The notes under the pieces: model-generated
What the model was told of the DNA's origin: nothing
The model's input: the letters and a program-made list of their open reading frames with translations, nothing else
Databases searched by the model: none
Program-made: the position numbers and the translations under genes
Shown: positions 1 to 64,000 of the stretch, in pieces
Layout of the letters: each line of letters opens with the position of its first letter
Position numbering within the stretch: position 1 is the first letter of the stretch
From: an uncultured Verrucomicrobiota bacterium
GTDB lineage: Bacteria > Verrucomicrobiota > Kiritimatiellia > CAIKKV01 > CAITUY01
DNA: 64,000 bases
NCBI GenBank assembly: GCA_964535015.1
Contig: CAZHRU010000003.1
Location: 3,940 to 67,939 of the forward strand
Reading direction: 5' to 3'

Positions 1-2162
1 GTGTACTGGAGGAGTTTCAGGCCAGGCGAGGGAAGTTGGGCGGGCAGGCTGCCGGGTTTGAGCAGCACCAGCGCCAACTGCGTATTTTGGGGCACCTGAC
101 GGAAGCGGCGCTGGCCTCATCGTCGTTCGTCGAGGCGTTGCGCGAATTAAGCGACGGTCTGGCTGAATTGCTTTCGTGTGATGTGGCGGGGTTGCTCGGT
201 TTTTCGGAGGGCCAGAAGATCCTGGTCCTGAGCGCGCAGAAGAAGGTGACCGAGGAGTTTCTGCGCCAGGCCGAGAGCGAGGTGATCAGCCGGTACAACT
301 CGCTTAGCGGTCAGCAGTTACAACGAACCGACTTGCGGATTCAATGGGAGGGGGAGCCGGTGACGGCGGACGGGGCCCCGGTCCCCGATCGGATGCTGGT
401 CATTCCGATCCTGGTTGGCAATGAAGTCAAGGGGGTGCTGTTGCTGGCGGCGGCGGCGGCCGAAGCCTTTGCCGAGACGGACATCGCCTTCATGTATCAC
501 ACCGCCAATCTGCTTTCGGCGATTCTTTCGGCGGTCAACCGGATCCGTCAGATGGCGGTACATGATGCGTTGACGGGGTTGCACAACCGGGCGCACCTTG
601 AGGAGCAGTTGGAGCGGGCCTGGTCCCTGGCCCGGCGGCATGGTCACCACATGGCGGTCATGATCATGGATTTGGACTACTTCAAGACCTTCAACGACAG
701 TCACGGGCACATGGTGGGGGACCGGTTGCTGAAGGAGTTTGCCGATATCCTGAAGCGGTCGGCACGAACGACGGATGTGGTGGCCCGGTATGGGGGTGAT
801 GAGTTTGTCATCATGTTGCCGGAGACTGATTTGCCGGCGGGCCTGATGTTGGGGAACCGCGTGTTAAAGCTGGTGAGCGAGCATGTATTCTGTGCCGATT
901 CGCTGGGGTTGAAGTTGACGGCCTCGATCGGGGTGGCCACCAGTCTGGATGTTGACCCGGAGGCGCGCGCGTCCGAGATGTTGCGTCTTGCCGATATTGC
1001 GTTGTATGACGCGAAACGTGAGGGGCGCAACTGTGTCCGGTTGTGGTCGGCGGGGAGGGGGGGGCGGGAAACGCAGGCGCCCGAGGGGGGGGCGGAAGGA
1101 CGGGACAAGCCGGGACAGGGGCGAATTCTTCTGGTGGACGACGACTTGGCGATCCTGGAGGTGGTGTCGAGCATGCTGGGGAGCGCTGGTTACACGGTTG
1201 ATGCGGAATCCTCATCGTCGGAGGCTTTTCGCCGGTTGGAGGAGAGCGTCGGGGTTTATGACGTGGTTTTGACGGACCTGCTGATGCCGGACGTGGATGG
1301 CCTGCAGATTCTGGACCGGGTTCGCATGATTGATACGTTGGCGATGCCGATTGTGATGACGGGGCAGGCCACCAAGGATACAGCGGTGTCCAGTTTGCGG
1401 CACGGGGCGTTTGAGTTCATCGAGAAGCCGATCAGAAAGGGTGAACTACTGGCGGTGGTGGAGCGCGCCCGCGAGTACAGGCGGCTCAGGGTGGAGAACG
1501 ACCGTTACCGGATCAGGCTGGAGGACATGGTTCGCCAGAAGAGCAGTGAGTTGGTTGATGCGCTGGAGCGGGTCAAGCACTCGCATGAGTTCACGTTGCT
1601 GGCGCTGGCCAGTCTGTTGGATGCGCGGGAACAGGCGACGGGGCGGCACAGTCTGCGGGTACGGGACTTGGCGTGTGTGCTGGGGCAGGAGATGGGGATG
1701 ACGGAGCACGAATTGAACACGTTGAGGCAGGGCGCCTTGTTGCACGATATCGGCAAGATCGCCGTGCCCGATGCCATTCTTCTCAAGCCGGGGCCGCTGA
1801 CGGAGGAGGAGTGGAAAGTGATGAAGACGCACTCGGAGGTCGGGTACAACATCCTCAAGATCAGTCCGTACATGCAGGAGGTGGCCGATCTGGTGTACTC
1901 GCATCAGGAGCGGTATGACGGGACGGGGTATCCGCGGGGATTGAAAGGCGATGCCATTGCGCTCACGGCGCGGCTGTTTGCGGTGGTGGATGCGTATGAC
2001 GCGATGCGGTCGCATCGGCCTTACCGCCGGGCCATGACTTCGGTCCGGGCGGTGGAGGAGTTAAAGCGGAATGCCGGGACCCAGTTTGATCCGGCGGTGG
2101 TGGCGGCCTTTCTGCAGTGCGAGCATGCCATTGAAGCGGTGGGCCGCTGGGTGCCGGACTGA
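1..2162 (+). CDS. Multidomain c-di-GMP signalling protein: GAF - GGDEF (diguanylate cyclase) - receiver (REC) - HD-GYP phosphodiesterase. Open at the 5' window edge, so possibly N-terminally truncated.
   Basis: ORF 36..2162, and the frame stays open upstream to nt 3. GGDEF motif RYGGDEFVIM. REC motif ILLVDDDLAILEV...VLTDLLMPDVDG. HD-GYP motifs HDIGKIAVPD and YSHQERYDGTGYPRGL. Confidence 0.8.
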   Translation, partial: VLEEFQARRGKLGGQAAGFEQHQRQLRILGHLTEAALASSSFVEALRELSDGLAELLSCDVAGLLGFSEGQKILVLSAQKKVTEEFLRQAESEVISRYNSLSGQQLQRTDLRIQWEGEPVTADGAPVPDRMLVIPILVGNEVKGVLLLAAAAAEAFAETDIAFMYHTANLLSAILSAVNRIRQMAVHDALTGLHNRAHLEEQLERAWSLARRHGHHMAVMIMDLDYFKTFNDSHGHMVGDRLLKEFADILKRSARTTDVVARYGGDEFVIMLPETDLPAGLMLGNRVLKLVSEHVFCADSLGLKLTASIGVATSLDVDPEARASEMLRLADIALYDAKREGRNCVRLWSAGRGGRETQAPEGGAEGRDKPGQGRILLVDDDLAILEVVSSMLGSAGYTVDAESSSSEAFRRLEESVGVYDVVLTDLLMPDVDGLQILDRVRMIDTLAMPIVMTGQATKDTAVSSLRHGAFEFIEKPIRKGELLAVVERAREYRRLRVENDRYRIRLEDMVRQKSSELVDALERVKHSHEFTLLALASLLDAREQATGRHSLRVRDLACVLGQEMGMTEHELNTLRQGALLHDIGKIAVPDAILLKPGPLTEEEWKVMKTHSEVGYNILKISPYMQEVADLVYSHQERYDGTGYPRGLKGDAIALTARLFAVVDAYDAMRSHRPYRRAMTSVRAVEELKRNAGTQFDPAVVAAFLQCEHAIEAVGRWVPD

Positions 2163-2184
2163 GGCGTTGTGTTGTGTCGGCGGG

Positions 2185-3585
2185 TTATCCGGGTTCACCA
2201 GCCTGTTCCACTTCCGCGGCGCGGATATTCAACAAGCGCATGCGGTAGTTGAGGATTCTCCTTGTGGTACCCAGGAGTTTTGCCGCGCGGGTCTGGACCC
2301 CCTTGGTTTGCCGGAGCGCGTCGAGGACCAGGCGTCGTTCGAAGGCGTTGACGGCATCTTCAAGCGAGGTGCCGGCCGGCACGGACTGGTGAGGGGTGAC
2401 GGGTGTGATGGGGGCGGTCCGCCGCAACGGGTCCGGGAGATCATCGGCGGTGATCTGGGTTTCGCCGGCGTGCAGGACCAGCATCCGTTCTATGAGGTTA
2501 CGCAACTCGCGGACGTTACCCGGCCAGGGGTATTGTTGCAGGATGGCGAGGGCATCGGGGGTAAAGCCGGCGACCTTGACGTGCATGGACCGGCGGAAGG
2601 ATTCCAGGAAATACTTTGCCAACCGGGGAATGTCGTCCTGGCGTTCACGCAGGGGCGGAAGGCGGATGGGGACTACATTCAGCCGATAGAAGAGGTCGTC
2701 GCGGAATTTCCGGAGGCGGACTTCCTCGGTGAGGTCCCGTGCGGTGGCGGCCACGATGCGCGCGTTGGTGCGGATGATCTGGGTGCCGCCGACGCGCATA
2801 TATTCCCGTTCCTGCAACACGCGCAGTAACTTCACCTGGGTTGAGAGGGACATTTCGCCGACTTCATCGAAGAAGATGGTTCCCTGACCGGCGAGATCAA
2901 AGCGACCGGACTTGCGGGTGTCGGCGCCGGTGAAGGCTCCTTTTTCATGTCCGAACAGTTCGCTTTCGAGGAGGGTTTCGGGCAGGGCGGCGCAATGAAC
3001 GGGGATGAAGGGTTCATCGTGCCGGTTGGCGAGTGCATGGAGGCGGCGGGCGATCAACTCCTTGCCGGTACCGCTCTCGCCGGTGATCAGGACGGTGGCA
3101 TCGGTATCGGCGGCCTTGGCGACATCCGCCATGGCGGCCAGGAATGAGGGGGATTCGCCGACGAGGGCGCTGACGGGGAATTCCTGTTCCACCTCTTTCT
3201 GCAGGGTTTCGACACGGCGCCGCAAGGCGCTGGTTTCCAGGACACGGGCCACGATGCGGCGAATCTCGTCCACATCGAAGGGTTTGACCACGAAATCGTA
3301 GGCGCCAGCCTTCATGGCCTCGACCACGGGGCGGACGGAGGCCGAGGCGCTGACCATGACGCAGGGCAATTCCGGGTAGAGGTGCTGGATCTCCTTCAGG
3401 AGCGTGATGCCGTCCTTTTCGGGCATGAGCACATCCAGCAGAACGAGATCGACCGACTGGGTTTCCAGAGTTTTGGAGGCGGCGGCCGCGTGTTCGGCCA
3501 GGGTGAGGTGGTAGGAGCGGGCGAAGACTTGCCGGAGGGATTCACGGCTGCCGCGGTCATCATCGACAATCAGGATGCGTTTCAT
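2185..3585 (-). CDS. Sigma-54-dependent transcriptional response regulator (NtrC/AtoC family: REC - AAA+ sigma-54 interaction - Fis-type HTH).
   Basis: N-terminal REC domain MKRILIVDDDRGSRESL. Walker A GESGTGKELIARRLH. GAFTGA motif (EKGAFTGA). C-terminal HTH AKLLGTTRRILNYRM. The 4-nt ATGA overlap with the upstream kinase indicates an operon. Confidence 0.9.
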   Translation of the reverse strand: MKRILIVDDDRGSRESLRQVFARSYHLTLAEHAAAASKTLETQSVDLVLLDVLMPEKDGITLLKEIQHLYPELPCVMVSASASVRPVVEAMKAGAYDFVVKPFDVDEIRRIVARVLETSALRRRVETLQKEVEQEFPVSALVGESPSFLAAMADVAKAADTDATVLITGESGTGKELIARRLHALANRHDEPFIPVHCAALPETLLESELFGHEKGAFTGADTRKSGRFDLAGQGTIFFDEVGEMSLSTQVKLLRVLQEREYMRVGGTQIIRTNARIVAATARDLTEEVRLRKFRDDLFYRLNVVPIRLPPLRERQDDIPRLAKYFLESFRRSMHVKVAGFTPDALAILQQYPWPGNVRELRNLIERMLVLHAGETQITADDLPDPLRRTAPITPVTPHQSVPAGTSLEDAVNAFERRLVLDALRQTKGVQTRAAKLLGTTRRILNYRMRLLNIRAAEVEQAGEPG

Positions 3586-5588
3586 GGTGGTGGCCCTCCT
3601 CCTTCAATAGCCGGAAGGCGCACGGTGACACAGGTTCCGAGTTCGTTCGAGTGAATGGCGATCTGGCCGTTATGGTCAAGGATGGTGCGTTGTGCGACGG
3701 GGAGGCCGAGGCCGATTCCGCGTGCCTTGGTGGTGTAGAAGGGGGAGAAGACCTTGCTGAGGTGATCGGCGGGGATGCCCGGGCCGTTATCCTTGACGAC
3801 AAGGACCACGGTGGGTTGGAGGGGGTCGTCCTGTTGGGCATGCAGGAGGAGGGACAGTTCGGGACGGGGTTGGTTGGCCAGGGCCTCGATGGCATTGCGG
3901 ATGAGGTGCTGGAAGGCTTCACCAAGGGCGCGGGCGTCGCCGTTCACCTTGGGAATGGGGGTATCGGCTGAGATTCGCGTATGGAGGGCCTCGCGTTGTG
4001 CGGGCGTGAGGAGCGAGGCGAGGGAGGTCTCCACAATGGCGGCGATGTTCAGAGGTGATGGATGGAGGGGTGGGGGGTGCGCGTAGTCGTTGATCTGATT
4101 GATAATGGCGTTCAGGCGGTCCACTTCCAAAGAGACGAGGTCGCTGAACTCGGCCCGGAATTCCTTGTCGTCGTACCGTTCCGGCAGCAATTGGGCAAAG
4201 GTTTTGATGGTGACCAGAGGGTTGCGGACCTCGTGTGACATTCCGGCGGCCAGTTCGGCCCAGAAGGTGGCGCGTTCGAGCCGTTCTGTTTTTTCCAGGA
4301 GGATTGCCTGATCGGTCACGTCCTGGATGATGGCCAGGGCGCCCAGGCAGAGGGCGCGGTTGATCAGGCGTTCTGTCCGGACGATCAGGCTGCGACGGGT
4401 GGATGGATCAATCCAGGACGCATTGCCGGGGACCCCATTTTCGCCCAGGGTGCGCCGGAAGATATCGGCCAGACGACCGTCGACGGCCTCAATGGGGTGG
4501 CCGGTGGCGGATTCGGCGTTGCCGCCGATCATGTCACGGGCGGCTTGATTGCACCAACGGACGATGCCATCGGCGTCCACGGCGATGATGCCGGAGGGGA
4601 GGGCATGGAGGAGGGTTTCGGCCAGTGTTTTCTGAAGTGTGACCTCCTCAAGGAGCAGGGCGTTCTCAAGCGTTGTGGAGACGCAGTCGGCGAGGGCGAT
4701 CAGGTTTTCGACACGGGTATTGTCGAAGGGGGCCCCGGTGGAGAGGTGGCCGACGTGGATCCAGCCGAGGAGTCGGTCGCGGGATTGGAGAGGAACGAGG
4801 GCCTCGGCGCCCAGTTGATCCAGTGTCTGAGCGAGAACGAGGCGGGTGGTGGGGTCCTCGGTGAGGTTCAGGTTGGAACGGGTGATGGCGTGGGCCCGGA
4901 GTTTCAGCCAGCGGACGAGCGGGTGGTTGGCATCGAATTCCAGTCCGGCGGTGTTTTCCATGCAGCGGACATTTGCCCTGAGTCGGTAGTATTCGCCGTC
5001 GCGGGTGCGGCAGAAGATGCCTACGCGCGCCACCTTCAGGGTGCCGGCGGTTTCATCGGCGAGACGGTGCAGGAGGGAGTCCACATTGCTGAACTGACGG
5101 AGTGCGGAGGAGAAATCGCTGACCGTGAGGCAGGCCGGGCGGGTATCGGCGTTGCGGGTGGTGTCGGAGTTTATGATGGCGGACAGGCGGGCGGTATCGG
5201 CCCGCAGGCGGCGATTATCCTCGGCGGTGGACAGATGAGTCAAGGCGCGTTCAACCAGAGAGGAGATTCGGCGGTAGTCCGCCTCGGCGTCCTCCACGGC
5301 ATAGAGTCCCATTCCCTGTGCGGCGAGCATGGGGTCGCTGCCGGGGACGCCAAAGGCGATGATCAGGCCGTGGGGCCAGGAGGCGGTCAGGTGGTGGAGT
5401 TGGTCGAAAACGCCGGGGGACTGGAGATCCATCAGTAGGAGGCAGGCGGGCAGGCGGTCGAGTTCGGCGGACAGTTCATGTGGTGAGGACACGGGTTGCA
5501 CCGAGACGATGCCGTCCAATCCCGCGCACAGGCGTTGAGCCCATGTGTCGGAATTACTGCAAAGCAGACAGGTTAGGGGTGATTTCAT
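3582..5588 (-). CDS. Cytoplasmic sensor histidine kinase (N-terminal REC-like domain, GAF, PAS, HisKA, HATPase_c; NtrB/AtoS type).
   Basis: H-box MSHEVRNPLVTIKTFAQLL. G-box/HATPase DNGPGIPADHLSKVFSPFYTTKARGIGLGL. No predicted TM segments. Start/stop overlaps with neighbouring genes on both sides. Confidence 0.85.
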   Translation of the reverse strand: MKSPLTCLLCSNSDTWAQRLCAGLDGIVSVQPVSSPHELSAELDRLPACLLLMDLQSPGVFDQLHHLTASWPHGLIIAFGVPGSDPMLAAQGMGLYAVEDAEADYRRISSLVERALTHLSTAEDNRRLRADTARLSAIINSDTTRNADTRPACLTVSDFSSALRQFSNVDSLLHRLADETAGTLKVARVGIFCRTRDGEYYRLRANVRCMENTAGLEFDANHPLVRWLKLRAHAITRSNLNLTEDPTTRLVLAQTLDQLGAEALVPLQSRDRLLGWIHVGHLSTGAPFDNTRVENLIALADCVSTTLENALLLEEVTLQKTLAETLLHALPSGIIAVDADGIVRWCNQAARDMIGGNAESATGHPIEAVDGRLADIFRRTLGENGVPGNASWIDPSTRRSLIVRTERLINRALCLGALAIIQDVTDQAILLEKTERLERATFWAELAAGMSHEVRNPLVTIKTFAQLLPERYDDKEFRAEFSDLVSLEVDRLNAIINQINDYAHPPPLHPSPLNIAAIVETSLASLLTPAQREALHTRISADTPIPKVNGDARALGEAFQHLIRNAIEALANQPRPELSLLLHAQQDDPLQPTVVLVVKDNGPGIPADHLSKVFSPFYTTKARGIGLGLPVAQRTILDHNGQIAIHSNELGTCVTVRLPAIEGGGPPP

Positions 5589-8083
5589 GGTGGTGCCGTG
5601 CCGTCGTTGAACAGTGGGAACTGTAGGGTGAATGTGGTTCCCTGCCCGATCGCGCTCTTGACGTCGATGATGCCGCTGTGTTCATGAATGATGCCGTGGG
5701 CGACGGAAAGCCCAAGGCCGGTGCCGTGGCTTTTGGTGGTGAAGAAGGGGTCGAAGATGTGAGTGAGGGCGTCCTGGGCGATGCCTTCGCCGGTGTCCTG
5801 GATGGAGAGGACGATATGGCGTCCGTTGGGGTGATGGTTTGGAGGGGAGAGAGGGTGGTAGTCGGTGGTGGTGATGGTCAGGGTGCCGGAGTCGGGCATG
5901 GCATCGATGGCGTTCAGGAAGAAGTTAATGAGGGCCTGGCCCAACTGATGGGCGTCGGCGTTGATCAGGTCGGAGGTGGCCTCGAAGTGTTGTTCCAGCC
6001 GGATGTCTTTCTGGCGGAGTTGCTGACTCATCAGTTTGGTGGCGTGGTCGAGGACTTCGTGGAGGTGGGAAGGGGCGAGGATGGGGCGGGACGGTCGTGA
6101 GAAGCGCAGGAGTTGGTTAACGATGGTGTCGATGCGTTTGACTTCGGATCCGACCAGGGAGGTGAAGGTGTCGCGGAAGTCGGCGTCGTCGAAGCGTTCG
6201 GGGAGGAGTTGGGTGAAGGTTTTGATGGAGACGAGGGGGTTCTTGATTTCGTGGGCCATGCCCGCGGCGAGGGTGCCGATACTGGCGAGGCGGTCGGTCC
6301 GGCGGACTTGCAGTTCCAGTTGGCGGATGGCGGTGAGGTCGTTGATGACCAGGAACGCGCCCATCATCTGGCCGGTGTGGCTGTAGAACACGGAACTGCT
6401 GACGCGGACGGGGGTTTCGGTGTCGTCGGGCCAAGGGAGGATGATATCCTTGTCGCGGGTGCCCTGGCCTTGAGTGATGGTTTCCGTGAAGACGTCGGCG
6501 AGAGCGGGGGGGATGGCGGCGAGGGTGGTGGGAGCGGAGGCGAGGTGGAGAATGCGTTGAGCCTCGCGATTGAAGACGGTCAGGTTGCTGTTGGTGTCGG
6601 CGGCGATGACGCCGCTGGCGAGGCCATCCACGAGTAGGTCGTTGTAGAGTTTGGCATTTTGGACCTCGGTATAGAGGCGGGCGTTATTCAGGGCGATGGC
6701 CAGTTGGTTGCACAGGAGTTGCAGTCCCTGTTGGTCGGGCGCTCCGTAGATGCGTCCTGACAGTTTGGGTCCAAGGAGGAGAATGCCTTCAAGGCCGTCC
6801 GGGGACCGCATGCCGGCGGCGGCGGAGATCTTGATATTGTCGAGGAACTGGATGGTCTGCGCCATGGTGGGGTTGGGATTGAGGCGTTTTATGATGTCCG
6901 GGACGATGGTCTCGCCGCTCTCCCTGAGCATTTGGGGCAGGATGTCGTGTTGGCTGATTGTCAACGGTGTGGAGCCTGGAGTGAGCGGGTAGCGTTCGAC
7001 ATAGGAATCGTCCTTGGCGAAGAGGATGCGGACTTGATCCGTGCCCGTCGCCTCCGCCACCAGGCGGGCGAATTCAGAAACCAAGGCGTCTATCGTGGTA
7101 ATCGATCGCAGGATATTGGATGTCGATTGCATGGCGGAGGAAACATCCATGGGGGCAAAATGGATAAAGACGCGATTGGCGAACCGTTGCATCCGGCCGT
7201 GAGCCGGGGCGAGTGAGAAGGCGGTTGTCAAGGCGGCAAGAAAATGGGCGATGGGATGGTTGGAAATGTGGAATACCGAGAGTAGCTGGTTTACCGGCCA
7301 CCAGGTGACGAAATAGACGATGGAGAGATAGAAGATCAACAGGCTGTAGGCAATGGCCATTCGGAAGACGTAGGCCATGTCCATGATGCGGCGAGTGGCG
7401 ATGCCATAGGCGATGACGACATCCAGCACGATGACTGACAAGGGGGCAAGTTGAATGGGCGCGGACGTCTCCATAAACAGGGGAACGAGGATGACCAATC
7501 CGAGGGCGGACAACAGGCCAAGGGCGGCCCCCAGAAGGACATAGTTCATTTCCGCGCGGCGGATGCCTTGCAGGTGTTTCAGGGAGCGGGCGAACTCCCA
7601 GATGAGAAGGATCAGGGACCCCGTGAAGAAGACCGGGAAAAGCCAAAAGGCCACACCAAAGACAGGTTCCGGGACCGCCATGGCGGGGTTGGCGGGATTG
7701 GAGGGGGAGTACATGCCTTGCACGATGAGCGGGGTTAGGGAGGCGGTCAGCGACAAGGCAATGGCCGCGCCCAGCCAGACGCGGTTACGGGTGATGATTT
7801 TCCAGCTACTGTCGGCGGGGAAAAGAATGGACTGGCGGAGCCAGTCGAACGTCAGCGGGAAAAGGGCGGCCATGCTGTGACAAAAGCGAATCAAGAACAG
7901 GGTGATGCGATCCGACGGAGCAGAAAAGCCGAGGGCGAGCGCGATGAGCCAACACGCCAGAATGCCGGACAGGACCATGAATAGTTGATTGGTTGGCCGG
8001 CGGGGGTTGGTTCGATAGACGCTGATGCCCAGTCCCACGTCAAACCCGACGGCGATGAGATGGAAAACTGATAAGATGTTCAT
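5585..8083 (-). CDS. Membrane-embedded sensor histidine kinase (about 8-9 TM helices, then GAF/PAS, HisKA, HATPase_c).
   Basis: The N-terminal ~330 aa are highly hydrophobic, with multiple TM segments. H-box AAGMAHEIKNPLVSIKTFTQLLPERFDD. HATPase IQDTGEGIAQDALTHIFDPFFTTKSHGTGLGL. Confidence 0.85.
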   Translation of the reverse strand: MNILSVFHLIAVGFDVGLGISVYRTNPRRPTNQLFMVLSGILACWLIALALGFSAPSDRITLFLIRFCHSMAALFPLTFDWLRQSILFPADSSWKIITRNRVWLGAAIALSLTASLTPLIVQGMYSPSNPANPAMAVPEPVFGVAFWLFPVFFTGSLILLIWEFARSLKHLQGIRRAEMNYVLLGAALGLLSALGLVILVPLFMETSAPIQLAPLSVIVLDVVIAYGIATRRIMDMAYVFRMAIAYSLLIFYLSIVYFVTWWPVNQLLSVFHISNHPIAHFLAALTTAFSLAPAHGRMQRFANRVFIHFAPMDVSSAMQSTSNILRSITTIDALVSEFARLVAEATGTDQVRILFAKDDSYVERYPLTPGSTPLTISQHDILPQMLRESGETIVPDIIKRLNPNPTMAQTIQFLDNIKISAAAGMRSPDGLEGILLLGPKLSGRIYGAPDQQGLQLLCNQLAIALNNARLYTEVQNAKLYNDLLVDGLASGVIAADTNSNLTVFNREAQRILHLASAPTTLAAIPPALADVFTETITQGQGTRDKDIILPWPDDTETPVRVSSSVFYSHTGQMMGAFLVINDLTAIRQLELQVRRTDRLASIGTLAAGMAHEIKNPLVSIKTFTQLLPERFDDADFRDTFTSLVGSEVKRIDTIVNQLLRFSRPSRPILAPSHLHEVLDHATKLMSQQLRQKDIRLEQHFEATSDLINADAHQLGQALINFFLNAIDAMPDSGTLTITTTDYHPLSPPNHHPNGRHIVLSIQDTGEGIAQDALTHIFDPFFTTKSHGTGLGLSVAHGIIHEHSGIIDVKSAIGQGTTFTLQFPLFNDGTAPP

Positions 8084-9324
8084 AGGAACCCCGGGGGCCG
8101 CTCGACAATGAGAGTGCTGTTATTGCCCCCCAGTCCGTGGGAGTTGATCAATACAACCCTGGCGTCAATGCGTCGGGCTTTCCAGGGGACATAGTCGAGG
8201 TCGCAGGCGGGGTCGGGTTTGTCAAGATTGGTTGTTGGGGTAAGAATTCCATTTCGCATGCCCATGGAACTGGCGATGACTTGGAGCGGGCCTGCGACGG
8301 CGAGGGGGCTGCCGATAACGCCTTTGATGGAGGTTACCGGTGTCCGGTAGGCAAGAGGCCCGAAGACTCTCTTGATCATTAACGTCTCGATGCGGTCAAT
8401 AAGGGGATGTCCGGGGCCATGGGCGGAAATATAGTCCACACTTTCTGTTCTTATGCCTGCGTTGGCAAGAGCCATACGCATGGTGTCTTCAAGGCCAGAA
8501 CCGGGTTGAGCGAGGTCGGGATCCACACGGGTAGCAAACCCGGTGATCTCGAGATAAGGCCGTACCCCACGCCTCCGGGCATGTTCAAGGCTTTCCAGAA
8601 TCAGGATTCCCGATCCTTCGGAGAGGACTCCCGAATCCCGGTCAAGGTCAAACGGACGACAGGCTTTCCCCGGGGTGTCGTTGCGCGTCGAGAGCAAACC
8701 GCCTGCTGCCATGGCTGAATAGGTCAAGGTGTTGATGGGGGCATCTGTGGCGCCACACATCCCGATTTCGGCTTTTCCGCGTCGGATCAGATCGGCGGTG
8801 GCGGCAATGGCGTCAATTCCCGCCGTGCAGGCGGAACCTGTTGTTGTGGCCTGGGTGATACGGGGGATGTATTGGGCCAATATACTGGCGGCATGATGGG
8901 GATGCGAGGCTTGAGCCAGATGGGCATGCATGCGTTCAGGCCCGTGGGCCAGCAGGCGGTCATGGATTTGGGCAACGACCTCAATGGCGATCGAACCGAC
9001 TCCCAGTATCAAAGGGAAGGGTTGATTGCCGGTGCGATGTTCCGTAAGGGATGCATCCTTGAGAGCCTCGTAGGCGGCCGCCAGGGCCATCTGGGTTTGG
9101 CGGGCGATTCGCTTGGTGCTGATATGATGCCCCACATGGACTGAGGGATTGAAGTCCTGAACTTCGCCGGCAATTCGACTTGGGTATCCGGTGGTATCAA
9201 ACGACCGGATCGCCTTGATGCCGCTCCGGCACGCAACAAGTGATTCCCAAAAGGCAGTCTTCCCTATTCCATTTGGTGCAACGACGCCCAATCCAGTGAC
9301 AACCACTCTATTGCAAATTGCCAT
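8080..9324 (-). CDS. Beta-ketoacyl-ACP synthase II-like condensing enzyme (FabF/KAS family), first gene of the kinase/NtrC operon.
   Basis: KAS N-terminus MAICNRVVVTGLGVVAPNGIGKTAFWESL...RIAGEV. C-terminal NSHGLGGNNSTLIV motif. The tracked ORF is extended; the real ATG is at 9324. There is a 4-nt overlap with the HK start at 8083. GC is intermediate (~55%). Confidence 0.8.
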   Translation of the reverse strand: MAICNRVVVTGLGVVAPNGIGKTAFWESLVACRSGIKAIRSFDTTGYPSRIAGEVQDFNPSVHVGHHISTKRIARQTQMALAAAYEALKDASLTEHRTGNQPFPLILGVGSIAIEVVAQIHDRLLAHGPERMHAHLAQASHPHHAASILAQYIPRITQATTTGSACTAGIDAIAATADLIRRGKAEIGMCGATDAPINTLTYSAMAAGGLLSTRNDTPGKACRPFDLDRDSGVLSEGSGILILESLEHARRRGVRPYLEITGFATRVDPDLAQPGSGLEDTMRMALANAGIRTESVDYISAHGPGHPLIDRIETLMIKRVFGPLAYRTPVTSIKGVIGSPLAVAGPLQVIASSMGMRNGILTPTTNLDKPDPACDLDYVPWKARRIDARVVLINSHGLGGNNSTLIVERPPGFL

Positions 9325-9559
9325 CTTCTGTTGCCTGGGGAAGGTTTCCTTATTCAAGCACTTGTGCAGAGAGAAACTTTCGTGTTGAGAAAACGCGCAA
9401 AAATAATAACTATTACCTCGCAAATATGGCGCTGAAAGGGTTATGTTCAAAAGTGCGCATCTAATGTTCAAGTTTGTACAAAGACGTCCAGCCAATTGCA
9501 AGGAATAAATCAACGAACTGTGATGGAATTGTTGGTGAGTGCTTAGAAAAGGAGATGCA

Positions 9560-10648
9560 ATGATTCGATTAAGCGGGACGATCAAGAATTGGCTATTGAG
9601 AATGGGAGAGCGAATCTTTCTCGGTGCAAGTCTGCGGCAGGCGTATCTTGTAATGGGAGGGCATATATATTTCCAGACATTGAGTGCTGCCGTCCAATTG
9701 GACTTATTTACATTGCTGGCTCGGAAAGGGCCCCTGCGACGTGAAGAGATCGCGTCAATTCTGGGGATCGATGAAAAGCCGGCACGCATCCTTTTGTTGG
9801 GATGTTCATCATTGGGTCTTGTTCGTCACGTTCGCAGGGGGTGCTATGGGAACACGAGGCTTTCGTCCTTGTTATTGAACGCTGATCATCCTCGTAACAT
9901 CCTTGCCATTATTCGCTGGCAGCATTTCATCAACTACCGAGCCATGTATTATTTCGGTGATGCCATCAAGGTTAATCGGAATGTTGGGCTTGAAGTCTTC
10001 AAGGGCGGGGGTGCAACGCTTTATGAGCGGTTATCAGCAAACCCCGAACTCGAGCAGATATTTCAAGATGCGATGCAAGCCATTTCGGTCCAGGCAAATC
10101 ATCTACTGGCAGGGTCTGTCGATTTTTCACAGTTCAAATACCTATTGGATGTCGGTGGGGGGAATGCCACCAATATCATCGCGTTAGCCAGGTGCTGTCC
10201 AGGCCTTAGAGCTGCCGTCTTTGACTGGCCTTCTGTGTGCGCCATTGCGTCCGAGAATATTCAGAAAGAAGGGTTGGCGCAAAGGCTTCAAGCCGTATCG
10301 GGAAACTGTTTCTCGGATCCGTTTCCCGAGGGAGTGGATTGCGTCCTGTTCTGTCATTTCATGACCATTTGGTCCGAGGCCAAGAATAGAGTTTTATTGA
10401 AGAAGGCCTATGAGGCTCTGCCGACAGGAGGTGCTGCAATAGTGTTCAACATGATGCAGAATGATTGTGAAACTGGGCCTCTTAGCGCCGCCATGGGTTC
10501 GCCTTATTTCCTCACATTGGCAACAGGTGAGGGGATGCTTTACACATGGTCCGAGTATGAGTCATGGATGAAGGAAGCTGGTTTTCGAAAGGTCATTGTC
10601 CAAAGACTCATTCGTGATCATGGCATTATCATCGGCATAAAACAATGA
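9560..10648 (+). CDS. SAM-dependent O-methyltransferase (class I, family-2 OMT with N-terminal dimerisation domain; CrtF/COMT-like).
   Basis: SAM-binding motif LLDVGGGNATNIIALARCCPGL. AAGGAG RBS 7 nt before the ATG at 9560. Gene and flanks are ~48% GC against ~64% for the surroundings. Confidence 0.8.
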   Translation: MIRLSGTIKNWLLRMGERIFLGASLRQAYLVMGGHIYFQTLSAAVQLDLFTLLARKGPLRREEIASILGIDEKPARILLLGCSSLGLVRHVRRGCYGNTRLSSLLLNADHPRNILAIIRWQHFINYRAMYYFGDAIKVNRNVGLEVFKGGGATLYERLSANPELEQIFQDAMQAISVQANHLLAGSVDFSQFKYLLDVGGGNATNIIALARCCPGLRAAVFDWPSVCAIASENIQKEGLAQRLQAVSGNCFSDPFPEGVDCVLFCHFMTIWSEAKNRVLLKKAYEALPTGGAAIVFNMMQNDCETGPLSAAMGSPYFLTLATGEGMLYTWSEYESWMKEAGFRKVIVQRLIRDHGIIIGIKQ

Positions 10649-10900
10649 TGTGTACATATATGTGCGGATTTAAGGTTCTTGTTGGTGTGTAGGCTGGTGA
10701 ATGGCAATGTTGTGCTGAACTTATTAACATGTTTGTACATAGGTGCATTTATGTTAATCTTGATTGTTATTTGCCATACCAGATATTGTGGTGTGAAATA
10801 GAAAATACCATACATATTGATTTTCATGATTTGGCACTGCGATTGCTATAGGACCTTGCTGTTGATGATAGCGGTGGAACAACAATAGCGGAGGTATTGA

Positions 10901-12181
10901 ATGAGCAGGATGATGCAAAAGTGGGGGTTGGTGGTTGTGGCTGTTTGCAGTGTGGCCATGGTGGGTTATGCCAACGGGTTTAGGAATCCGCCGGAGGGTG
11001 CTGCGGCGCTTGGGCGAGTTGGCGGCAAGGTGGCGCTGGCCGATGATGCGGCTGCTGTGGCGCATAATCCTGCGAACCTGACGGAGTTGAAGGGGGCTGA
11101 ACTTGAGGCATCGGTGACTCTGATCAATACCGAGACGAAGTACCGGTCGCCGATGGGCGGTTCCACGACGGATGATCCCTGGAAGTACTTGCCGAATGTG
11201 TTTTATGCGACTCCGATCGAAAATTCCCGGTATGCGGCGGGCATCGGGTTGACCACGCCGTTCGGGCAGTCCACGGTATGGGACAAAGAGAGTGTGTTCC
11301 GCTATACGGCGCCGTATTTTGCGGAGATGAAGACGGTCAACCTGAATCCCACGCTGGCGGCCAAGGTGAGCGACAAGGTGTCGGTGGCGGCGGGGTTGGA
11401 TGTGTACTGGTCAAGCCTGGATCTCAAGCAGGTGTTTCCCTGGGGGATGGTGACGGGCAACCCATTGATCCCGGACGGGGAAGTTCGGATGCAGGGCAGT
11501 GGTGTGGGTGTTGGCGGCAATGCGGCGGTGACCTTCCGTCCCGTTCCCCGGCATATCGTGGCCTTGACCTATCGGTCCGCGGTGAAGGTGGACTACGAGG
11601 GTGACACTGATTTTGCGGGATTTCCTGCGGGCGGGGAAGTTCTCGGGATTTCGCCTGGCAGTGATTTTGACACCTCCATCGAGTTTCCGACGGTGGCCGC
11701 GCTCGGGTATGCGGTGAAGATTACCGACAACGTCCGCGTGGAAGCCGATGTGGAGTGGGTGCAGTTTTCCAAGTATGAAAACCTTGTCCTTGATGCCGGG
11801 CGCAATAATCCGCTGGTGCAGCGGCCGGGCAGTGTAAACCCGATGGCCCCGGTGGCGATTCCCCAGCAATGGGATGACACGTGGACCTATGGTCTGGGCG
11901 CCGAGTGGGATGTGCGGTCCGATCTGACGTTGCGTGCGGGGTATATCTTCCTGGAAAGCCCGGTGCCGGAAACGACGCTGGCGCCGACGCTGCCGGATGC
12001 GGATCGCCATGTGATTTCGGTGGGGGCGGGTCTCCATCGAAACGGACACCGGGTCGACCTTGCCTACGGTTACAGTGTGATCGGTGACCGTGAGGTTTCC
12101 CCGGAAGCGAACCCCGCCTATGCGGGCACGTATGAGACCAGTTCCCATTTGATGAGTGTGACCTATGGCTGCACATTCTGA
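10901..12181 (+). CDS. Outer-membrane transporter of hydrophobic compounds, FadL/TodX/OmpP1 family.
   Basis: Signal peptide. The family-typical N-terminal segment ANGFRNPPEGAAALGRVGGKVALADDAAAVAHNPANLT. C-terminal Phe (…YGCTF). Confidence 0.8.
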   Translation: MSRMMQKWGLVVVAVCSVAMVGYANGFRNPPEGAAALGRVGGKVALADDAAAVAHNPANLTELKGAELEASVTLINTETKYRSPMGGSTTDDPWKYLPNVFYATPIENSRYAAGIGLTTPFGQSTVWDKESVFRYTAPYFAEMKTVNLNPTLAAKVSDKVSVAAGLDVYWSSLDLKQVFPWGMVTGNPLIPDGEVRMQGSGVGVGGNAAVTFRPVPRHIVALTYRSAVKVDYEGDTDFAGFPAGGEVLGISPGSDFDTSIEFPTVAALGYAVKITDNVRVEADVEWVQFSKYENLVLDAGRNNPLVQRPGSVNPMAPVAIPQQWDDTWTYGLGAEWDVRSDLTLRAGYIFLESPVPETTLAPTLPDADRHVISVGAGLHRNGHRVDLAYGYSVIGDREVSPEANPAYAGTYETSSHLMSVTYGCTF

Positions 12182-13361
12182 CGTGGCGGATAAAGCGACC
12201 ACGGAGACTGCGCGTCCCAAGGTTCTGGTTATTGATGATGAACGGGGTCCGCGTGAGAGTCTGCGGATCCTGTTGAAGACGGAATACGACGTGTTGTGCG
12301 CCGAGTCGGTGGATGTCGGGGTTACGATGTTGAAGGAGCATCATCCCGACATGGTGATCATGGACATCCGGATGCCGGGCAAGAGCGGCATTGAGGGGTT
12401 GAAGGCGATCCGCGACCTGGACACGGCGGTGTCCGTGGTGATGTTCACTGGATTCGGGGCGCTGGAAACGGCGCAGGAAGCCATCCGGCTGGGGGCCAAC
12501 GATTATCTCAAGAAGCCGTTCGATGCCTTTGAAATCCGTGAGGTGGTGCACCGGTATGTGCGGCGCACTCAGGTGGAAAGGCGCCGACGGCAGACCGTTG
12601 ATGAACTGGGGCAACTCAATCAGACGCTCAAGGAAGAGTTGGTGCGGAAAGAGCATCTGGCGGTTCTGGGGCGGAAGTCCGCGGAACTGATGCACGACAT
12701 ACGGCAGCCGTTGACGGCGGTCACGGCGTATGTGGACCTGTTGTCCTCCGAGTTGAAGGACGTCCAGACCCATTTTGGGGACCGCTGGCAGGAGACCTCG
12801 GCGTACCTTGATAAAATCGAAAATGGCGCGGAACGGTGCAGGCGACTGGCGGACATGTGGCTGGACATCAGCCGTGGGAAACTGAACCGCGCACCGATTC
12901 GGGTTCAGGAGATTGGTGATGCCGTGGTGCATGACTGTCGTTCGCTGGTTGACGAGAGGAAGGTGGTCCTGATGGTCGAGATGGATGATGGAGCCACTGT
13001 GATCAATGTTGACAGGATGCAGTACACGCGGGCGCTTCAGAATCTCCTGGTGAATGCCGTTGAGGCGGTTCAACCTGGCACTGGACGGGTGAAGGTGTGG
13101 TGCCGGTGTGATGGGGGACAGGTTGAACTGGGTGTTGAGGATAACGGCTGCGGGATGAGTCCGGAGCAAATCAAGCGTTCGGTGGAGCCTTTCTTCAGCA
13201 CCAAACCGGGAACGGGAACGGGTCTTGGGTTGTTCATTGCGCGTCAGGCGGTGGAAGCGCATGGTGGCACGATGCGGATTGAGAGTGAGACTGGCAAGGG
13301 GACGAGGATCACGATAACGGCGCCCTGTGGTGATAATACAAGTAGTCAGAATCCAGAATGA
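12165..13361 (+). CDS. Hybrid two-component protein: receiver domain fused to HisKA/HATPase_c kinase core. Alternative GTG start at 12183.
   Basis: REC domain KVLVIDDERGPRESL...MDIRMPGKSG. H-box LMHDIRQPLTAVTAYVDLL. ATPase EDNGCGMSPEQIKRSVEPFFSTKPGTGTGLGLFIARQ. Confidence 0.8.
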   Translation: MAAHSDVADKATTETARPKVLVIDDERGPRESLRILLKTEYDVLCAESVDVGVTMLKEHHPDMVIMDIRMPGKSGIEGLKAIRDLDTAVSVVMFTGFGALETAQEAIRLGANDYLKKPFDAFEIREVVHRYVRRTQVERRRRQTVDELGQLNQTLKEELVRKEHLAVLGRKSAELMHDIRQPLTAVTAYVDLLSSELKDVQTHFGDRWQETSAYLDKIENGAERCRRLADMWLDISRGKLNRAPIRVQEIGDAVVHDCRSLVDERKVVLMVEMDDGATVINVDRMQYTRALQNLLVNAVEAVQPGTGRVKVWCRCDGGQVELGVEDNGCGMSPEQIKRSVEPFFSTKPGTGTGLGLFIARQAVEAHGGTMRIESETGKGTRITITAPCGDNTSSQNPE

Positions 13362-13393
13362 ATCACCGACGAGCGCAAAGGCTAGTGTGCAAA

Positions 13394-13420
13394 GGGAGTG
13401 AGTTTATTGCTCCCTATTCT
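13394..13420 (+). terminator. Putative bidirectional terminator hairpin between convergent genes.
   Basis: Stem-loop GGGAG-tgagtttattg-CTCCC followed by TATTCT. It is flanked by an imperfect inverted repeat cagaatccagaa / ttctgaattctg (13346-13440). Confidence 0.45.
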
Positions 13421-15117
13421 GAACCCTGACTTCTGAATTCTGAATACCCATCCGGTAATGCCGTATGGTTGATGGAACGGGCGAGATCGCTGATGGTGTC
13501 CGTGTCGCCTGAGAAGAAGGCGCCGAGGGCCGTGTCACGGAAGAGGCCAGCCTCCATGCCGGCCTGAACGCTCATCAGGTAGGTTTCGTCGCTGATGGAG
13601 GTGGGGATTCCGAGGCGACCGACTTTGCGGGCGAATGCGCCTGTCATCCCCAGCACCTTGCGGTAGGAGCGCCCGTCAATTTCGATGGGCATGGAGTTCC
13701 AGAAGCGGGGAGGCAACTGGAGTTTGACTTTCCAGGTCATGGCTACGTTGAGGTACTGGTCGGGGTCGGCGAACCGGATACGGTACTGGTCGGGCGACTG
13801 GAACCAGGCGGTTCGTGGGGCGACGATGGGTGCCTGAAGCATGAGGGAATGGAGTCCGACATTTTGAAGCAAGGTGAGAGTCTCCGCTTCCGACTGAGCG
13901 GTTTCGCCTGGACAGGGGAAGATCACGCTGCCGACGGTGAAGATTCCTGCGGCCTTGCATCGGAGGAGGGCGCGCCGGGTATCCTCGACCCGAATGCCTT
14001 TGCGTAGCGCATCCAGGATGGGTTGGGAGCCGGACTCGATGCCAAAGAAGAGGGAGACGCATCCGGACCGGCGAATGGTTTCAAAATCCGCGTCATCGGC
14101 TTCCCGGATATGGGCGAAGGAGGCGTAGCGCAGGGGGAGTTTTTCGTTCAAGGTGGCCCGTGCGAATTCGTTAAGGAGGGTATAGGGCGTGCAGGAGCCT
14201 GCGAAACGGAAGGCCCGGATCCCGTACCGGTGATCCAAGTCCCTGACTTCCGCCAGGAGGCGGGTAATACTTTTGAGGCGGACGCTCTTGTTGCTTTTCA
14301 CGGGGTGGACGCAGAAGGTGCAGGCGTTGCGGCAACCGCGGCTTTCGTCGATCACCATGATTTTGATTTTCTCGTCGCCCGCCATGGCGGGATAGACGGC
14401 GGGGTCGTAGATGGGGAGGGGAAGGTCGTCCAGATTGGCCACCATGAGTTCGTCGGTAAAGCGGATAGTGCCGCCGGGTTCCATGAAGATCAAATTGGGG
14501 ATTTCGCCCAGGGTCTTGTTTTCGGCGCCGTGGCGAGCGAGCATGACGATGGTGTGTTCGCCCTCGCCGTGGGCGAGGGCGTCGAAGACGGGGTAGCGGC
14601 GCAGGATGCGGTCCATAAAGAGATCCACATGCGGACCGCCGCCGAAGATGCGGAGGTGCGGGTGGCGATGACGCAGGATGGAGGCGAGGCGGGCGGAGCC
14701 CTCGAGGCCATCGCCATTCCAGAGTTTAAAGCCCACGGCATCGATGTGGTGTTCTTCGACGGCATCGGAAAGTTCGGCGCCGATGATCTCAATGGCCTGT
14801 TGCTGGAGGTGGCGGCGTTCGGTTTCGGCGCGTTGCAGAATCGGCAGGGCGACCAGGCGGCGCAGGGCGGTTAGAGGGCCGGGGTCCGGTTGGCGGAGGG
14901 CCTGCCACTCGCGGGCGAGGCGATGGCGGAGATCTGGGGAGGTCATCCGGCGAATCGTTCCGACGGTAGAGAAGTCGAGGATGCGGACGGTGCGACCGTC
15001 CTTGAAGAGGGCGCCGGCCAGGTTGGCCAGGCCGTTGTCGGGCATCAGGCTGTTGGGTGCGAACGGATACCCGGCATAGTTGACGAGCAGCCAGTTCTGG
15101 AGTGGTTTAGTCGGCAT
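13414..15117 (-). CDS. B12-binding-domain radical SAM enzyme (class B radical SAM; methyltransferase or other cobalamin-dependent radical enzyme).
   Basis: CxxxCxxC motif CRNACTFC. Rossmann-like N-terminal cobalamin-binding domain. 3-nt spacing from the upstream paralogue. Confidence 0.8.
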   Translation of the reverse strand: MPTKPLQNWLLVNYAGYPFAPNSLMPDNGLANLAGALFKDGRTVRILDFSTVGTIRRMTSPDLRHRLAREWQALRQPDPGPLTALRRLVALPILQRAETERRHLQQQAIEIIGAELSDAVEEHHIDAVGFKLWNGDGLEGSARLASILRHRHPHLRIFGGGPHVDLFMDRILRRYPVFDALAHGEGEHTIVMLARHGAENKTLGEIPNLIFMEPGGTIRFTDELMVANLDDLPLPIYDPAVYPAMAGDEKIKIMVIDESRGCRNACTFCVHPVKSNKSVRLKSITRLLAEVRDLDHRYGIRAFRFAGSCTPYTLLNEFARATLNEKLPLRYASFAHIREADDADFETIRRSGCVSLFFGIESGSQPILDALRKGIRVEDTRRALLRCKAAGIFTVGSVIFPCPGETAQSEAETLTLLQNVGLHSLMLQAPIVAPRTAWFQSPDQYRIRFADPDQYLNVAMTWKVKLQLPPRFWNSMPIEIDGRSYRKVLGMTGAFARKVGRLGIPTSISDETYLMSVQAGMEAGLFRDTALGAFFSGDTDTISDLARSINHTALPDGYSEFRSQGSE

Positions 15118-15120
15118 ACG

Positions 15121-16800
15121 TTATCCGATCCTGTCCGGTCGTGAAGTCTGTTGATCTGCCTGGCGGACCAGGTTTAGCAAGGCGGCGCCGCCATCATCCG
15201 GAAGTTGTTTCAGGCGGTTTTTCTGGAAGGCGTCGCGAAACTCCATGATGCGTCTGGTTTCGGGGACGGGCCACTCGGGGGGGAAATGTTCCAGGTACAG
15301 GTGGGAGGGTCCGGAGACGCGTTCAAAGATCGTGCGCATTGCCTCGCGGGCCTCGGTCGAATCCATGGTGTTGTGCGACCATGTTTCGCCGGTTCCCTTC
15401 AGGCCGAATTCCTCGCGGCGTTCGGGGGTGGCGGCGGGGCAGAGGGGGACGACTTCGAAACGGAACATGTAGTAGCGATGGATGGCGCGGGCGTTGCCGC
15501 CGGAAGGCATTGAGGAGATGAGATCTGCCGTGTTTTGGATCGAGGCGGCACACTCGCCGGGGAAGCCGACCAGGAATGTGCATTGGGTACCGATGCCGTG
15601 CCGGTCCAGGAGGGTGATGGCGCGCAGGGCCTTTTCGGGGTCAAGGTGTTTTCGCATATTGTGCAACACGGTTGGGTCGCCGGATTCGATGCCGACGAGG
15701 CATTCGCGGCAGCCGGACTCGGCCATGAGTGCGGCGGCTTCCTCATCGATGGCGTCGGCCCGGATGAAAGCACGCCAGGTCAGGCCGAGGTTTGCCTTGA
15801 CGAGAGCGCGCGTGAATTGTGTGATCCGGTTACGGGTGACGGCCAGGTTATCGTCGGTAAAGAAGACGCGGCGCGGCGCCGGCATGGCTGCGGACAAGGT
15901 GCTCAGCTCGCTGAGGAGGCTATCGACTGAGCGCAGGCGGGGTTCATAGAGGCCCATGAAGTCGCAGAACTCACAACGGAACGGGCATCCCATGGCGGTG
16001 CGGATGGGGGCCTCGAAATGCTTGAGACGGTCCGTGTGCTGACGCCAGTCCACGATACTGCCGTCGATATCGCTGGTTTCCGGGACGGTCGAGTTGAAGT
16101 GGTAACCGGAAGGTTTTGGGATGGCGAGGTTGGGGAGATCGCGGAAGTCCCTGTCTTCGGCGAGGCGGCGGGCAATGGCGGCAAGGGTATTTTCGCCACC
16201 TTCGCTGACGATGAGCGCATCCAGGTCGAGATCGCGGGAAGCGTCGACGAGGAAATAGTGTTCGGCGACTTCACCGGGTGACATTCCGCTGAGTCTGCCT
16301 TCCTGCAGCAGTTTGCGGGCGCGCAGGCCTTTGCGGACTCCGACGCCGCCGGCGACGATGGGGATGCCCGGGGCGGCGGCCTTGAGGCGTTGGGCGGCAT
16401 TACGGATGAGGGTGGCGCCGTGCGACCCGGGCAACCAGGTGGTGGACAGGGCGATCAGCCGGACGCCGTTGGCAATGGCCGCATGGACGGTATCCATGCC
16501 GGTTTCGAGGCATGGAATTTCCAGCAGATTCAACCCGAGGCGGGCCATGTGATCCTTCAGGAATGGGCCGGTGAGGACAGGGGAGGTGCCCATGGAGGCC
16601 CGGATGCGTGCCAGGTGTTGGAAGGCGGCCTGCGGATCGGGACTGGCCAAGGCGCGGAGGACTGGGAATGAAGCCACTTGATTGTGGAGTTCGAGGCGCA
16701 AGGGTTTGTAGACGGCGGGATCGCCGGTGTCACGGGGCGCCAAAATCTGTGAGATAAACAGAATGTCAATTGTAGACACTGGTTTCCTCCGCACATCCAA
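15121..16800 (-). CDS. B12-binding-domain radical SAM enzyme (paralogue of the downstream gene).
   Basis: CxxxCxxC motif GCPFRCEFCDF. N-terminal B12-binding domain ...IALSTTWLPG...PIVAGGVG. Own promoter region 16801-16932, which is lower in GC. Confidence 0.8.
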   Translation of the reverse strand: MDVRRKPVSTIDILFISQILAPRDTGDPAVYKPLRLELHNQVASFPVLRALASPDPQAAFQHLARIRASMGTSPVLTGPFLKDHMARLGLNLLEIPCLETGMDTVHAAIANGVRLIALSTTWLPGSHGATLIRNAAQRLKAAAPGIPIVAGGVGVRKGLRARKLLQEGRLSGMSPGEVAEHYFLVDASRDLDLDALIVSEGGENTLAAIARRLAEDRDFRDLPNLAIPKPSGYHFNSTVPETSDIDGSIVDWRQHTDRLKHFEAPIRTAMGCPFRCEFCDFMGLYEPRLRSVDSLLSELSTLSAAMPAPRRVFFTDDNLAVTRNRITQFTRALVKANLGLTWRAFIRADAIDEEAAALMAESGCRECLVGIESGDPTVLHNMRKHLDPEKALRAITLLDRHGIGTQCTFLVGFPGECAASIQNTADLISSMPSGGNARAIHRYYMFRFEVVPLCPAATPERREEFGLKGTGETWSHNTMDSTEAREAMRTIFERVSGPSHLYLEHFPPEWPVPETRRIMEFRDAFQKNRLKQLPDDGGAALLNLVRQADQQTSRPDRIG

Positions 16801-16932
16801 TGATGTTCATATTTCCGCAGAATGTCAACGAGAAGCCCCCGATCTGGTGAGGGGTTATTGTTGAAGTTTGACTGCCATAAGGGGTTAAGACGGCGAGTAT
16901 CTGCAGGATTCTCAACATGGGCGCAGGCGCTT

Positions 16933-17703
16933 TCAGGTCCGGCCGCCCAGGACAGCGGTCACGGCTTTCAACAGGTCGGGGGGGGTGCTGGAGCTTACAA
17001 ACCTGTCCACATTGGTAAACTTGGCGTCGGGGTTGTGGAGCCCGCTGGAGTCATAGACGATGACGGAAATACCGCTGGCATTGGTGAAGGGTGCCAGGCT
17101 GGCGGCGATAGAACTGCCCGCCATTCCGGGCAGCATTTCCTTCAGCAGGATCACATCCGGGGTTCGTGCCTGCAGGGATTCAACCAATGTCGAGTTATCG
17201 TGCAGGATGGTGGTTTCGTAGCCGGCGGCGGTGAAGAAGCTACGCAGGCGCATGGAAAGGCGAGGCTCGTCTTCGATGATCATCAAATGGGGATGGTGGT
17301 GGTGCGCGTTACAATTCCGGCCGGCCTTTTTGTGTTTGAGCAGGATGCGTTCGATCTCCCGTGTCAAGAGCGTTGGATCGCAGGTTTTGGCGAGGAATCC
17401 CTCGACGGCGGTATCGGCGAAGAACTGTTCCATATTGGCACGTGCCGTGAAGACCAGGACGGGGTAGCGGGGTTTCTCGTCGGCGCCGGAAATTCTTTTC
17501 AGGAAGGCGAGGCCGGTCATTCCGGGCATGCTGATATCCAGGATGATCAGGTCGGGGGTGAGCGTCCGCAGGACTTGCAGGGCCTGGTCGCCGGTTTCGG
17601 CGGTGACGACCTCATAGCCGTCCAGGCGGAGTTGGTCGCCGACACTAAGGAGGACAGCGGGGTCGTCGTCCACGAGTAGAATCCGGTCCTGTGTGGTGGT
17701 CAT
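16933..17703 (-). CDS. Response regulator consisting of two tandem receiver domains, with no output domain.
   Basis: REC1 LLVDDDPAVLL...ILDISMPGMTG. His-rich linker HHHHPH. REC2 LMIIEDEPRLS. 4-nt overlap with the upstream hybrid kinase. Confidence 0.8.
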   Translation of the reverse strand: MTTTQDRILLVDDDPAVLLSVGDQLRLDGYEVVTAETGDQALQVLRTLTPDLIILDISMPGMTGLAFLKRISGADEKPRYPVLVFTARANMEQFFADTAVEGFLAKTCDPTLLTREIERILLKHKKAGRNCNAHHHHPHLMIIEDEPRLSMRLRSFFTAAGYETTILHDNSTLVESLQARTPDVILLKEMLPGMAGSSIAASLAPFTNASGISVIVYDSSGLHNPDAKFTNVDRFVSSSTPPDLLKAVTAVLGGRT

Positions 17704-19370
17704 GTGGGTTTCTCCTGTCGTACGGGTTGAAAGGGAGTGATGCCGATCAAGGTGCTTTCGATCAGTTCGTGCAATTCCCTCATGTTCCAGGGTTTGCGGA
17801 GGGAAGGGATGGAAAACCGGTTCAAGAGGTCCTTGGTGTTTTCATCCACTGAAGCCCCGGTGACGGCCACGATGGGGACAAGGCGGGTGGCGGGGGCCTC
17901 CTTGAGTTGGAGGATGACATCGGAGCCGTTCATGTCCTCGAGATGGATATCCATGAGGATCATGCTGGGCGGGGCATTCAGGGCGCGTCGGAGGATGGCC
18001 TCGCCGTCGGTGAGGGAATCCACCCGGTAGCCGCGGGCGATCAACTGGGCGGCCAGCAGGGCTTGGATGGAGAGGTTGCTGGTGGCGATGAGCAGGGAGG
18101 GAGTGGGGGCGACCGGCAGGGAGATGGTGACGCAGGTGCCGTTTGGGGCGTTTGGCGGGGGGCTGGCGATGTCGAGACTGCCGCCGTGGAGGTGCATGAT
18201 CTCCTTGGAGATTGCCAGGCCCAGGCCGGTGCCGGAGATATGGGTCCCCACGCGGAAGTAACGCTCGGTTACACGTTGGAGGGCGGCGGGTGGAATGCCG
18301 ATGCCGTTATCGGCAACGGAAATGGCCGCCAAGCCCGGCGGGTCACTTGCGGGGAAGATGCTGATGGTGATGCGTCCACCGGCGGGGGTGAACTTGATGG
18401 CGTTAGACAGGATGTTCTGCAGGACGCGTTGAACCATGCCGGGGTCGCAGAGGACAAAGTCCAGACCGCGAGTGGCACCGACATTCAGGGTGAGGCGGGC
18501 CGCTTCGATTTGGACGCGCAGGGAATCAGTGGTGCGGGAGATCAGGTAACGGAGGGGCGTGGCGACGGGGTTGATGGTCAGGGCATGGTTATCCAGGCGG
18601 CTGACATCGAGGATGCGGTCAATGGTGCTCACGAGGCGTTCGCACTCTGAGTCGAACATTTTCAGGTAGCGGTTGGCCTGGTCGGGCAGGGGCCCCGCGA
18701 TGCCCTTGAGCAGGTTACGGGTGCCGTACATGATGGACGTCAACGGGGTCTTGAGTTCGTGGGAGACATTGGCGACGAACTCCGATTTTTCCTTGTTGTG
18801 GCGTTCGAGTTTGACGATGGCTTCGCGCAGTTGCTGTTCCGTCCCGATACGGCGCGTGATTTCAGTCTGGAGGGCATCCACGGCCCTGGAGAGTTCGGCG
18901 GCGCGTTGCTGGACCCGTTCCTCAAGTTCGTCGCGGGAGGTGCGGAGTTCGACTTCGATGCGTTTGAGTTCAGCCTGGGCAAAGTGACGTTCGAGGGCGT
19001 GCCGGATGACGCGTTCCAGCATTTCGGGTTCGAAGTGGCCCTTGATGAGGTAGTCGGCGGCGCCGCCATGGATGGCAAGGGTTTCGACGGTGCTGTCCTC
19101 CATGCCGGTCAGGACGACGAAGGGAGCATGGAAGCCTTTGGTTGCGGCGGCGCGCATCAATTCGAGGGCGTCATGACCGATGTCGAGTTTCAGGTCGGTG
19201 AGGCAGAGGTCATAGGTAGTGTTGGTGAGGCGGTCGAGAGCGTCGTCATAGGAGTAGGCGAGATCAGCGACGAAGCGGGAGGACTTGCTGCGGGCCAGCA
19301 TGGCGCTCGTCAGCAGGGCATCCTCCCTGTTGTCATCCACCAGCAGTACTTTAATGGTATCCAGTCTCAT
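17700..19370 (-). CDS. Hybrid sensor histidine kinase: REC - coiled coil - HisKA - HATPase_c - REC.
   Basis: N-terminal REC domain VLLVDDNREDALL. H-box VANVSHELKTPLTSIMYGTRNL. ATPase SVADNGIGIPPAALQRVTERYFRV. C-terminal REC domain ...ILMDIHLEDMNGSDV. Confidence 0.85.
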   Translation of the reverse strand: MRLDTIKVLLVDDNREDALLTSAMLARSKSSRFVADLAYSYDDALDRLTNTTYDLCLTDLKLDIGHDALELMRAAATKGFHAPFVVLTGMEDSTVETLAIHGGAADYLIKGHFEPEMLERVIRHALERHFAQAELKRIEVELRTSRDELEERVQQRAAELSRAVDALQTEITRRIGTEQQLREAIVKLERHNKEKSEFVANVSHELKTPLTSIMYGTRNLLKGIAGPLPDQANRYLKMFDSECERLVSTIDRILDVSRLDNHALTINPVATPLRYLISRTTDSLRVQIEAARLTLNVGATRGLDFVLCDPGMVQRVLQNILSNAIKFTPAGGRITISIFPASDPPGLAAISVADNGIGIPPAALQRVTERYFRVGTHISGTGLGLAISKEIMHLHGGSLDIASPPPNAPNGTCVTISLPVAPTPSLLIATSNLSIQALLAAQLIARGYRVDSLTDGEAILRRALNAPPSMILMDIHLEDMNGSDVILQLKEAPATRLVPIVAVTGASVDENTKDLLNRFSIPSLRKPWNMRELHELIESTLIGITPFQPVRQEKPT

Positions 19371-19451
19371 GGTAGACGTTGGGGAACGACGTCTCGATCA
19401 CTGACTGGAGAGTAACCCGTTTCCAGGGCATCCGGTCAAGTGAAATACACG

Positions 19452-20597
19452 TCAGAAAAGCCAGGAGAGGTCATCGTCGCTGGACGGCGGCCTGGTTTTT
19501 CGGCGGGGTTTGGAGGGTTTACGCGGGGGTGGGGGATGGGTTGCCTGCCATTCCAGTTCGGCTAACAGGGCATCGATGGAATTCAACTCGGTGGCGAGAT
19601 CGTCCGCTTCGTCGGTAAGATCCGCGCGGATTCGCCGGATGAACGCGGGGTTCTTGATGCGGGTCTGGTAATCCCAGGCGGGGTTTGACTTGGCGCGCCG
19701 GATTTCCGAACGGGTGGATTGGAGGGATTGCTTCAGTTTGCGGATCAGAAGATGAATTGTGGAAACGGGGGTATGGGCGCCGAGGCCGGTTTCTTCGTTA
19801 TCACAACGGGCGAGGATGCTCTGGAGGGCCTGGGTATCATGTCGGGAATAGGCCGCCTGTGCCTCGTGCCAGAGGTTCTTACGGGCCTCGGACATGTGGC
19901 CGTGATGATCGGGATGGAGGCGGCGGACGATGGCCCGGTAGAGTTCCTTGATGGTCTTTGTCTCGGCGTGTGATCGATGCGGGGTTCGTGCGGGAGGGCG
20001 GGCACCGAAGAAACTCTCGAAAAAGTCGCTGAAGTCATCGTAGTCGTTATCCGGGATTGATTCGAAGTCCTCGTCATCCAAGCCGAAGATGTCATTCCTG
20101 TCGTCGGCATCCTCCTCTGGGTCGTGGGCGTCGGGGTTCTGTTTGCGGCGTTGTTCCTCCTCCTGGGCCAGGCGGAGGTCTTCTTCTTCGGCCTCCTTGG
20201 GGTGGGCGCGGCGCCACTTGGCCTTGAGGTAGGCCTCGGGTTCGGAGAGGTTGCGGTGGCGGACAAGGAAACCGATTTCGTTGACTAGGGCCTGTTTGTC
20301 GCGGATTTTTTCAACCAGTTCGCGGGAGTTGGTGAGGATCTGGCCGAAGGTTTGATGGAGCCATGAGCGGAAGCCGGGGATATCGCGCTCGTGGTGTTGC
20401 TTCAATTGGGATTTCAGTTGTTCCAGGGAGCGTTCGTGTTTCTGGTAGTCCTTGAGTGCTTTCTTGCGGATGGTATTGGTGTTGAGGGGGATGATGCTTC
20501 GGATGGGGTTGGCGGGAGGGCGGGGAGCCAGCGGGGGGCGGCCGCGGCGGGGGGTGTACGGGACGGACAAGGGGCGGTATTTTCGTGACGGCGGCAT
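19452..20597 (-). CDS. Hypothetical protein with an internal J-domain-like segment (HPD motif) and a highly acidic stretch.
   Basis: J-like segment KELYRAIVRRLHPDHHGHMSEARKNLWHEAQAAYSRHD. Acidic segment EEDADDRNDIFGLDDEDFESIPDNDYDDFSDFFESFF. Start uncertain. Confidence 0.45.
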   Translation of the reverse strand: MPPSRKYRPLSVPYTPRRGRPPLAPRPPANPIRSIIPLNTNTIRKKALKDYQKHERSLEQLKSQLKQHHERDIPGFRSWLHQTFGQILTNSRELVEKIRDKQALVNEIGFLVRHRNLSEPEAYLKAKWRRAHPKEAEEEDLRLAQEEEQRRKQNPDAHDPEEDADDRNDIFGLDDEDFESIPDNDYDDFSDFFESFFGARPPARTPHRSHAETKTIKELYRAIVRRLHPDHHGHMSEARKNLWHEAQAAYSRHDTQALQSILARCDNEETGLGAHTPVSTIHLLIRKLKQSLQSTRSEIRRAKSNPAWDYQTRIKNPAFIRRIRADLTDEADDLATELNSIDALLAELEWQATHPPPPRKPSKPRRKTRPPSSDDDLSWLF

Positions 20598-20639
20598 GAC
20601 GTGTGGCTTAAGAGAAAGTGCGATGGTGAGGGGTGATGT

Positions 20640-21377
20640 TTACGGGGCGGAGTCGATGGCGTAGTCGAGGGTCACGACGGCCTTGGCGGTCTTCTCAATG
20701 GAGGAGGTGTCGTACTCGCCATATCCGGAAGTGTCGGTGGAGTGCCGTTCGGTGATCTGAAAGACGCCCTGTTGCGCGGAGATCAGGGAGCCCACTTTGC
20801 CTTTGCTGCCTTTGGCGAGGGCCAGGGCACGACGGTAACCGTCATCGGTCGCCTGGGCGAGTAACCGGAGTTTCGTATCCTTCAGATCGGTGACCATGAA
20901 CATGGGGGCGGAGGCCCTGATATCCACATCGTCCCGGATCAGGTCCGTGATGCGGGTGGCGGTGTCACGGATGAGGACGACATTGGTGGAGGTGACGGTA
21001 ATGTCCTGGGTTACATCGTAATATTCGGTCTCGTTGGTTTCTTTGCCTTGGAGATCGCGTTTGGCGACTTTGGAGTTGTTGATGGTGTGAAGTACCGTTT
21101 CACTGTCGCGCAGACCCATTTGTTTTATGAGGGCGAGGGTGGCGTTGCGGCTGGACTGCAGTTTGTCGTAGGCGTCTTTCATGCTGTTCCCGCGCGCGGA
21201 ACAGGTGCAGGAGAATTTGCCGACATCGGAGGTGATATCGGCCTCGGCGTAACCTTTCACGGTGATGGCCTGTTCATGGCGGATGCGGAGGAAGAACTTG
21301 GAGAGCATCGAGGCCGACAGGATCATGCCTGCCGCCAGGATGAGGGCGGCGAGGGAGAGTTTCATCAGGTTATTCAT
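20640..21377 (-). CDS. SIMPL-domain (DUF541; YggE / 26 kDa periplasmic immunogenic protein family) protein.
   Basis: Signal peptide MNNLMKLSLAALILAAG. Real start at 21377; the track ORF is 5'-extended. Family-like segments ...ITVKGYAE...VTQDITVTS.... Confidence 0.65.
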   Translation of the reverse strand: MNNLMKLSLAALILAAGMILSASMLSKFFLRIRHEQAITVKGYAEADITSDVGKFSCTCSARGNSMKDAYDKLQSSRNATLALIKQMGLRDSETVLHTINNSKVAKRDLQGKETNETEYYDVTQDITVTSTNVVLIRDTATRITDLIRDDVDIRASAPMFMVTDLKDTKLRLLAQATDDGYRRALALAKGSKGKVGSLISAQQGVFQITERHSTDTSGYGEYDTSSIEKTAKAVVTLDYAIDSAP

Positions 21378-23247
21378 GGGGGGCCTTTGGGTTTGAGGTG
21401 TTTGTGTTATGGAGGCGAAGGATGGTTTCGACCACTTTGGCGGGGGAGAGGATATCGGTGTCGATCTGGTGGGGTATGGATCCGTACAGGGATTTTCGTT
21501 TTTCGAGCAACTCCCGGATACGCTGGAGGCGGTCCTGCTCCTCAAGGAGGGGGCGGTGGTTTGCCTTGGCGGTGCGCTTGAAGATGGTATCGGGCGAGGC
21601 AGTCAGGCAGACCATCAGGCCGGTGCGCTGGTAATCGCGGATGTTGTCGGGGTTAAGGACGACCCCGCCGCCACAACCGATCACCAGTCCCTGGCGGGCG
21701 GATAATTCCTTGGTGAGTTCGCGTTCCATGTTGCGGAAATGGGGTTCGCCCTCCTCGGCAAAGATACGGGTGATGGATTTGCCGGCTCGCGCCTCGATCA
21801 TGTGGTCCATGTCGATGAACTCCATGTTGAGTCGGTTGGCCAGTTGTTTGCCGACGGTGGTTTTTCCGGTTCCCATAAAGCCCATGAGGACGATGTTCTT
21901 TTGGGAAGGATTGATGGTTGATGGTTGATGGTTGATGGAAGAGGAGAAGACCTGGATGCCGTCGCGGAAGGTCATGACGGCGCGTCCCTGGAGGGACCAG
22001 CCTTCGAACGGGGTGTTGCGGGATTTCGAGGCAAAGGAGTCGGCATGGACAGTCCATTCGGTGTTCAGGTCGAGGAGGACCAGGTTGGCGGGTTGGCCCA
22101 GGGCGAGGCTGGGGGGTGGCAGGCCCAGGATGGCGGCGGGGCCGGTGGTCCAGCGGGCCACCCAGTCCGTCAGGGAAAGGAGTCCTTTGCGGACGAGGAG
22201 GGAGAAGGTGACGCCGACGGCGGTTTCGAGGCCGATGACGCCGAAGGGGGCCCCGGTGAAACCGCGGGCCTTGGAAGCGGCGGTGTGGGGCGCGTGATCG
22301 GTGGCGAAGCAGGCGATGGTGCCATCAACGAGGCCATGTATGAGTTCCTCGCGATCGGCGAAGGATCGCAGGGGTGGATTCATCTTGAAGGCATCCGCAC
22401 AGTCGGGGCGGACGTCGTCATCGGTCAGGGCGAGATGATGGGGGGTCAGTTCGGCAGAGACGTGGAGTCCGCGTTGTTGGGCGTTGCGGATCAGTCTGAC
22501 GGATTCACCGGCGGAGAGGTGTTGGATATGGATGGCGCCGCCGGTGGTTTCGGCCAGGCGGATATCGCGGGCGACGATGGCGGTCTCGGCTTCGGAGGGA
22601 ATGCCGGGCAGGTTGAGGGTTTGGGATCGGAGTCCATCATGCATGACGCCGTTGCCGGCGAGGCGCGGGTCGAGGGCGTGATCCATGAGCGGGTGACCGG
22701 TGGCGGCAGAGCGCCGCATGGCTTCCTCCATGAGGGAGGTATTGGTGACGGTGCAACCGTCGTCGGTAAAGGCCACGGCGCCGGCCCGGGCAAGCGCCTC
22801 GATATCGGTGAGGGCGTGGCCGGCGCGGTTGCGGGTGATGCAGGGGGCGGGCAGGACACGGGCGAGGTTGGCGGCGGCGGCGCGGGTGGCGAGGGTGGCG
22901 ATCTCGGCCGGGCAATCCATGGCGGGATTGGTGTTTGGCATGGCGACGATGGTGGTGAAGCCGCCTTGGACAGCGGCCCGGCAGGCGGTTTCGACGGATT
23001 CCGCCGCTTCGTTGCCGGGCTGGCGCAAATGGACATGCAGGTCAATCAGGCCCGGCACGGCCACAAGGTTGGTGCCGTCAATGACGGTACAGTCCGGGGG
23101 AAGGGAGGAATGGTTGATGGTTAATGGTTGATGGAGAATGGGGAGAGGGGCAAAGACGCCGTTTTGGATGAAGAGGTCGCCGATGAAATCCCGGTTTGAG
23201 ACGGGGTCCACGATGCGGGCGTTCTTGATATACCATGAAGGGTTCAT
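21370..23247 (-). CDS. pyrC: Dihydroorotase (class I amidohydrolase, PyrC-like) fused in-frame to a C-terminal shikimate kinase (AroK) domain. Alternatively, two genes whose separation was erased by a repeat insertion.
   Basis: DHOase motifs VPGLIDLHVHLRQPG and ATDHAPH. After ...AVMTFRDGIQVF the linker SSSINHQPSTINPSQK is encoded by (TTGATGG)4. AroK P-loop NIVLMGFMGTGKTTVG with no intervening stop. Real start MNPSWYIKNARIVDP at 23247. Confidence 0.7.
   Translation of the reverse strand: MNPSWYIKNARIVDPVSNRDFIGDLFIQNGVFAPLPILHQPLTINHSSLPPDCTVIDGTNLVAVPGLIDLHVHLRQPGNEAAESVETACRAAVQGGFTTIVAMPNTNPAMDCPAEIATLATRAAAANLARVLPAPCITRNRAGHALTDIEALARAGAVAFTDDGCTVTNTSLMEEAMRRSAATGHPLMDHALDPRLAGNGVMHDGLRSQTLNLPGIPSEAETAIVARDIRLAETTGGAIHIQHLSAGESVRLIRNAQQRGLHVSAELTPHHLALTDDDVRPDCADAFKMNPPLRSFADREELIHGLVDGTIACFATDHAPHTAASKARGFTGAPFGVIGLETAVGVTFSLLVRKGLLSLTDWVARWTTGPAAILGLPPPSLALGQPANLVLLDLNTEWTVHADSFASKSRNTPFEGWSLQGRAVMTFRDGIQVFSSSINHQPSTINPSQKNIVLMGFMGTGKTTVGKQLANRLNMEFIDMDHMIEARAGKSITRIFAEEGEPHFRNMERELTKELSARQGLVIGCGGGVVLNPDNIRDYQRTGLMVCLTASPDTIFKRTAKANHRPLLEEQDRLQRIRELLEKRKSLYGSIPHQIDTDILSPAKVVETILRLHNTNTSNPKAPHE
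21911..21938. repeat. Tandem heptanucleotide repeat (TTGATGG)x4, located in-frame at the PyrC/AroK junction.
   Basis: Direct reading: ttgatggttgatggttgatggttgatgg. Confidence 0.9.
23109..23141. repeat. Degenerate heptamer tract (aatgg ttgatgg ttaatgg ttgatgg agaatgg) inserted in-frame in the N-terminal loop of PyrC.
   Basis: Encodes the extra PILHQPLTINHSS segment between conserved DHOase beta-strands. Same family as the 21911 and 26127 tracts. Confidence 0.85.
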
Positions 23248-23352
23248 ATGTCGGACTTGATGTATACACCAGCGGCGGCTTGACAGAAAAGCGATAAATG
23301 GTAGTTTGAACCCCTTTTCAGTGGGATTGCAGAGGTTAGTGAGGGACAAACG

Positions 23353-23487
23353 ATGAAGATGACGTATCAGCCGAAGAAGAAGAAGCGCCAGCGCAAGTGT
23401 GGTTTCAGGAAACGTATGAAGACGGTTGGAGGCCGCAGGGTGATTGCCAGTCGCCGTCAAAAGGGTCGGAAAAAGCTTTCCGAGTAA
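23353..23487 (+). CDS. rpmH: 50S ribosomal protein L34.
   Basis: Not in the ORF track (44 aa). Translation [44 protein letters not shown] matches the L34 consensus, and rnpA lies downstream. Confidence 0.9.
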
Positions 23488-23658
23488 CAGCGCCTGTTCG
23501 GCCCGAAGGGGCAGGGAACGACGATGAACGCCGTTACCCGCAGGCGTGTGGAGGCAACTCCACGCTGGCGGGTGGCGCTTTGCCCGGGTGGGCAGAGCCG
23601 GCGTTCATTTTGTGTTTCAGGAGGCGGTTCGCGGGAATGGCGGGCATGGAAGAATGCG

Positions 23659-24048
23659 ATGACGACAGACCGGACAGCCGAATCAGGGAAGGTGAAGCGG
23701 CCGGACGTCGGGTTGTGCCGGGCCCAGCGGTTGACCCGGCCTGAGGATTTTACGGCCATCTATGAGCAGGGCCGGTCCATGGCGGGGCGGTGCATGGTGT
23801 TGTGGGTGGGGAAAGGGCCGGGCACGTCGCTGCGTCTGGGCGTGGTGGCCAGTCGTGTGATTGGCGACGCGGTGCGCCGGAACCGGGCGAAGCGGCGGTT
23901 GCGGGAAGTCTGGCGACTGAACCGGCACCGGTGGACGGCGGATGTGGATGTTATTCTGGTGGCCCGGCGGACGATTATTTTGGCGAGCTGGGAGGACGTG
24001 GTGGCTGACCTTCTGAAACTGGCGCGAAAGGCGGGACTGGGGGCATGA
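23659..24048 (+). CDS. rnpA: Ribonuclease P protein component.
   Basis: Family segment RLTRPEDFTAIYEQGRSMAGRCMVLWV...RRNRAKRRLRE. Start ambiguous: track 23524, probable 23659. Sits in the rpmH-rnpA-yidD-yidC order. Confidence 0.8.
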   Translation: MTTDRTAESGKVKRPDVGLCRAQRLTRPEDFTAIYEQGRSMAGRCMVLWVGKGPGTSLRLGVVASRVIGDAVRRNRAKRRLREVWRLNRHRWTADVDVILVARRTIILASWEDVVADLLKLARKAGLGA

Positions 24049-24293
24049 TCCGCAAGGCGTTCATTCTGCTGATCAAAGGGTATCAGCGCAGTCTGGCGTT
24101 GATCCTTGGCGGGCAGTGCCGGTTTTATCCGACCTGTTCGGCGTATGGAATTGAGGCGATTGAGACGCATGGGGTCCTGCGGGGAATCCTGTTGGGGGCC
24201 CGGCGTGTGGTGCGGTGTCATCCCTTTCATCCGGGAGGCGTGGATCCGGTTCCGCCGCGGGTGGAGCGGGGTGGTGTCGTGCGAGAACGATAA
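24045..24293 (+). CDS. yidD: Membrane protein insertion efficiency factor YidD.
   Basis: Family segment LIKGYQRSLALILGGQCRFYPTCSAYGIEAIETHG. 4-nt overlap with rnpA. Confidence 0.85.
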   Translation: MIRKAFILLIKGYQRSLALILGGQCRFYPTCSAYGIEAIETHGVLRGILLGARRVVRCHPFHPGGVDPVPPRVERGGVVRER

Positions 24294-24328
24294 GACGGGC
24301 TGGGAAACAGCCCTTTGGAGTACAGGCG

Positions 24329-26137
24329 ATGAGCAAGCAGAAATTACCGATCAAAGACATCCTGATAATCGCGGCGCTGTTTGGCGCCATGTTGGCCTGG
24401 GGGCCTGTGTACCAGAAGTTCCTGGCACCGCCGCCCGTGGCGGTGACGCCCGGCGTTGTCACGGAGGCCACCACTAATGCGGTGCCGCCGCCAGTCGAGG
24501 TAGTGGCGCCAGTCGTCGTCAAGGCGCAACCGGCGGTGGTGGATGCGCCGGTGTTGCAGGCGGCCACCACTGCGCGGAGGCCCGAGGAAACCTTCGTCAT
24601 CAGCAACCAGTTTATTCATGCGACCCTGACGTCGCGCGGGGGCGGCGTGGTGTCCGTTGAGTTGCCGTCTTTTTCGGTGACCAAGAAGGATCTGCGTCCG
24701 GTGGTGTTGGATTTCAAACGGTTCCCGGCACTGGCGTACGAAGGCTGGGAAGGATTGGATGTCGGCGCTGATTATTCGATCACGGTGCTTTCCAACGGTG
24801 TGGCGGCCCGGTTGGAAGCGACGCGGGCGGACGGGGTCCGGTTGGAGCGCCATATTGCGCTGGGCGAACGTTACCTGCTGACGGTGCAGGATCGTCTGAT
24901 CAACACGGCTGGCGAGGTGCGGGCGGTACCGGCGGTGGCGATGACATTGGGCGACATGGAGATGCTCGAGGGTGAGGAGCGGATGACCGGGGTGGAGTTT
25001 CTGGGGATTGACTCCCTGCCGTCGGCGGGTGGCGGAGGGGTGCGGCACTGGATGAGCAAGCGGTGGTTTTCGGATGATCTGACGGTGGCGGACTATTTTC
25101 AGGAGGAACCGATTCGCGGTCACGGTTGCATTGGCCGGCCGAAGATGACCAAACCGCTGCCACACCGCGTCCGGGAGCGGATCAGCCAGAACATGGATTG
25201 GGTGGCGGCGAGGAACAAGTATTTCGTGCAGATCCTGGCGCCGCAAGGCGGGGCGGTGGGGTGTGATCTGATTGCCGACCGGGAGGTGGATCCCACGGAG
25301 GATCCCGCGCAGAGCCGGTCATGGGCCAGTGTGGCGGTGCCTTTGCGCGTGGCGGGTGCGGTGCGGTTCCCTGAACGGGTGCTGGCGCCGGGCGAGGCGG
25401 CGGTGCGTTCGCTGGAGTACTATGTCGGGCCGAAGGAGCTTTCCACCATCAGGCCGCTGGGTCGTCACATGAAGGAAGTGATGGACTTCGGAACGTTGAA
25501 GTGGGTTTGCGAGATTCTGGTTGTGGCGCTGACCTGGCTATACGCGGTGATTCCCAACTACGGGGTGGCGATCATCCTGTTGACCCTGATCGTGCGGGTG
25601 ATCTTCTGGCCCCTGACGCACAAGGGTACGGAGAGTATGAAGCGGATGCAGGAACTGCAGCCGAAGGTGAAGGCGTTGCAGGATCAATACCGCGACAAGC
25701 CGCAGAAGCTTCAGCAGGAGACCATGGCGTTATACCGGGAAAACAAGGTCAATCCGCTGGGCGGGTGTCTGCCGATGCTGATCCAGATTCCGGTGTTCTT
25801 TGCTTTGTTCAATGTGCTGCGCAGCGGGATTGAGTTGCGTTATGCGGGGTTCCTGTGGATTGGCGACTTGAGCGCCGCGGAGAACCTGTTGGCGGGGGTG
25901 TTGCCTTTCCCGATCAACATCCTGCCGCTCGTGATGGCGGCCACGCAGGCGTGGCAGCAGCATCTGACGCCTTCGGCGGGCGACCCGGCGCAACAGAAGA
26001 TGATGATGTTCATGCCGGTGATCATGTTGCTGTTCCTGTACTCCATGCCGTCAGGGCTGGTGTTGTACTGGACGGCCAACCAGGTGATGATGATCGTCCA
26101 GTTGTTATGGCAGCGGCGGATGAAGAAGAATGGTTAA
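24329..26137 (+). CDS. yidC: Membrane protein insertase YidC.
   Basis: N-terminal TM segment. Conserved C-terminal insertase core YGVAIILLTLIVRVIFWPLT...NPLGGCLPMLIQIPVFFALF. The stop TAA lies inside a heptamer tract. Confidence 0.9.
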   Translation: MSKQKLPIKDILIIAALFGAMLAWGPVYQKFLAPPPVAVTPGVVTEATTNAVPPPVEVVAPVVVKAQPAVVDAPVLQAATTARRPEETFVISNQFIHATLTSRGGGVVSVELPSFSVTKKDLRPVVLDFKRFPALAYEGWEGLDVGADYSITVLSNGVAARLEATRADGVRLERHIALGERYLLTVQDRLINTAGEVRAVPAVAMTLGDMEMLEGEERMTGVEFLGIDSLPSAGGGGVRHWMSKRWFSDDLTVADYFQEEPIRGHGCIGRPKMTKPLPHRVRERISQNMDWVAARNKYFVQILAPQGGAVGCDLIADREVDPTEDPAQSRSWASVAVPLRVAGAVRFPERVLAPGEAAVRSLEYYVGPKELSTIRPLGRHMKEVMDFGTLKWVCEILVVALTWLYAVIPNYGVAIILLTLIVRVIFWPLTHKGTESMKRMQELQPKVKALQDQYRDKPQKLQQETMALYRENKVNPLGGCLPMLIQIPVFFALFNVLRSGIELRYAGFLWIGDLSAAENLLAGVLPFPINILPLVMAATQAWQQHLTPSAGDPAQQKMMMFMPVIMLLFLYSMPSGLVLYWTANQVMMIVQLLWQRRMKKNG

Positions 26138-26154
26138 TGGTTCATGGTTGATGG
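26127..26154. repeat. Heptamer tract agaatgg ttaatgg ttcatgg ttgatgg between yidC and plsY.
   Basis: Same (W)T(N)ATGG heptamer family as the tracts in pyrC. Contains the yidC stop and the first in-frame ATG of the plsY ORF. Confidence 0.85.
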
Positions 26155-26161
26155 GGGAAAT

Positions 26162-26830
26162 ATGAACTGCTTCTGTTGTGGGCAATCGGGGTGGGTGATC
26201 GGGTTTGGCGTGGTGGCGTACCTGGTGGGGGCGATTCCGTTCGGGTTGTTGATTTCGCGGGCGAAGGGTGTGGACATCCGCAAGGTGGGGAGCGGGAACA
26301 TTGGCGCCACGAATGTGTTCCGGGCCGTCAGCAAGCCGCTGGGGATCCTGACGTTTGTGGCAGACGCCCTGAAGGGGTGGGTGCCCGCCTGGGTGTTTCC
26401 GCTGGTGGTGGCGAGGGTCGTGGAGGCGGGGGTTCCCGGAGAACTCGGGTTGGCCTATGGGGCGTTGGCGATCATGGGGCATACCTGGCCGGTGTATCTC
26501 GGGTTCAAGGGGGGGAAGGGCGTGGCCACGAGCGCCGGGGCGCTGATCGGGATTGCTCCGGCGGCGACGGGAGTTGGACTACTCTGCTGGGTGTTGGTGT
26601 TTGCGGTGTCGCGCTATGTGTCCCTGGCATCCATGGTGGCGGCGGCAACGGTGGCGGTGGCCGCCTGGGTTATGTATCGCGGAGCGGGTTTGGGATTGCC
26701 GGTGGCGTTGACGGTGCTGTCGGCATTGATTGTCTGGCGTCACAAGGCGAATATCCGGCGTCTGTTGGATGGCACGGAGCACCGGTTTTCCAAGAAGAAA
26801 TCAGCGGCGGCGGATCCTGCGGCGCAGTGA
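26162..26830 (+). CDS. plsY: Glycerol-3-phosphate acyltransferase PlsY.
   Basis: Family segment GSGNIGATNVFRAVSKPLGILTFVADALKG. Multi-TM protein. Start 26144 or 26162. Confidence 0.85.
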   Translation: MNCFCCGQSGWVIGFGVVAYLVGAIPFGLLISRAKGVDIRKVGSGNIGATNVFRAVSKPLGILTFVADALKGWVPAWVFPLVVARVVEAGVPGELGLAYGALAIMGHTWPVYLGFKGGKGVATSAGALIGIAPAATGVGLLCWVLVFAVSRYVSLASMVAAATVAVAAWVMYRGAGLGLPVALTVLSALIVWRHKANIRRLLDGTEHRFSKKKSAAADPAAQ

Positions 26831-26837
26831 GGATACG

Positions 26838-27836
26838 ATGGCGACAGTGGCAATTCTTGGTGATGGCGGGTGGGGAACAGCGCTGGGGTTGACGCTGCAC
26901 CGTAATGGGCACCGTGTGTGCCTATGGGGCCCCTTTCCCGAGACGATCGCGGCGATCCGGGGGCGCGGTGAAAATGTTGATTATTTGCCGGGCGTTGCGT
27001 TGCCGCCGGAGTTGCGCTGGACGGCGGACCGTGCGGAGGCGGTGGCCGGGGCCGAGGTGGTGGTGCTGGCCAGTCCCACGAAATTCATGCGGACGGTACT
27101 GGGTTCGTTTGCCGGATTGATTCCCCCGTCGGCCTTGTTGGTAAGTGTGGCCAAGGGGTTGGATGCGGGCAGTCACCGGCGGATGACCGAGGTGGCGGAG
27201 GAGGTGCTTGGGATGGGGCCGGTGGCGGCGCTATCGGGGCCGAGTTTTGCGTCCGAGGTGGCGGTGGGGGCTCCCACGGCGGTGGTGATTGCCTGTCGCG
27301 ATCATAAGCGGGCGGTGCAGTTGCAGGCGGTGTTTAATGGTCGGCGTTTCCGTGTCTACACTTCCGACGACGTGGTGGGTGTGGAACTGGGCGGGTGCCT
27401 TAAGAATGTGATCGCCGTGGCGGCGGGGGTATGCGCGGGAATCGGGTTTGGCCATAATGCCCAGGCGGCATTGATCACGCGGGGGTTGGCGGAGATGACG
27501 CGGTTGGGGGTGGCGATGGGGGCGCATCCGGCGACGTTTGCGGGATTGAGCGGGATGGGGGATCTTGTATTGACCTGTACGAGCCGGTTGAGTCGCAATT
27601 ACACGGTGGGCGAGCGGATCGGGCGCGGGGAGGCATTGGCGGCGATTGTGGGAGGCATGAAGCAGGTGGCGGAGGGGATTACGAATGCGGCCACGGCGCG
27701 GGAGTTGGCGGAGATGAAGGGGGTCTCGGCGCCGATCATTGAGGAAGTCCATGCCATGGTGAGCGAGGGTAAGGATCCGCAGGCGGCGGTGGAGTCCCTG
27801 TTGGCGCGCGAGCCGCGTCCGGAGCGGGATGGGTGA
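26838..27836 (+). CDS. gpsA: NAD(P)H-dependent glycerol-3-phosphate dehydrogenase.
   Basis: N-terminal Rossmann motif MATVAILGDGGWGTALG. Family segment ...GVELGGCLKNVIAVAAG.... Adjacent to plsY, as is typical. Confidence 0.9.
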   Translation: MATVAILGDGGWGTALGLTLHRNGHRVCLWGPFPETIAAIRGRGENVDYLPGVALPPELRWTADRAEAVAGAEVVVLASPTKFMRTVLGSFAGLIPPSALLVSVAKGLDAGSHRRMTEVAEEVLGMGPVAALSGPSFASEVAVGAPTAVVIACRDHKRAVQLQAVFNGRRFRVYTSDDVVGVELGGCLKNVIAVAAGVCAGIGFGHNAQAALITRGLAEMTRLGVAMGAHPATFAGLSGMGDLVLTCTSRLSRNYTVGERIGRGEALAAIVGGMKQVAEGITNAATARELAEMKGVSAPIIEEVHAMVSEGKDPQAAVESLLAREPRPERDG

Positions 27837-27876
27837 GCAACTTTCGCTCAGCGGAATCCGACGACTGCCGAAAAGT

Positions 27877-27919
27877 GACACCCCTTAGCCAGAAGGGAGC
27901 AAGTCCGAACCGGCTAAGG
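27877..27919 (+). terminator. Stem-loop (11-bp stem CCCCTTAGCCA.../...GGCTAAGGGG) downstream of gpsA in the convergent intergenic region. Possible intrinsic terminator without a U-tract.
   Basis: Inverted repeat ccccttagccag-aagggagcaagtccgaa-ccggctaagggg. Confidence 0.4.
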
Positions 27920-28135
27920 GGTCATGGCTGGTGAGTTTGCCGGACGCTTCCCGCATCCACCCCCGTTGCTCTACTTATATGATCGCATATTCCTTGAAAA
28001 ACGGATGTCAGGAGTCCGTTAAATCATGCATAAGCCGGGACGGCGAATGCCGCCCCGTAATCCGATTTCAGGCCCAGGCTTCTTCAATGAGAAAAGAACA
28101 CCTTGATCCGGGCCAAGGATTGGGGACATCGCGCT

Positions 28136-29431
28136 TTATCCGGCGAACACGGCGCGGTGGCCATCCGGGCCGGCCTTTTCGGCGGCGCGGGTGATTTCCT
28201 CGCGGGCGATGGCGGCCCAGCGGTCAAAGCGTTCGGGGTGGTTCTCGCAGGTATGGGTGTCCTTCAGAATGAAGTCGAGTCGGCACCCGTTGTCCATGGC
28301 GGCTTCCAGTCCGGCGCGCAATTCCCCGCGGATGAGGGTTTCGTCGAACGATCCGACAAGGTGGGAGGGTTGGGGTTTCCAGCACATGACGAAGTTACCC
28401 TTCAGGCGTTCGGCACAGCGACGCAGGTCGGACCAGGGCGAAATGGAGATGCGGCGCATGCCGGGCAGTGCCGTGACGGCGTCAAGTTTGTGGGTCAGGT
28501 CCTCGCAGCAGCCGTAGCAGTTCAGCGGGAAGGGTTCGAGGAGTTTCCGTTCGTATGAGAGGGCGAACTCCGCGTGCTGCTCGGGGCTGACTTGGGCCAG
28601 TTCTTGCGCTTCGGCGAGTGCCCAGCGGTCGCGGGTACGGACGCGGGCGGGATCGAACCCGGCGGCGGGCAGGCCGTCGACATAGCCATGGGCGCCCTGA
28701 TTGATCGCGGGGCCATCATGGTTGCTGGCGAGGAGGTTTTGTTGCAGGGCCTGGGTGAGAACCTTCTGATGGCCCTCGGTCAGGAAGTGCATGGCCTCAT
28801 GAAGGAAACCGGGATTCTCGTACATATCCACCATCACTTGTTCAAGGCCGCGAAGTTGGGTCCATTCTCCCATCAGGTGATAGTAGGGTTTGATGCCGCC
28901 GGTGAGTTTCACGGGGAGCAGGTCGCCGACGAGATCCCGTGTTCGGGCCAAGGCGGCCTCAGTGGCGGTTTCGTCGTAGGTGATCTCGGGGTGGTGCATC
29001 GTCTTGAGGTTTGCGGGTTCCTTGACCACCGGGTCAAAAGCCCATGCTCCTTGGGCCTGGGTGCTGTCGGTGTGTTGGGCTTTCAGGCCCCACCCGGTGG
29101 AGTGGATTCGTTTGGCAACCCTGATGTAGCCATCGGCGACGGCGTCGTCGCGCCAGTGCTGGTGTCCATAGAGGGTGGCGCGCAGGTCCAATTCCAGCCA
29201 GCGGTCGGGGCCATAGGTGCATTGGAGGGAGGCGTTGGGCAGGATTTCGCGCCAGGATCCTTCGGGGATGATCCGGAAGATCGGGCGGCAGGGCCGCAGG
29301 CTGTTATGGTCACGCCACAAGCGACGGCGTTCCTCCTGGATTGGCAGGTTGGCGATGTCGCGAAGTTGACGGCACAGGTCGCGGATGACGGTGCGGTCTT
29401 CCGGGCGGATGGCTGGAATGGGTGTACTCAT
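28136..29431 (-). CDS. Hypothetical protein, URO-D (uroporphyrinogen decarboxylase / MtaA-CmuA methyltransferase)-like fold suspected.
   Basis: Start MSTPIPAIRPEDR at 29431. Weak family-like segments (…EQVMVDMYENPGFLHEAMHFLTEGH…, …YGCCEDLTHKLDAVTALPGMRRISISPW…). No decisive motif. Confidence 0.45.
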   Translation of the reverse strand: MSTPIPAIRPEDRTVIRDLCRQLRDIANLPIQEERRRLWRDHNSLRPCRPIFRIIPEGSWREILPNASLQCTYGPDRWLELDLRATLYGHQHWRDDAVADGYIRVAKRIHSTGWGLKAQHTDSTQAQGAWAFDPVVKEPANLKTMHHPEITYDETATEAALARTRDLVGDLLPVKLTGGIKPYYHLMGEWTQLRGLEQVMVDMYENPGFLHEAMHFLTEGHQKVLTQALQQNLLASNHDGPAINQGAHGYVDGLPAAGFDPARVRTRDRWALAEAQELAQVSPEQHAEFALSYERKLLEPFPLNCYGCCEDLTHKLDAVTALPGMRRISISPWSDLRRCAERLKGNFVMCWKPQPSHLVGSFDETLIRGELRAGLEAAMDNGCRLDFILKDTHTCENHPERFDRWAAIAREEITRAAEKAGPDGHRAVFAG

Positions 29432-29571
29432 GGCGGGTGAGTGCGCCGAAAAGGCGGTGGTTATTCCAGCAGATTTCCCAAATTCGGAGTTTGTTCCTCT
29501 CATTGAAGTGCACCCGGTTGCATGGTAGTGTTCGCATTCAATGGGGCTTCACAACAAGGCGATGGTGCACA

Positions 29572-32550
29572 ATGAATAGAATAGATGGACTTGCGTCGGC
29601 GGGAAGCGAAACGCCGCTGGAGGGATTGAGCAAGAGTTACGCACTATTGAAACTGGCGGTGGGAGCCCCGGATCGTTTTGTGACATGGGACGCGATTGTA
29701 TTGACGGCGTCGAGCGAGGAGCAGGCGCGGTTGTACCGGCGGCATCTGGAGGAAGTGCGTGTCCGTGGATTGATCGCGGCGGCGACGCGGACGGTGGTGG
29801 TGGCGGATCCGGGCGGGATGCGGATCGGGAGCGGCGGGGCGACGCTGCATGCGTTGCGGGTGCTGGCGCAGGAGTACTCGGCAGAGGCGGTGGGCGGGTG
29901 GCGGGTGCTTTTGGTGCATGCGGGCGGGGATAGCCGGCGAGTGCCGTGGGCGAACGTGTTCGGGAAGTGTTTCATTCCGTTTCCTCTGTTGGCGGATCCC
30001 GACCAGGCGGTGCCGACGCTATTTGATCACCAGTTGGCGGTGGCGGCGCCGTTAGCGGGACGGATGCCGGGTGCGGGATTGGTGTCGCTGGCGGGGGATG
30101 TATTGCCGTTGCTGAACACGAGCCGGGTGGGGTTGGTGGCGGATGGTGCGGTGGTAGTGACGGCGGCGGAATCGCTGGATGTGGCGGGGCGGCACGGGGT
30201 GATCGTGGCGGACGGGGATGGGCGGGTGGTGGATCTTCTGCAGAAGGCGGACCCGGAGACGTTGGCGGCGCGGGGTGCGCTGGTGGGTGGGGGGGCGGCC
30301 TTGCTGGACACGGGGATCTACGCGTTCTGCGGGGAGGTGTACCGGCGGTTGGTGGGGTTGGCAGGCGAGACGCCGGACCCGGTCGTGGAATTGGTGGCGT
30401 CGCGGCGGGAGTGCAGTCTTTACGAGGAGATCGCGTCGGCACTGGTGGCGTCGCGTCGCGAGTGGGTGCAGGGGCGGCCACTGGGGCCCCGGTTGGTTGG
30501 TGCGTTGGGTGAGGGGGTGTTGTGGAACCGGACGGTGCCGGAGTTATATTTTGTCCACTTGGGGACGACGGCGGAGATTCTGAATCACTTTTCGTTGAAT
30601 TGGGAGGGGCGGATCGGGCGGGTGGTTTCGGCGGATGTGGCAGGGGCGTTGGGGTCAGCGGCCGTAGTCTGTGCGACGACGGCGGGGCGCGAGACGACGG
30701 TGGGGGACAACAGTTTTCTTTACGGTTGCCGGCTGACGGGGGAGACGGCGGTCGGGAGTCGGTGTGTGGTCATGGGGGTTCATAGCCGGGGGTTGCTGCG
30801 GGTTCCGCCGAATCTTTGCGTATGGCAGTTGCCGTTGCGGCGGCGGGGGAAAGGGGCGCGCCGGTTTGCGTCGGTCTGTTGCGGGGTGGATGACTGTCCG
30901 AAGGACGAGTGGACGGCGGGGACATTTTGTAACCGCGAGTTTGCCGGCTGGATGCGGTCGCACGGGGTGGAGGCGGATGAGTTGTGGGGGGCGGGGGTGG
31001 CGCGGACGTTGTGGCACGCGCGGTTGTTTGCGCGGGTGGGTGCGGACGACGGGTTGGTTGTGTTGGGGTGGTTGTGGGGTGATGGGACGAAGGGTGGCGA
31101 GGGGGCGGCGTTATGGCGGGGGGCGGAACGGTTGAGTCTGGCCGAGTTGCATGCGGAGGTGGATTTCGGGGAGGTGGCGGAACGGTTGGCTCGGGTGCAG
31201 GATGGATTGATTTTGGACATTATGGAAAGGACAGTCCGGCACGGGATGAACCGGAATGTGCGGGCGTTGATGGGGCAGGCGTCGCCTGCGGTGCGACGCA
31301 CGAAGGCGTGGCGTGGTGTGGTCTCGGCGGCGGAGGGATGCGTCGAAGGCGGGGGGAGCCGGTCGTTGCAGGTTGCGGCAGATTTGTTTTTGGCGGATGG
31401 CAGGGCGGATGAGGCAGCGGCGGCGGAGCGCAAGGCGTTTGAGGCGATTGGGCGGGAGGTCGGGCGGTATGTGAAGTCGTACGAGGCGGTCAGGGTGTCG
31501 GACCTGGTGCCCGGGACGGTGGAGGAGACGTGTTTGCCGGTGCGGTTCGATTTGGCGGGAGGGTGGAGCGATACGCCGCCGTATTGTCTGGAGAATCCGG
31601 CGCGGGTTTTGAATATGGCCGTGGAGTTCGGGGGGCGTCGTCCGGTCATGGCGCGGGTGACGGCGTTGGCGGAGCGGGAATGGCGTTTTTACCAGGAGGA
31701 TACGGGTTTGGTCGAGGTGGTGCGGCCGGGGGAAGGGACGGGGGTGACCAGTTCGCTATCGGATCCGTTTGTGTTGTTGAAAGCGGCCTTGCAGTTGACG
31801 GGGTATGGGGCGGGACGGGGGATTCATCAGGGGGTGGAGGTGCGGACGCACACGGGAGTCCCGAAAGGGAGTGGGTTGGGTACGAGTTCAATCCTGGGTG
31901 CGGCGCTGGTGAGTGCGTTGCAGAAGTTGGCAGGCCGCAGGTGTGATGCGGAACCTGTGAGTGAACTGGTGTTGGTGCTGGAGCAGCGGATCACGACTGG
32001 CGGCGGGTGGCAGGATCAGGTTGGCGGATTGATGCCGGGCGTGAAGTGCATCACGTCGGCGCCGGTGCAGCCGATGCGGCTGGTGATCGAGCCGGTGCCG
32101 TTGTTACGGGAGACGGCGGTGGAGTTGGAGTCGCGTCTGGTGATCGCGTACACGGGATTGGACCGGTTGGCGAAGAACGTATTGCAGATCGTGGTGGGGC
32201 GGTATTTGAGGCGGGAGCGACGGGCGTTGAATGCGGTCCGGCGGTTGGTGGAGTTGGCGGATGAGGGGCGTGAGGCGCTGGTGCTGGGGCGGTTGGATGA
32301 CGTGGGGCGGGTGATGGAGGAAGTGTGGCGGGTACACCAGGAGTTGGATCCGCACTGCAGCAATGCGGGCGTGGACGCGATGTTCGACAAGGTTGCGGAT
32401 CTGGCGTCGGGCTGGAAGTTGGCCGGTGCGGGTGGAGGCGGGTTCATGGGGGTGTTGGGCAAGGACCCGGAGGCGGCGGAGCGGATCCGGCGGACCCTGG
32501 CGGGGTTGGGCGCCGGCGTCAAGGTGTATGATTGGCGGCTGGCCACCTGA
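29572..32550 (+). CDS. Bifunctional L-fucokinase / fucose-1-phosphate guanylyltransferase-like protein (FKP-like): N-terminal nucleotidyltransferase-type domain plus C-terminal GHMP kinase.
   Basis: N-terminal segment GSGGATLHAL...LLVHAGGDSRR. C-terminal GHMP motif THTGVPKGSGLGTSSILGAALVSAL. ~990 aa as for Bacteroides FKP. Start MNRIDGL at 29572. Confidence 0.65.
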   Translation: MNRIDGLASAGSETPLEGLSKSYALLKLAVGAPDRFVTWDAIVLTASSEEQARLYRRHLEEVRVRGLIAAATRTVVVADPGGMRIGSGGATLHALRVLAQEYSAEAVGGWRVLLVHAGGDSRRVPWANVFGKCFIPFPLLADPDQAVPTLFDHQLAVAAPLAGRMPGAGLVSLAGDVLPLLNTSRVGLVADGAVVVTAAESLDVAGRHGVIVADGDGRVVDLLQKADPETLAARGALVGGGAALLDTGIYAFCGEVYRRLVGLAGETPDPVVELVASRRECSLYEEIASALVASRREWVQGRPLGPRLVGALGEGVLWNRTVPELYFVHLGTTAEILNHFSLNWEGRIGRVVSADVAGALGSAAVVCATTAGRETTVGDNSFLYGCRLTGETAVGSRCVVMGVHSRGLLRVPPNLCVWQLPLRRRGKGARRFASVCCGVDDCPKDEWTAGTFCNREFAGWMRSHGVEADELWGAGVARTLWHARLFARVGADDGLVVLGWLWGDGTKGGEGAALWRGAERLSLAELHAEVDFGEVAERLARVQDGLILDIMERTVRHGMNRNVRALMGQASPAVRRTKAWRGVVSAAEGCVEGGGSRSLQVAADLFLADGRADEAAAAERKAFEAIGREVGRYVKSYEAVRVSDLVPGTVEETCLPVRFDLAGGWSDTPPYCLENPARVLNMAVEFGGRRPVMARVTALAEREWRFYQEDTGLVEVVRPGEGTGVTSSLSDPFVLLKAALQLTGYGAGRGIHQGVEVRTHTGVPKGSGLGTSSILGAALVSALQKLAGRRCDAEPVSELVLVLEQRITTGGGWQDQVGGLMPGVKCITSAPVQPMRLVIEPVPLLRETAVELESRLVIAYTGLDRLAKNVLQIVVGRYLRRERRALNAVRRLVELADEGREALVLGRLDDVGRVMEEVWRVHQELDPHCSNAGVDAMFDKVADLASGWKLAGAGGGGFMGVLGKDPEAAERIRRTLAGLGAGVKVYDWRLAT

Positions 32551-32612
32551 ATCACGCATTCTGGTTTCGATGATCGTTGACTCCGGCCTCTGTTCGGGTA
32601 TCCTTTTCCGTC

Positions 32613-33890
32613 ATGAATATTCTTGTTGTGGGCGGAGGGGGTCGCGAACATACCCTCGTGTGGAAACTGGTGAATGACAGCCGCCGGCCGAAGGTGTTTT
32701 GCGCGCCCGGTAATGCCGGCACGGCGGAACTTGCCACGAATCTGGATATCGGCGCCGAGGATATTCCGGCGCTCATGAGCTGGGCCCGGGAGCACCGGCC
32801 CGACCTGACGGTGGTGGGCCCCGAAGCGCCGTTGTGCGCGGGATTGGTGGACCTTCTGGAAAAGGAAGGATTGAAGGCCTTTGGTCCGTCACGGGCCGCG
32901 GCCCAGATCGAGGGTAGCAAGGTCTTTGCCAAGGACATCATGGTGGCTGCCGGGGTGCCGACAGCGAAGGCGAGTTTCTTTACCGATGCCGCGCTGGCGC
33001 TGGACTTCGTTCGTTCCATTGGTGCGCCGCTGGTGATCAAGGCCGAGGGGTTGGCGGCGGGTAAAGGGGTGACGGTCTGCGCCACGGTGGAGGAGGCCGA
33101 ACGTGCGGTACGGGAGTCGCTTGTGGATGGCGCCTTTGGCGAAGCCGGCAAGCGGATTCTGGTGGAGGAGTTCCTGGAAGGGGAGGAGGCGTCCATTCTG
33201 GCGCTGACCGACGGGAAGCGGGTGGTGTTGCTGGCCACGGCACAGGATCACAAGCGGGTTTTCGATAACGATCAGGGGCCCAATACGGGAGGCATGGGCG
33301 CCTATTCGCCGGCGCCGGTGGTTACGGCGGAGATGTTCCCCGCCATCGAGCGCGACGTGTTCGGACCGACGCTGGCGGAACTTGAGTTGCGCGGCATTCA
33401 CTACAAGGGCGTGCTCTATGCGGGACTGATGATGACCAAGAAGGGGCCCAAGGTTCTGGAGTTCAACTGCCGGTTCGGCGATCCCGAGACGCAGGTGATT
33501 ATTCCGCGCCTTGCCGGCGACCTGATACCCGCGCTGGAGGCGTGCATTGATGGGACCCTGCGGCCGGAACTGGTGACCTGGCGGGCGGAGTCCTGCGTGT
33601 GTGTGGTGATGGCGGCGGGTGGATACCCGGGGACCTACCGGAAGGGCGACGAAATCCGGGGCCTCAAGGAGGCGGCGAAGGTCAAGCAGGCCGTGGTATT
33701 CCATGCGGGAACGGCGTTGAGCAAGGGGCGCGTGGTGACGGCCGGCGGGCGGGTGCTGGGGGTGACGGCGCTGGGCAGCGGGTTGAAGGAGGCGGTGGAC
33801 CAAGCCTATGAGGCGGTGACCCGGATTGATTTCGACGGGGCCATCTACCGCACGGATATTGCGGCGAAGGCGTTCGGAAGGAAACAGTAA
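32613..33890 (+). CDS. purD: Phosphoribosylamine--glycine ligase.
   Basis: N-terminal motif MNILVVGGGGREHTLVWKL. ATP-grasp core. Family segment ...GGMGAYSPAP.... Confidence 0.9.
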   Translation: MNILVVGGGGREHTLVWKLVNDSRRPKVFCAPGNAGTAELATNLDIGAEDIPALMSWAREHRPDLTVVGPEAPLCAGLVDLLEKEGLKAFGPSRAAAQIEGSKVFAKDIMVAAGVPTAKASFFTDAALALDFVRSIGAPLVIKAEGLAAGKGVTVCATVEEAERAVRESLVDGAFGEAGKRILVEEFLEGEEASILALTDGKRVVLLATAQDHKRVFDNDQGPNTGGMGAYSPAPVVTAEMFPAIERDVFGPTLAELELRGIHYKGVLYAGLMMTKKGPKVLEFNCRFGDPETQVIIPRLAGDLIPALEACIDGTLRPELVTWRAESCVCVVMAAGGYPGTYRKGDEIRGLKEAAKVKQAVVFHAGTALSKGRVVTAGGRVLGVTALGSGLKEAVDQAYEAVTRIDFDGAIYRTDIAAKAFGRKQ

Positions 33891-33918
33891 AGGGATTAAC
33901 CTTTAGAGAAAGGGACTT

Positions 33919-34434
33919 ATGAGTACAGCAGAAGTGGCGTTGGTGATGGGGAGTGATTCGGATTGGCCACTATTGGAGGACGCCGTCGGTGTTCTGGCCA
34001 AGTTTGAGGTGGAGAGTGAAGTACGCGTCATGTCGGCGCACCGGACGCCTGATTTGGCGGCGACGTTTTCCAAGCAGGCGGCGGGGCGCGGGCTTAAGGT
34101 AATCATTGCCGCGGCGGGCGGGGCGGCGCATCTGGCGGGCGTCATCGCGGCGCATACGACCCTTCCGGTTATCGGGATTCCGGTGGCCAGCAATCTCATG
34201 GGAGGCATGGATTCGCTGTTGTCCACGGTGCAGATGCCGGCGGGGATTCCCGTGGCGACGGTGGCGGTGGGGAAGAGCGGGGCCACGAATGCGGCGCTAC
34301 TGGCTGTTCAGATTCTGGCGCTGGGAAACCCGGCGTTGACGCGCAAGTTGGTTCAATACAAGAAGTCACTCGGGGAGAAAGTAAAGGCCGGCAACGCGCG
34401 GATCCAGATTGAGGCGGCGAAGAAGAAGGGGTGA
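33919..34434 (+). CDS. purE: N5-carboxyaminoimidazole ribonucleotide mutase.
   Basis: Family segment [18 protein letters not shown]...VMSAHRTPD...[23 protein letters not shown]. Confidence 0.9.
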
Positions 34435-34529
34435 GGGCTGGGGGTGTGAGTTGTGAATGGTGAATCGTGACAAGAATCCGGAGTTCAGAATCCAGAACGG
34501 ATAGTGAGACCATCCGTGCCGTCGGACGT

Positions 34530-35495
34530 GTGACGCGGGCGCGGGTGTTCGTTCTCGGGTTGTCCCTGCTGGTGTCCGCTTCGTATGCGCGGGCGGCCTT
34601 GAGTATCGGGGAGATGATACAGTTTCTGGAGGATCGCGGGTTGCCGGGCGTGTCGACCACGGCGGTGGAAAGTGCGATTACCGGGTTGATCCGATCGATA
34701 GATTCCGAGGCCAGGATCTGCACACCGGAGGAGGCCGCGTCTATCCGCACCGAATGGACCGGCGTGGGGCAGAGCGGGGCAACCAACGGCGGGTGGTCAG
34801 GGTCGGTGGACATGTTCGAGTCCTGGCCGGAGGGTCTTGCCTATCTGAAGATCAAGGGGCTTTACCGCGGTGGTGGAGTGGAGATCATGGGGCACTTGCG
34901 GACATTGTCGAAGAGGGCGGGGGTGATCATGGATCTCCGGGGGACCGACGGGGCCGACTTGGATGCCGTGGTGGCGTTGGCGAGTCCGTTCTATTGTTCC
35001 GGGGATGTGCTTTTCCGTGTGGAGACCCGGGCGGGGGCGCCGGTGGAAACCCGTGTGGCCGGCGAGGGGACCGCGTTGAAGACGCCGTTGCTGGTGTTGA
35101 TTGATCATGACACGCGTTGTGCGGCGGAAACCCTGGTGGCGTTATGGAACGGCAAACCGGGTGTCATGTTGATTGGCGAGTCCACGCGGGGGGATACCGG
35201 GGTGCGTGATCTGTTGCCGTTGCCGGATGGGCGTTTCCTGTATATGGCCACGAAAAGGCTGGTTCCGGTGGCGACGGCGTATGGGGCGAAGGGGGTGTGT
35301 CCCGACGTGGCGGTGGATACGAAGGGCGGGAGTGTAACACCCCTGGTGCATGCGCCCGGCCACGGCCGCCCGCTCAGTGCGAAGTCGCTGGAAGACCGGG
35401 ACTTGATGATGCGGGTGGATTCCGATCCGGTGTTGAGGCGGGGAACCGACATTCTCCTGGCGTTGCGGGCAATTGACAACCATGGCAATCCCTGA
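34530..35495 (+). CDS. S41-family peptidase (C-terminal processing peptidase-like), secreted. Start uncertain (GTG 34467 / 34530).
   Basis: Signal peptide RARVFVLGLSLLVSASYA. S41 core segments GVIMDLRGTDGADLD and PLLVLIDHDTRCAAETLVALWN...LIGESTRGDTG. Confidence 0.6.
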   Translation: MTRARVFVLGLSLLVSASYARAALSIGEMIQFLEDRGLPGVSTTAVESAITGLIRSIDSEARICTPEEAASIRTEWTGVGQSGATNGGWSGSVDMFESWPEGLAYLKIKGLYRGGGVEIMGHLRTLSKRAGVIMDLRGTDGADLDAVVALASPFYCSGDVLFRVETRAGAPVETRVAGEGTALKTPLLVLIDHDTRCAAETLVALWNGKPGVMLIGESTRGDTGVRDLLPLPDGRFLYMATKRLVPVATAYGAKGVCPDVAVDTKGGSVTPLVHAPGHGRPLSAKSLEDRDLMMRVDSDPVLRRGTDILLALRAIDNHGNP

Positions 35496-36543
35496 CTCCA
35501 TCATTATTCCCGTGGATGCCAGGCGGCCCGACCCCGCGGCGGTTCGGCGTGCCGTCAAGGTGTTGCGAGCCGGGGGGCTCGTGATTGTTCCGACGGAGAC
35601 GGTGTACGGGTTGGCGGCGGACCCCGGGGTGGACGGGGCGGAGGATCGTATCTACGAGGCCAAGGCGCGGGATCGGGGGAAGCCGATTCCCCTACTGGCG
35701 ACCAGCCAGGAGGCGGTGGCGCGATGGGGGGGCACATTGTCGTGTGCGGCGCGGCGGTTGGCGCGGCGATACTGGCCGGGGCCCCTGACCCTGGTGTTGC
35801 CCTGTGGCGACCGGGCGGAGGGTTTCAGGGTGCCGGACCATGCGGTGACTCAGGCGTTGCTCAAGGCGGCGGGAGGGGTATTGCGGGTGACCAGTGCCAA
35901 CGTGAGTGGAGATCCGGCGGCGAGGAATGCCCAGGAGGCGCTGGCGGCACTGGGTGACCGCGTGGGACTGGTGTTGGACGCCGGGCCGGCGGCGCTGGGC
36001 CGGGAGAGTACGGTGGTGGATGCCACCGGCGAGGTTGTGAAGGTCCTGCGTGAGGGGGCGATTCCGTCGGGCCGGATTCTGGCCAGGCCCCTGGTTTTGT
36101 TTGTTTGCACCGGCAATATCTGCCGGAGTCCGATGGCCGAGTATCTCCTGCGCCGGTGGCTGGGGCCGGAGAGTTCCTGGGAGGTGGGTTCCGCCGGCGT
36201 TTCGACGGCGGATGGGTTGGAGGCCAGCGAGGCGGCGGTAATGGCGATGGAGGACGCGGGGCTGGATGCGTCGGGGCACCGGAGCCGGCGCCTGACCCCG
36301 GCGCTGGTTGACGCCGCCGACCTGGTTGTGGTAATGACCGATGCGCACCGTCGGATCGTCCTCGGTCAGTTTCCCGGAGCCCGCCACAAGGTGGTCCTGT
36401 TGAATGCATTCAACAGTGTCCGGCGGAACGAGGATGTGGAGGATCCCATCGGGATGTCGCTCGATGTCTACCGGCAGACGCGGGATGAGATGAATGCGGC
36501 CATGCCGGATCTGGTGTTGCATTTGCACGAATTGCTTCAATAA
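35473..36543 (+). CDS. Fusion protein: L-threonylcarbamoyladenylate synthase (TsaC/YrdC/Sua5 domain) plus low-molecular-weight protein tyrosine/arginine phosphatase (LMW-PTP).
   Basis: YrdC segment LVIVPTETVYGLAADP...LTLVLPCGD...RVTSANVSGDP. P-loop LFVCTGNICRSPMAEY, with DP catalytic Asp later. Single ORF, no stop between domains. Confidence 0.8.
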   Translation: MTTMAIPDSIIIPVDARRPDPAAVRRAVKVLRAGGLVIVPTETVYGLAADPGVDGAEDRIYEAKARDRGKPIPLLATSQEAVARWGGTLSCAARRLARRYWPGPLTLVLPCGDRAEGFRVPDHAVTQALLKAAGGVLRVTSANVSGDPAARNAQEALAALGDRVGLVLDAGPAALGRESTVVDATGEVVKVLREGAIPSGRILARPLVLFVCTGNICRSPMAEYLLRRWLGPESSWEVGSAGVSTADGLEASEAAVMAMEDAGLDASGHRSRRLTPALVDAADLVVVMTDAHRRIVLGQFPGARHKVVLLNAFNSVRRNEDVEDPIGMSLDVYRQTRDEMNAAMPDLVLHLHELLQ

Positions 36544-36558
36544 CTCGCAAGGAAGAAC

Positions 36559-38241
36559 ATGAAAATAGCGATTGGCGCGGACCACGGCGGTTTTGAGTTG
36601 AAAACCCACCTGCTCGGATGGCTCCGGGAGCGCGGGATTACGGTGGAGGACGTGGGTTGCTACAGTAACGAAGCGGCGGACTATCCCGACTATGCCCGTC
36701 TGGTGTCGGTGATGGTGTCCGAAGGGTTGGTTGACCAGGGCATCCTGATTTGCCGGACCGGGCTGGGGATGAGCATGGCGGCCAACAAGTTTCCGCGCGT
36801 ACGTGCGGCGTTATGCCTGACGCCGGACATGGGGCGGGTGGCCCGGGTTCATAACAACGCCAATGTGTTGGTGCTGGGAAGCGACAACAATTCCCATGAC
36901 AAGATTGGGGCCATCGTCAAGGCGTGGTGCGAGGCCCGGTTTGAAGGGGATGAACGGCACCAGCGGCGCGTGAACAAGATTGGCGCGATGGGGGGATCGG
37001 CTGTGGAGATGGCGGCGGTTGGCCTGGTGGATCCCGAGATTTACGATGCGATCAAGGGCGAGGAGGATCGCGAACAGAAGACGCTGGATTTGATCGCCTC
37101 CGAGAATTATGCCAGCCGGGCGGTGCGCGAGGCGCAGGGGTCGCTGATGACCAACAAGTATGCGGAAGGCTATCCTGGCAAGCGGTACTACAACGGGTGC
37201 GAGTTTGTTGACGTGGCCGAGCGTCTGGCGATTGAGCGGGCCAAGGCCCTGTTCGGCGCCGAGCATGCGAATGTCCAGCCGCATTGCGGGAGTTCGGCCA
37301 ATATGGCGGTTTACTTCGCGATGTTGCAGCCGGGCGATACGATTCTGGCCATGAGTCTGGCGCATGGGGGGCACCTGACACACGGGCACAAGGTCAACTT
37401 TTCCGGGCGTCTTTTCAACATCGTCTCCTACGGGGTCAACAAGGGGACGGAGTTGATTGATTACGACGAGGTGGAGGGACTGGCAAAACAGCACAAGCCC
37501 AAGTTGATTGTTGCCGGCGCCAGTGCCTATCCGCGGGTGCTCGAGTTTGCGCGGTTGCGCCAGATTGCCGACCGTGTCGGTGCCCTGCTGATGGTGGACA
37601 TGGCGCACATTGCCGGTCTGATCGCCGCCGGAGTGCATCCCAACCCCGTGCCTTACAGCGACTTTGTGACGACCACCACGCATAAGACGTTGCGCGGTCC
37701 GCGTAGCGGCATGATCCTGTGCCGTGCGGTCTACGCCCAGGAAATCGACAAGACGGTATTCCCGGGATTGCAGGGCGGTCCGCTGATGCATACGATTGCC
37801 GCCAAGGCCGTGTGCTTCAAGGAAGCCGCGTTGCCGGACTTCAAGGCCTACCAGCGGCAGGTGGTGACGAATGCACGGTTATTGGCGGACTATCTTTCCA
37901 AGCACGGGATGCGGATTGTGTCGGGCGGCACGGATAACCACCTGATGCTGGTGGATCTGACGGGTATTGGCAGTACCGGCAAGGATGCGGCGGTGGCCTT
38001 GGAGAAGGCGGGAATCGTGGTCAACAAGAACGCGATCCCGTTCGATGCCAAGCCGCCGGCGGTGACCTCCGGTATCCGCATCGGGACTCCGGCGGTGACC
38101 ACGCGGGGTCTCAAGGACGCCGAGATGACGCTGTTGGGGCAATGGATTGTGGATGCGGTCAAGCATCAGGGGGATGGGAAACGGTTGGAGAAGATCCGGG
38201 GCGAGGTCCAGGCGCTGGCACTGCGATTTCCGATACCGTAG
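36559..38241 (+). CDS. glyA: Fusion protein: ribose-5-phosphate isomerase B (RpiB/LacAB) plus serine hydroxymethyltransferase (GlyA).
   Basis: RpiB segment [15 protein letters not shown]...[21 protein letters not shown] segments [55 protein letters not shown] and PLP-Lys region [14 protein letters not shown]. 560 aa = 145 + 415. Confidence 0.85.
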
Positions 38242-38264
38242 AGTCTGGAAGAAGGAGGACGGTT

Positions 38265-38798
38265 GTGATTCTTCGCGATTTGACCAAAGACGAGATGGCC
38301 ATGGTGGAACAGGTGGGCCATCAGCAGGAGGTGGCCCGCGGGGACTGGATCGTGAGGGAAGGCGATGTGGGTCAGTCGTTTTTCCTGGTGATCAGCGGGC
38401 GAGTGGAAGTGCGCAAGAACCTTGGCATGGACAAGTACAAGCGGTTGGTCGAACTGGGGCCGTTGGATGTTTTCGGCGAGGTGTGTTTTCTTGGGGTGGC
38501 ATCCCGGTCGGCGGGGGTGGTGGCGCTGGAGCCGACGGTGGTGATGGAGTTCAGACAGGATGACTTCGAAAAATTGATCGCCGTGCATCCGTTGATCGGA
38601 CTCAAGTTATACCGCGGGATCGCCCGCGAGTTGGCGCAACGCCTGGCCTGTGTGGATAGCGATCTGAGGGATGCGCTGTTGTGGGCGCTGGGCGACAAAC
38701 GGATGGCGGCGGACCCCGTGGTGCTTTCCCAGCGCAAGTTGACGCTGGCGCCGCTGTCCTCCCGTGTCGGCGGCAACGCCAGGATTGTCGTCGAGTAA
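38265..38798 (+). CDS. Cyclic-nucleotide-binding (cNMP/CAP effector) domain protein without a DNA-binding domain.
   Basis: cNMP-binding segment IVREGDVGQSFFLVISGRVEVRKN...FGEVCFLG. GGAGG RBS 7 nt before the GTG at 38265; the track ORF is 5'-extended into glyA. Confidence 0.65.
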   Translation: MILRDLTKDEMAMVEQVGHQQEVARGDWIVREGDVGQSFFLVISGRVEVRKNLGMDKYKRLVELGPLDVFGEVCFLGVASRSAGVVALEPTVVMEFRQDDFEKLIAVHPLIGLKLYRGIARELAQRLACVDSDLRDALLWALGDKRMAADPVVLSQRKLTLAPLSSRVGGNARIVVE

Positions 38799-38800
38799 AG

Positions 38801-39454
38801 ATGAAGCCGCGTGACATTCCCTTTGTCCATCGGCGTTTGAAAGCGCATTTCGAATCCACACGGAGTCCGGTGGCGGCCTTCATGGCAACGCGGACGAATG
38901 ATCCCTACCGTGTCCTGGTGGCCACGATCCTCAGTTCACGGACCAAGGACCAGACGACAGAGGTTGTGTCGCAACGCCTGTTTGAGGCGGCGCCGAGGGC
39001 GGCGGCGCTTCGCGGAATACCCGTGGCGCGCTTGGAAACCCTGCTACGTCCTGTCGGGTTCTTCCGGACCAAAGCGCGCATGCTGAAGCAGTTGCCGGAT
39101 GCGCTGGATGAACGGTTTGGCGGCCGTATTCCGGAGGCGGTGGAGGATCTGGTGCGTCTGCCGGGGGTGGGGCGTAAGACGGCCAACCTGGTGGTGTCGG
39201 AGGCGTTTGACCGGCCGGGCATTTGTGTGGATGTGCATGTACACCGGATCTGCAACCGGTTGGGGTTGATCAAGACCGGGACGCCTGAAGCGACGGAAAT
39301 GACGTTGCGGCGGCTGTTGCCTGTCCGTTATTGGAAGACGTGGAACCGTTATCTGGTGGCGTTCGGACAAACCTTATGTACGCCGCGGAATCCCAAGTGT
39401 GCGGTTTGCCCGGTGCAAGCGCGGTGTGATACAGGGGCGGGGACGGTTCGGTAA
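38801..39454 (+). CDS. nth: Endonuclease III (HhH-GPD DNA glycosylase with [4Fe-4S] cluster).
   Basis: HhH segment LVRLPGVGRKTANLV. Cluster motif CTPRNPKCAVCPVQARC. Start MKPRDIP at 38801, 2 nt after the preceding stop. Confidence 0.9.
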   Translation: MKPRDIPFVHRRLKAHFESTRSPVAAFMATRTNDPYRVLVATILSSRTKDQTTEVVSQRLFEAAPRAAALRGIPVARLETLLRPVGFFRTKARMLKQLPDALDERFGGRIPEAVEDLVRLPGVGRKTANLVVSEAFDRPGICVDVHVHRICNRLGLIKTGTPEATEMTLRRLLPVRYWKTWNRYLVAFGQTLCTPRNPKCAVCPVQARCDTGAGTVR

Positions 39455-39484
39455 AGTATGGGTAATCCATGGAGGGTGGAGGTT

Positions 39485-39898
39485 ATGAAGAACATTTGCA
39501 ATACGTTGGCGGTGCTGGCGGTGATGACCGTTCTGGTGATGTGTTTTGCCTGTGCTAAACGGGAACCGGTGAGTCATTTCGTTATTGTGCCGCGGAGCGG
39601 GCAGACTGAAATTGCCGCGGCGGATATTGAGAAATTGCGGGTAACATTGGACGCGGTCGGCGAACATTACAAGATGACGAAAAAGCAGTCCGGGCAGGCG
39701 GGGATCATCCGTTACTATGCACCCAACGACGACTACGAGATCGGGTTCTATGCCAAACGCGAGGCGTCGTACCTGAAGGTGTATGCGATTCCGATGACGC
39801 CGTCGGTTGCCGGTTCGAAGAACTTTGTGGCCTTCCGGCAGAACCTGGCGAATGTACTGTCGGGGGCGTTTCCGGGCCGGGTCTCCGTGGTGAAGTAG
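39485..39898 (+). CDS. Hypothetical lipoprotein.
   Basis: Signal/lipobox MKNICNTLAVLAVMTVLVMCFAC. Lower GC than the surroundings. No recognisable domain. Confidence 0.5.
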   Translation: MKNICNTLAVLAVMTVLVMCFACAKREPVSHFVIVPRSGQTEIAAADIEKLRVTLDAVGEHYKMTKKQSGQAGIIRYYAPNDDYEIGFYAKREASYLKVYAIPMTPSVAGSKNFVAFRQNLANVLSGAFPGRVSVVK

Positions 39899-39933
39899 CA
39901 GGCGAAGACGGTGGTGATGGGCAGGTCCGTTGC

Positions 39934-39980
39934 GGACGTTCAACGTTTGCCTCCACCGGGGCGAGCCCGGTGGCCGGCTG
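39934..39980. repeat. Hairpin-containing intergenic repeat (GACGTTCAACGTTTGCCTCCACCGG-loop-CCGGTGG), related to the 48474-48658 array.
   Basis: 25 of 26 nt identical to 48609-48634. Perfect 8-bp stem CCACCGGG/CCCGGTGG. Confidence 0.8.
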
Positions 39981-40063
39981 CCGTCATGTCGCCAAGACTC
40001 AGAGATGCGCCCCCGGGAATCATCCTGTTGACGGATGCCTGCAAATGTGCGTATTAATGATCT

Positions 40064-42904
40064 ATGAAGCATGGCCTATTTGTCGCGGGTTGTTGTGCGC
40101 TAGTGATGGTCGCCCTACTGGCCGGGGGATGCGCCTCGACGGCGATCAAAGGGACTCCGTTCTACACAGCCGTGGATGAGAAGCCGGCGGGGCCGCCGGA
40201 GGATCGTATCTGGGCCTGGCCCTTGGTCTACTATCGCGATCCGGCGCTTTCGATCCTGTGGCCCATCTTCGAGAAGAACGACCAATGGCTTGCCGTAAGG
40301 CCGGTTTTCTCGATCTACGGGCTGGACCGTGGCAAGCATCAGTACAATGTGCTGTGGCCGATCGCCCAGTGGGATTGGGAGACGGGCAACCATCGCGTCT
40401 TTCCCTATTTCTGGGGGGCTAATTACCGGGCGTTGTTCCCCTTGTATTGGCACTTCAATCACCCGTTGAACGGGTACGGAACCGATACGCTTTTCCCGTT
40501 GTGGTATTACACCCGGAACGCGGGGCAGTACAGTTTCTGGGCGGTGGGTCCGGTGTTCCACTCCAAGAATCGCGGGGGTGAAACCGGCTGGCACGTGTGG
40601 CCGGTGACGGGGCATTACGCGGGTTCGGATCACAGTTACCGGTTCTTTGCCTGGCCGCTGGCCCACCAGTGGCGCGGGCACGGGGACCGGGGTGCGGATA
40701 CGATCATTCCGTTATTCTATCGTGGATGGGGCCCAGACAGCCGCACGTTTATCAGTCCGTTGTGGATGACGCGCTCCAATGAAGGGGAAACGTGGCGATG
40801 TCTGCCACCCCTGTTCTACGAGCAATCCGGCAAAGGGGCGTCGCGGTTCCTTTCCCTGCCCTGGTCCTATGGTGCCGAGCGGGACGGCAGTGCGTGGCAT
40901 CTCGCTTTTCCTTTCTACTTCGATAAAGTTGCTTCCAATCGCGTCACCCGTCTGACGCCTTTGGGCGGGTCGAGGACGGTGGGTGAACGAACGGAGTGGG
41001 GTGTTGTGCCGGTGCTTTCGTGGGGGACAACGACACCCACGAGCCATTCCACCTGGGTCGCGGCGGGCCTGGCCCATCATTCGCAGGATGGCGCCAGTCG
41101 GTCACACCATGTATTGCCCCTGTACTACTCCAGCAGTGATTCGGATAGTTCCACCTTCATTTCCATTCCCTATAGTCAGCGGCGGACCGTTAGTGGCGCC
41201 CAATGGGATCTGGCGTTCCCATTGGTGTACCGGTACCGGTCGCCGGAGGCGAACCGGTGGATAACTCCGTTGGCGGCGGGCGGCGGGACGACCGATGGGC
41301 GCGAACGCTGGCATGCCATTCTGCCCCTGTACTATAGTCAGCAAGACGGGCAGGGGAGTTCGCTGGTCACCCTGGCGGGGGGATATCACCGCGATCCATC
41401 CGGGACGCGGTGGAATGCGTGGCCGTTGCTGACCTGGCGGACGGAGGACAAGGAGGGTTCCGATTTCTGGGCACTGGCACCCCTGATTCATGCCCGGCAC
41501 GAAGCGGGATATTCCACACACCATGTGTTACCCGTTTACTACTGGAACAGTCGTACGGACAGTCTTGTTTCCCTGCTGGCCGCGCGTTGGCAGACAGCGG
41601 CATCCAATACGGTGACGTTGGTCCCGCCGGCGTTGAGTTGGAAGGTGACGTCGACAAACCGGTCGGATCTCTGGTTGGCTGGCGGACTGGCCAGGGCCAG
41701 TTGGGGGGCGAAGCCGGGGCCCCATCATGTCGTTCCCTTGTATTACCGTGACCGGGAACGCGACACCTTCATTTCGCCGGTTTTTGCTCAATGGGAGGCC
41801 AGTGATGAGTCGCGGGTTACTGTGATTCCGCCCCTATTGGGTGCGGGAAGTTCATCACCGCAGAACAGGGATCTGTGGTTTCTGGCGGGATTGGGCAAGG
41901 CCAGTTGGGGTGAACATCCGGGGGCCCGCTATCTGGTTCCCCTTTTCTATGAGAACCCGCAGACGGGCTCGTTTATTTCGCCGTTCTTTACCCGGTCCAC
42001 TGCCGGAACGCGCGACACCCGTTTCTACCCGCCGCTCCTGTCTCTTGACATCACCGACGGATCGCAGCGCGACATCTGGGGGTTGGCCGGCCTCGCGCAT
42101 TACTCCGGCGATTCAGTGACCCGCACCAGCAGTGGCTACCTTCTGCCGCTTTTCTATTATGACTCCACCAACACGCTTCTCACTCCGCTCTTCGGACGTC
42201 ATCGCCAAAATGAGAACGGGTTCTTCTATCCGCTCACGCCGCTGGCTGGTGTCCGCACGGGGCAACGGTCGGGGGGGTGGTTGTTTCCGCTTTTTTCGCA
42301 CACGCGCCAGCGGGAAAGTGGTGACATCAACGGCATGGTTCTTTGGGGTCCGTACTGGCGTGATCATGTCCGCAAGGGGGCGTTTCTGTTTCCGTTCTTC
42401 TATCACCAACGTGATCTTGCGCCACTGAACAGCAAAGAGAGCGTCAATCGCAAGACGTATGTCTTTCCGACGTTCTGGAAGCGGACGTTGGCCTACACGG
42501 AGGTCGGGTCCAATTCAAGAAAGCGGATTCTGGATACGAAGAATATGTTTGTGCCGTTTTGGGCGCACACGGAGACAGGGGTTTTGGGGAAGGCGCCTGA
42601 TGTGGCTGAGACGTCCGTCCTGCTGGGGGCCTGGAACAGCCGGAAAGAGAAAGTGGCGGCGCCGGGTTCAGATCAGACCGTTACGCAATGCCGGAAGCGG
42701 CTCCTGTGGTGGCTCTGGCGATATGACCGGAACGGCGCGGATATGGCGATGGATATATTTCCGGGGATCAGCATTGACCGGAAGGGCGACGGATTCAAGA
42801 AGACGGCCTTCTTCTACCGCCTCTACCGCAACGAGGTAACGCCCGACGGCAAGCGCAAGATGGATATCCTGTTCATTCCGATCCTGCGCCCCCGCCAGGG
42901 GTAG
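40064..42904 (+). CDS. Large repeat lipoprotein (946 aa) built of ~15-18 tandem W/Y/P-rich modules; function unknown.
   Basis: Lipobox LLAGGCAS. Recurrent module ...DLW.LAGL[AG]+ASWG..PG.[HRY][HY]+VPL[FY]Y......[ST]FISP.F... (HHVLPLYY, HHVVPLYY, RYLVPLFY, GYLLPLFY, AILPLYY ...). Confidence 0.6.
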   Translation: MKHGLFVAGCCALVMVALLAGGCASTAIKGTPFYTAVDEKPAGPPEDRIWAWPLVYYRDPALSILWPIFEKNDQWLAVRPVFSIYGLDRGKHQYNVLWPIAQWDWETGNHRVFPYFWGANYRALFPLYWHFNHPLNGYGTDTLFPLWYYTRNAGQYSFWAVGPVFHSKNRGGETGWHVWPVTGHYAGSDHSYRFFAWPLAHQWRGHGDRGADTIIPLFYRGWGPDSRTFISPLWMTRSNEGETWRCLPPLFYEQSGKGASRFLSLPWSYGAERDGSAWHLAFPFYFDKVASNRVTRLTPLGGSRTVGERTEWGVVPVLSWGTTTPTSHSTWVAAGLAHHSQDGASRSHHVLPLYYSSSDSDSSTFISIPYSQRRTVSGAQWDLAFPLVYRYRSPEANRWITPLAAGGGTTDGRERWHAILPLYYSQQDGQGSSLVTLAGGYHRDPSGTRWNAWPLLTWRTEDKEGSDFWALAPLIHARHEAGYSTHHVLPVYYWNSRTDSLVSLLAARWQTAASNTVTLVPPALSWKVTSTNRSDLWLAGGLARASWGAKPGPHHVVPLYYRDRERDTFISPVFAQWEASDESRVTVIPPLLGAGSSSPQNRDLWFLAGLGKASWGEHPGARYLVPLFYENPQTGSFISPFFTRSTAGTRDTRFYPPLLSLDITDGSQRDIWGLAGLAHYSGDSVTRTSSGYLLPLFYYDSTNTLLTPLFGRHRQNENGFFYPLTPLAGVRTGQRSGGWLFPLFSHTRQRESGDINGMVLWGPYWRDHVRKGAFLFPFFYHQRDLAPLNSKESVNRKTYVFPTFWKRTLAYTEVGSNSRKRILDTKNMFVPFWAHTETGVLGKAPDVAETSVLLGAWNSRKEKVAAPGSDQTVTQCRKRLLWWLWRYDRNGADMAMDIFPGISIDRKGDGFKKTAFFYRLYRNEVTPDGKRKMDILFIPILRPRQG

Positions 42905-42926
42905 CGGTCTGATGCAGGCCACAGGC

Positions 42927-42984
42927 GGCATTCGAAAGAATGCCGCTACCGACCTTGACGTAACGGAATCCTTTCGGATTCCGC
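42927..42984. repeat. Double-hairpin intergenic element, copy 1 (GGCATTC-GAAA-GAATGCC ... GCTACCGA ... CGGAATCC-TTTC-GGATTCCG).
   Basis: Two perfect stem-loops with GAAA/TTTC tetraloops, sitting between convergent gene ends. Near-identical copy at 45465-45527. Confidence 0.8.
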
Positions 42985-43089
42985 CTGCAGTTTGGTTTCC
43001 CCCAGGGACAGTTTCCCCCAGGGATAGTCCCTGTTGAACTGAATTGGCAAACCGGGCCAAACTACAGGGTTCGCCCTCAGGCGAGCCGA

Positions 43090-44172
43090 TCACAAGCGGT
43101 TGAGGATGGTGCTGCCGCGTTCGAAGAACCACTGGAGTGTATCGTGTTCGACCTCGGGCGGGATCGAGTGGTCGGAAGCGACGATCACGCCGCTTCCCCC
43201 CTTCAACACGGGAATGATTTTCCGGTTGAGTTCCTCGTCAATCAGTGCTCGATCGTTGCTCGCGAGAATCCGGATGTCAATGTTGCCGCAGAAGGTGATG
43301 CGGTCCCCGTACTGTTTTGCCAGTCGCGGCATATCCATACCCGCCTTGACCTCCATGGCCTGCAGGCAGTCCATGCCTGCAGAGATCAGGCCGGGCACCA
43401 GGGGTTCGACGAACCCGCAGGAATGAACGACGACCTTCAATCCCTTGGAGTGTGCGTAGTCGAAGAGAAGTTTGTGGCCGGGCATGACCAGTTCCTCGTA
43501 CATCGCGGGCGACATGAAGGGTTTCTCCTTGAACCCCATGTCCTCGAAGAACCAGATGAAATCGGGAGTTCCTTCTTCGGCGAAGAGGACCTCCAGATGC
43601 ATGATGGTCATGCGGGCATAGGTCATGACCATGTCCAGGACCCAGTCGGGGTCCAGGCCCATGCCCATGAGCATGTACTCATGACCGCAGACCGGGTGCA
43701 TTTGCTCGAAGGGCGCCACACCGTGCCAGCAGAATGCGCGGCCTTCTGCCGCGGCCAAGGCCTTTTGGTTCCGGTACCCTTCAAAGGGGATGCGGCGGCG
43801 ATCCACCTTCAGGAGGTGCGGTTTGATCATGGATTCCCAGGGGCCCCGTTCCTGGACGGCGAAGTCCACATGTTCCGGTGTTCCGGAGCGTGCCTTCCAC
43901 CAGCGCAAGGTGGCGCCGTTGCCGTTAAGCACCAGTTTGGTTTCGGCGGTTTCCTCCAGAAGTTTGTCAGTGAAGTCCAGGTCGGCAGTGCTGTTCAGCC
44001 AGCCGCCGGAACGCCAACTCATGTTGAAATGGGTGACGGCATCTTCGTTGGTCCGTAGTTTGCCTTGGGCCGCGTACTTCACCCGGGTCTCTCCCCACAA
44101 TGAATCCCCGTAGGGCAACGCATCCACGGGTTTGCGGTTCAACGTATTCAACAAGCGCGTTTTGTGTGTCAT
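43090..44172 (-). CDS. Uroporphyrinogen decarboxylase (URO-D) family protein (MtaA/CmuA-like methyltransferase or decarboxylase homologue).
   Basis: Start MTHKTRLLNTLNRKPVDALPYGDSLWGE at 44172. URO-D-like core, and the family-like segment ...HSCGFVEPLVPGLISAGMDCLQ.... Confidence 0.55.
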   Translation of the reverse strand: MTHKTRLLNTLNRKPVDALPYGDSLWGETRVKYAAQGKLRTNEDAVTHFNMSWRSGGWLNSTADLDFTDKLLEETAETKLVLNGNGATLRWWKARSGTPEHVDFAVQERGPWESMIKPHLLKVDRRRIPFEGYRNQKALAAAEGRAFCWHGVAPFEQMHPVCGHEYMLMGMGLDPDWVLDMVMTYARMTIMHLEVLFAEEGTPDFIWFFEDMGFKEKPFMSPAMYEELVMPGHKLLFDYAHSKGLKVVVHSCGFVEPLVPGLISAGMDCLQAMEVKAGMDMPRLAKQYGDRITFCGNIDIRILASNDRALIDEELNRKIIPVLKGGSGVIVASDHSIPPEVEHDTLQWFFERGSTILNRL

Positions 44173-44290
44173 GGGTATTTTCCTGCTGATGACAATTTCG
44201 ACAGGGGGTAAATGGTGCAAGTTGCCGGCATCATTTGCAAGTCCTGACATCATTCCCGGAGCATGTTTGGGTTTTGGCATCCACAGTGTT

Positions 44291-44388
44291 TGGCGTCACG
44301 CCGTGACGTCCTACAGAATCCAGAATGTGTAGGACCGCACGGTGTGCGGTCGCAATCCAGAAGGGGTGGGGCCGCACGGTGTGCGGTC
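44291..44388. promoter_or_regulatory. Divergent promoter region carrying three palindromes: GTCACG-c-CGTGAC and two copies of CCGCACGG-T-GTGCGG(TC).
   Basis: Palindromes at 44293-44309, 44333-44351 and 44371-44388, ~40 bp apart. CAGAATCCAGAATG motif at 44314-44327. Confidence 0.5.
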
Positions 44389-44513
44389 GGAGTTTGCGTA
44401 TGGCCGCGCTGAGACGTGGAGAGGCGCGTGGGGGATTCGTGAAAAGTCGTGACTAATCCTGCGGAAACCGTTAAACAACCCGCGCTACACATCATGGAAA
44501 GGGTAGAATTCAC

Positions 44514-45320
44514 ATGCTGACGTTGCTTATATCGTTGTTGGCGATGGTGGGGGTATGGGTTGGGTTGCGGCATGGGGTCGCGATGGTGAATGGGTGGAGT
44601 ATTGTGGTGGCGGTTACCGTGGGGGTGGGGATCTACATCGGGACCATGTTGTTGCTTCGGCGCAAAGTCGGGGCCCTGATGACAGCCGTGCAGAACCGCA
44701 TCACCAGCCGGAATGCCATCCTCATGCGGAAGTACCAGCAACTGGGCAGTCGGGGCGGGGACCCCAAGCGGCTGATGGACCAGGCGCGCCGGGAGCAGGA
44801 ATCCATTTTGGCCGAGGCCCTGGAGGCGACCCGCCAGTTGGATCCCTACTGCAAATGGAGCCCGTTGCTTGACCGGCAGATCAATTCCATCCGCGTCCAG
44901 TTCCTGTTCCAGTTGAAGAAGTACGACGAGGTTGACCGGCTTCTACCGAAGGCCCTGCTGACCGAGCCCGTTCTGGTATGCATGAAGATGTGCCGACAAT
45001 ACCAGCGCGGCGCCGAGGCCGACCTCGAGAAGACGTACAACAAGTATCGAAAGAAATTCAAACTGGATGCCGCCATCATCTATGCGACGTATGCGTGGAT
45101 GTTGCTCAGGAAGAAGCAAGGCGACAAGGCCCGGCAAGTCCTGCTGGATGGCAAGACGGCGACGGAGAACGACATTCTGGAGAAGAACTGGGAACACTTG
45201 TCCAACGACAGGCCGAGTCATTTCTCCAATGCCGGGTTTGGCGAGTCCTGGTATGCCCTGTATCTGGAAGAGCCCAAGCAACCCAAGCCGAGGGTGGAGC
45301 GGCGTATCCGGAGGTGGTAG
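44514..45320 (+). CDS. Hypothetical membrane protein (two N-terminal TM helices plus a helical cytoplasmic domain).
   Basis: N-terminal TM-like segment MLTLLISLLAMVGVWVGL...IVVAVTVGVGIYIGTMLLL. No known catalytic motif. Confidence 0.45.
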   Translation: MLTLLISLLAMVGVWVGLRHGVAMVNGWSIVVAVTVGVGIYIGTMLLLRRKVGALMTAVQNRITSRNAILMRKYQQLGSRGGDPKRLMDQARREQESILAEALEATRQLDPYCKWSPLLDRQINSIRVQFLFQLKKYDEVDRLLPKALLTEPVLVCMKMCRQYQRGAEADLEKTYNKYRKKFKLDAAIIYATYAWMLLRKKQGDKARQVLLDGKTATENDILEKNWEHLSNDRPSHFSNAGFGESWYALYLEEPKQPKPRVERRIRRW

Positions 45321-45464
45321 GGGGGGGGCTGTTCCCTGGGTGAAAGGTCCATCAGGATTTTTCTCCGGGGACAGACCCTGTTGAACCCGCTGTTCGCGGC
45401 GTCGCAGGAGCTCCGCCCTCCAGAAGGCGTGTTTGGATTTCTCCCGGGGGCACGGCACTGGTGC

Positions 45465-45527
45465 GGCATTCGAAAGAATGCCGCTACCGAACCTGACATA
45501 GCGGAATCTGAAAGGATTCCGCTACCG
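45465..45527. repeat. Double-hairpin intergenic element, copy 2.
   Basis: ggcattcgaaagaatgccgctaccgaacctgacatagcggaatctgaaaggattccgctaccga. Again located between convergent gene ends. Confidence 0.8.
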
Positions 45528-45556
45528 ATTGTGCTTTATTACGGGTTCCCCGGGTA

Positions 45557-46345
45557 TTACGGGAAGTTGATATCCAACTGGGTCGTGAACATGTTGGAAC
45601 CCGCGAGACTGGGTTCTTCCCACATGTCGTACCCGAAGATCACGGAGACGTTCTTGGAGAAGGCCCAGGCCGCGCCGAAACTCAGGCCGCTCAGGGCGTT
45701 GTTCCCGCCCTGATAATCCACGGCGACCCACAGTTTGTCCGAGATCTCGCTCACGGTGCGGTCCCACGACAGAAGGATGCCGTCGGCGGCTTCGTTGCCG
45801 TTCTTATCCAGCAACACATCGCCGTTCCCGCTGTAGTAGCCGGCCGAAAAGCGGCCGAGGGACGGAATGGCACCGAAGGCCGGCATTGTCTTGGCCGCGA
45901 GACCATAGACGATGTTCTGGTCAGTTCGCGTGGGGCTGTTCTCCTTCGAATGGGTGCCGAAGTTGAACCCGCCTACCGCGAGGGCCGGTGAGTAGGGGCA
46001 CAAGGCATCCTCGGCCACGCCCACCTTGGCGTTGAAATAGAACGGGTGGTCGTCATAGGCCGTTCCATTCACCAGATAGTCGGCGCCGACTTCCGCCTTG
46101 ATGGTTTCGAACGGAAGGACGCCGACGGTGATGCCGACATCATAGACGTTGGGGTCCCGCTCGCCCGCGGTGAACCGTCCGTTGTCCGAGGACCGGACGT
46201 AGTTGTCCAATCCGAGATGCCAGACGTTAAACGGTTGAATGTCCGTGGAGGGAATCCAGATCTGGGTTGAAGGGGTTGCCATGCCCAGATTGGCCGAGCC
46301 TGAACACAGTACGCCTGCGATGAGTCCTGCGATTGTCTTTTTCAT
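45557..46345 (-). CDS. Outer-membrane beta-barrel (porin-like) protein, downstream of glnK.
   Basis: Signal peptide MKKTIAGLIAGVLCSGSA. Alternating-hydrophobic beta-strands. C-terminal ...QLDINFP. Start at 46345. Confidence 0.5.
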   Translation of the reverse strand: MKKTIAGLIAGVLCSGSANLGMATPSTQIWIPSTDIQPFNVWHLGLDNYVRSSDNGRFTAGERDPNVYDVGITVGVLPFETIKAEVGADYLVNGTAYDDHPFYFNAKVGVAEDALCPYSPALAVGGFNFGTHSKENSPTRTDQNIVYGLAAKTMPAFGAIPSLGRFSAGYYSGNGDVLLDKNGNEAADGILLSWDRTVSEISDKLWVAVDYQGGNNALSGLSFGAAWAFSKNVSVIFGYDMWEEPSLAGSNMFTTQLDINFP

Positions 46346-46434
46346 AGTACACTTACCTTTCTTTTGTTTGTTTTGTCTGGTTATGAGTTGCGGGATGGCG
46401 CACCACCCGGGGCGCCATCCCATCCGGGGAATGA

Positions 46435-46776
46435 TTATCCGATGGCGGGACCTCCTGTTTCTCCGGTCCGGATGCGGATGCATTCGGCAAGGTCCAGGAC
46501 GAAGATCTTTCCGTCCCCGACTTTCCCTGTTCGGGCCGCTCCGGTGATGGCCTCGATTGTCGGCTTCACGAAGTCGTCGTTCACCGCGATCTCCAGTTTC
46601 ACTTTCTTCAGCAAGGTCCCGGCCTCCTTATGACTACGGTAGACTTGGGCGATACCGCCCTGCCGGCCGCGTCCCATGACGCTGGTCACGGTGACCAGAT
46701 GGATCTGGTTGGCGGTCAACTGTTCCAGGACTTCTTCCATCCGGTCCGGTTGAATAATGGCTACGATGTATTTCAT
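46435..46776 (-). CDS. glnK: Nitrogen regulatory protein P-II (GlnK/GlnB).
   Basis: Family segment MKYIVAIIQPDRMEEV...TGAARTGKVGDGKIFV...IRIRTGE. Start 46776; the track ORF is extended. Confidence 0.9.
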   Translation of the reverse strand: MKYIVAIIQPDRMEEVLEQLTANQIHLVTVTSVMGRGRQGGIAQVYRSHKEAGTLLKKVKLEIAVNDDFVKPTIEAITGAARTGKVGDGKIFVLDLAECIRIRTGETGGPAIG

Positions 46777-46819
46777 GTTATTTTGTTCCTTCCGTTCTTT
46801 GTTGTATTCATTAGGGGAC

Positions 46820-48184
46820 TCAATCCAGCATTGTGTAACCGGTTTCACGGTGATCCGTGAGATCCAGGCCGATCCGCTCGGATTGTTCGGTGGCGCGCAG
46901 GCCGATCGTCTTATCCACGAGTTTCAGCAGGACAAAACTGGCCACGGCGGAATATGCCACGGTGACGGCGACGGCCTTGAGTTGGATCAGGAACTGGCCG
47001 GGGTTTCCGTAGAACAGGCCGTTGGCGCCCGCGCTATTGACGGTGGTGGTTGCCCACAACCCGGTGGCTAGGGCGCCCCAGATTCCGCCCACGCAGTGGA
47101 CGCCGAAGGCATCCAGGGCGTCATCGTATCCGAGTTTCTCCTTCAGGACGCTGACGAACAGGTAGCAGATGACGCCTGCGCCGATGCCGATGCCGATGGC
47201 ACCGCCGACGTTGACGAAGCCCGCGGCGGGGGTAATGGCAACCAGGCCGGCCACCGCGCCGGAGATCATGCCCAGCATGGTCATGCGCCGGTTGAACGCC
47301 ACATCCATCAGTGCCCAGGCCAGACCCGCCACGGCGGAAGCCACATGCGTCACCACGAAGGCATTGCCCGCCAAGCCATTGGCGCCGAGCGCGCTTCCGG
47401 CGTTGAACCCGTACCAGCCGAACCACAGCAGGGATGCGCCCATGACGGCGAACGGCAGGTTATGGGGCGGCGAGATTTTGTGGGGGTGCCCCAGGCGGCG
47501 TCCCAGCACCAGGGCGGCGACCAGGGCCGCGATACCGGCGTTGATATGGACCACGGTGCCGCCGGCAAAGTCCAGTGCGCCCATTTTACGGAGGAATCCG
47601 CCGACGCCCCACACCCAGTGGCACACGGGGTCATAGACGAGGGTGGACCAGAGCACCATGAAGACGGCGAAGGCGGCGAACTTCATACGTTCGGCAAAGG
47701 CGCCGATGATCAGGCCGGGAGTGATGACGGCAAACATCATTTGAAAGACCATGAAGACCTGGTGCGGTATGGTGCCGGCGTAGTCGGCATTGGGTTCCAT
47801 TCCCACCATCTTCAGCATCGCCCAATCCAGATTGCCGATTACTCCCTTGATGTCAGGGCCGAACGAGAGACTATACCCGAACAGTACCCATTGCAGGCTG
47901 ACGGCGCACATCAGGAAGAAGCACTGCATCAGGATCGAGAGCACGTTCTTCTTTCTAACCAGGCCCCCGTAGAACAGGGCGAGGCCCGGGATGGTCATCA
48001 GCATCACCAGAGCGGTGCTGACGAGGACCCAGGCGGTATCGCCCGAGTTCACGGCGGAGGCGACAACTGCAACCGGCGCCGCCGTTGTTGCGGCGGTCTC
48101 ATCCGCCAGAGCGGCGCTTGTGCCCGCCAGTGCCAATCCCGTTCCCATTAGTAACGTCATCCATCCTCTCGTTTTCACCTTCAT
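46820..48184 (-). CDS. amt: Ammonium transporter (Amt/MEP family).
   Basis: GGAGGA RBS, then MKVKTRGW... at 48184. Signal peptide plus ~11 TM helices. Family segments ...GGTVVHINAGIAALV... and ...DDALDAFGVHCVGGIWG.... glnK lies immediately downstream. Confidence 0.9.
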   Translation of the reverse strand: MKVKTRGWMTLLMGTGLALAGTSAALADETAATTAAPVAVVASAVNSGDTAWVLVSTALVMLMTIPGLALFYGGLVRKKNVLSILMQCFFLMCAVSLQWVLFGYSLSFGPDIKGVIGNLDWAMLKMVGMEPNADYAGTIPHQVFMVFQMMFAVITPGLIIGAFAERMKFAAFAVFMVLWSTLVYDPVCHWVWGVGGFLRKMGALDFAGGTVVHINAGIAALVAALVLGRRLGHPHKISPPHNLPFAVMGASLLWFGWYGFNAGSALGANGLAGNAFVVTHVASAVAGLAWALMDVAFNRRMTMLGMISGAVAGLVAITPAAGFVNVGGAIGIGIGAGVICYLFVSVLKEKLGYDDALDAFGVHCVGGIWGALATGLWATTTVNSAGANGLFYGNPGQFLIQLKAVAVTVAYSAVASFVLLKLVDKTIGLRATEQSERIGLDLTDHRETGYTMLD

Positions 48185-48473
48185 TCCTCCTTCTTCTGTT
48201 GAGCTTCTCATTGTGTGACTCCAACCATTGTTGTCTGGGTCTATATCATGATGTGTGCCAACCCTTGTCCTGTGCAGGTGTCGCAAGTCGCAAGTGGCTT
48301 GTGAGAAATGACATACAGATAATATTATTGTGGGGCGCCAGGCGGGTCGCTTGAATTACTATGATTCAATTATGTAGGTGAGATTGGCAAACATACAGAA
48401 CTGTAACTCATTTACCTGTATCGAACACGGTGAAGGTTTGCATGGATTTCTCTCCTGGGGCAGACCGTGCTGA

Positions 48474-48658
48474 ACATGTCAGGGATGCCGTGGATGTTCA
48501 CCGTTTGCCTCCACCGGCGCAAGGCCGGTGGGCGGCGAAGTCACGGGGATGCCGGTGGGCGGCGAAGTCACGGGGATGCCGGTGGGCGGCGAAGTCACGG
48601 GGATGCCGTGGACGTTCAACGTTTGCCTCCACCGGCGCAAGGCCGGTGGGCGGCGAAG
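48474..48658. repeat. Complex tandem repeat: 27-bp unit GGTGGGCGGCGAAGTCACGGGGATGCC x3 (plus partial copies) interleaved with two 37-bp hairpin units (...GTTTGCCTCCACCGGC-GCAAG-GCCGGTGG...).
   Basis: Direct reading of 48482-48658. 8-bp perfect stems with GCAAG loops. Intergenic, between the amt and tetR promoters. The overlapping track ORFs 48430..48726 and 48467..48733 are repeat artefacts. Confidence 0.85.
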
Positions 48659-48766
48659 GCATCTGGGCAGGTGTGGGGTGGTTTGGATTGCAAAGAGGTG
48701 TTGACGGGCATGGCGAAAAAGATTAATGAGTAAGCACTTACTTATTCAGGAGAGAGGGGTTTCAGA

Positions 48767-49423
48767 GTGGCCAGGCCGATTTCCATCCAGACCGACGTGA
48801 TCCTGAGAGCCGCCCGCACGATGTTCATGCGGGATGGATACCGGGCCAGTACCGCCCGGATTGCCCGGGAGGCCGGGGTTTCGGAGGGGTCGGTCTTCAA
48901 GCATTTCAAAAGCAAGGCCAACCTGTTCCTGACGGCGATGGAAGTGGAGGCGGGTGATCCGGCGTGGGAGACGCATCTGCTGGAGGGCGCCGGGCGTGTG
49001 GACCCGCAGGAGGCGCTTGAATCGGCCGGGTTGCAGCTTCTCAAGCAATTGCGGCTGACGTTGCCGCGGTTGATGATGGTCAACGCGAGCGGGGTGACGA
49101 TCCCGAATCACCATGTGCCCGGTGAGCGACCCTGTCCGCTCCAGAAGATGGATGTGTTGCGCCGGTATTTCACGGCCGAAGTCCGTTGCGGGCGGCTGGC
49201 GATGGACTCTCCCCAGATCCAGGCGCATTTGTTTATCGGGGCGTTGGCGCATTACGCCTGGTGCGAGACGTTGTTCGGGCACCGGTCGGGTTCCCCGGCG
49301 TCGTATGTGCGGGGGCTCGTGGATACGATTTTGAGGGCGACTCGGGCGCCGTTGAGCGGGCGCAAGGGGCCGCGGTTGTCCTGTGGAACGATGCAAGGAA
49401 AGAAGACAAGAGGGATCAAGTGA
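48767..49423 (+). CDS. TetR/AcrR-family transcriptional regulator.
   Basis: N-terminal HTH ILRAARTMFMRDGYRASTARIAREAGVSEGSVFKHFKSK. Confidence 0.85.
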   Translation: MARPISIQTDVILRAARTMFMRDGYRASTARIAREAGVSEGSVFKHFKSKANLFLTAMEVEAGDPAWETHLLEGAGRVDPQEALESAGLQLLKQLRLTLPRLMMVNASGVTIPNHHVPGERPCPLQKMDVLRRYFTAEVRCGRLAMDSPQIQAHLFIGALAHYAWCETLFGHRSGSPASYVRGLVDTILRATRAPLSGRKGPRLSCGTMQGKKTRGIK

Positions 49424-50871
49424 TGAAAGCAACTCGTGTTCATATCCTGTTGGCGTCCAGTCTGGCCTTCTGGGTGGCCGGGTGTGTGCAGGTGCCGCCG
49501 CCTGCCTCGCGGGTCGAGGTTTGGACGCCGCCGGACGACGCGCGCCAATCGGACGTGTCGTGGCGTGAAGTCCGCGCCCAGGCGGTTCCCGATCTGGACA
49601 AGCCGCTGTCGCTGTACAGTCTGGCCGCTCTTGCCTTGGAGAACAACCCGGCCACCCGCAAGGCGTGGAATGAGGCGCGGGCGGCTTCCGAGCAGGTCCG
49701 TTATGCCGAGGGCTACTTCATGCCTAGCGTGACCGCAGTGGCCGGGCTCACGCGGGTGAATGTTGCCGCCCATCCGGAGAGTTATGATGAGAACAAGATG
49801 ACCTATGGGCCGGGGCTTCAGTTAAATTACCTGGTCTGCAACTTCGGGGGCGGGCGGAATGCCGCCGTGGAGCAGGCGTTGCAGACGGTCTATGCCGCCA
49901 ACTTCGCCTTCAATCGCGCCATCCAGGACACGTTGTTGGGGGTGGAGATCGCCTATTACGGTGTGATCAGTGCGCAGGCGGGGGTGGAGGCGGCGGCCAC
50001 GAATGCCTTGGATGCCAAGGCGATCCTGGCGGCGGCCACCGACCGGCGTGATGCGGGGTTGGGAATTGATCTGGAGGTTCTGCAGGCGCAAGCGGTGTAC
50101 GACCAAGCGCTCTATGCCCTGGTAGCGGCAGAGGGGCAGAGGAAGATTGCGCAGGGACTGTTGGCGCAGGCCGTGCACCTGCCGGCCGATACGTCAATCC
50201 CGCTCGCCCCGCCTGAGGGGGACATGCCGGCCTCGCTCTCCGGGCGTGATATTCGGGGGCTGATTGACGCGGCGCTGGCGCGCCGGCCGGACCTGGCGGC
50301 GTTGCGGGCGACCCTGGCGTCGCGGGAGGCCTCCGTCCGGGTGGGCCGCGCATCGCGGTGGCCGTCGCTTTATCTCAACGGGGCGGTGATGCGTGACTAC
50401 TATGAACTTTACGGGGCGAGCAACCGTGGTGTGGCCTCGGATGATTGGTCGTACACGGGCGGGGCAAGTTTGAAGTGGAATCTCTTTGACGGGTTCCAGA
50501 CCCTGAGTTCCGTGCGCACAGCCGAGGCGCAGGCCGAGGCCGCGCGGGCACAACTCCGGCAGGCGGAACTGGCGGCTGGCTCCGAGGTGTGGGCCAGGTT
50601 CCACAACTACGAGACGGCCCTCCGCAAGTATGAATCCAGTCTCGTCGTCCTGAAGAGTGCGATGGCGGCGCGGGAATTGTCCCTTGAGAGTTACAAGTCC
50701 GGTGTCAAGACACTGCTCGATCTGCTGAATGCCGAGACCCAGTTATCGCAAGCCCGCAGTCAGCAGGTGGCGGTGCGGCAGGAGGTCTTCTCGGCCTTGG
50801 CCTATTTGACCCATGTGACGGGACTCACGGAAAAGGGTCATCACGGGATTGCTCAACCGCAACAACAGTGA
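49423..50871 (+). CDS. Outer-membrane efflux protein (OMF; TolC/NodT family lipoprotein).
   Basis: Lipobox MKATRVHILLASSLAFWVAGC. Two TolC-like repeat halves. TGATG overlap with tetR. Confidence 0.8.
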   Translation: MKATRVHILLASSLAFWVAGCVQVPPPASRVEVWTPPDDARQSDVSWREVRAQAVPDLDKPLSLYSLAALALENNPATRKAWNEARAASEQVRYAEGYFMPSVTAVAGLTRVNVAAHPESYDENKMTYGPGLQLNYLVCNFGGGRNAAVEQALQTVYAANFAFNRAIQDTLLGVEIAYYGVISAQAGVEAAATNALDAKAILAAATDRRDAGLGIDLEVLQAQAVYDQALYALVAAEGQRKIAQGLLAQAVHLPADTSIPLAPPEGDMPASLSGRDIRGLIDAALARRPDLAALRATLASREASVRVGRASRWPSLYLNGAVMRDYYELYGASNRGVASDDWSYTGGASLKWNLFDGFQTLSSVRTAEAQAEAARAQLRQAELAAGSEVWARFHNYETALRKYESSLVVLKSAMAARELSLESYKSGVKTLLDLLNAETQLSQARSQQVAVRQEVFSALAYLTHVTGLTEKGHHGIAQPQQQ

Positions 50872-50897
50872 CTTTGCAGAGAAAGGGAAATCAAAGG

Positions 50898-52031
50898 ATG
50901 AAAACCAAACTTCACGGATCGGTAGTTGTAGTCGCCGCCACGGTGTTGGCGATGGCACTGTGTGCCTGTGGTAAGAAACAAGCCGCCGCTTTCCAGCCGC
51001 CGCCGGCGATGGTGAGTATGGCGACAGCGGTCCAGGCGGATACTCCTGTTGTCATCGCGGCCTATGGAACGATCCAGGATCGGGAAAGCGTGGACGTGGT
51101 CCCCCAGGTGTCGGGGATTCTGCTGTCCATCCTGGTACAGGAAGGGGCGGTGGTGACCAACGGTCAGCCGCTTTTCCAGATTGATCCGCGCGACTATCAG
51201 GTTCGAGTGGAGCAGGCGGAAAGCATGGTGGCGATTGACCGGGCGAACCTTGACCAGGGGCGTGCCACGTTACAGCGCAACCAAGGACTGCTGGAGAAGC
51301 GTCTGATTGCGCCGGACACCTTTGACAACATCAAGACCAAGGTGGCGGCGTTGGAGTCGCAACTGAGGATGGATGAGGCGGGGTTGGCGCAGGCCCGGCT
51401 CAATCTCGCCCGCTGCACCATTTCCGCCCCAATCGGCGGTGTCTGTTCCAAGCGGTATGTTGACGCGGGGAATCTGGTGGCCGCCGGAATGTCCCGTCTG
51501 ATCAACGTCCGCAGTTACGATCCCCTGCGCCTCGAGTGTTCGGTCTCCGAGCAGTACTTGCCGGCGCTTCGGAGTGCCTTGTCAGCGGGGGCGCTGGCCG
51601 TATCGGTGACGGCCCGTGGCGATACCAATGTCTACTGGGGCACGGTGTCGTTCATGGACAATGCGGTGAATCCGGTGGCTGGAACCATCCTGTTGCGGGG
51701 CGAGATTCCGAATCCGGCCCTGAACCTATGGGCCAACCAGTTTGTGAACGTTCAGATTACGGTGGCGTCCGTTCCAGGCGCCATCCTGGTCCCGGAGAGC
51801 GCTGTGCAACTGGGCAAGCGGGGCCCCTATCTCTATGTGGTGGGCGCGGATCAAAAGGCTGTAATACGACCGGTCAAGACCGGGGTTCGGCGGAACGACT
51901 GGATTCAGATCACCGAGGGAGTGGCTGCTGGCGAAACGGTGGTTTCGCTGGGGCAGATCAAGTTGTATCCGGGGGTGACGGTTGTGGATCCGGCCAAGAT
52001 GCCGCCGGCGGCTGGTCTTAAGCCCCATTGA
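50898..52031 (+). CDS. RND efflux periplasmic adaptor (membrane fusion protein, AcrA/HlyD family).
   Basis: Lipobox ...AMALCACGKK. Biotinyl/lipoyl-like and beta-barrel domains. Family segment ...RLNLARCTISAPIGGV.... Confidence 0.85.
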   Translation: MKTKLHGSVVVVAATVLAMALCACGKKQAAAFQPPPAMVSMATAVQADTPVVIAAYGTIQDRESVDVVPQVSGILLSILVQEGAVVTNGQPLFQIDPRDYQVRVEQAESMVAIDRANLDQGRATLQRNQGLLEKRLIAPDTFDNIKTKVAALESQLRMDEAGLAQARLNLARCTISAPIGGVCSKRYVDAGNLVAAGMSRLINVRSYDPLRLECSVSEQYLPALRSALSAGALAVSVTARGDTNVYWGTVSFMDNAVNPVAGTILLRGEIPNPALNLWANQFVNVQITVASVPGAILVPESAVQLGKRGPYLYVVGADQKAVIRPVKTGVRRNDWIQITEGVAAGETVVSLGQIKLYPGVTVVDPAKMPPAAGLKPH

Positions 52032-52057
52032 AGTACGAGGGAATCACGGAGGTTGCA

Positions 52058-55000
52058 ATGACGTTTTCAGAAGTATTCATCCGGCGGCCAGTCATGACAA
52101 TTCTGGTCACCGTTCTCATGGTGGTTGGCGGGGTCTGGGCTTATTTACGGCTTCCAGTCAACAGTCTGCCGACGGTGGACTATCCCGTGATTCAGGTGAC
52201 GGTTGCCTATCCTGGTGCCAGTCCGGCCACGATGGCCTCGGCGGTGGCCACGCCGCTTGAAAATGAATTCACGCAGATCAACGGGCTACAGTTCATGTAT
52301 TCGGACAACAAGCAGGGGGTCAGCACCATTACGCTGACCTTCAGTTTGAGCCGCAACGTGGATCTGGTGGCGCCGGATGTCCAGGCGGCTATCACGCGGG
52401 CGGCGCGTAACCTGCCCACCGATCTGCCGAGTCCGCCCATCTACAAGAAGTTCAACCCGTCGGATTCGCCGATTTTCTACCTGATGGTCTATTCCGAGAC
52501 CATGCCCCACGGCGAACTCTATGACTACGCCAACCAGGTGGTGGCGCGGAAACTCAGTATGGTCGAAGGGGTGTCGAAGGTGGAGGTGTTTGGTTCCAAG
52601 CGTGCCGTGCGCATCCAGTTCAGTCCCGAGAAACTGGCCGCCTACCAGATTGGCGTGGACGAGTTGGCCCTGGCGCTCCAGGCGGGGACGGTCAACATTC
52701 CCGGCGGCAGTTTGAACGGCGCGTCGCGCACCTACACCATCGAGCCGCAGGGGCAACTCCGCACCGCCCGCGAATTTGAAAACCTGGTCGTTGCCTCGCG
52801 TCTGGGCGCGCCGGTCCGGTTGCGGGATGTCGCCACGTGCGTTGACAGCATTGGCAACGAGTTGGTGAACATCCGGTTCAGTCCGCCGGGCCGCCCGGAC
52901 TATGAAAAATGCGTGGTAATGCCTGTGTCGCGCGTGAGCGGGGCGAATACGGTGGCGGTGGCGGACCGGGTGGTCAAGGCGCTGGAAGAGGCCAGGCGAG
53001 AACTGCCTTCCATGGTTCAACTGGAGATCATGTTCAACGGCGCCGATCCCATCCGTGAATCACTCCATGATGTTCAGGTCACGGTTATCATCGCGCTGGT
53101 CATGGTGGTGCTGGTGATCTTCTTCTTCCTGGGGCGTGTTCGCGAGACCATCATTCCGGCTATTGTCCTGCCGATTTCCCTGTTGGGAACCTTTGCCATG
53201 ATGCTGCCGGTGGGGTTCAATCTTGATACCCTTTCGCTGATGGGCATCATCCTGGCCGTGGGGTTCCTGGTGGATGACGCCATTGTGGTGCTGGAGAACA
53301 CGGTGCGCCATCTTGAGGAAGGCCTGAAGCCCATCCCCGCGGCGCTGAAGAGCATGAAGGAAATCTCGTTCACCGTGATTTCCACGAGTGCGGCGCTGGT
53401 CATTGTGTTCCTGCCGCTGGTGTTCATGACGGGGGCGGTGGGGCGGAACCTGAGGGAATTCGCCTTGACGGTCATTTTCGCTGTCATTGTTTCCACCGTT
53501 CTGGCGCTGACGTTGTCGCCCATGATGTGTGCGCGTATCCTGCACCGCGCCAAGGATCCGAACCGGATCCAGCGTTCCATCACCGGGTTTATTGCGGGGA
53601 TGGTGCGGATATACGGGCGTGCGCTCCATTTCCAACTGCGGCACAAGTGGTTGGCCCTGGTGGCCTGGTTGCTTTGCATCGTGGGGGCCGTCGTGTTGTA
53701 CTTCAAGATACCCGGGGACTTCCTGCCGCCGGGGGATAGCAGTTTCATCATGGGTCCGATGCTCATGCCCCAGGGTGCTTCCACTGAGCAGATGCAAGCC
53801 TACCAGGCCAAGGTGACGGCGCTGATCAAGCAGGATCCCAACGTCACTAAACTCGGGAGCGTCACGGGATTCATGCCCGGGTCGGACCAGAGTCTGGGGT
53901 TTGTGTTCATCCGGCTGAAACCCCCGAAGGGTCGGCCGCCGATTGATCAGATTGCCATGAAACTCATGATGCAGTTGATGGCGATTCCGGATGGTTTCTG
54001 TGCCCTGCGTCCGGCGCCGGTGCTCAAGATCAGTTCGGGAGGCGATCCGACGGCGGTTGGCAGTGACTACGCGTACTTGCTCAAGGGGTTGGACCGCGAG
54101 ACGGTCTATTCGACGGCCCTGCAGTTGCAGAGGGAGATGAGTACCATAGGCCTTTTGAATCCGATGACCATCCAGAACAGTGTCAAGTTGGGGATGCCGA
54201 TGCTCAACGTCGCGCTTGACCGGGACCGGGCCTCGGCGTTGGGGATCACGGCCGGTTCCATTGAGCGGGCACTGGCGCTGGCGTTTGCGGGGGGGTATGT
54301 GGCCCAGTTCACGACCGACCAGGACCAGTACCAGGTCATACCGGAAATCCAGAAGTCCAGCCAGCGGTTGCCGGATGATTTGGCGTTGCTCTATTTGCGG
54401 TCCGCCCAGGGGGGATTGGTTCCCATGAAGTCCATTATTCAGTGGCGTGAGACGGCGGGGCCCCAGAGTGTTCCGCATGCGCAGCAGCATGATGCCGCTG
54501 TTATTTCGTTCAGTGCGTGGCCGGGGATTCCGCTGGGGGTGGTGCTCGGGGAAGTGGAGAAGAAGATAGCGTCCGTTCTGCCGCCGACGGTACACGGGGA
54601 GTTCATTGGCGACGCCCTGGAATTCCGGAAATCCATTGCGAGTCTGGGGTTGTTGCTGTTGATCGCCATCTTCCTCAAATACATCATTCTCGGGATTCTC
54701 TATGAGAGTTACATTCATCCTATCACGATTCTCACGACCCTGCCGGTGGCTCTATTTGGCGGGTTCCTGACGCTTTTCATCTTTGGCAGTACGTTGTCGC
54801 TCTATGCCTACATCGGGGTATTCGTGCTGTTGGGGTTGATCACCAAGAACGGGATTCTGATGGTGGACTTTGCGTTGCAGAGGAAGGCCGAGGGCATGAA
54901 CAGTTACGACGCCATTCACAGTGCCTGTGTGGTCCGGTTCCGTCCGATTCTCATGACGGGGTTATGCGCCATTCTGGGGGCGGTGCCGATTGCCTTCGGG

Positions 55001-55159
55001 TATGGGGCGGATGCGTCCAGCCGGGTTCCGCTTGGACTGGTGGTGATGGGCGGGATGATTTTCGCGCAGGTGATTACGTTGTTTGTAACGCCCGGGATTT
55101 ATCTCTACATGGAGAAAATCCAGGAACGCCTGTTCAAGGCGAGGACGGATCTGGAGTAG
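52058..55159 (+). CDS. RND efflux permease (AcrB/HAE1 family, 12-TM).
   Basis: N-terminal segment MTFSEVFIRRPVMTILVTVLMVVGG...LPTVDYPVIQVTVAYPGASP. ~1030 aa. ACGGAGG RBS. Confidence 0.9.
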   Translation: MTFSEVFIRRPVMTILVTVLMVVGGVWAYLRLPVNSLPTVDYPVIQVTVAYPGASPATMASAVATPLENEFTQINGLQFMYSDNKQGVSTITLTFSLSRNVDLVAPDVQAAITRAARNLPTDLPSPPIYKKFNPSDSPIFYLMVYSETMPHGELYDYANQVVARKLSMVEGVSKVEVFGSKRAVRIQFSPEKLAAYQIGVDELALALQAGTVNIPGGSLNGASRTYTIEPQGQLRTAREFENLVVASRLGAPVRLRDVATCVDSIGNELVNIRFSPPGRPDYEKCVVMPVSRVSGANTVAVADRVVKALEEARRELPSMVQLEIMFNGADPIRESLHDVQVTVIIALVMVVLVIFFFLGRVRETIIPAIVLPISLLGTFAMMLPVGFNLDTLSLMGIILAVGFLVDDAIVVLENTVRHLEEGLKPIPAALKSMKEISFTVISTSAALVIVFLPLVFMTGAVGRNLREFALTVIFAVIVSTVLALTLSPMMCARILHRAKDPNRIQRSITGFIAGMVRIYGRALHFQLRHKWLALVAWLLCIVGAVVLYFKIPGDFLPPGDSSFIMGPMLMPQGASTEQMQAYQAKVTALIKQDPNVTKLGSVTGFMPGSDQSLGFVFIRLKPPKGRPPIDQIAMKLMMQLMAIPDGFCALRPAPVLKISSGGDPTAVGSDYAYLLKGLDRETVYSTALQLQREMSTIGLLNPMTIQNSVKLGMPMLNVALDRDRASALGITAGSIERALALAFAGGYVAQFTTDQDQYQVIPEIQKSSQRLPDDLALLYLRSAQGGLVPMKSIIQWRETAGPQSVPHAQQHDAAVISFSAWPGIPLGVVLGEVEKKIASVLPPTVHGEFIGDALEFRKSIASLGLLLLIAIFLKYIILGILYESYIHPITILTTLPVALFGGFLTLFIFGSTLSLYAYIGVFVLLGLITKNGILMVDFALQRKAEGMNSYDAIHSACVVRFRPILMTGLCAILGAVPIAFGYGADASSRVPLGLVVMGGMIFAQVITLFVTPGIYLYMEKIQERLFKARTDLE

Positions 55160-56645
55160 CCCCGAGGTAGATCACTGCACTGAGAAGAACCAGATATCCG
55201 GCGCAATAGACGATGGTGGTTCTCAGGATTTCGTTTTGGCGGGATTCCACGCCGGCGATTGAGGCGCCCACCGAGATGCTTTGCGGGGAGATCATCTTGC
55301 CGGCGGTGGCACCCGAGGTGTTGGCGGCGGAAAGCCATGCGGGGTCGTAGCCTGTGTTGATGGCGGTTTGCTTCTGTAATGACCCCAGCAGGATGTTGGA
55401 CGAGGTGTCGCTGCCGGTCACAAAGGTTCCGATGGCGCCGAGCCACGGTGAGAGGAGGGGGAAATACCCGCCCACGGTGGATGCGAGCATTTTGGCGACG
55501 GAGGCGATCATGCCCGAGGCGGTCATGATCTTGGCCAGGATCAGGATCGAGATGACGACCACGGCGGTGCGCCGGAGTTTTGCGGCGGCCTGACCGACAA
55601 GGTGCAGGGATCGTTTGAAGGTCAGGCCGCCCGCAAGGGTGCCGATGAAGCCGGAAAGCATCAGGAGCGTTCCCGGCGAGGTGAGCAGATCCAGGGGGAC
55701 AGTGTGGCCGTTGCCGCCCAGTGACAGGACGAAAGGGGGCTTTTGGAGGATTTTGAGGGGGGTGAGGCGGGTGGCCAGGACCATAACGAGAAGGCAGATG
55801 AAGGGGAGAGAGGCGGTGAACAGGGAAGGTTCGCCGGGTTCGCGCGGAGTAACGGGCGTATTCTGCCTGAGGCAGTGACTGTAGGCGACATAAGCGAACA
55901 GGGAGATGAGGGATCCGCCGACGGCCACCAGTTCGGGGCCGGAGAACCAGGCGATGAGCAGTTGTGTTGTTGAGAAGACAACGCCGATAAACAGGGCTTC
56001 GAGCAGGGAGCGACGGGATCCGCGCCAGCCGCCGTTCGCCATGAGGACCAGGACGGATGGGATCAGGACGGCGAAGAGTGCCAATTGAACGGCCGTATGC
56101 CGGGTCAGGGTGGTGATGTCCAGTCCAGTTGCGTTGGCCAGGGCGAACATCGGGATGCCCAGGCCGCCAAAGGCGACGGGGACGGAATTGGCCACGAGGC
56201 AGATCACGGTGGCCCGAACGGGTTTGATGCCAAGGACAATCAGCATGCCAGCGGGGACGGCGACGGCGGAACCGAAGCCAGCCACGGATTCGAGGAATCC
56301 GCCCAGGCAGAAGGCGATCAGGACGACTTGGACGGGTCGGTCGGGTGTGACGGCCGTGATGAAGCGGCGGAACGTGTTGATGGCCTTGGTTTCCGTGCAG
56401 GCCAGGAAGACGAAGATGGCGGCGAGGATCACCCACAGGATGGGAACCACGGCGGTGACGGTTCCTTCGAAAGCGGCCCAACCGAGGAGGGGGAGGGAGG
56501 CGTTCCAACCGGACCAGGCGAGCAGGGCGGTCGCGGTGGCGGCCAACAGGGCGACAGCGTGGGCGGGACGTCTCGTGAAGCCCAGTCCGATGAAGAGCAA
56601 GACCAACGGGACCAACCCAACGAATCCTGAAGATAGATCAGTCAT
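55134..56645 (-). CDS. L-lactate permease (LctP family).
   Basis: Multi-TM protein with LctP-like segments ...ESVAGFGSAVAVPAGMLIVLGIKP... and GGLGIPMFALANATGLD. Start MTDLSSGF at 56645. 26-nt convergent overlap with the RND permease gene. Confidence 0.8.
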   Translation of the reverse strand: MTDLSSGFVGLVPLVLLFIGLGFTRRPAHAVALLAATATALLAWSGWNASLPLLGWAAFEGTVTAVVPILWVILAAIFVFLACTETKAINTFRRFITAVTPDRPVQVVLIAFCLGGFLESVAGFGSAVAVPAGMLIVLGIKPVRATVICLVANSVPVAFGGLGIPMFALANATGLDITTLTRHTAVQLALFAVLIPSVLVLMANGGWRGSRRSLLEALFIGVVFSTTQLLIAWFSGPELVAVGGSLISLFAYVAYSHCLRQNTPVTPREPGEPSLFTASLPFICLLVMVLATRLTPLKILQKPPFVLSLGGNGHTVPLDLLTSPGTLLMLSGFIGTLAGGLTFKRSLHLVGQAAAKLRRTAVVVISILILAKIMTASGMIASVAKMLASTVGGYFPLLSPWLGAIGTFVTGSDTSSNILLGSLQKQTAINTGYDPAWLSAANTSGATAGKMISPQSISVGASIAGVESRQNEILRTTIVYCAGYLVLLSAVIYLGATPDPSSP

Positions 56646-56808
56646 TTCGGCGTCCAAAAAGAGCGCAAGAATGTGACAGGGCGTGATGGAACGCAAGCCG
56701 CAACTGTGCGTGGATTATGGGTTGACTCAATTCGCCGCCTGCCTCATTGTTTTGGGCAAAGGGAAATTTGGATAATTGGCTGTTTCGCGGGGGAAAGGAA
56801 AAGTCACC

Positions 56809-57246
56809 ATGCCGTTGCCGTTGTATCCTGGATCCGAGGGGCTTTCGCTAATGGAATTGACGAGGCTGACGGCCATGGCGGCGGGGGCCGTGACGGGGGC
56901 GGCTGCAGGGTGGCTCTGCAAGCGCAGCATCGGACTTTCCCTGATTGCTTTCATGATTGGCATTATGGGGGGGCTGTTGATTGGGACCGGGATGGGGCGG
57001 TGGCTTTATGTGGCCGAGAACGGGATTGATTGTTACATCACGGCCGGTTTCGGGTGCCTGGTGTCAGCCGCTTTGTCCGCGCTGGCCGGATCTATTCCCA
57101 CGGCGCTGGTGATTTCAGCGGTGATTACCTTTTTGACGTTGCGGCACATGCATCCGCGGCCGCCGCGAATCCGAACGGGGCTGATGGCGGTGTGGTGCGG
57201 CGTGATCGGCGGGCTACTGACGGCGGTGTTCGTGGCGCTGGTGTAG
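56809..57246 (+). CDS. Small hypothetical integral membrane protein (4 TM).
   Basis: Gly/Ala-rich TM helices. Start uncertain (56776 / 56809). Confidence 0.4.
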   Translation: MPLPLYPGSEGLSLMELTRLTAMAAGAVTGAAAGWLCKRSIGLSLIAFMIGIMGGLLIGTGMGRWLYVAENGIDCYITAGFGCLVSAALSALAGSIPTALVISAVITFLTLRHMHPRPPRIRTGLMAVWCGVIGGLLTAVFVALV

Positions 57247-57250
57247 AGGC

Positions 57251-58561
57251 TCAGGCCTTGACGATGTTGCGGGCGGGTTTGGAATAGACGCCCCGCGTAT
57301 CCACGATCAACTTCGCGTGCCTTTTCAGCATCTTGTAGTCGAACGCCGAATGGTGTGTGGCCAGCAGGATGGCATCGTAGGAGGCGATGGTTCGCGGGGT
57401 CAGGGGCACGCTTTTCAGAGTGAAATGATGTTCCCGCATTTTTGGGAAGACCGGGAAGTAAGGGTCGGAGTAGGCGTACCGGGCTCCCCGTTTGCGCAGG
57501 AGTTCCAGCAGGATCATGGAGGGAGACTCGCGAGGGTCGTCCACGTCCTTCTTGTAGGAGAGGCCGAGGAGGAGGATGCGGCTGTTCTTGACTGATTTGC
57601 CGCGCTCGTTAAGGGCCTCGGCCAGTTTGCCGATGACCCATTCCGGCATGCCGCTGTTCACTTCGCCGGCCAGTTCGATGAAGCGGGTATGGACGCCGTA
57701 TTCCCGGGCCTTCCACGTCAGGTAGAAGGGGTCGATGGGGATGCAGTGGCCGCCGAGGCCGGGGCCGGGTTGGTAAGGGACGAAGCCGAACGGTTTGGTG
57801 GAGGCCGCCTCGATGACCTCGTGGATATCAATGCCCATGCGGTCGGCCACGATCTTCATTTCGTTTACCAATCCGATATTGACGGAGCGGTGGATGTTTT
57901 CCAGGAGTTTGGTCATCTCGGCCACGCGGGTGGAACTGACGGGGACGACCCGGTCAATGGCCTTGCCGTAGAGGGCTAAGCCGGCGGCGAGGCAGGCGGG
58001 GGTGACGCCGCCGCAGACCTTGGGGATGGAACGGGTATTGAACTTCGGGTTGCCGGGGTCCTCGCGTTCGGGCGAGAAGACCACGAAGTAGTCCTCACCG
58101 ATGGTGAAGCCGCGCGCGGCGATACGCGGGACGAGTTCCTCGTCGGTGGTGCCGGGATAGGTGGTGCTTTCCAGCGACATGATCTGGCCGGCGCGGATAT
58201 GGGGGACGAGTGACTCGACGGTGCCGACGACGAAACTCAGGTCCGGTTCGCGGTGTTCATCGAGTGGGGTGGGGACGCAGATGATGAGGGCGTCGGTCTT
58301 GCGGGCGCGGGCGAAGTCGGTGGTGGCCTCGAAGCCGGATTTGCGGGCGCGGCGGAGCGCCTGGGCGGGAATATGTTTGATGTAACTTTTCCCGGCGGTG
58401 AGCAGTTTGACCTTATGTGGGTCAATATCGATGCCGAGGACCTTGTAGCCTTCCTCGATAAAGCGCAGGACGAGCGGGAGGCCGACATAGCCCAATCCCA
58501 CGATGCCGATGACGGCGGACTTGCGATCGAGTTTGCGGATCAGTTTGGTTTTGTAGTCCAT
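57251..58561 (-). CDS. Nucleotide-sugar dehydrogenase (UDP-glucose / UDP-N-acetyl-D-mannosamine dehydrogenase family, WecC/TviB-like).
   Basis: N-terminal Rossmann motif [14 protein letters not shown]. Catalytic Cys region ...[10 protein letters not shown].... Start MDYKTKL at 58561. Confidence 0.85.
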
Positions 58562-58731
58562 GGTGTTTGCCTCCCCCTGAGTCAATGTAGAACCGACTGT
58601 CTGGTATTTAACCACGAAGGGTGCGAAGGACACAAAGGAAATAGTGACCCGCCATTTGGCGAAGTCGGCAAACAAAGATTGCCGATCGATTTCCTGTCCG
58701 GATTTGCCTTCTGCTGCAGCATACTAGTAGA

Positions 58732-60870
58732 ATGAGCGATGTCATGAACGACAGGGAATTGTTGCAGGCGTTTGCCCGGCAGAAGTCGGGATCGGCGTTC
58801 GCGGAACTGGTGCGCCGCCACGGCAAACTGGTCTATTCCTGTGCCCGGCAACGTGTGGGCGACCCCCACGCCGCCGAGGACATTACCCAGTCGGTCTTCC
58901 TCGCTCTGGCCATCAAAGCCCCCAAACTGCCGGCCGACGTTGTCTTGCCGGGATGGTTGTATCGGGCCACCCGGTTTGCGGCGGCCGAATACCACAGGCG
59001 GGAACAACACCGCCGGGAGAGGGAAATGCGAGCCAGCGAACACCAACAGATCCATGGGGCCACCGACGACACAGTCGCGCTTTGGGAGGCAATCCGCCCC
59101 CACCTGGCCGAGGCGCTCGACGGGTTGTCATCCGCCGACCGTGATGCGGTTTTGCTGCGGTTCTACGAACAGGCGAGTTACCCGCAGATCGCAGAGACGT
59201 TGCGGATGTCGCACGATTCCGCCCGCAAGCGGGTGGATCGGGCGCTGGACAAACTGCGCCGATTCTTCACCAAGAAAGGCATCGGAATCGGCACGGGTGC
59301 ACTGGCGGCCTTGCTTTCCGCGGAAGCCGGAGCCGTAACTCTCCCGGCAACATTTGTGTCCGCCACGGTCAAGGGAGCGACCTTGGTTGCGGGTGGAAAA
59401 TTGGCGGCAGGCGTTGGTGTCGGCATGGTGTCGGCCCACGTTGCCGCGTTAACGAAAGGAGCCCTGAAGATGATATTCATTGCCAAAGTAAAAACCGCCG
59501 CCCTGATTGCTGCCGCCTGTGTCGTCGTGGCCGGTAGCGGGGTGGTTGTCGCCAAACAACTCGTTGTGTCTTCGACACCAGTGCCATCTGAAACGAAAGT
59601 TGCGGTGCCGGTAGCCACACCTGTTCTGGTCGCACCCGCACCCGCCCCAGTCACGCCCGATCAACCGCCGACTGTGACACCGGCCCCGGCTTCCTCCAAG
59701 GTCGCCGACCAGTCAGTCCATTTCACCGAGGCAGACAACGGCAAGACGGTGACGGTCACAGTGGGGCAGACCTTCGAAATCGTACTCCGCAGTAGCCAGA
59801 AACTGACGGGTTGGGAAGGTGGACGGCCTGATGGCGAGAACGTCGTGCGGTTGAGTGAGGAAAAAGGGTTCCAGTACCGTGCGGTAAAGGTCGGCCGGTG
59901 CTTGATCCAGTTGGATCTCGTTTATCCGAGCGGTCCGGAGGTGACAACGCGCAGGAAAGCCGAGTTGAGGGGCCGTTTCAAATTGACGGTGCAGGTGCGG
60001 GCGGCGGACGAGACGTCGGCCACGACGCAGCCGATCCGGCTGGCCAACGGTTTGGAGTTGGTGGCATTTGGCCCAAGTCAGGCCGACGCGCCGACGCGAA
60101 CGCGGGCGACGCCGTTGACGCTGGGCGTGCGGGTCACCAACCCGACCGCGCAACCGCAGGAGTTCTGGCCGCACAAAGTTCAGATCCTGCTTCGCTGGGG
60201 CCGCGGCGAACTGCGGACGGTTGGCATTAATGTGGATGTTACGGCGCGTGCGCGTGCCATCAGCATCCCGGCGGGTGGCACCCAGTCGTTCCCGTTGACC
60301 GATGCTCGGTTCAGTTACGGCGGCAAGCCGCCGTACCTGGCGTTTTACAGTGCCTCGTTGCACCCGGGCGCGTACTATGAGCAGGAGGTGAAGGGCGAAG
60401 CAGGCCAAGTCGGGTTCGCGTTTGAGTACCAAGAGGACAACGCCAGCCCGCGCACCGTCGAGATTATCTGCCGGCTGGTCGCTGCGCCTGCGGCGGCAGC
60501 CCCTGCCGTCAACGAGTACGTCGCCCAGCAGATCGCGCAACTTTGGGTCACCGCACTGTTGCAGGGCCGTGTCGAGCAAGTCGTGGCGGTCTCGGACGTG
60601 CCGTTCGTCTGGGACGAACGCGAGGTGGTGAAGACCGCTGAGGAACTCAAAACCAAGATTGAGGGCGTGATCAAGACGAAGGGCGTACGCAACCTGCAAG
60701 CCGGGGAGGCCACATTCCTCAAGGATGCGGAAGTCGCGCAGGCGGCGGATCGGTTCAACATGCTCGACGTTGCCGGGTTGGCCTTCGTGTTGGTGAAGAT
60801 CGATACGGAAGGTGTGCTTCTGGCCATCAAGTCCGGCAACCAATTGAAGGTGGGCGGTTTCAGTGATTGA
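58732..60870 (+). CDS. ECF (group 4) sigma-70 factor fused to a transmembrane segment and a ~430-aa extracytoplasmic domain (one-component sigma/anti-sigma-like protein).
   Basis: Sigma region 2 ELVRRHGKLVYSCARQRVGDPHAAEDITQSVFL. Region 4 DRDAVLLRFYEQASYPQIAETLRMSHDSARKRVDRAL. Conserved hydrophobic block ...GKLAAGVGVGMVSAHVAALTKGALKMIFIAKVKTAALIAAACVVVAG. Confidence 0.7.
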   Translation: MSDVMNDRELLQAFARQKSGSAFAELVRRHGKLVYSCARQRVGDPHAAEDITQSVFLALAIKAPKLPADVVLPGWLYRATRFAAAEYHRREQHRREREMRASEHQQIHGATDDTVALWEAIRPHLAEALDGLSSADRDAVLLRFYEQASYPQIAETLRMSHDSARKRVDRALDKLRRFFTKKGIGIGTGALAALLSAEAGAVTLPATFVSATVKGATLVAGGKLAAGVGVGMVSAHVAALTKGALKMIFIAKVKTAALIAAACVVVAGSGVVVAKQLVVSSTPVPSETKVAVPVATPVLVAPAPAPVTPDQPPTVTPAPASSKVADQSVHFTEADNGKTVTVTVGQTFEIVLRSSQKLTGWEGGRPDGENVVRLSEEKGFQYRAVKVGRCLIQLDLVYPSGPEVTTRRKAELRGRFKLTVQVRAADETSATTQPIRLANGLELVAFGPSQADAPTRTRATPLTLGVRVTNPTAQPQEFWPHKVQILLRWGRGELRTVGINVDVTARARAISIPAGGTQSFPLTDARFSYGGKPPYLAFYSASLHPGAYYEQEVKGEAGQVGFAFEYQEDNASPRTVEIICRLVAAPAAAAPAVNEYVAQQIAQLWVTALLQGRVEQVVAVSDVPFVWDEREVVKTAEELKTKIEGVIKTKGVRNLQAGEATFLKDAEVAQAADRFNMLDVAGLAFVLVKIDTEGVLLAIKSGNQLKVGGFSD

Positions 60871-61153
60871 CGTGGGCCGATCTTGATACGTCCGCCATTT
60901 CGGTCTGTTGGTGTACCGGCGCTTCTGCGACGACTAAGACCGCACAATCTATTGAGACTGCGGAGATTGGCGAGGGGCGACTAGGTTCGCTGCCGAGGCA
61001 TAACTCGTTGAGTGGAAAAGTATAACATGCAAAACGACTCCCTGTCGGAATAAAGTGATAGATTGTGTGTCCCTAAGCGACTTAGTCAGTCTTCGAAGAT
61101 TTATGATATTTATTGTCACAGTGAGGGAACGAGATACGGATAGGTTGGTAAGA

Positions 61154-62449
61154 ATGCAGAATGGAATTCAACAGAACCAGGCGAGGACCGACGGCGAAAT
61201 GCTGGCGGCCTTTGTGTCCGGCGGGGATGAACAGGCGTTTGCCACAGTCATCCAGCGACACGGACGAATGGTTGCGGGTGTAGCGCACGGTATTCTTGGG
61301 GACTGGCACGAAGCGCAGGACGTTGCCCAGGCGGTGTTTCTAGTGTTGGCCCGTAAAGCGGGTCGGCTCCAGGCATCCCTGAGCGTCGCTCCATGGTTGC
61401 ATCGTGTAGCCCATGATGTTGCTGTGGACGCCCTGCGACGCCGGCAGAGCCGGAGTCGCCATGAAAGAGATGGGGACCTAATGAACTTGCCGTATACTTC
61501 CGTGAAGTCGCTGGAGTCCATGAGTGGTGATCAGCGTCGGCAACTGCAGGAGCAGTTGGGTCGTCTGCCTGACAGGTATCGTGCACCGTTGGTGCTATGT
61601 TACCTGGAGGGTCAGACCTCTGAACAGGCGGCGCAGATGCTGGGGTTGGAGGCCGGCACATTACGCAAGCGACTGGAAAGGGGTAGGGACCGGTTACGGC
61701 AACGACTGGCACGGGCCGGTTGGGTGGTTACGACTGGGACGTTGATGACATTGCTTTCTGCGGAAACCGGGGCCGCTGTCCTCCCGGCGTCATACATCTC
61801 CGCCACGGTTAAGGCTTGTAGCCTGGTTGCGACGGGGAAATTTGCGGCTGGAGTGGGGGTGGGAATAATCTCGCCCAACGTGGCCGCGCTTACGAAAGGG
61901 ACCCTGCATATGTTGTTTATCAGCAAACTCAAAACTGCCATTGTAGTCGCCACCGCCTCTGTTGCCGTTGTTGGCACTGGCATTGTGACCGCGACGCAAC
62001 AAGGTCAGTCGCCAATGGCGGCTCCTGTTGCCGTAACGAAAGGTCAGTCCTCGATCAGTCAAACACCGGCCCGACAGACGCAAGTGCAAAGCGTTGCGGT
62101 CCCTGCGAAGGCGCTGGTGCCGAGTTCGGCGCCAGATGGCATCTGGGTTCCCATTGACCCCGGGGCTGCAAGAGTGAACGCGGGTACGGGGACACAAGGC
62201 CAGTCGCCGGCAGTATCTGTGCATAGTGTAAAAGGTCAAATTGTGTCAATCAACGAAAGTCGCCTGACGCTCCGCGTATCTGGGGGGCAAAGTAGTGATA
62301 TGCTTTGCAGTGTCGGCCCGGGCACCACGGTCATACTGATGGGCGGGAAGCAGGGGGCGCTGACCGATCTCAATGCGAGTCAGATGGTGAAAGCGACCTT
62401 GGACTCGCAATGGAAGCAGGTAATAAAAATTGAAATCGTCGAGCGGTGA
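61154..62449 (+). CDS. Paralogous ECF sigma factor fused to a TM segment and a C-terminal extracytoplasmic domain.
   Basis: Sigma region 2 ATVIQRHGRMVAGVAHGILGDWHEAQDVAQAVFL. Region 4 PLVLCYLEGQTSEQAAQMLGLEAGTLRKRLERGRDRL. TM block GKFAAGVGVGIISPNVAALTKGTLHMLFISKLKTAIVVATASVAVVG is nearly identical to the preceding gene. Confidence 0.7.
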   Translation: MQNGIQQNQARTDGEMLAAFVSGGDEQAFATVIQRHGRMVAGVAHGILGDWHEAQDVAQAVFLVLARKAGRLQASLSVAPWLHRVAHDVAVDALRRRQSRSRHERDGDLMNLPYTSVKSLESMSGDQRRQLQEQLGRLPDRYRAPLVLCYLEGQTSEQAAQMLGLEAGTLRKRLERGRDRLRQRLARAGWVVTTGTLMTLLSAETGAAVLPASYISATVKACSLVATGKFAAGVGVGIISPNVAALTKGTLHMLFISKLKTAIVVATASVAVVGTGIVTATQQGQSPMAAPVAVTKGQSSISQTPARQTQVQSVAVPAKALVPSSAPDGIWVPIDPGAARVNAGTGTQGQSPAVSVHSVKGQIVSINESRLTLRVSGGQSSDMLCSVGPGTTVILMGGKQGALTDLNASQMVKATLDSQWKQVIKIEIVER

Positions 62450-62469
62450 GATGATGGAATCGTAATTGA

Positions 62470-62506
62470 AGACCGGATAGTCTGGCGGACTATCCGGTCT
62501 TATTGA
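62470..62506 (+). terminator. Rho-independent terminator of the ECF-fusion gene.
   Basis: Perfect 13-bp stem AGACCGGATAGTC-tggcg-GACTATCCGGTCT followed by TATTGA. Confidence 0.7.
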
Positions 62507-62771
62507 GGGGACTAGGGCAAGAGGAGTAATCCAAGAGGAATGGTTCGGGGTGATGTTGGGTTATGACAATTTGCATGTCCCTAGTGTCCTGAACCGGATA
62601 ATGTGCCTAATCATCTCGCCGAGACCATAGGCCACCGTCATTTCCTGGCTTTCAACGTTCGTGCCCTTAACGGGGCGGTCTTGCCCCTCCTAAAAAAGGC
62701 TAAACTGCTACTAGTTTCTAGGCCTGATCCTAACGTCCCTCGGGGATCGACACCAAAACTCGGAGATGCGT

Positions 62772-63887
62772 CTATTGCGCGAAGAACTCCTTGATGTTTT
62801 GGACGACCCAGTCCGCCTGGGCATCGGAAAGTTCGGGGTAGATGGGAAGGGCGAGGGTTTCGAGGGCGGCGCGTTCGCTTTCGGGGAAGTCGCCTTTCTT
62901 GTGGCCGAGGTAGGCGAAGCAGTCCTGCAGGTGCAGAGGGAGCGGGTAGTAGACCTCGACGCCGATGTCCCGTTTCTGGAGGAAGGCGCGCAGGTCGTCC
63001 CGGCGGGGTGTGCGGATGATGTACTGGTTGAAGACATGGCGCGACATGACGGTGGGCGGCAGGCGGAGGGGGTTGTTTGCGAGTCCGGCGGCGGCGAAGA
63101 GGCGGTCATAGCGGGCCGCGTTGGCCTGCCGCTGGCGGGTCCAGGCGTCCAGGTGGTTGAGTTTCACGTTGACCACGGCGGCCTGCAGGGCATCGAGGCG
63201 GAAGTTGCCGCCGAGGAGGTGGTGGAAGTACTTGGGTTCCATGCCGTGGACACGCAGGACGGCCAGGCGGGTGGCACGGTCCTTGTCCAGGCAGGTGATG
63301 GCGCCGCCATCGCCTGCGCCGCCGAGGTTCTTGGAGGGGAAGAACGAGAAGCAGCCGTAGGTGCCGATGGTGCCGGCGCGCCGTCCTTTGTATTCCGCGC
63401 CGATGGACTGGCAGGCGTCCTCGATGACGGCGAGTTTGCGGCGGTTGGCGATGGCCATGATGGGGTCCATGTCGGCCATCTGGCCATAGAGATGGACGGG
63501 CATGATGGCGCGGGTCTTTGGGGTGATGGCGGCTTCGATTGTGGTGACATTGATGTTGAAGGTGGCCGGTTCGATATCCACGAAGACGGGGCGGGCGCCG
63601 AGGCGTGCGATGGAACCGGCGGTGGCGAAGAAGGTGTAGGGGGTGGTGATGACTTCGTCGCCGGGGCCGACGCCTTCGGCCATGAGGGCGAGGAGCAGGG
63701 CGTCGGTTCCGGAGGAGACGCCGATGGCGTGGGGGCAGTGGCAGTAGGCGGCGAGGGACTCCTCGCAGGCCTTGACGTTGGGGCCCATGATGAAGTACTG
63801 GGATTCGAATACCTGCGCCACGGCGGCGTCAATCTCGCTACGGATGCTTTGGTACTGCGCTTTCAGATCCAACAACGGTACGTTCAT
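62772..63887 (-). CDS. DegT/DnrJ/EryC1/StrS-family PLP-dependent sugar aminotransferase.
   Basis: N-terminal segment [23 protein letters not shown]...[17 protein letters not shown]. Family segment ...[17 protein letters not shown].... Start at 63887. Confidence 0.85.
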
Positions 63888-64000
63888 TGCATATTCTCCT
63901 GGAAGGGATTCAACCACAACGGGGACGAGAAGGGGGCGGGAGTATTAACATGGATAGGCAGGATGGACAGGATGGGGAGAGGGGAAGGTGCGGGGAGGAT

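Follow-up and report, generated by a model that had tools for sequence, protein, structure and literature searches.

We found that the three heptanucleotide tracts of the window (the whole 64-kb stretch of DNA that was analysed) are real and non-random, and that 14-nt changes in the tract linking the dihydroorotase and shikimate kinase domains of a PyrC-AroK protein fuse or split these two enzymes between near-identical wild strains. The tracts probably belong to a TTGATGG/CCATCAA family of simple sequence repeats (SSRs) which would arise by slippage and persist where coding allows, and in the orientation that it allows. The tracts sit at gene and domain boundaries; their coordinates and their units (TTGATGG, TTAATGG, TTCATGG, and AGAATGG), as described in an earlier sequence-only reading, were confirmed in the sequence (Table 1).

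Table 1. Positions in the window of the heptamer arrays and of the genes discussed in the text.
Feature	Coordinates	Strand	Description
pyrC-aroK fused gene	21370-23247	-	625 aa from ATG 23247; Pfam Amidohydro_1/DHOase + SKI
Tract 1	21911-21938	-	(CCATCAA)x4 on coding strand, perfect
Tract 2	23108-23141	-	coding strand CCATTCT CCATCAA CCATTAA CCATCAA CCATTC
yidC	24329-26137	+	602 aa from ATG 24329; Pfam 60KD_IMP, YidC_periplas; stop inside tract 3
Tract 3	26127-26154	+	AGAATGG TTAATGG TTCATGG TTGATGG, sense to yidC-plsY operon
plsY	26162-26830	+	likely start ATG 26162; alternative ATG 26144 inside tract 3
Fourth short site, TTGATGG family	13465-13475	-	ATGGTTGATGG on +; 1.6 units; read S-I-N-H
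TCAGAAT-type second heptamer family	13344-13445	.	two inverted arms around terminator-like hairpin

Tract 1 was the sole perfect period-7 run in the window (TRF: 21911-21938, 4.0 copies, 100% matches). Tracts 2 and 3 were imperfect (TRF period 7: 23110-23134, 3.6 copies, the former being also reported as period 14 over 23108-23141; and 26129-26154, 3.7 copies), and each tract comprised only about 4-5 units. In the window, ATGGTTNATGG was found 10 times, exclusively on the + strand, for 0.23 expected, a number reached in none of 100 shuffles. Single TTGATGG words were unremarkable (27 in total, 20 of them outside the tracts, for 13.3 expected), so that the signal corresponds to the tandem arrays and not to the word. 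The ATGGTTGATGG site, absent from the earlier reading, falls in the C-terminal tail of a B12-binding radical-SAM ORF.

Tracts 1 and 2 had been described as translated in-frame within the pyrC/aroK ORF; they do lie in this ORF, but the latter is on the minus strand, so that they are read as CCATCAA. Tract 1 encodes the linker peptide S-INHQPSTIN (residues ~437-446), and an AlphaFold2 model of PyrC-AroK gave pLDDT values below 50 for this peptide (residues 439-447). Tract 2 encodes ILHQPLTINH (PyrC residues 37-46); this peptide is inserted in an N-terminal loop, is missing from 14 of the 17 aligned homologues, and is modelled as a coil loop (pLDDT about 70-79). The PyrC-AroK fusion was present in about 44 homologues among the matches listed, and the protein P0122 was identical to that of the window. 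Linkers ranged from 4 to 40 aa in 41 fused homologues, and many of them are translations of heptamers (DLKSEISNLKS, LTSHILHLT, SINHQP). In the unfused relative L124, the pyrC stop overlaps the aroK ATG as ATGA, with no heptamers, and the relative L126 carries a decayed array (CCATCAA CCACCAG CCCCTCA) that may be read as repeat birth and decay. We infer that the fusion in this clade probably originated from a heptamer array that expanded over an ancestral overlap of stop and start codons (ATGA).

Indels of this region concentrate in the tracts. Over 6.4 kb aligned at 91% identity, the window and L001, an 88% relative, differ by three gaps of 21, 7, and 7 nt, all of them within tracts 1 and 2, the length of tract 1 differing by 14 nt. 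At the site of tract 2, L001 has only CCATCAACCAT, a seed of 1.6 units, to which the window adds 21 nt, exactly three units, and the relative L002 is 48 nt longer than L001 at this site. All three are in frame, and only 21-nt, frame-keeping steps were observed within PyrC between the window and L001. Strains L001 and L130/L131, sampled from different metagenomes, share 99.785% identity over 14,894 nt and their sole indel, of 14 nt, is located in the orthologous linker tract, where it converts a fused 607-aa PyrC-AroK into a 480-aa PyrC and an out-of-frame AroK, or the reverse. Several suggestions of the sequence-only reading were thus borne out: a 7-bp period shifts the frame and length variation falls in the tracts, the tracts can generate fusions, and copy number is polymorphic among strains. 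Between the window and L003 (99.07% identity), tracts 1 and 2 kept their length. The indel counts would imply a rate tens of times the per-site substitution rate.

Tract 3 had been reported to span the yidC stop codon and the first ATG of the plsY ORF. It contains both, the stop being TAA 26135-26137 within TTAATGG and the first ATG being ATG 26144, but the true plsY start is likely ATG 26162, which is favoured because of the PlsY N-termini of the relatives L126 and L128 (MMNC.. and MNYHC..) and of a Shine-Dalgarno-like GGGGGA box located 4 nt upstream. Tract 3 provides the two final codons of YidC (N-G) and occupies the spacer up to this box and the plsY start. In L001, yidC was likewise called at 602 aa and tract 3 is identical although its flanks are only 91% identical (9% diverged), which counts against slippage; however, identical runs of this length were not exceptional in the window-L001 comparison. 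The yidC-plsY spacer is only 2 nt in L128 and 13 nt in L126, in which YidC ends in ..MKKA followed by the stop, and in L002 an ATTCAGA/AGTCAGG heptamer array stands in place of tract 3.

Judging from the products expected of replication slippage, the arrays would arise and change length by this process in 7-nt steps, and selection would leave them only at positions of low constraint: inter-domain linkers, surface loops, protein tails, and intercistronic spacers. The arrays of the window locus do occupy such positions, and this may be a general rule. CCATCAA is free of stop codons in all frames and can therefore lie inside an ORF, but only in frame-keeping length classes, where it would give flexible P/S/T/I/N/H/Q peptides. 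TTGATGG and TTAATGG have TGA or TAA in every frame, which confines that orientation to gene ends, as for tract 3. Among 128 arrays from various phyla, those located within ORFs comprised 32 in the CCATCAA sense and none in the TTGATGG sense, and 18 of the 128 contained the stop of a forward gene. Relative to transcription, about 57 arrays were in the CCATCAA sense and about 31 in the TTGATGG sense, and 15 contexts were convergent vs. 7 divergent. The clade of the window exhibits a strong strand asymmetry (GC skew 0.2-0.3), and the C-free strand of each of its arrays coincides with the strand that is locally G-rich, independently of gene direction, which agrees with a mutation bias and not with a signal at the transcript level.

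Several heptamer families mark gene junctions across this clade, sometimes sharing one junction. In the window, TCAGAATCCAGAAT (13344-13358) ends a + strand sensor-kinase ORF and an inverted ATTCTGA x4.3 array (13416-13445) ends the convergent radical-SAM ORF, and the two arms are predicted to pair around the hairpin (MFE -32.1 kcal/mol, z = -2.4). This TCAGAAT family was also recovered in L002, between yidC and plsY, and in L128, at the 3' end of plsY. In L128, almost all junctions of the rnpA-yidD-yidC-plsY-gpsA operon carry arrays, as does hypA/hypB. The recurrence of a few heptamers (CCATCAA, AATCTCA, CTCACAT, and TCAGAAT) at independent junctions, and of (TTGATGG)3 in many phyla, counts against slippage. 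More broadly, over 120 stretches contained (CCATCAA)3; their sources include Bacteroidota, Cyanobacteria, PVC phyla, Acidobacteriota, and Armatimonadota. The 0.89 Mb surrounding these matches in many phyla contained 91 further perfect heptamer arrays, compared with 20, 3, 17, 17, and 1 arrays of periods 4, 5, 6, 8, and 9, and arrays neighbouring the matches differed from the unit by a single base. In viral contigs, (TTGATGG)3 occurred in 39 stretches vs. 15, 7, and 3 for three composition-matched control units, an excess of 2.6-13 times which is not obviously predicted by pure local slippage.

We found no description of the TTGATGG/CCATCAA unit in the searchable literature. By analogy, the tracts look like the same kind of element as the cyanobacterial STRR, the Beggiatoaceae TAACTGA repeats, and the "long SSRs" of Mrazek et al. 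The preponderance of heptamer arrays matches the heptamer excess among long SSRs attributed to Mrazek et al. (2007) in PMC4679880 and PMC4692102, which also summarise polymerase slippage as the proposed cause of LSSR/STRR heptamer repeats. These repeats and our tracts alike consist of tandem 7-nt units, drawn from a small number of recurrent motif families and scattered over many loci, with heptamers far commoner than other periods, lengths differing between close relatives, and no associated gene class. The tracts differ in their unit, in their host, a freshwater Kiritimatiellia lineage, and in that two of three are inside an essential ORF and not in non-coding DNA. TAACTGA direct repeats, known from marine Beggiatoaceae, Cyanobacteria, and Bacteroidetes (MacGregor, 2015, PMC4679880), resemble the tracts: in one orientation every frame contains a stop whereas the opposite orientation can be read through, forward copies overlap the stop codon of the preceding gene and lie close before the following start, reverse copies are found in ORFs only at the protein periphery, and the phylum distribution is patchy and includes Bacteroidetes and Cyanobacteria. 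However, besides the unit itself, the forward, start-proximal position is dominant in BOGUAY and found for one of three tracts here, the orientation in our clade follows GC skew and not the downstream gene, and TAACTGA arrays are about 2.7 times commoner in viral contigs (107 vs. 39). The quadruplex-forming GGGNATC and GGGGA(C/T)T repeats of Xanthomonas and Nostoc (Rehm et al., 2015, PMC4692102) are also heptamer SSRs of about four units, located near ORF ends between co-oriented genes and more rarely between divergent ones, with lengths differing between related genomes at conserved positions, but GGGNATC is under-represented in coding sequence whereas two of our tracts are coding.

An alternative, which we consider unlikely, is that the arrays function in cis at operon junctions such as yidC to plsY, as argued by MacGregor (2015, PMC4679880) for TAACTGA. 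It would account for the arrays at nearly all operon junctions of L128, for the different heptamer family in the L002 spacer, for the position of tract 3, identical in L001, immediately before the ribosome-binding region and start of plsY, for the TGA plus ATG/TTG present in all frames of TTGATGG, and for the preference for this unit in viral contigs. Yet orientation is inconsistent, both in the window (tract 3 sense, tracts 1 and 2 antisense) and across phyla, unit families are replaced at one site, L126 and L128 have no array at yidC-plsY and L124 has no arrays, the RNA fold was non-significant (z = -1.33) with no Rfam matches, and boundaries may simply be the only places tolerating such arrays. 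A structural role as G-quadruplex or i-motif, with a two-tetrad fold on the G-rich strand like that proposed for the GGGNATC repeats, is hardly credible: 4-5 units do provide at least four GG runs, with 5-nt spacing, and recall the four-unit preference of the repeats of Rehm et al. (2015, PMC4692102), but each run is just 2 nt and the loops are 5 nt, ViennaRNA picked no G-quadruplex for any of the three tracts when set to permit them, the conserved core is ATGG and not GG alone, and the AATCTCA, CTCACAT, and TCAGAAT families occupy equivalent sites without G-runs.

The presence of one unit in many phyla and in viral contigs, together with the resemblance of tract 2 to a de novo insertion into a coding loop, could also suggest a mobile or horizontally transferred element inserting TTGATGG arrays. 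This is very improbable: 122 arrays displayed no conserved flanks or termini, just a C-poor decay of the repeat, the seed of L001 plus exactly three units is as expected for in-situ expansion, neighbouring arrays vary by single bases, and array sites are vertically inherited in the window, L001, and L002. The 7-nt repeats of the Haemophilus influenzae hmw promoters are phase-variable contingency loci of host-adapted pathogens, and contingency loci switch at 1e-2 to 1e-5 per generation. As in such loci, SSR copy number here alters frame or expression and natural strains differ; the perfect tract 1 and the 14-nt polymorphism, the sole indel between 99.8%-identical strains, could thus be taken for reversible high-frequency slippage of the linker tract switching AroK or the PyrC C-terminus ON/OFF. 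We regard this as improbable, and the phase-variation switch proposed by the sequence-only reading was not supported in its usual sense. Four units are short for a hypermutable SSR, and the genes affected serve essential biosynthesis and membrane biogenesis, none of them being of the surface or restriction-modification type. Neither tract 1 nor tract 2 changes in length at 0.9% divergence, nor does tract 3 at 9%, only frame-preserving variants were seen inside PyrC, and an indel rate only tens of times the substitution rate is unlike that of contingency loci. In addition, the AroK of the split allele has no upstream in-frame start except an ATG inside LMGFMG, and this allele resembles a tolerated or deleterious mutation more than a designed OFF state. 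Under slippage filtered by coding constraint, these tracts would be ordinary slippage-prone repeats that nonetheless occasionally fuse or split genes, here those of two housekeeping enzymes.

All three tracts reported by the sequence-only reading were found exactly where it had placed them. The spaced pattern ATGGTTNATGG had 10 matches in the window, all on the + strand, for 0.23 expected from dinucleotide-preserving shuffles of the window, and a fourth, shorter site of the TTGATGG family raised to four the number of sites within these 64 kb. The lone word TTGATGG was not notably enriched in the window (27 occurrences, 20 of them outside the tracts, for 13.3 expected), so that the signal corresponds to tandem arrays. 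A role of this lone word as a scattered binding site was also considered and rejected, as it showed no enrichment beyond the prediction from strand skew. One of the three tracts is intercistronic and the other two lie in low-constraint coding segments.

Coordinates of the repeat tracts and associated features in the window and in related loci
Locus	Feature	Coordinates	Strand	Content
Window	pyrC-aroK ORF	21370-23247	-	Dihydroorotase-shikimate kinase fusion (Pfam); full product 625 aa
Window	Tract 1	21911-21938	-	Four perfect TTGATGG units (TRF)
Window	Tract 2	23110-23134 (period 7); 23108-23141 (period 14)	-	3.6-3.7 imperfect units of period 7 (TRF)
Window	Tract 3	26127-26154; 26129-26154 in TRF	+	3.6-3.7 imperfect units of period 7 (TRF)
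Window	yidC stop	26135-26137	+	TAA, in tract 3
Window	ATG inside tract 3	26144	+	
Window	Probable plsY start	26162	+	ATG
Window	Fourth TTGATGG-family site	13465-13475		1.6 units
Window	TCAGAAT-type arrays	13344-13445		Last codons of convergent sensor kinase and B12-binding radical-SAM genes
Window	Antisense shadow ORF	21925-23124	+	399 aa
Window	TCAGAAT-type array and 37-nt units	44313-44395		CAGAATCCAGAAT, then two copies of a 37-nt unit
Window	ORF just downstream of these elements	43090-44280	-	
Window	27-nt tandem repeat	48524-48608		GCCGGTGGGCGGCGAAGTCACGGGGAT, perfect, 3.1 copies; no overlapping ORF of at least 100 aa
L128	Inverted arrays right after NYN-domain gene	19709-19774		AGGGTTC x2.4 and CCTGAAC x3.4
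L073	In-frame array	2286-2312		(CCATCAA)3.9, read SSINHQPSTIT
L001	Segment of the split pyrC-aroK allele	11239-11443		
L130	Segment compared with the split allele	4690-4816		

Since pyrC-aroK is on the minus strand, it is the complement of tracts 1 and 2 that is translated: the proposal that they are read in frame within this ORF was correct, except that they are read as CCATCAA and not as TTGATGG. Read from the sequence, CCATCAA is open in all three frames and TTGATGG/TTAATGG has a TGA or TAA stop whichever frame is read; the latter orientation can thus only end a gene or sit between genes. Tract 1 encodes (S)INHQPSTIN, the linker between the two domains. In an AlphaFold2 model of PyrC-AroK (mean pLDDT of 85), the pLDDT fell below 50 at residues 439-447, which correspond to this peptide. 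Tract 2 encodes ILHQPLTINH, a loop in the N-terminal part of PyrC whose residues are absent from most homologues and which was modeled as a coil with lowered confidence. Long antisense shadow ORFs were observed opposite pyrC-aroK; they are common here owing to the skewed, GC-rich composition, so that ORFs called naively over the tracts are misleading.

The arrays are indel hotspots, and the one in the linker is a fused/split toggle at the strain level. We compared the window with syntenic loci of decreasing protein identity, namely L003 (98%, with 99.07% DNA identity), L130 and L131 (90%), L001 (88%), L002 (76%), and L126 and L128 (about 65%), as well as with an unfused relative, L124. The window and L001 share a 6.4-kb block with 91.2% identity in which just three gaps (21, 7, and 7 nt) occur, all of them in tracts 1 and 2. 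At the tract 2 site, L001 has only CCATCAACCAT, the window being longer by 21 nt, exactly three units, and L002 is longer than L001 by 48 nt, with every version in frame. At the tract 1 site, L001 carries (CCATCAACCATTCC)x3, 14 nt more than the window, and these 14 nt throw AroK out of the PyrC frame, the gene calls giving a 480-aa PyrC and a truncated SKI ORF. L130 and L131, which derive from different metagenomes than L001 (IMG 3300044611, 3300044987, and 3300044991 for the three loci), are 99.785% identical to it over 14,894 nt (18 mismatches, 0.12% divergence). Their sole gap relative to L001, a 14-nt repeat unit, falls in the linker tract and restores a fused PyrC-AroK of 607 aa in both. 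The strain-level copy-number polymorphism raised by the sequence-only reading thus exists at the orthologous linker tract of a sister lineage, and the fusion-generating potential that it had attributed to the tracts is borne out by this change between split and fused genes.

Between L003 and the window, which differ by 35 mismatches in 3.77 kb, tracts 1 and 2 showed no difference in length. With no change at about 0.9% divergence and one at 0.12%, these sequence comparisons suggest a modest switching rate. A search with the flanks of tract 1 separated by N{27,57} gave no match in a metagenome collection that evidently lacks the JGI samples of L001 and L130. In the split allele of L001, the only upstream in-frame start of the AroK frame is an ATG inside the P-loop strand LMGFMGTGK. 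The AroK of L001 would need internal initiation, reinitiation or frameshifting; otherwise, it would be a null allele at majority in one lake sample.

The unfused state is documented in L124, in which the pyrC stop and the aroK ATG overlap (ATGA) and heptamer arrays were absent within 8 kb. The linker of 41 fused homologues is hypervariable (4-40 aa) and often has the shape of a translated heptamer array, such as DLKSEISNLKS from AATCTSA units, LTSHILHLT from CTCACAT units, or SINHQP from CCATCAA units; the heptamer origin was confirmed in the DNA for L128, L126, and L002. We infer that the fusion arose when a stop-free heptamer array expanded across an ATGA junction, although it is possible that the arrays instead colonised an already existing linker.

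Tract 3 is oriented in the sense of the rnpA-yidD-yidC-plsY-gpsA operon. It encodes the final two residues of YidC and its stop, and fills the spacer between this stop and the GGGGGA box and ATG that follow. The claim that it spans the yidC stop and the first ATG of the plsY ORF was right; judging from the PlsY N-termini of relatives, however, the ATG downstream of the tract is the probable start rather than the one inside it. The yidC-plsY junction measures only 2 nt in L128 and 13 nt in L126, where YidC ends with ..MKKA*, indicating that tract 3 is an insertion at a once-tight junction. The tract is identical in the window and L001; a special conservation was nevertheless rejected, because the identical run around it is 47 nt long and the top runs between these two sequences reach 59-244 nt. 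The RNA fold at tract 3 was insignificant (z = -1.33), and there was no Rfam match anywhere in the window.

Heptamer arrays recur at gene boundaries throughout the syntenic loci (TRF and stored gene calls). The L128 arrays sit in the pyrC-aroK linker, at hypA/hypB and yidD/yidC, at the 3' ends of plsY and of a T2SSE gene, upstream of gpsA, and, as a hairpin-forming inverted pair, after the NYN gene. L002 has arrays at atpG/atpD and downstream of aroK, and another in its yidC-plsY spacer, built of ATTCAGA/AGTCAGG and not TTGATGG units. A second family of the window, of the TCAGAAT type, is also present in this L002 spacer and at the plsY 3' end of L128. At the ends of the two convergent genes of the window, base pairing between the inverted arrays of this family encloses a GGGAGUGAG...CUCCC hairpin (MFE of -32.1 kcal/mol, z = -2.4), a possible bidirectional terminator. 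Elsewhere in the window, a TCAGAAT-type array precedes two 37-nt units, each holding a REP-like palindromic hairpin (GACCGCACGGTGTGCGGTC), and a perfect 27-nt tandem repeat was also noted. The in-frame CCATCAA array of L073, a locus from another Kiritimatiellia MAG, lies in an ORF that, from its sequence motifs, looks like an EpmA-like EF-P lysyltransferase of the class II aminoacyl-tRNA-synthetase type. Like tracts 1 and 2 of the window, this array is flanked by pyrimidine-rich sequence, and the isolate name of this MAG contains a sample number, 3300044611, shared with L001.

The unit is widespread beyond this clade. When one genome from each GTDB species was scanned, at least 120 stretches of exact (CCATCAA)3 were recovered, the matches listed coming from Bacteroidota, Cyanobacteria, Verrucomicrobiota, Lentisphaerota, Planctomycetota, Acidobacteriota, Armatimonadota, and others. 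The 0.89 Mb of array-bearing loci among these matches contained 221 heptamer arrays, with 91 perfect ones additional to the (CCATCAA)3 matches, against 20, 3, 17, 17, and 1 arrays of periods 4, 5, 6, 8, and 9, respectively. This excess indicates that array-bearing genomes are generally heptamer-prone, and such genomes were described by Mrazek et al. (2007), as cited in PMC4679880 and PMC4692102. Many of the additional heptamer arrays near (CCATCAA)3 are single-base variants of the unit. From crude gene calls on 128 arrays among the matches listed, 32 are inside an ORF with CCATCAA on the sense strand (about 32/114 of the classifiable arrays) and none with TTGATGG on it, while 18 contain the stop of a forward gene, 15 lie between convergent genes and 7 between divergent genes. 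In viral contigs, stretches of three exact units numbered 107 for TAACTGA, 39 for TTGATGG, 34 for AATCTCA, and 5 for CTCACAT, compared to 15, 7, and 3 for the composition-matched controls TTGGATG, TTGTGAG, and TGGTGTA; the motif preference is thus real but graded.

The window, from a Kiritimatiellia-like genome, has 61% G+C. Its GC skew is +0.2 to +0.3 over roughly the first 40 kb, and +0.01 to +0.22 thereafter, whatever the gene direction. Syntenic relatives exhibit the same magnitude (|0.23|), an asymmetry unusually strong for a 61% G+C genome. In these strongly skewed Kiritimatiellia loci, each CCATCAA-type array has its C-free side on the strand that is locally G-rich, whichever way the genes run, which points to mutation bias and not to an mRNA signal. 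A replication-strand rule across phyla was rejected, TTGATGG being on the G-rich strand in only 58 of the 128 arrays among the matches listed.

The best-supported account is a passive one, in which heptanucleotide simple-sequence repeats would be generated and resized by replication slippage and selection would then filter where they persist, the CCATCAA orientation being presumably tolerated in linkers, loops, and tails at frame-preserving lengths. A possible alternative is a regulatory junction element, as proposed for the TAACTGA repeats (PMC4679880). The presence of arrays at many operon junctions, the position of tract 3 against the plsY ribosome-binding site, and the motif preference are all consistent with it, but array orientation is inconsistent, relatives lack arrays at the same junctions, unit families turn over, and neither the RNA fold nor Rfam gave support. 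A bolder reading, in which TTGATGG/CCATCAA together with AATCTCA, CTCACAT, and TCAGAAT would not be passive microsatellites but a sequence-specific cross-phylum junction element, made or recognised through a conserved heptamer-specific activity, and would in Kiritimatiellia set translational coupling between operon genes and, by 14-nt slippage, switch AroK between coupling to and uncoupling from PyrC in the population, seems improbable to us.

The phase-variation role suggested by the sequence-only reading is unlikely as well. A unit change in the linker tract does alter the gene frame (split in L001, fused in L130/L131), as the placement of a classical contingency switch demands, but the tracts are short, they are stable at 1% divergence, and their targets (pyrC, aroK, yidC, plsY) are housekeeping genes rather than surface, host-interaction or restriction-modification ones. 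G-quadruplexes, which in the repeats of Rehm (2015) involve at least four G-tracts that can fold into a stable G4, are not predicted here: the arrays have only GG runs with 5-nt loops, and none appeared in the minimum-free-energy structure of any tract under the gquad model. Spread by a mobile element is not indicated either, since no conserved flanks or element ends were found around the arrays and the tract 2 site of L001 is exactly three units shorter.

The tracts share the defining features of the known heptanucleotide repeats, LSSR and STRR: head-to-tail copies of a unit of 5-11 nt (here 3.6-4.0 copies of 7 nt) in arrays longer than expected by chance, a unit recurring at several loci (the four window sites and more in relatives) with heptamers dominant, and related strains differing by unit multiples (14 nt; 21, 7, and 7 nt). 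Such repeats are also characterised by a preference for non-coding DNA; for this trait, the counts are one intercistronic tract of three in the window and, with crude gene calls, about 32 in-ORF arrays among 114 classifiable ones across phyla. With the TAACTGA repeats (MacGregor, 2015), they share the orientation logic, in which stops occur in all frames one way and reverse copies are found in ORFs only at the protein periphery; this likeness is apparent in the strict in-ORF strand bias across phyla and in the linker and N-terminal loop encoded by our tracts. However, the majority of TAACTGA repeats are start-proximal in forward orientation, whereas here only tract 3 (1/3) is, and forward contexts are a minority across phyla. 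Their different unit and the mostly non-start-proximal position of their copies place our tracts outside the TAACTGA family. We found no description of the TTGATGG/CCATCAA unit in the searchable literature, exact repeat and peptide strings matching only an unrelated primer.

The main value of these results lies in the documented fused/split polymorphism in housekeeping genes and in the cross-phylum recurrence of the unit. They extend the heptamer-repeat phenomenon to Kiritimatiellia, and the recurrence of one unit in many phyla bears on a long-standing puzzle, the preference for 7-nt units. PyrC-AroK is a clean case from nature in which a short non-triplet repeat both creates and undoes a gene fusion, with visible stages: an ancestor-like unfused ATGA state, a fused clade with heptamer-derived linkers, and the present-day 14-nt toggle. 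It offers a concrete route to "Rosetta-stone" fusions between neighbours that are functionally unrelated, here from the pyrimidine and shikimate pathways, and calls for caution in predicting function from such fusions. Split or frameshifted genes at such tracts in MAGs may be real alleles and not assembly errors.

What the first reader, a model, noticed from the sequence alone, without database searches (positions are those of the whole stretch)
35473..38241. Two adjacent in-frame fusions (TsaC-LMW-PTP and RpiB-GlyA) that mirror the Bacillus ywlC-ywlE-ywlF-glyA gene neighbourhood
In B. subtilis the genes ywlC (tsaC), ywlE (LMW arginine/tyrosine phosphatase), ywlF (rpiB) and glyA lie next to each other as separate genes. 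Here the same four functions appear in the same order but collapsed into two polypeptides.

The first ORF is 356 aa: a YrdC domain, then 'GAIPSGRILARPLV', then the CTGNICRSP P-loop phosphatase. The second is 560 aa: the ~145-aa RpiB fold, then a canonical SHMT beginning ...[16 protein letters not shown].

Deep synteny conserved through gene fusion suggests functional coupling. Candidates are the t6A tRNA modification / phosphatase pair and the pentose-phosphate / one-carbon pair. An RpiB-SHMT fusion is not a commonly annotated architecture.
Basis: partly seen in the sequence, partly recalled or inferred. Interest (0 to 1): 0.6.

Follow-up and report, generated by a model that had tools for sequence, protein, structure and literature searches.

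The report
Two real, lineage-wide enzyme gene fusions
Two neighbouring genes each encode a genuine two-enzyme fusion protein (a tRNA-modification enzyme joined to a small phosphatase, and a sugar-phosphate isomerase joined to serine hydroxymethyltransferase), but both fusions are common in this bacterial lineage and one was already noted in 2008, so the finding is real but fairly ordinary.

Summary
ORF 35473/35482..36543 encodes YrdC/TsaC + LMW phosphatase, and ORF 36559..38241 encodes RpiB + SHMT. Neither has an internal stop, and all four catalytic motif sets are intact. The fusions are not sequencing artefacts: two other assemblies carry the region at 99.5% nucleotide identity with no indels. 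More than 120 protein clusters carry each architecture.

The rarity claim fails. RpiB-SHMT occurs across Kiritimatiellia, Lentisphaeria/Victivallales and an Akkermansia-labelled MAG. These SHMT domains form one clade in a neighbour-joining tree. A phosphatase-RpiB-SHMT protein (Minf_1669) was described in Methylacidiphilum in 2008.

The tsaC-ptp-rpiB-glyA order is conserved from Bacillota to Planctomycetia and Omnitrophota. Within it the phosphatase attaches to TsaC (here), to RpiB-SHMT, or directly to SHMT (Chthoniobacterales).

The most likely reading is neighbour-gene fusion in an old housekeeping string, with independent catalytic domains and fixed 1:1 co-expression. RpiB-SHMT sits just after purD-purE, which fits supply of purine precursors.

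The one unexplained point is why the phosphatase fuses to different neighbours, together with the confidently predicted rigid TsaC-phosphatase unit (pTM 0.88). Interest is low to moderate.

The parts
35482..36543 (+). Gene for the TsaC-LMW phosphatase fusion protein. It is 353 aa from ATG 35482; the ORF lister starts at TTG 35473, giving 356 aa. It overlaps the end of the upstream S41 peptidase gene.
   Evidence: (P0121 is 100% identical and 353 aa)
35557..36057 (+). YrdC/TsaC domain (residues 29-195), a short TsaC1-type with no Sua5_C domain. The TETVYGL, K64-x-R66 and S141-A-N143 motifs are present.
   Evidence: T41, T43, Y45, G46, A142 invariant; K64, R66, S141, N143 in at least 90% of 46 homologues
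36058..36093 (+). Short TsaC-phosphatase linker of about 10-12 residues. Its length is constant in close relatives. The model predicts it with high confidence (pLDDT about 96).
36094..36513 (+). YwlE-like LMW phosphatase domain (residues 208-347). The P-loop C212-TGNI-C217-R218-S219 lies at 36106..36129, and the general-acid D324-P325 is present.
36544..36558 (+). 15-nt spacer (CTCGCAAGGAAGAAC) between the TAA stop and the next ATG. It contains an AGGAAG purine-rich stretch. The two ORFs are in the same reading frame.
36559..38241 (+). Gene for the RpiB-SHMT fusion protein (560 aa).
36565..36981 (+). RpiB domain (residues 3-141). D8, H9, C65 (36751..36753), T67, H98, N99 and R133-H134-x-R136-R137 are conserved.
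   Evidence: (alignment to C. thermocellum RpiB, 3HE8)
36982..37026 (+). RpiB-SHMT linker of about 15 residues. Its length is constant in 41 of 42 fused homologues and its sequence is variable. Model confidence is low (pLDDT about 50).
37027..38238 (+). SHMT domain (residues 157-560), with the PLP-lysine K376 in TTTHKT at 37684..37686.
32577..35495 (+). Upstream co-directional genes purD (32577..33890), purE (33919..34434) and an S41-family peptidase (34467..35495). The same purD-purE-S41-tsaC order is found in relative L003. An S41 protease also precedes RpiB-SHMT in L024.
38265..39454 (+). Downstream co-directional genes for a cNMP-binding protein (38265..38798) and endonuclease III (38801..39454).

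Best explanation
These are two genuine bifunctional proteins. They were made by fusing adjacent genes of an old, widely conserved housekeeping gene string, tsaC - ywlE-like phosphatase - rpiB - glyA. Shown: rpiB and glyA are adjacent and co-directional in many phyla, and they are a single reading frame throughout Kiritimatiellia, Lentisphaeria and other Verrucomicrobiota. Inferred: the rpiB-glyA fusion arose essentially once in that lineage, by loss of the stop codon and intergenic spacer. Shown: the small phosphatase gene is joined to different neighbours in closely related lineages. It is joined to TsaC here, to RpiB-SHMT in others, and directly to SHMT in Chthoniobacterales. Shown: all four active sites are conserved. 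Inferred: each polypeptide therefore carries two independent activities, namely threonylcarbamoyl-AMP synthesis plus Cys-dependent phosphate-monoester hydrolysis, and ribose-5-phosphate isomerisation plus serine/glycine/one-carbon interconversion. Inferred: RpiB and SHMT are tethered by a constant-length, low-confidence linker and share no intermediate, so the benefit is fixed 1:1 co-expression rather than channelling. Inferred: both supply nucleotide synthesis (R5P to PRPP; glycine and C1 units for the purine ring), and the genes sit directly after purD-purE. Predicted: TsaC-phosphatase forms a compact rigid two-domain unit. The role of the phosphatase there is not established.
For: Domain calls and curated cut-offs are. 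Catalytic residues are invariant or nearly invariant in 42 RpiB-SHMT and 46 TsaC-PTP homologues, and they align to solved RpiB, YwlE and Sua5 structures. The fusions are not an error: independent assemblies agree with 13 SNPs and no indels, and more than 120 clusters carry each architecture. One search shows the conserved neighbourhood with variable fusion joints across 80 species-level loci. Pfam confirms individual cases. In the SHMT NJ tree the Verrucomicrobiota-type fused forms make one clade, next to unfused Planctomycetia/Omnitrophota genes with the same order. The purD-purE context is conserved in L003. zwf lies next to PTP-SHMT in L047. SHMT is fused elsewhere to DHFR, thymidylate kinase and FolB. 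E. coli glyA belongs to the PurR purine regulon (PMC12651746). Hou et al. 2008 drew a similar serine-pathway/pentose-phosphate inference for Minf_1669.
Against: No enzymatic or expression data exist for any of these fusions. Monophyly rests on a single neighbour-joining tree without support values. Some MAG taxon labels ('Nitrospirota' L021, 'Coriobacteriales' L049) suggest independent origins or mis-binning. The co-expression rationale does not explain why a protein phosphatase belongs in this string at all. It also does not explain why that phosphatase is predicted to pack rigidly against TsaC. The promoter/terminator scan gave nothing above chance, so operon structure is inferred only from tight spacing. 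I could not check whether the genome has other rpi, glyA or tsaC copies; only the 64-kb window was tested.
Confidence: 0.75

Rival explanations
1. The phosphatase is a functional hub rather than a passenger. It regulates or assists its fusion partners. It could do this by dephosphorylating TsaC, RpiB, SHMT or their clients. Alternatively it could act as an integral accessory domain of the TC-AMP synthase, sitting where Sua5-type enzymes carry the Sua5_C domain.
For: Three different fusion partners occur within one cassette: TsaC-PTP, PTP-RpiB-SHMT and PTP-SHMT. AlphaFold gives a very confident rigid TsaC-PTP model that includes the linker, with pLDDT 95 and pTM 0.88. The phosphatase catalytic Cys, Arg and Asp are conserved in all the fusion types. 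The P-loop residue reported to set pArg versus pTyr specificity varies freely among orthologues (T/I/V/L/S). That is odd for a dedicated pArg phosphatase.
Against: The gene order is conserved, so any neighbour fusion needs only the loss of a stop codon, and fusion partners may simply reflect adjacency. Superposition on Sua5/TsaC2 is poor (TM about 0.5, rmsd about 15 A), so the domain is not placed like Sua5_C. Many relatives keep the phosphatase as a free gene or lack it nearby. No literature links YwlE to TsaC, RpiB or SHMT as substrates.
Confidence: 0.12
2. The fusions are artefacts: a sequencing or assembly error hides a stop codon or frameshift at the junctions.
For: None was found. A terminator-like hairpin at 36081-36096 lies at the TsaC-PTP junction, but the scan found no more such sites than chance.
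Against: Two independent assemblies have the same frames, with 13 SNPs and 0 indels. Hundreds of homologues from unrelated samples share the same lengths and both domains. Linker length is conserved.
Confidence: 0.01
3. RpiB and SHMT are fused for substrate channelling or allosteric cross-talk between the pentose-phosphate and one-carbon pathways.
For: The linker length is constant across the family. Hou et al. 2008 suggested a 'tight connection' between the two pathways.
Against: By established pathway knowledge, the two reactions share no metabolite. The linker is predicted with low confidence (pLDDT about 50, pTM 0.65), so no fixed interface is predicted. Most bacteria keep the two as separate adjacent genes.
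Confidence: 0.04
4. The LMWPc domain is not a protein phosphatase but an arsenate reductase or a small-molecule phosphatase.
For: The LMW-PTP fold also houses thioredoxin-coupled ArsC, and there are weak NCBIfam ArsC hits.
Against: The ArsC models score 37-53 bits against cut-offs of 158-215. The domain has only the two P-loop cysteines (C212, C217) and lacks the downstream Cys pair of thioredoxin-coupled ArsC (sequence). The best sequence and structure matches are YwlE-type phosphatases at 38-40% identity and TM 0.87-0.91.
Confidence: 0.05

Closest known systems
Minf_1669 of Methylacidiphilum infernorum V4 (LMW phosphatase - RpiB - SHMT), noted by Hou et al. 2008, PMC2474590
   Same: It has the same RpiB-SHMT joint and comes from the same broad phylum (Verrucomicrobiota sensu GTDB). 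The same phosphatase family is involved. Triple fusions of this type are the window protein's relatives at 66-69% identity (P0087, P0111).
   Different: In the window the phosphatase domain is on the upstream TsaC polypeptide, not on RpiB-SHMT. I did not retrieve or align the Minf_1669 sequence itself.
The Bacillus/Firmicutes ywlC(tsaC)-ywlD-ywlE-ywlF(rpiB)-ywlG-glyA neighbourhood
   Same: It has the same four functions in the same order and orientation (L074, L026, L060, L065). In S. aureus, ptpB lies next to glyA.
   Different: The genes are separate there and are often interleaved with mntP, DUF436 or others. TsaC is the long Sua5 type with a Sua5_C domain. The phosphatase has Thr in the P-loop.
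YwlE/PtpB phospho-arginine phosphatases (PDB 4PIC, 4KK3, 4ETN)
   Same: These are the best sequence and structure matches to the phosphatase domain (38-40% identity, TM 0.87-0.91). They share the C-X4-C-R-S P-loop and the D-P general acid.
   Different: The window has Ile where YwlE and PtpB have the Thr that favours pArg over pTyr. The window domain is also fused to TsaC.
Sua5/TsaC2 (YrdC domain + Sua5_C domain; PDB 6F87, 3AJE, 9D3H)
   Same: It has the same N-terminal catalytic YrdC domain. It is also a two-domain protein of similar size, with an alpha/beta C-terminal domain.
   Different: The C-terminal domain here is LMWPc, not Sua5_C. The long gating linker is absent. The overall superposition is poor (TM about 0.5, rmsd about 15 A).
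Other N-terminally extended SHMTs (DHFR-SHMT, DHFR-Tmk-SHMT, FolB-SHMT, MeaB-SHMT)
   Same: In each, SHMT is the C-terminal module of a fusion with a folate or nucleotide-precursor enzyme.
   Different: The partner domains and lineages differ. I did not examine these further.

Membership tests
L-threonylcarbamoyladenylate synthase TsaC/YrdC (TIGR00057, PF01300) | Profile score above the curated cut-off | tested here: met
   TIGR00057 scores 138.5 bits against a cut-off of 123.2, and PF01300 scores 151.5 against 25.1.
L-threonylcarbamoyladenylate synthase TsaC/YrdC (TIGR00057, PF01300) | Catalytic K-x-R and S-x-N motifs and the TxxYGL motif | tested here: met
   K64-A-R66, S141-A-N143 and T41-E-T-V-Y-G-L are aligned to P. 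abyssi Sua5 and conserved in 46 homologues.
L-threonylcarbamoyladenylate synthase TsaC/YrdC (TIGR00057, PF01300) | Thr/bicarbonate/ATP-dependent TC-AMP formation | not testable with these tools
   This needs an enzyme assay.
Sua5/TsaC2 subtype | C-terminal Sua5_C domain (PF03481) packed against the YrdC domain | tested here: not met
   There is no PF03481 hit, whereas L026 TsaC has one. The model superposes on Sua5 only over the YrdC domain.
Low-molecular-weight Cys phosphatase (PF01451) | C-X5-R-(S/T) P-loop and D-P general acid | tested here: met
   CTGNICRS is at residues 212-219 and D324-P325 is present. C212, N215, C217, R218, S219, D324 and P325 are invariant in 46 homologues.
YwlE-type phospho-arginine phosphatase | Closest similarity to YwlE rather than to Wzb or eukaryotic LMW-PTPs | tested here: met
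   4PIC, 4KK3 and 1ZGG score E 1e-23 to 1e-24, against 1e-16 for Wzb and 1e-8 for mammalian enzymes. Foldseek gives 38-40% identity.
YwlE-type phospho-arginine phosphatase | Thr at P-loop position X5 (Thr11 of YwlE/PtpB), which favours pArg over pTyr | tested here: not met
   The window has Ile. Orthologues vary between T, I, V, L and S. The criterion is taken from PMC8001253.
Thioredoxin-coupled arsenate reductase (ArsC, LMW-PTP fold) | Profile score above cut-off and a downstream Cys pair | tested here: not met
   The scores are 51-53 bits against cut-offs of 174-215. There is no cysteine outside the P-loop.
Ribose-5-phosphate isomerase B (TIGR01120, PF02502) | Profile score above the equivalog cut-off, and better than the LacA/LacB models | tested here: met
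   TIGR01120 scores 153.9 against 138.65. The LacA/LacB models are far below their cut-offs.
Ribose-5-phosphate isomerase B (TIGR01120, PF02502) | Catalytic Cys, Thr, His-Asn and Asp-His residues and the C-terminal Arg cluster | tested here: met
   D8, H9, C65, H98, N99, R133, H134, R136 and R137 are invariant, and T67 is present in at least 90% of sequences. They are aligned to 3HE8.
Serine hydroxymethyltransferase (NF000586, PF00464) | Profile score above cut-off and the PLP-binding Lys in T-T-T-H-K-T | tested here: met
   NF000586 scores 633.7 against 335. T373, T374, H375, K376 and T377 are invariant. Full-length matches to solved SHMTs reach E 1e-165.
Minf_1669-type phosphatase-RpiB-SHMT triple fusion | RpiB and SHMT in one reading frame | tested here: met
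Minf_1669-type phosphatase-RpiB-SHMT triple fusion | LMWPc domain at the N-terminus of the same polypeptide | tested here: not met
   In the window a TAA stop and a 15-nt spacer separate LMWPc from RpiB. Relatives L003 and L010 do have the triple form.

The most novel reading that the evidence does not exclude
The YwlE-like phosphatase is not a bystander in this cassette. It would be a dedicated partner of TC-AMP synthase and of RpiB/SHMT. It is fused to three different neighbours (TsaC, RpiB-SHMT, SHMT), it is predicted to form a rigid unit with TsaC, and its 'specificity' residue is unconstrained. Together these would point to an uncharacterised role, such as a built-in accessory or regulatory domain of t6A synthesis, or a link between translation-fidelity and nucleotide-precursor metabolism. 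That would differ from the stress-related phospho-arginine phosphatase role known from Firmicutes.
Probability: 0.12. Interest if true: 0.55.

Novelty: new member of a known kind. Interest (0 to 1): 0.27.

Why it matters
The value is mainly for annotation and comparative genomics. Public pipelines label these proteins by only one domain ('ribose 5-phosphate isomerase B', 'glycine hydroxymethyltransferase', 'L-threonylcarbamoyladenylate synthase', 'protein-tyrosine phosphatase'). Metabolic reconstructions of Kiritimatiellia, Lentisphaeria and Verrucomicrobiota can therefore wrongly score glyA, rpiB or the phosphatase as missing. The shifting fusion joints also give a clean Rosetta-stone hint. 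The widespread but unexplained association of a YwlE-like phosphatase with tsaC, rpiB and glyA may be functional, and that could be tested in a tractable relative such as Akkermansia.

Tried and rejected
- **Hidden stop or frameshift:** rejected.
- **LMWPc as the structural equivalent of Sua5_C:** Foldseek aligns both domains in sequence order, but the global fit is TM about 0.5 with rmsd about 15 A. The hhalign extension into the Sua5 linker is low-confidence. I did not adopt this idea.
- **Arsenate-reductase reading of the LMWPc domain:** rejected.
- **Promoter/terminator scan of 31.5-40.5 kb:** nothing above chance.
- **Literature for a described TsaC/YrdC-LMW-phosphatase fusion, or for YwlE acting on GlyA, RpiB or TsaC:** nothing found in the searchable library.
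- **afdb50 fold search for UniProt-catalogued examples:** the library was unavailable.
- **Four-domain TsaC-PTP-RpiB-SHMT polyprotein:** not seen among the best 120 hits of either search or in the 80 loci.
- **Excess of same-frame unfused rpiB|glyA pairs (21 of 33):** noted, but not used as evidence. The locus ranking probably favours same-frame pairs, because a tblastn alignment can run through a single stop.
- **Second copies of the four domains:** none in the 64-kb window. The rest of the genome could not be checked.


Full report
**1. Observation.**
The ORF lister gives 35473..36543 (+, 356 aa from TTG) and 36559..38241 (+, 560 aa). Homologues of the first protein are 353 aa (P0121, 100% identical), so ATG 35482 is the probable start.

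Pfam finds Sua5_yciO_yrdC (29-195) plus LMWPc (208-347) in the first protein. It finds LacAB_rpiB (3-141) plus SHMT (157-530) in the second. NCBIfam scores exceed the curated cut-offs for TC-AMP synthase (TIGR00057), RpiB (TIGR01120) and SHMT (NF000586).

There are no internal stops. Two independent assemblies from other sequencing runs (L001, L002) cover the region at 99.5% nucleotide identity, with 13 mismatches and no gaps.

**2. Are the domains functional?**
The RpiB domain aligns to C. thermocellum RpiB (3HE8) with the Asp-His, Cys65, Thr67, His98-Asn99 and C-terminal Arg residues in place. The phosphatase domain aligns to YwlE (4PIC) and to the T. tengcongensis LMW-PTP (4EGS), with the CTGNICRS P-loop and the D-P motif. 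The TsaC domain aligns to P. abyssi Sua5 with TETVYGL, K-x-R and S-A-N.

These residues are invariant or at least 90% conserved in alignments of 42 fused RpiB-SHMT and 46 fused TsaC-phosphatase homologues. The SHMT PLP-lysine K376 is also invariant. All four active sites are therefore under purifying selection.

**3. How widespread is it?**
Every one of the best 120 clusters (90% identity level) for each query carries both domains. Identity goes down to 65% for RpiB-SHMT and to 45% for TsaC-phosphatase. Source names include Kiritimatiellia, Victivallales and Lentisphaerae.

In an exhaustive HMMER search of 1.84 billion representatives (50% identity level), I counted only about eight to ten fused RpiB-SHMT forms among the top hits. 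The family is well populated but phylogenetically compact.

I scanned one genome per species and tested 80 loci for shared reading frames. In-frame RpiB-SHMT occurs in MAGs labelled Kiritimatiellae, Pontiella, Lentisphaeria, Victivallales, Verrucomicrobiota, 'PVC group' and Akkermansia sp. There are also isolated cases labelled Nitrospirota and Coriobacteriales.

Elsewhere rpiB and glyA are adjacent but separate. This holds for Acidobacteriota, Desulfobulbia, Actinobacteria, Alphaproteobacteria, Selenomonas, Erysipelothrix, Eremiobacterota, Bipolaricaulota, Omnitrophota and Planctomycetia.

In a neighbour-joining tree of the SHMT domain, the Verrucomicrobiota-type fused forms make one clade. 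That clade lies beside the unfused Planctomycetia/Omnitrophota genes, and the 'Nitrospirota' fusion lies apart from it. This suggests one main origin plus rare independent events. The tree has no support values.

**4. The cassette and its moving joints.**
The order tsaC - phosphatase - rpiB - glyA recurs with different fusion boundaries:

| Arrangement | Where seen |
|---|---|
| TsaC-PTP \| RpiB-SHMT | window, L004, L008 |
| TsaC \| PTP \| RpiB-SHMT | L005, L006, L007; PTP \| RpiB-SHMT also in L009 and L011, where no TsaC was detected |
| TsaC \| PTP-RpiB-SHMT | L003; PTP-RpiB-SHMT also in L010, where no TsaC was detected |
| PTP-SHMT without RpiB | six Chthoniobacterales/Verrucomicrobiae loci; Pfam-confirmed in L047 and L073 |
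| TsaC-PTP \| RpiB \| SHMT | L050 (Omnitrophota), L071 (Planctomycetia) |
| All four separate | L016, L026 |

These states are interleaved among close relatives in the SHMT tree, so the phosphatase has been re-attached several times. In the window the two ORFs are in the same frame, separated only by TAA and five codons. This shows how little change such fusions need.

L074 reads tsaC-mntP-ptp-MCP-rpiB-DUF436-glyA, so the genes are ordered but interleaved. The Firmicute TsaC is the long Sua5 type.

**5. Prior knowledge.**
Hou et al. 2008 described Minf_1669 of Methylacidiphilum infernorum as an 'unusual protein' with SHMT, LMW phosphatase and RpiB domains. They inferred a tight link between the serine and pentose-phosphate pathways. 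I found no paper describing the TsaC-LMW-phosphatase fusion. Database entries exist, but each is named after a single domain.

**6. Mechanism.**
AlphaFold models RpiB (pLDDT about 90) and SHMT well. The 15-residue linker scores about 50 and pTM is 0.65. The linker has constant length and variable sequence.

From established knowledge, both enzymes are obligate homodimers with interface active sites, and they share no metabolite. I therefore infer a tether that fixes stoichiometry rather than a channel.

The metabolic logic is supply of nucleotide precursors:
- The genes follow purD and purE here and in L003.
- zwf follows PTP-SHMT in L047.
- SHMT is fused elsewhere to DHFR, thymidylate kinase and FolB.
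- E. coli glyA is in the PurR regulon.

TsaC-phosphatase behaves differently. It is modelled with pLDDT 95 and pTM 0.88, including the short linker, which suggests a rigid unit. It does not superpose on Sua5 beyond the YrdC domain.

The phosphatase is closest to YwlE arginine phosphatases. However, it has Ile at the P-loop position where Thr favours phospho-arginine, and that position varies among orthologues (T/I/V/L/S). Its substrate is therefore open.

**7. Verdict.**
The fusions are real and probably bifunctional. They belong to a lineage-wide architecture that is already partly described, so this is a new member of a known kind. The residual interest lies in the unexplained, repeatedly re-fused phosphatase.

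Noticed in passing
window 1-64000: GC skew is strongly positive throughout the window (+0.01 to +0.43 per 2-kb bin, and about +0.2 to +0.4 over the first 40 kb). The confirmed genes around the finding are all on the + strand. The high G+C content also produces many long spurious antisense ORFs.
   Followed up: no
window 36541-36561: The TsaC-PTP and RpiB-SHMT ORFs are in the same reading frame, separated only by TAA plus five codons (CTC GCA AGG AAG AAC). Loss of a single stop codon would give a four-domain protein of about 920 aa. No such four-domain protein appeared among the relatives examined.
   Followed up: partly
loci L015-L080 (unfused rpiB|glyA pairs): 21 of 33 adjacent but unfused rpiB|glyA pairs in other phyla have the two genes in the same frame, against about 11 expected. 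This probably reflects how the loci were ranked, because a tblastn alignment can run through one stop codon. It has not been tested on an unbiased sample.
   Followed up: partly
PDB entry 4EGS: The chain that best matches the phosphatase domain is named 'Ribose 5-phosphate isomerase RpiB' in the sequence file. The entry title, however, is a low-molecular-weight protein tyrosine phosphatase from T. tengcongensis. The rpiB name probably spilled over from the neighbouring or fused gene.
   Followed up: no
P0255, P0259, P0266, P0321: Other N-terminally extended SHMT architectures exist in public data: DHFR-SHMT, DHFR-thymidylate kinase-SHMT, FolB-SHMT and MeaB-SHMT.
   Followed up: no
L047 5350-8917; L073 3097-6132: Chthoniobacterales-type LMWPc-SHMT fusions lack RpiB. 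In L047 glucose-6-phosphate dehydrogenase lies immediately downstream. In L073 the stop-to-stop frame extends about 400 residues upstream of the phosphatase domain with no Pfam match, and the true start is unknown.
   Followed up: partly
window 40064-42904 (+): A 946-aa ORF is rich in repeated W/Y/P-containing motifs (for example 'PLFY', 'PLYY', 'WPL') and has a hydrophobic N-terminus. It has no Pfam match.
   Followed up: no
window 29422-32550 (+): A 1042-aa protein combines a fucose pyrophosphorylase domain with GHMP kinase domains. This is the architecture of a bifunctional fucokinase/GDP-fucose pyrophosphorylase. It lies just upstream of purD.
   Followed up: no
window 36081-36106: A terminator-like hairpin plus T-run (GGCCAGGCCCCTGGTT TTGTTTGTTT) lies exactly at the TsaC-phosphatase domain junction. 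The scan found no more such sites than in shuffled sequence, so it is probably coincidental.
   Followed up: partly
L024 3591-7674; window 34467-38241; L003 4026-8184: An S41-family (tail-specific-protease-like) peptidase gene lies upstream of the cassette in the window, in a Kiritimatiellia-type relative (L003) and in an Akkermansia-labelled MAG (L024). In L024 it directly precedes RpiB-SHMT. This extends the conserved neighbourhood.
   Followed up: partly

Follow-up and report, generated by a model that had tools for sequence, protein, structure and literature searches.

A family of long repeat lipoproteins in Kiritimatiellia and related PVC bacteria: predicted single-layer β-ribbons with one hydrophobic edge

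The gene considered here is located in a window of 64 kb (64,000 nucleotides) of an uncultured bacterium of the Kiritimatiellia, by which we mean the whole stretch of DNA that was analysed. It occupies positions 40064..42904 of the forward strand, starts with ATG according to the ORF listing, and encodes 946 amino acids followed by a stop codon. An identical 946-aa protein is present in a public collection (P0001), which also contains full-length homologs of 800-1200 aa. The domain matches agree with the neighbours named in an earlier note on this DNA: upstream lies nth, with an HhH-GPD and an EndIII Fe-S domain, and downstream, on the opposite strand, a URO-D-like gene. A 146-aa ORF is situated between nth and the gene; no homolog of this ORF was found in any fetched locus, and it was therefore rejected as a conserved partner. 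Promoter and terminator scans gave results at chance level.

The N-terminus comprises a signal peptide and a lipobox ending in LLAGG-C23 (aa 1-23, 40064..40132, forward strand), which were assigned from their conservation in homologs. G22 and C23 are kept in at least 90% of the sequences of alignment A1, the lipobox cysteine is present in 143 of the 157 homologs with a complete N-terminus, and the residue at position +2 of these is either A, S or T, with no case of Asp. Judged from these sequence features, the protein is a lipoprotein of the signal peptidase II type, with predicted lipidation; a 946-aa reading frame with a lipobox had been proposed in the earlier note, and the ORF listing, the identical public protein and the conservation among homologs confirm it. 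The cysteine is followed by a presumably flexible tether (aa 24-47, 40133..40204, forward strand), which was delimited by conservation and low pLDDT values, aa 19-43 having a pLDDT below 50 in the full-length AlphaFold2 model. Within this region, the motif KGTPFY (aa 29-34, nt 40148-40165, forward strand) keeps a conserved spacing from the cysteine, being located exactly 6 residues past it in 138 homologs; K29, G30 and T31 are kept in at least 90% of the sequences and P32 is invariant in the alignment. The protein is rich in W, Y, P, L and G (5.1, 4.9, 7.1, 9.2 and 9.1%, respectively), as had been noticed before, and its mature form is net basic (98 K+R versus 76 D+E).

A Pfam search with the protein assigned no family, the sole match being sub-threshold and at the level of the signal peptide, and nothing was obtained in an NCBIfam search or in sequence and profile searches of the PDB. 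Membership in the TPR or Sel1 families was rejected, there being no Pfam match and the structural model being all-β. Pfam domains were likewise absent from the 120 homologs listed, and no domain fusions were found in long members of the family. The earlier statement that no repeat family can be recognised is thus borne out by the searches, in which no confident profile match to a described repeat family was found. The family comprises 2,452 cluster representatives, all of which are named "hypothetical" and most of which originate from Kiritimatiellia and related MAGs of the PVC group; in Kiritimatiellia and their PVC relatives the gene is near-ubiquitous, the species representatives numbering at least 174. 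In the literature on lipoproteins of Kiritimatiellota and on lipoproteins with single-layer sheets, nothing was found on this family. We regard it as an undescribed family of PVC-group lipoproteins and, for the purpose of description, treat the copy in the window as its founding member.

The tandem modules proposed in the earlier note are real repeats, but their actual period is ~34 aa rather than the 45-55 aa of the 15-18 modules counted there. The strict motifs given in that note are enriched, with 3-4 occurrences each versus about 0 expected from shuffles, and the relaxed motif P[LVF][FYLV][YSFW] occurs 17 times versus 0.74 expected. The base unit has a core of ~24 aa with the consensus PLGHYWRGGGESWSLLFPLYYYRR and recurs between aa ~145 and ~780 with a period of 34 ± 2 aa, one 34-aa repeat corresponding to four short strands. 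In all, 21-24 units are detectable in the protein, and members of the family have between 14 and 29 units. Three regions can be distinguished, all on the forward strand. Irregular N-terminal hairpin repeats (aa 48-144, 40205..40495) were recognised by matches to the unit HMM and by anchor spacings; the units of this part (aa 47-145) are shorter and at the level of single hairpins, with WP or FP turn motifs spaced 12-19 aa, lower model confidence (pLDDT 48-68) and an alternation of hydrophobic and polar turns that is already present (connectors 0-11). The regular core (aa 145-784, 40496..42415), supported by repeats, model and covariation, contains 19 units of 34 ± 2 aa. In its centre, the repeat search revealed paired units forming a super-module of ~66-68 aa, six copies of which are strong (E 1e-10 to 1e-31; aa 195-250, 322-383, 460-526, 529-594, 597-661 and 667-717) and 21-38% identical to one another. 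The C-terminal region (aa 785-946, 42416..42901), delimited by conservation, secondary structure and connectors 87-100, is the most conserved part and has longer strands of 7-9 aa; its hydrophobic turns are very aromatic (LLWWLW, FFYRLY, ILFI) and still obey the rule of alternating turns, and L881, W882, P900, Y904, D905, W918, R919, Y923, E924 and P939 are invariant or nearly so. Tandem repeats at the DNA level were looked for in the gene and none was visible, which argues for old repeat duplications.

The protein was modelled with AlphaFold2 in full length (pLDDT 78.1, pTM only 0.50; about 100 short strands) and as a fragment of eight units (aa 145-420; pLDDT 95.4, pTM 0.67; 32 strands). Both models are all-β, with strands of 4-6 residues. 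Covariation, which was pooled from a modest alignment, revealed that the strands on either side of a Pro turn pair in register as hairpins (p = 2e-7); hairpins are also supported at the polar turns, where the register specificity is weak (p = 0.089). A fold consisting of one continuous single-layer antiparallel β-meander is thus well supported by AlphaFold2 and, independently, by the pooled covariation. The best Foldseek superpositions of the fragment were with the G-box of CPAP/SAS-4 (4ld3_A, TMt 0.54, rmsd 6.8 Å, prob 1.00; 4lzf_A, TMt 0.53, rmsd 6.5 Å, prob 1.00), MORN1 of Toxoplasma gondii (6t6q; TMt 0.40, prob 1.00) and OspA, the latter with prob 0.97 and a TM of only about 0.2. Whole-protein Foldseek matches were rejected as a fold assignment, as they reflect only local strand states (TM below 0.13), and a viral structure library contained no analogue (TM at most 0.34). 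Face amphipathicity of the strands, as in an ApoB-like belt, was not significant (0.53; null expectation 0.48 ± 0.04). Given that members of the family differ in their number of units (14-29), the protein is unlikely to form a closed ring of fixed size.

The earlier note had guessed at a β-propeller or solenoid surface protein; the modules would then serve as blades of one or more propellers or as solenoid coils in a surface adhesin. The four strands per 34-aa unit are formally blade-like, and many low-ranking Foldseek matches are WD40 or other propeller proteins. Yet propellers (BamB, Hsv2/Atg18, LRP6, Aip1) superpose poorly even with the pLDDT-95 fragment (TM 0.10-0.16, rmsd 20-40 Å), Pfam gave no match to propeller repeat families (WD40, PQQ, Kelch, NHL, YWTD and others) or β-helix families, and the alternation of turns runs on without blade boundaries. 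β-Helix structures were absent from the Foldseek matches of the fragment, and the model and the covariation point to a meander instead, so that neither guess held and such a fold has hardly any probability left. The short strands might also be halves of strands of 13-14 residues that are kinked at proline and build a transmembrane β-barrel of ~50 strands or a U-shaped taco, in which the uncharged Phi-P-Phi centres would form a membrane-spanning or groove-lining belt. The segments between the polar turns do measure 13-15 residues and are hydrophobic and uncharged in the middle and polar at either end, and a direct reading of the sequence shows that some of them alternate between hydrophobic and polar residues across the proline. 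Long strands are nevertheless very unlikely: in the AlphaFold2 model the Pro sites are hairpin turns (pLDDT 95), the covariation that pairs residues across these turns is lacking for the pairs expected under long strands (p = 0.68), and the proline would be conserved in the middle of every strand, which is incompatible with the regular hydrogen bonding of a β-barrel. No OMP, Lpt or TamB fold was matched with a meaningful TM, and OMP families were not matched in Pfam or NCBIfam. The barrel or taco topology was rejected on the basis of the covariation and the strand length, barrel strands having at least ~9 residues as compared with 4-6 here.

The most conspicuous property of the predicted meander is the regularity of its turns (connectors), which alternate in type in 101 of 101 cases without a slip. 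The even-numbered ones (51) are without exception hydrophobic, uncharged Pro turns of the type Phi-P-Phi (e.g. LFPLF, VLPLY, IIPLF), and the odd-numbered ones (50) all carry charge and are rich in Gly and Asp. Since successive turns of a meander lie on opposite edges, the model in combination with direct counting of the turns predicts a ribbon with one continuous hydrophobic edge and one polar edge. Family-wide, the fraction of DEKR is about 0.00 in the hydrophobic set of turns, with proline in 80-100% of the sequences at most sites, versus 0.21-0.52 in the polar set, and the principle is kept in distant members (0.00 at Phi-P-Phi sites, 0.40-0.54 at the midpoints). The Pro loops are composed mainly of Leu (.35), Pro (.26), Phe (.10) and Trp (.06). 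With increasing depth from the hydrophobic edge, charge is absent at depth 0, about 30% aromatic residues and 7-11% His are found at depths 1-2, and 20-30% K+R at depths 3-4, where the ratio of K+R to D+E reaches up to 4.2; at the outer edge this ratio is 0.56. The order of layers in the outward direction is thus an aliphatic/Pro tip, a belt of W/Y/F and His, a Lys/Arg-rich layer, and an acidic Gly-rich edge, and both faces are hydrophobic near the hydrophobic edge. This layering corresponds to an interfacial membrane profile and is typical for proteins in the phospholipid interface.

The genomic context differs between clades. The earlier remark that no functional partner is present is valid for the window, in which Aas, DUF2339, DUF3999, DUF2157 and GDYXXLXY proteins are absent elsewhere in the 64 kb; it does not apply to a large subclade of the family, where the gene is coupled to LplT-Aas and Arc3-type genes. 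The partner scan of the window yielded no more than a sigma-54 activator, which is unrelated, and, at a distance of about 14 kb, PlsY. The loci with the partner genes number 21 of 84 and all belong to this one subclade; in them, Aas is encoded directly upstream of the homolog as an equivalog with an LplT-type MFS domain (1350 bits versus a cut-off of 1221), and genes for an α/β-hydrolase, DUF2339 and DUF3999 follow downstream. Many of the junctions in this operon are 4-bp overlaps indicating translational coupling. DUF2339 and DUF3999 proteins constitute Arc3, which prevents the phospholipase-driven accumulation of lysophospholipids, and aas adjoins arc3 in many bacteria (bioRxiv 10.1101/2021.08.22.457286; PMC8926400). 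The Aas/Arc3 neighbourhood is absent at the copy in the window, at its closest relative (L007) and in several whole clades, e.g. Pontiella, so that the functional link rests on synteny inherited within one subclade; distant relatives in other phyla lack this context, too. Recurrent neighbours in other clades were rejected as partners, as they are unrelated housekeeping genes.

Our preferred, though tentative, interpretation is a lipid-anchored ribbon that stands edge-on in one membrane leaflet and has a role in envelope integrity. After cleavage by signal peptidase II, the lipidated Cys23 and the tether of ~25 residues would hold the protein at the membrane, and the remaining chain would form one single-layer antiparallel meander of about 101 short strands, as suggested by AlphaFold2 and covariation. 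Because the order of the layers is typical of a phospholipid interface, the ribbon may be inserted upright, by its edge, into a single leaflet of an envelope membrane, to a depth of about 12-14 Å, and this membrane would most likely be the same one that holds the lipid anchor. The resulting palisade could be up to ~50 nm long, its length being set by the number of repeats. Since the gene is part of the LplT-Aas/hydrolase/Arc3 operon in one large subclade, its role would most likely concern envelope membrane integrity or lipid homeostasis, and the ribbon might buttress or shield the leaflet or hold regions damaged by lysolipids. The insertion is subject to a limit in that a strongly twisted ribbon could not hold one edge in a planar membrane throughout its length. 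A more far-reaching proposal, which we regard as doubtful at present, is that the family represents a new monotopic class, in which a palisade of ~100 strands and at most ~50 nm stands edge-on with its 51 conserved Phi-P-Phi turns in the leaflet and the aromatic belt and then a basic collar above; it would serve lysophospholipid/phospholipase defence beside LplT-Aas and Arc3, and its principle would recur in other phyla, in proteins as long as 1,767 aa.

The hydrophobic edge might just as well be hidden in a contact between proteins. In such an arrangement, which we consider conceivable though rather unlikely, the same ribbons would be zipped along their Phi-P-Phi edges to a double-width ribbon, a fibre or a sheet and would form a lipid-tethered scaffold in the periplasm or at the cell surface, or a coat resembling an S-layer. 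The evidence for the fold and for the edge polarity is shared equally by both interpretations, the matched G-box and MORN modules serve assembly or dimerisation, the range of unit numbers (14-29) suits a scaffold of adjustable length, and the lack of a conserved gene context in most clades is expected of a structural envelope protein. What speaks for the membrane instead are the ordered aromatic/His, Lys/Arg and acidic layers, which point to selection by a phospholipid interface and would not obviously be needed in a symmetric seam, and the hydrophobicity of both faces near the hydrophobic edge. It is improbable that the edge serves as a rail to which acyl chains or other hydrophobic cargo bind, by which a ribbon bridging the periplasm would move or hold (lyso)phospholipids between the outer and the inner membrane and feed LplT-Aas and Arc3 in a manner comparable to bridge-like lipid-transfer proteins. 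The operon that the gene shares with LplT-Aas, the hydrolase and Arc3 in one subclade is consistent with this idea, as are whole-protein Foldseek matches to the β-belt of ApoB100 (E 2e-7) and, weakly, to LptD (E about 2e-3 or weaker, TM 0.05-0.10) and vitellogenin. However, the TM for ApoB and LptD is at most 0.10, AsmA/TamB, Lpt and VPS13-like structures were not among the Foldseek matches of the fragment, and the corresponding families were not matched in Pfam or NCBIfam. Moreover, a groove or taco is not predicted, the strands lack face amphipathicity, an exposed edge would shield acyl chains poorly in water, and a ribbon of ~50 nm exceeds the typical periplasm.

If the edge-on architecture is true, it represents an undescribed type of membrane attachment, in which a long β-ribbon dips with one edge into the membrane to half the depth of the bilayer and neither spans the membrane nor lies on top of it. 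It would then offer structural access to the envelope of Kiritimatiellia and their PVC relatives, about which little is known, and a candidate player for the mechanistically unsolved Arc3/LplT-Aas pathway of lysophospholipid defence. Irrespective of this, a family of 2,452 cluster representatives, none of them with a Pfam domain, deserves definition, and as its two turn types alternate with perfect regularity, it is attractive as a template for the design of β-ribbons.

Among known structures, the one that matches best in three dimensions is the G-box (TCP10 C-terminal domain) of the eukaryotic centriole protein CPAP/SAS-4; this domain is, like the target, an elongated single-layer antiparallel meander of short strands. 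The two are not related in sequence (8-10% identity in structural alignments; no Pfam match to the TCP10_C profile), the G-box has about 20 strands versus about 100 in the target, and its protein is soluble, eukaryotic and without a lipid anchor; we know of no alternating hydrophobic and polar turn edges in the G-box. MORN arrays, the name of which is historically tied to membrane association, also consist of β-hairpin repeats forming an extended single-layer sheet. This likeness concerns the fold only: the MORN consensus Y-x-G-x-W-x-x-G-K-x-x-G-x-G is absent from the target, the MORN profile gave no Pfam match, the period is 23 aa with two strands rather than 34 aa with four, and the Pro-turn edge is a property of the target family and not of MORN. 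The outer-surface protein OspA of Borrelia is, like the target, a bacterial lipoprotein, and its central part is a solvent-exposed single-layer antiparallel sheet; unlike the target, it has 21 strands, globular end caps and neither a repeat architecture nor a hydrophobic edge, and a relationship was not detected by Pfam.

The YD/Rhs shells of teneurins, Rhs proteins and Tc toxins share with the target very long sheets of hairpin repeats (about 700-1000 residues) and are the top whole-protein Foldseek matches by E-value (8.6e-8). Superposition with teneurin/Rhs structures yielded a TM of 0.05-0.07 and an rmsd above 55 Å for the whole protein and a TMq of at most 0.19 for the fragment, so that the likeness is confined to local strand states. 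Membership in this group was rejected, since the closed spiral β-shell is not matched and the RHS_repeat and YD_repeat profiles gave no Pfam or NCBIfam match at E up to 10; the target also lacks the YD motif, a plug and a toxin domain. The β-belt of ApoB100 in LDL is a very long antiparallel sheet on a lipid surface and was matched with a TM below 0.1; ApoB shows face amphipathicity and is spread flat on a lipid monolayer, whereas the polarity of the target runs from edge to edge and its strands are not face-amphipathic. Arc3 (DUF2339 and DUF3999) and LplT-Aas, known for their part in the repair of and defence against lysophospholipids, are operon partners of the target family in one large subclade. 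The DUF3999 protein of Arc3 is a lipoprotein, too, with a predicted action in the envelope, and the described arc3 locus of Pseudomonas adjoins estA instead and lacks the target family (bioRxiv 10.1101/2021.08.22.457286). The target has no sequence or domain in common with Arc3 or LplT-Aas. MlaA, a small α-helical ring bound to a porin and without structural or sequence similarity to the target, is an outer-membrane lipoprotein which is embedded in one leaflet and functions in phospholipid homeostasis, and thus provides a conceptual precedent.

The gene at 40064..42904 on the forward strand starts with ATG and encodes a protein of 946 amino acids, which is found identically in public assemblies and has numerous full-length homologs of 800-1200 aa. 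Its assignment as a lipoprotein, already made in an earlier note on this DNA, is strongly supported: a signal peptide at the N-terminus closes with LLAGG-C23, at least 90% of the sequences in an alignment of 71 family members retain G22 and C23, and the lipobox cysteine is kept in 143 of the 157 N-terminally complete homologs. In the latter, residue +2 after the cysteine is A, S or T, never Asp, and 138 of them carry a KGTPFY motif at a fixed six residues past the cysteine. The composition, previously described as W/Y/P-rich, is indeed so (W 5.1%, Y 4.9%, P 7.1%), the sequence motifs noted earlier are real and far above chance, and basic residues outnumber acidic ones in the mature protein (98 K+R vs 76 D+E).

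Searches of this protein gave a sub-threshold match over the signal peptide only in Pfam, no match in NCBIfam and no meaningful match in PDB sequence and profile searches, in agreement with the earlier statement that it belongs to no recognisable repeat family. Among the 120 best homologs, none has a precomputed Pfam domain, and the source-given name is in each case 'hypothetical protein'. When 1.84 billion cluster representatives were searched exhaustively with an HMM, 2,452 matched at E <= 1e-3, 678 of them even at E <= 1e-30, and at least 174 GTDB species genomes encode a relative. The titles of the relatives refer almost exclusively to Kiritimatiellia (including Pontiella), 'Lentisphaerae/Victivallales' or Verrucomicrobiota metagenome-assembled genomes (MAGs), the closest (85% identical) being encoded by a Kiritimatiellia MAG (locus L007), so that a Kiritimatiellia origin of the window is very probable. 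That the family is undescribed is well supported.

A profile derived from a single module located six strong super-module copies of ~66 aa (aa 195-250, 322-383, 460-526, 529-594, 597-661, and 667-717), separated by weaker half-units. Iteration of the unit profile led to a 24-aa core, PLGHYWRGGGESWSLLFPLYYYRR, which occurs 21-24 times; its period is 34 ± 2 aa between aa ~145 and ~780, and shorter units are present at aa 47-145. The tandem repeats proposed earlier are thus present, but their delineation as ~15-18 modules of ~45-55 aa had to be corrected. The super-modules are mutually 21-38% identical. The gene contains no repeats at the DNA level, and the array is therefore ancient; an ancient repeat of 34 aa and four strands is strongly supported. 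Among homologs the number of units ranges from 14 to 29, a variation more easily reconciled with an open ribbon whose length can be adjusted than with a fixed-size ring.

AlphaFold2, applied to the 71-sequence alignment, predicts an all-β chain in which each 34-aa unit supplies four strands of 4-6 residues, ~100 strands in all, and a disordered tether at aa 19-43 (full-length model: mean pLDDT 78.1, pTM 0.50). In Foldseek, the whole protein matched teneurin/Rhs shells, the ApoB100 belt, OspA, and the G-box with E values down to 8.6e-8 and TM below 0.13, so that the likeness is only local, and for this reason an 8-unit fragment (aa 145-420) was modelled separately (pLDDT 95.4, pTM 0.67, 32 strands). 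The best real superpositions of this fragment are single-layer antiparallel meanders, namely the CPAP/SAS-4 G-box (TMt 0.53-0.54, rmsd 6.5-6.8 Å, prob 1.00), MORN1 (TMt 0.40), and OspA, and a viral structure library gave no better match. The propellers BamB, Hsv2/Atg18, and LRP6 reach TM values of only 0.10-0.16 on the fragment, and β-helix or taco lipid-transfer folds are absent from its structural matches; the β-propeller or solenoid fold suggested earlier is not supported, and a propeller or solenoid adhesin is hardly credible. The topology was also tested without reliance on AlphaFold, by APC-corrected mutual information in an alignment of 186 family sequences (Neff 147), pooled over 'ladders' centred on each connector, i.e., each turn between successive strands. 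If the proline sites were kinks inside strands of 13-14 residues that form a barrel or taco, pairs at k = 8-13 would be needed; these gave no signal (0.65 vs 0.69, p = 0.68), and we consider this long-strand reading very improbable. The covariation outcome indicates that each connector is a hairpin turn and the chain a meander, and a single-layer meander is the strongly supported topology.

In total, 101 connectors were listed between aa 52 and 937 with family-wide statistics, and they alternate between greasy and polar with zero phase slips. The 51 connectors with even numbers are hydrophobic and practically free of charge throughout the family (DEKR about 0.00), with proline in 80-100% of sequences at most sites (e.g., LFPLF, VLPLY, IIPLF, and AWPLV; near the C-terminus LLWWLW, FFYRLY, and ILFI), and the 50 with odd numbers are polar, G/N/D/S making up about half of them (DEKR 0.21-0.52). 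Since successive turns of a meander lie on opposite edges, the ribbon has one greasy and one charged edge. The proline loop at the greasy edge is composed of L (.35), P (.26), F (.10), and W (.06), with D+E at.001. Residues at depth 0 from this edge are uncharged, 40% aliphatic and 30% aromatic; depths 1-2 contain ~30% W/Y/F and 7-11% His, with K+R exceeding D+E; depths 3-4 contain 20-30% K+R, at a K+R to D+E ratio of up to 4.2; and at depth 5 and in the polar loops D+E exceeds K+R (ratio 0.56) and Gly amounts to 16-19%. Individual strands showed no face amphipathicity, the polarity spanning the width of the ribbon rather than running from face to face. This perfect edge polarity with interfacial layering is strongly supported. 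Standard β geometry is about 4.8 Å per strand and 3.3 Å per residue; the ribbon would then be up to ~480 Å long if straight and ~25 Å wide, and ~12-14 Å of this width, about the depth of one leaflet, would be hydrophobic and aromatic.

The edge-polarity rule is also obeyed by three very divergent longer members without a Pfam domain, P0213 (1767 aa), P0237 (1523 aa; locus L087, 9001-13572), and P0227 (1354 aa; locus L088, 9001-13065), in which uncharged hydrophobic-Pro-hydrophobic sites, 79 of them in one protein, and strongly charged midpoints follow at 17-19-aa spacing; edge polarity is therefore the principle that a wider superfamily has conserved. These three proteins differ in composition, consist almost wholly of the hairpin repeat, and apparently come from other phyla, their contexts being Bacteroidota-like and Myxococcota-like.

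An aliphatic tip followed by an aromatic belt, a basic collar and an acidic exterior is the order favoured when a protein inserts at the interface of an anionic phospholipid leaflet, and the ribbon may be inserted edge-on into one leaflet, a tentative reading that we hold to be possible, if short of probable. Alternatively, the greasy edge could be a protein-protein seam by which ribbons self-assemble edge-to-edge into a scaffold; the order of the layers and the lipid anchor favour membrane insertion, and we regard the seam as unlikely. That the greasy edge is a lipid rail or bridge is more doubtful still.

In the window, the gene lies between nth and a URO-D-like gene, as the earlier note had stated; it converges on the latter, and a non-conserved 146-aa ORF separates it from nth. 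Homology with L007 begins only 45 bp before the ATG. Clustering of the neighbour genes across 84 loci revealed a recurrent arrangement confined to one large subclade, which includes the lineage of the window. It comprises a σ54 activator on the opposite strand, a protein of ~1,140 aa encoded by the adjacent upstream gene in the same orientation (21 loci), and downstream, variably, DUF2157 (13 loci) and GDYXXLXY (nine loci), as well as an α/β-hydrolase (18 loci), DUF2339 (15 loci), and DUF3999 (11 loci). The ~1,140-aa protein scores 1350 bits against a curated NCBIfam equivalog threshold of 1221 for acyl-[ACP]-phospholipid O-acyltransferase (Aas), and its N-terminal MFS domain identifies it as an LplT-Aas fusion. 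Overlaps of 4 bp are very frequent (Aas/target in nine loci, target/next gene in several), and these gene runs are operons, exemplified within Kiritimatiellia by locus L038 (6570-18828) with the order LplT-Aas, target, DUF2157, GDYXXLXY, α/β-hydrolase, DUF2339, DUF3999; the same type occurs at L001, L003, L006, L010, L020, L021, L026, and L037. Before the start of the operon, beside the divergent σ54 activator, two further genes recur, which encode a UbiE-type methyltransferase and a radical-SAM/SPASM protein (L001 2425-4606, L003 2437-4614, L006 5611-7454). Two adjacent target-family ORFs are present at L002, L036, and L055 according to ORF clustering and may be tandem paralogs or a frameshift-split gene.

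DUF2339 and DUF3999 constitute the Arc3 pair of Pseudomonas aeruginosa, which prevents the build-up of lysophospholipids made by a T6SS phospholipase toxin; according to the published work, aas adjoins arc3 in many bacteria, the product of P. aeruginosa aas is likewise a fusion of LplT and Aas, and the arc3 locus is bordered by an esterase gene (bioRxiv 10.1101/2021.08.22.457286; PMC8926400). DUF2339 is termed Arc3B in the preprint (bioRxiv 10.1101/2021.08.22.457286) and Arc3A in the eLife version (PMC8926400), a swap that can mislead annotation transfer. The Arc3 and Aas partners embed the target in a lysophospholipid repair/defence operon in that subclade, and operon membership places the uncharacterised DUF2157/GDYXXLXY membrane-protein pair in the same context. 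The linkage is absent at the window, at L007 and in whole clades such as Pontiella, where unrelated genes (cation efflux, subtilase, PyrK-like) adjoin the target, and also in P0213, P0237, and P0227. The earlier view that the gene lacks an obvious functional partner thus stands for the window copy but not for the subclade with the LplT-Aas/Arc3 operon. The association may in part be inherited synteny, and a role of the target in envelope membrane integrity or lipid homeostasis is conceivable, though somewhat unlikely.

Further features of the window were recorded. The intergenic stretch directly before the target contains a GC-rich palindromic element with the core CCACCGGGGCGAGCCCGGTGG (39890-40000; as RNA -51 kcal/mol, z = -2.4). 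This element has further copies at 48496-48536 and 48610-48654 and in L007 (5279-5421, 9434-9474), and resembles a REP-type dispersed repeat or a terminator hairpin. The 146-aa ORF (39458-39898, +) has a signal-peptide-like N-terminus with a possible lipobox (MCFAC), no Pfam match and no homolog in 86 loci including the 85%-identical relative, and is either an orphan gene or no gene at all. A 308-aa secreted protein without a Pfam match (45557-46483, -), encoded directly downstream of PII-like and Amt-like ORFs (46435-48286, -), may, judged by its β-rich, porin-like sequence, be an outer-membrane channel associated with ammonium uptake. Two putative fusions on the forward strand, read from translation alone, join a Sua5/YrdC-type domain to a low-molecular-weight phosphotyrosine phosphatase (35473-36543) and RpiB to serine hydroxymethyltransferase (36559-38241).

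Each of the described families tested against the target fails on a defining feature, and with the G-box, MORN and OspA the sole likeness is the general sheet architecture. Literature searches yielded no protein described as a ribbon of ~100 strands with a hydrophobic turn edge, and we know of no described protein that has the architecture predicted here.
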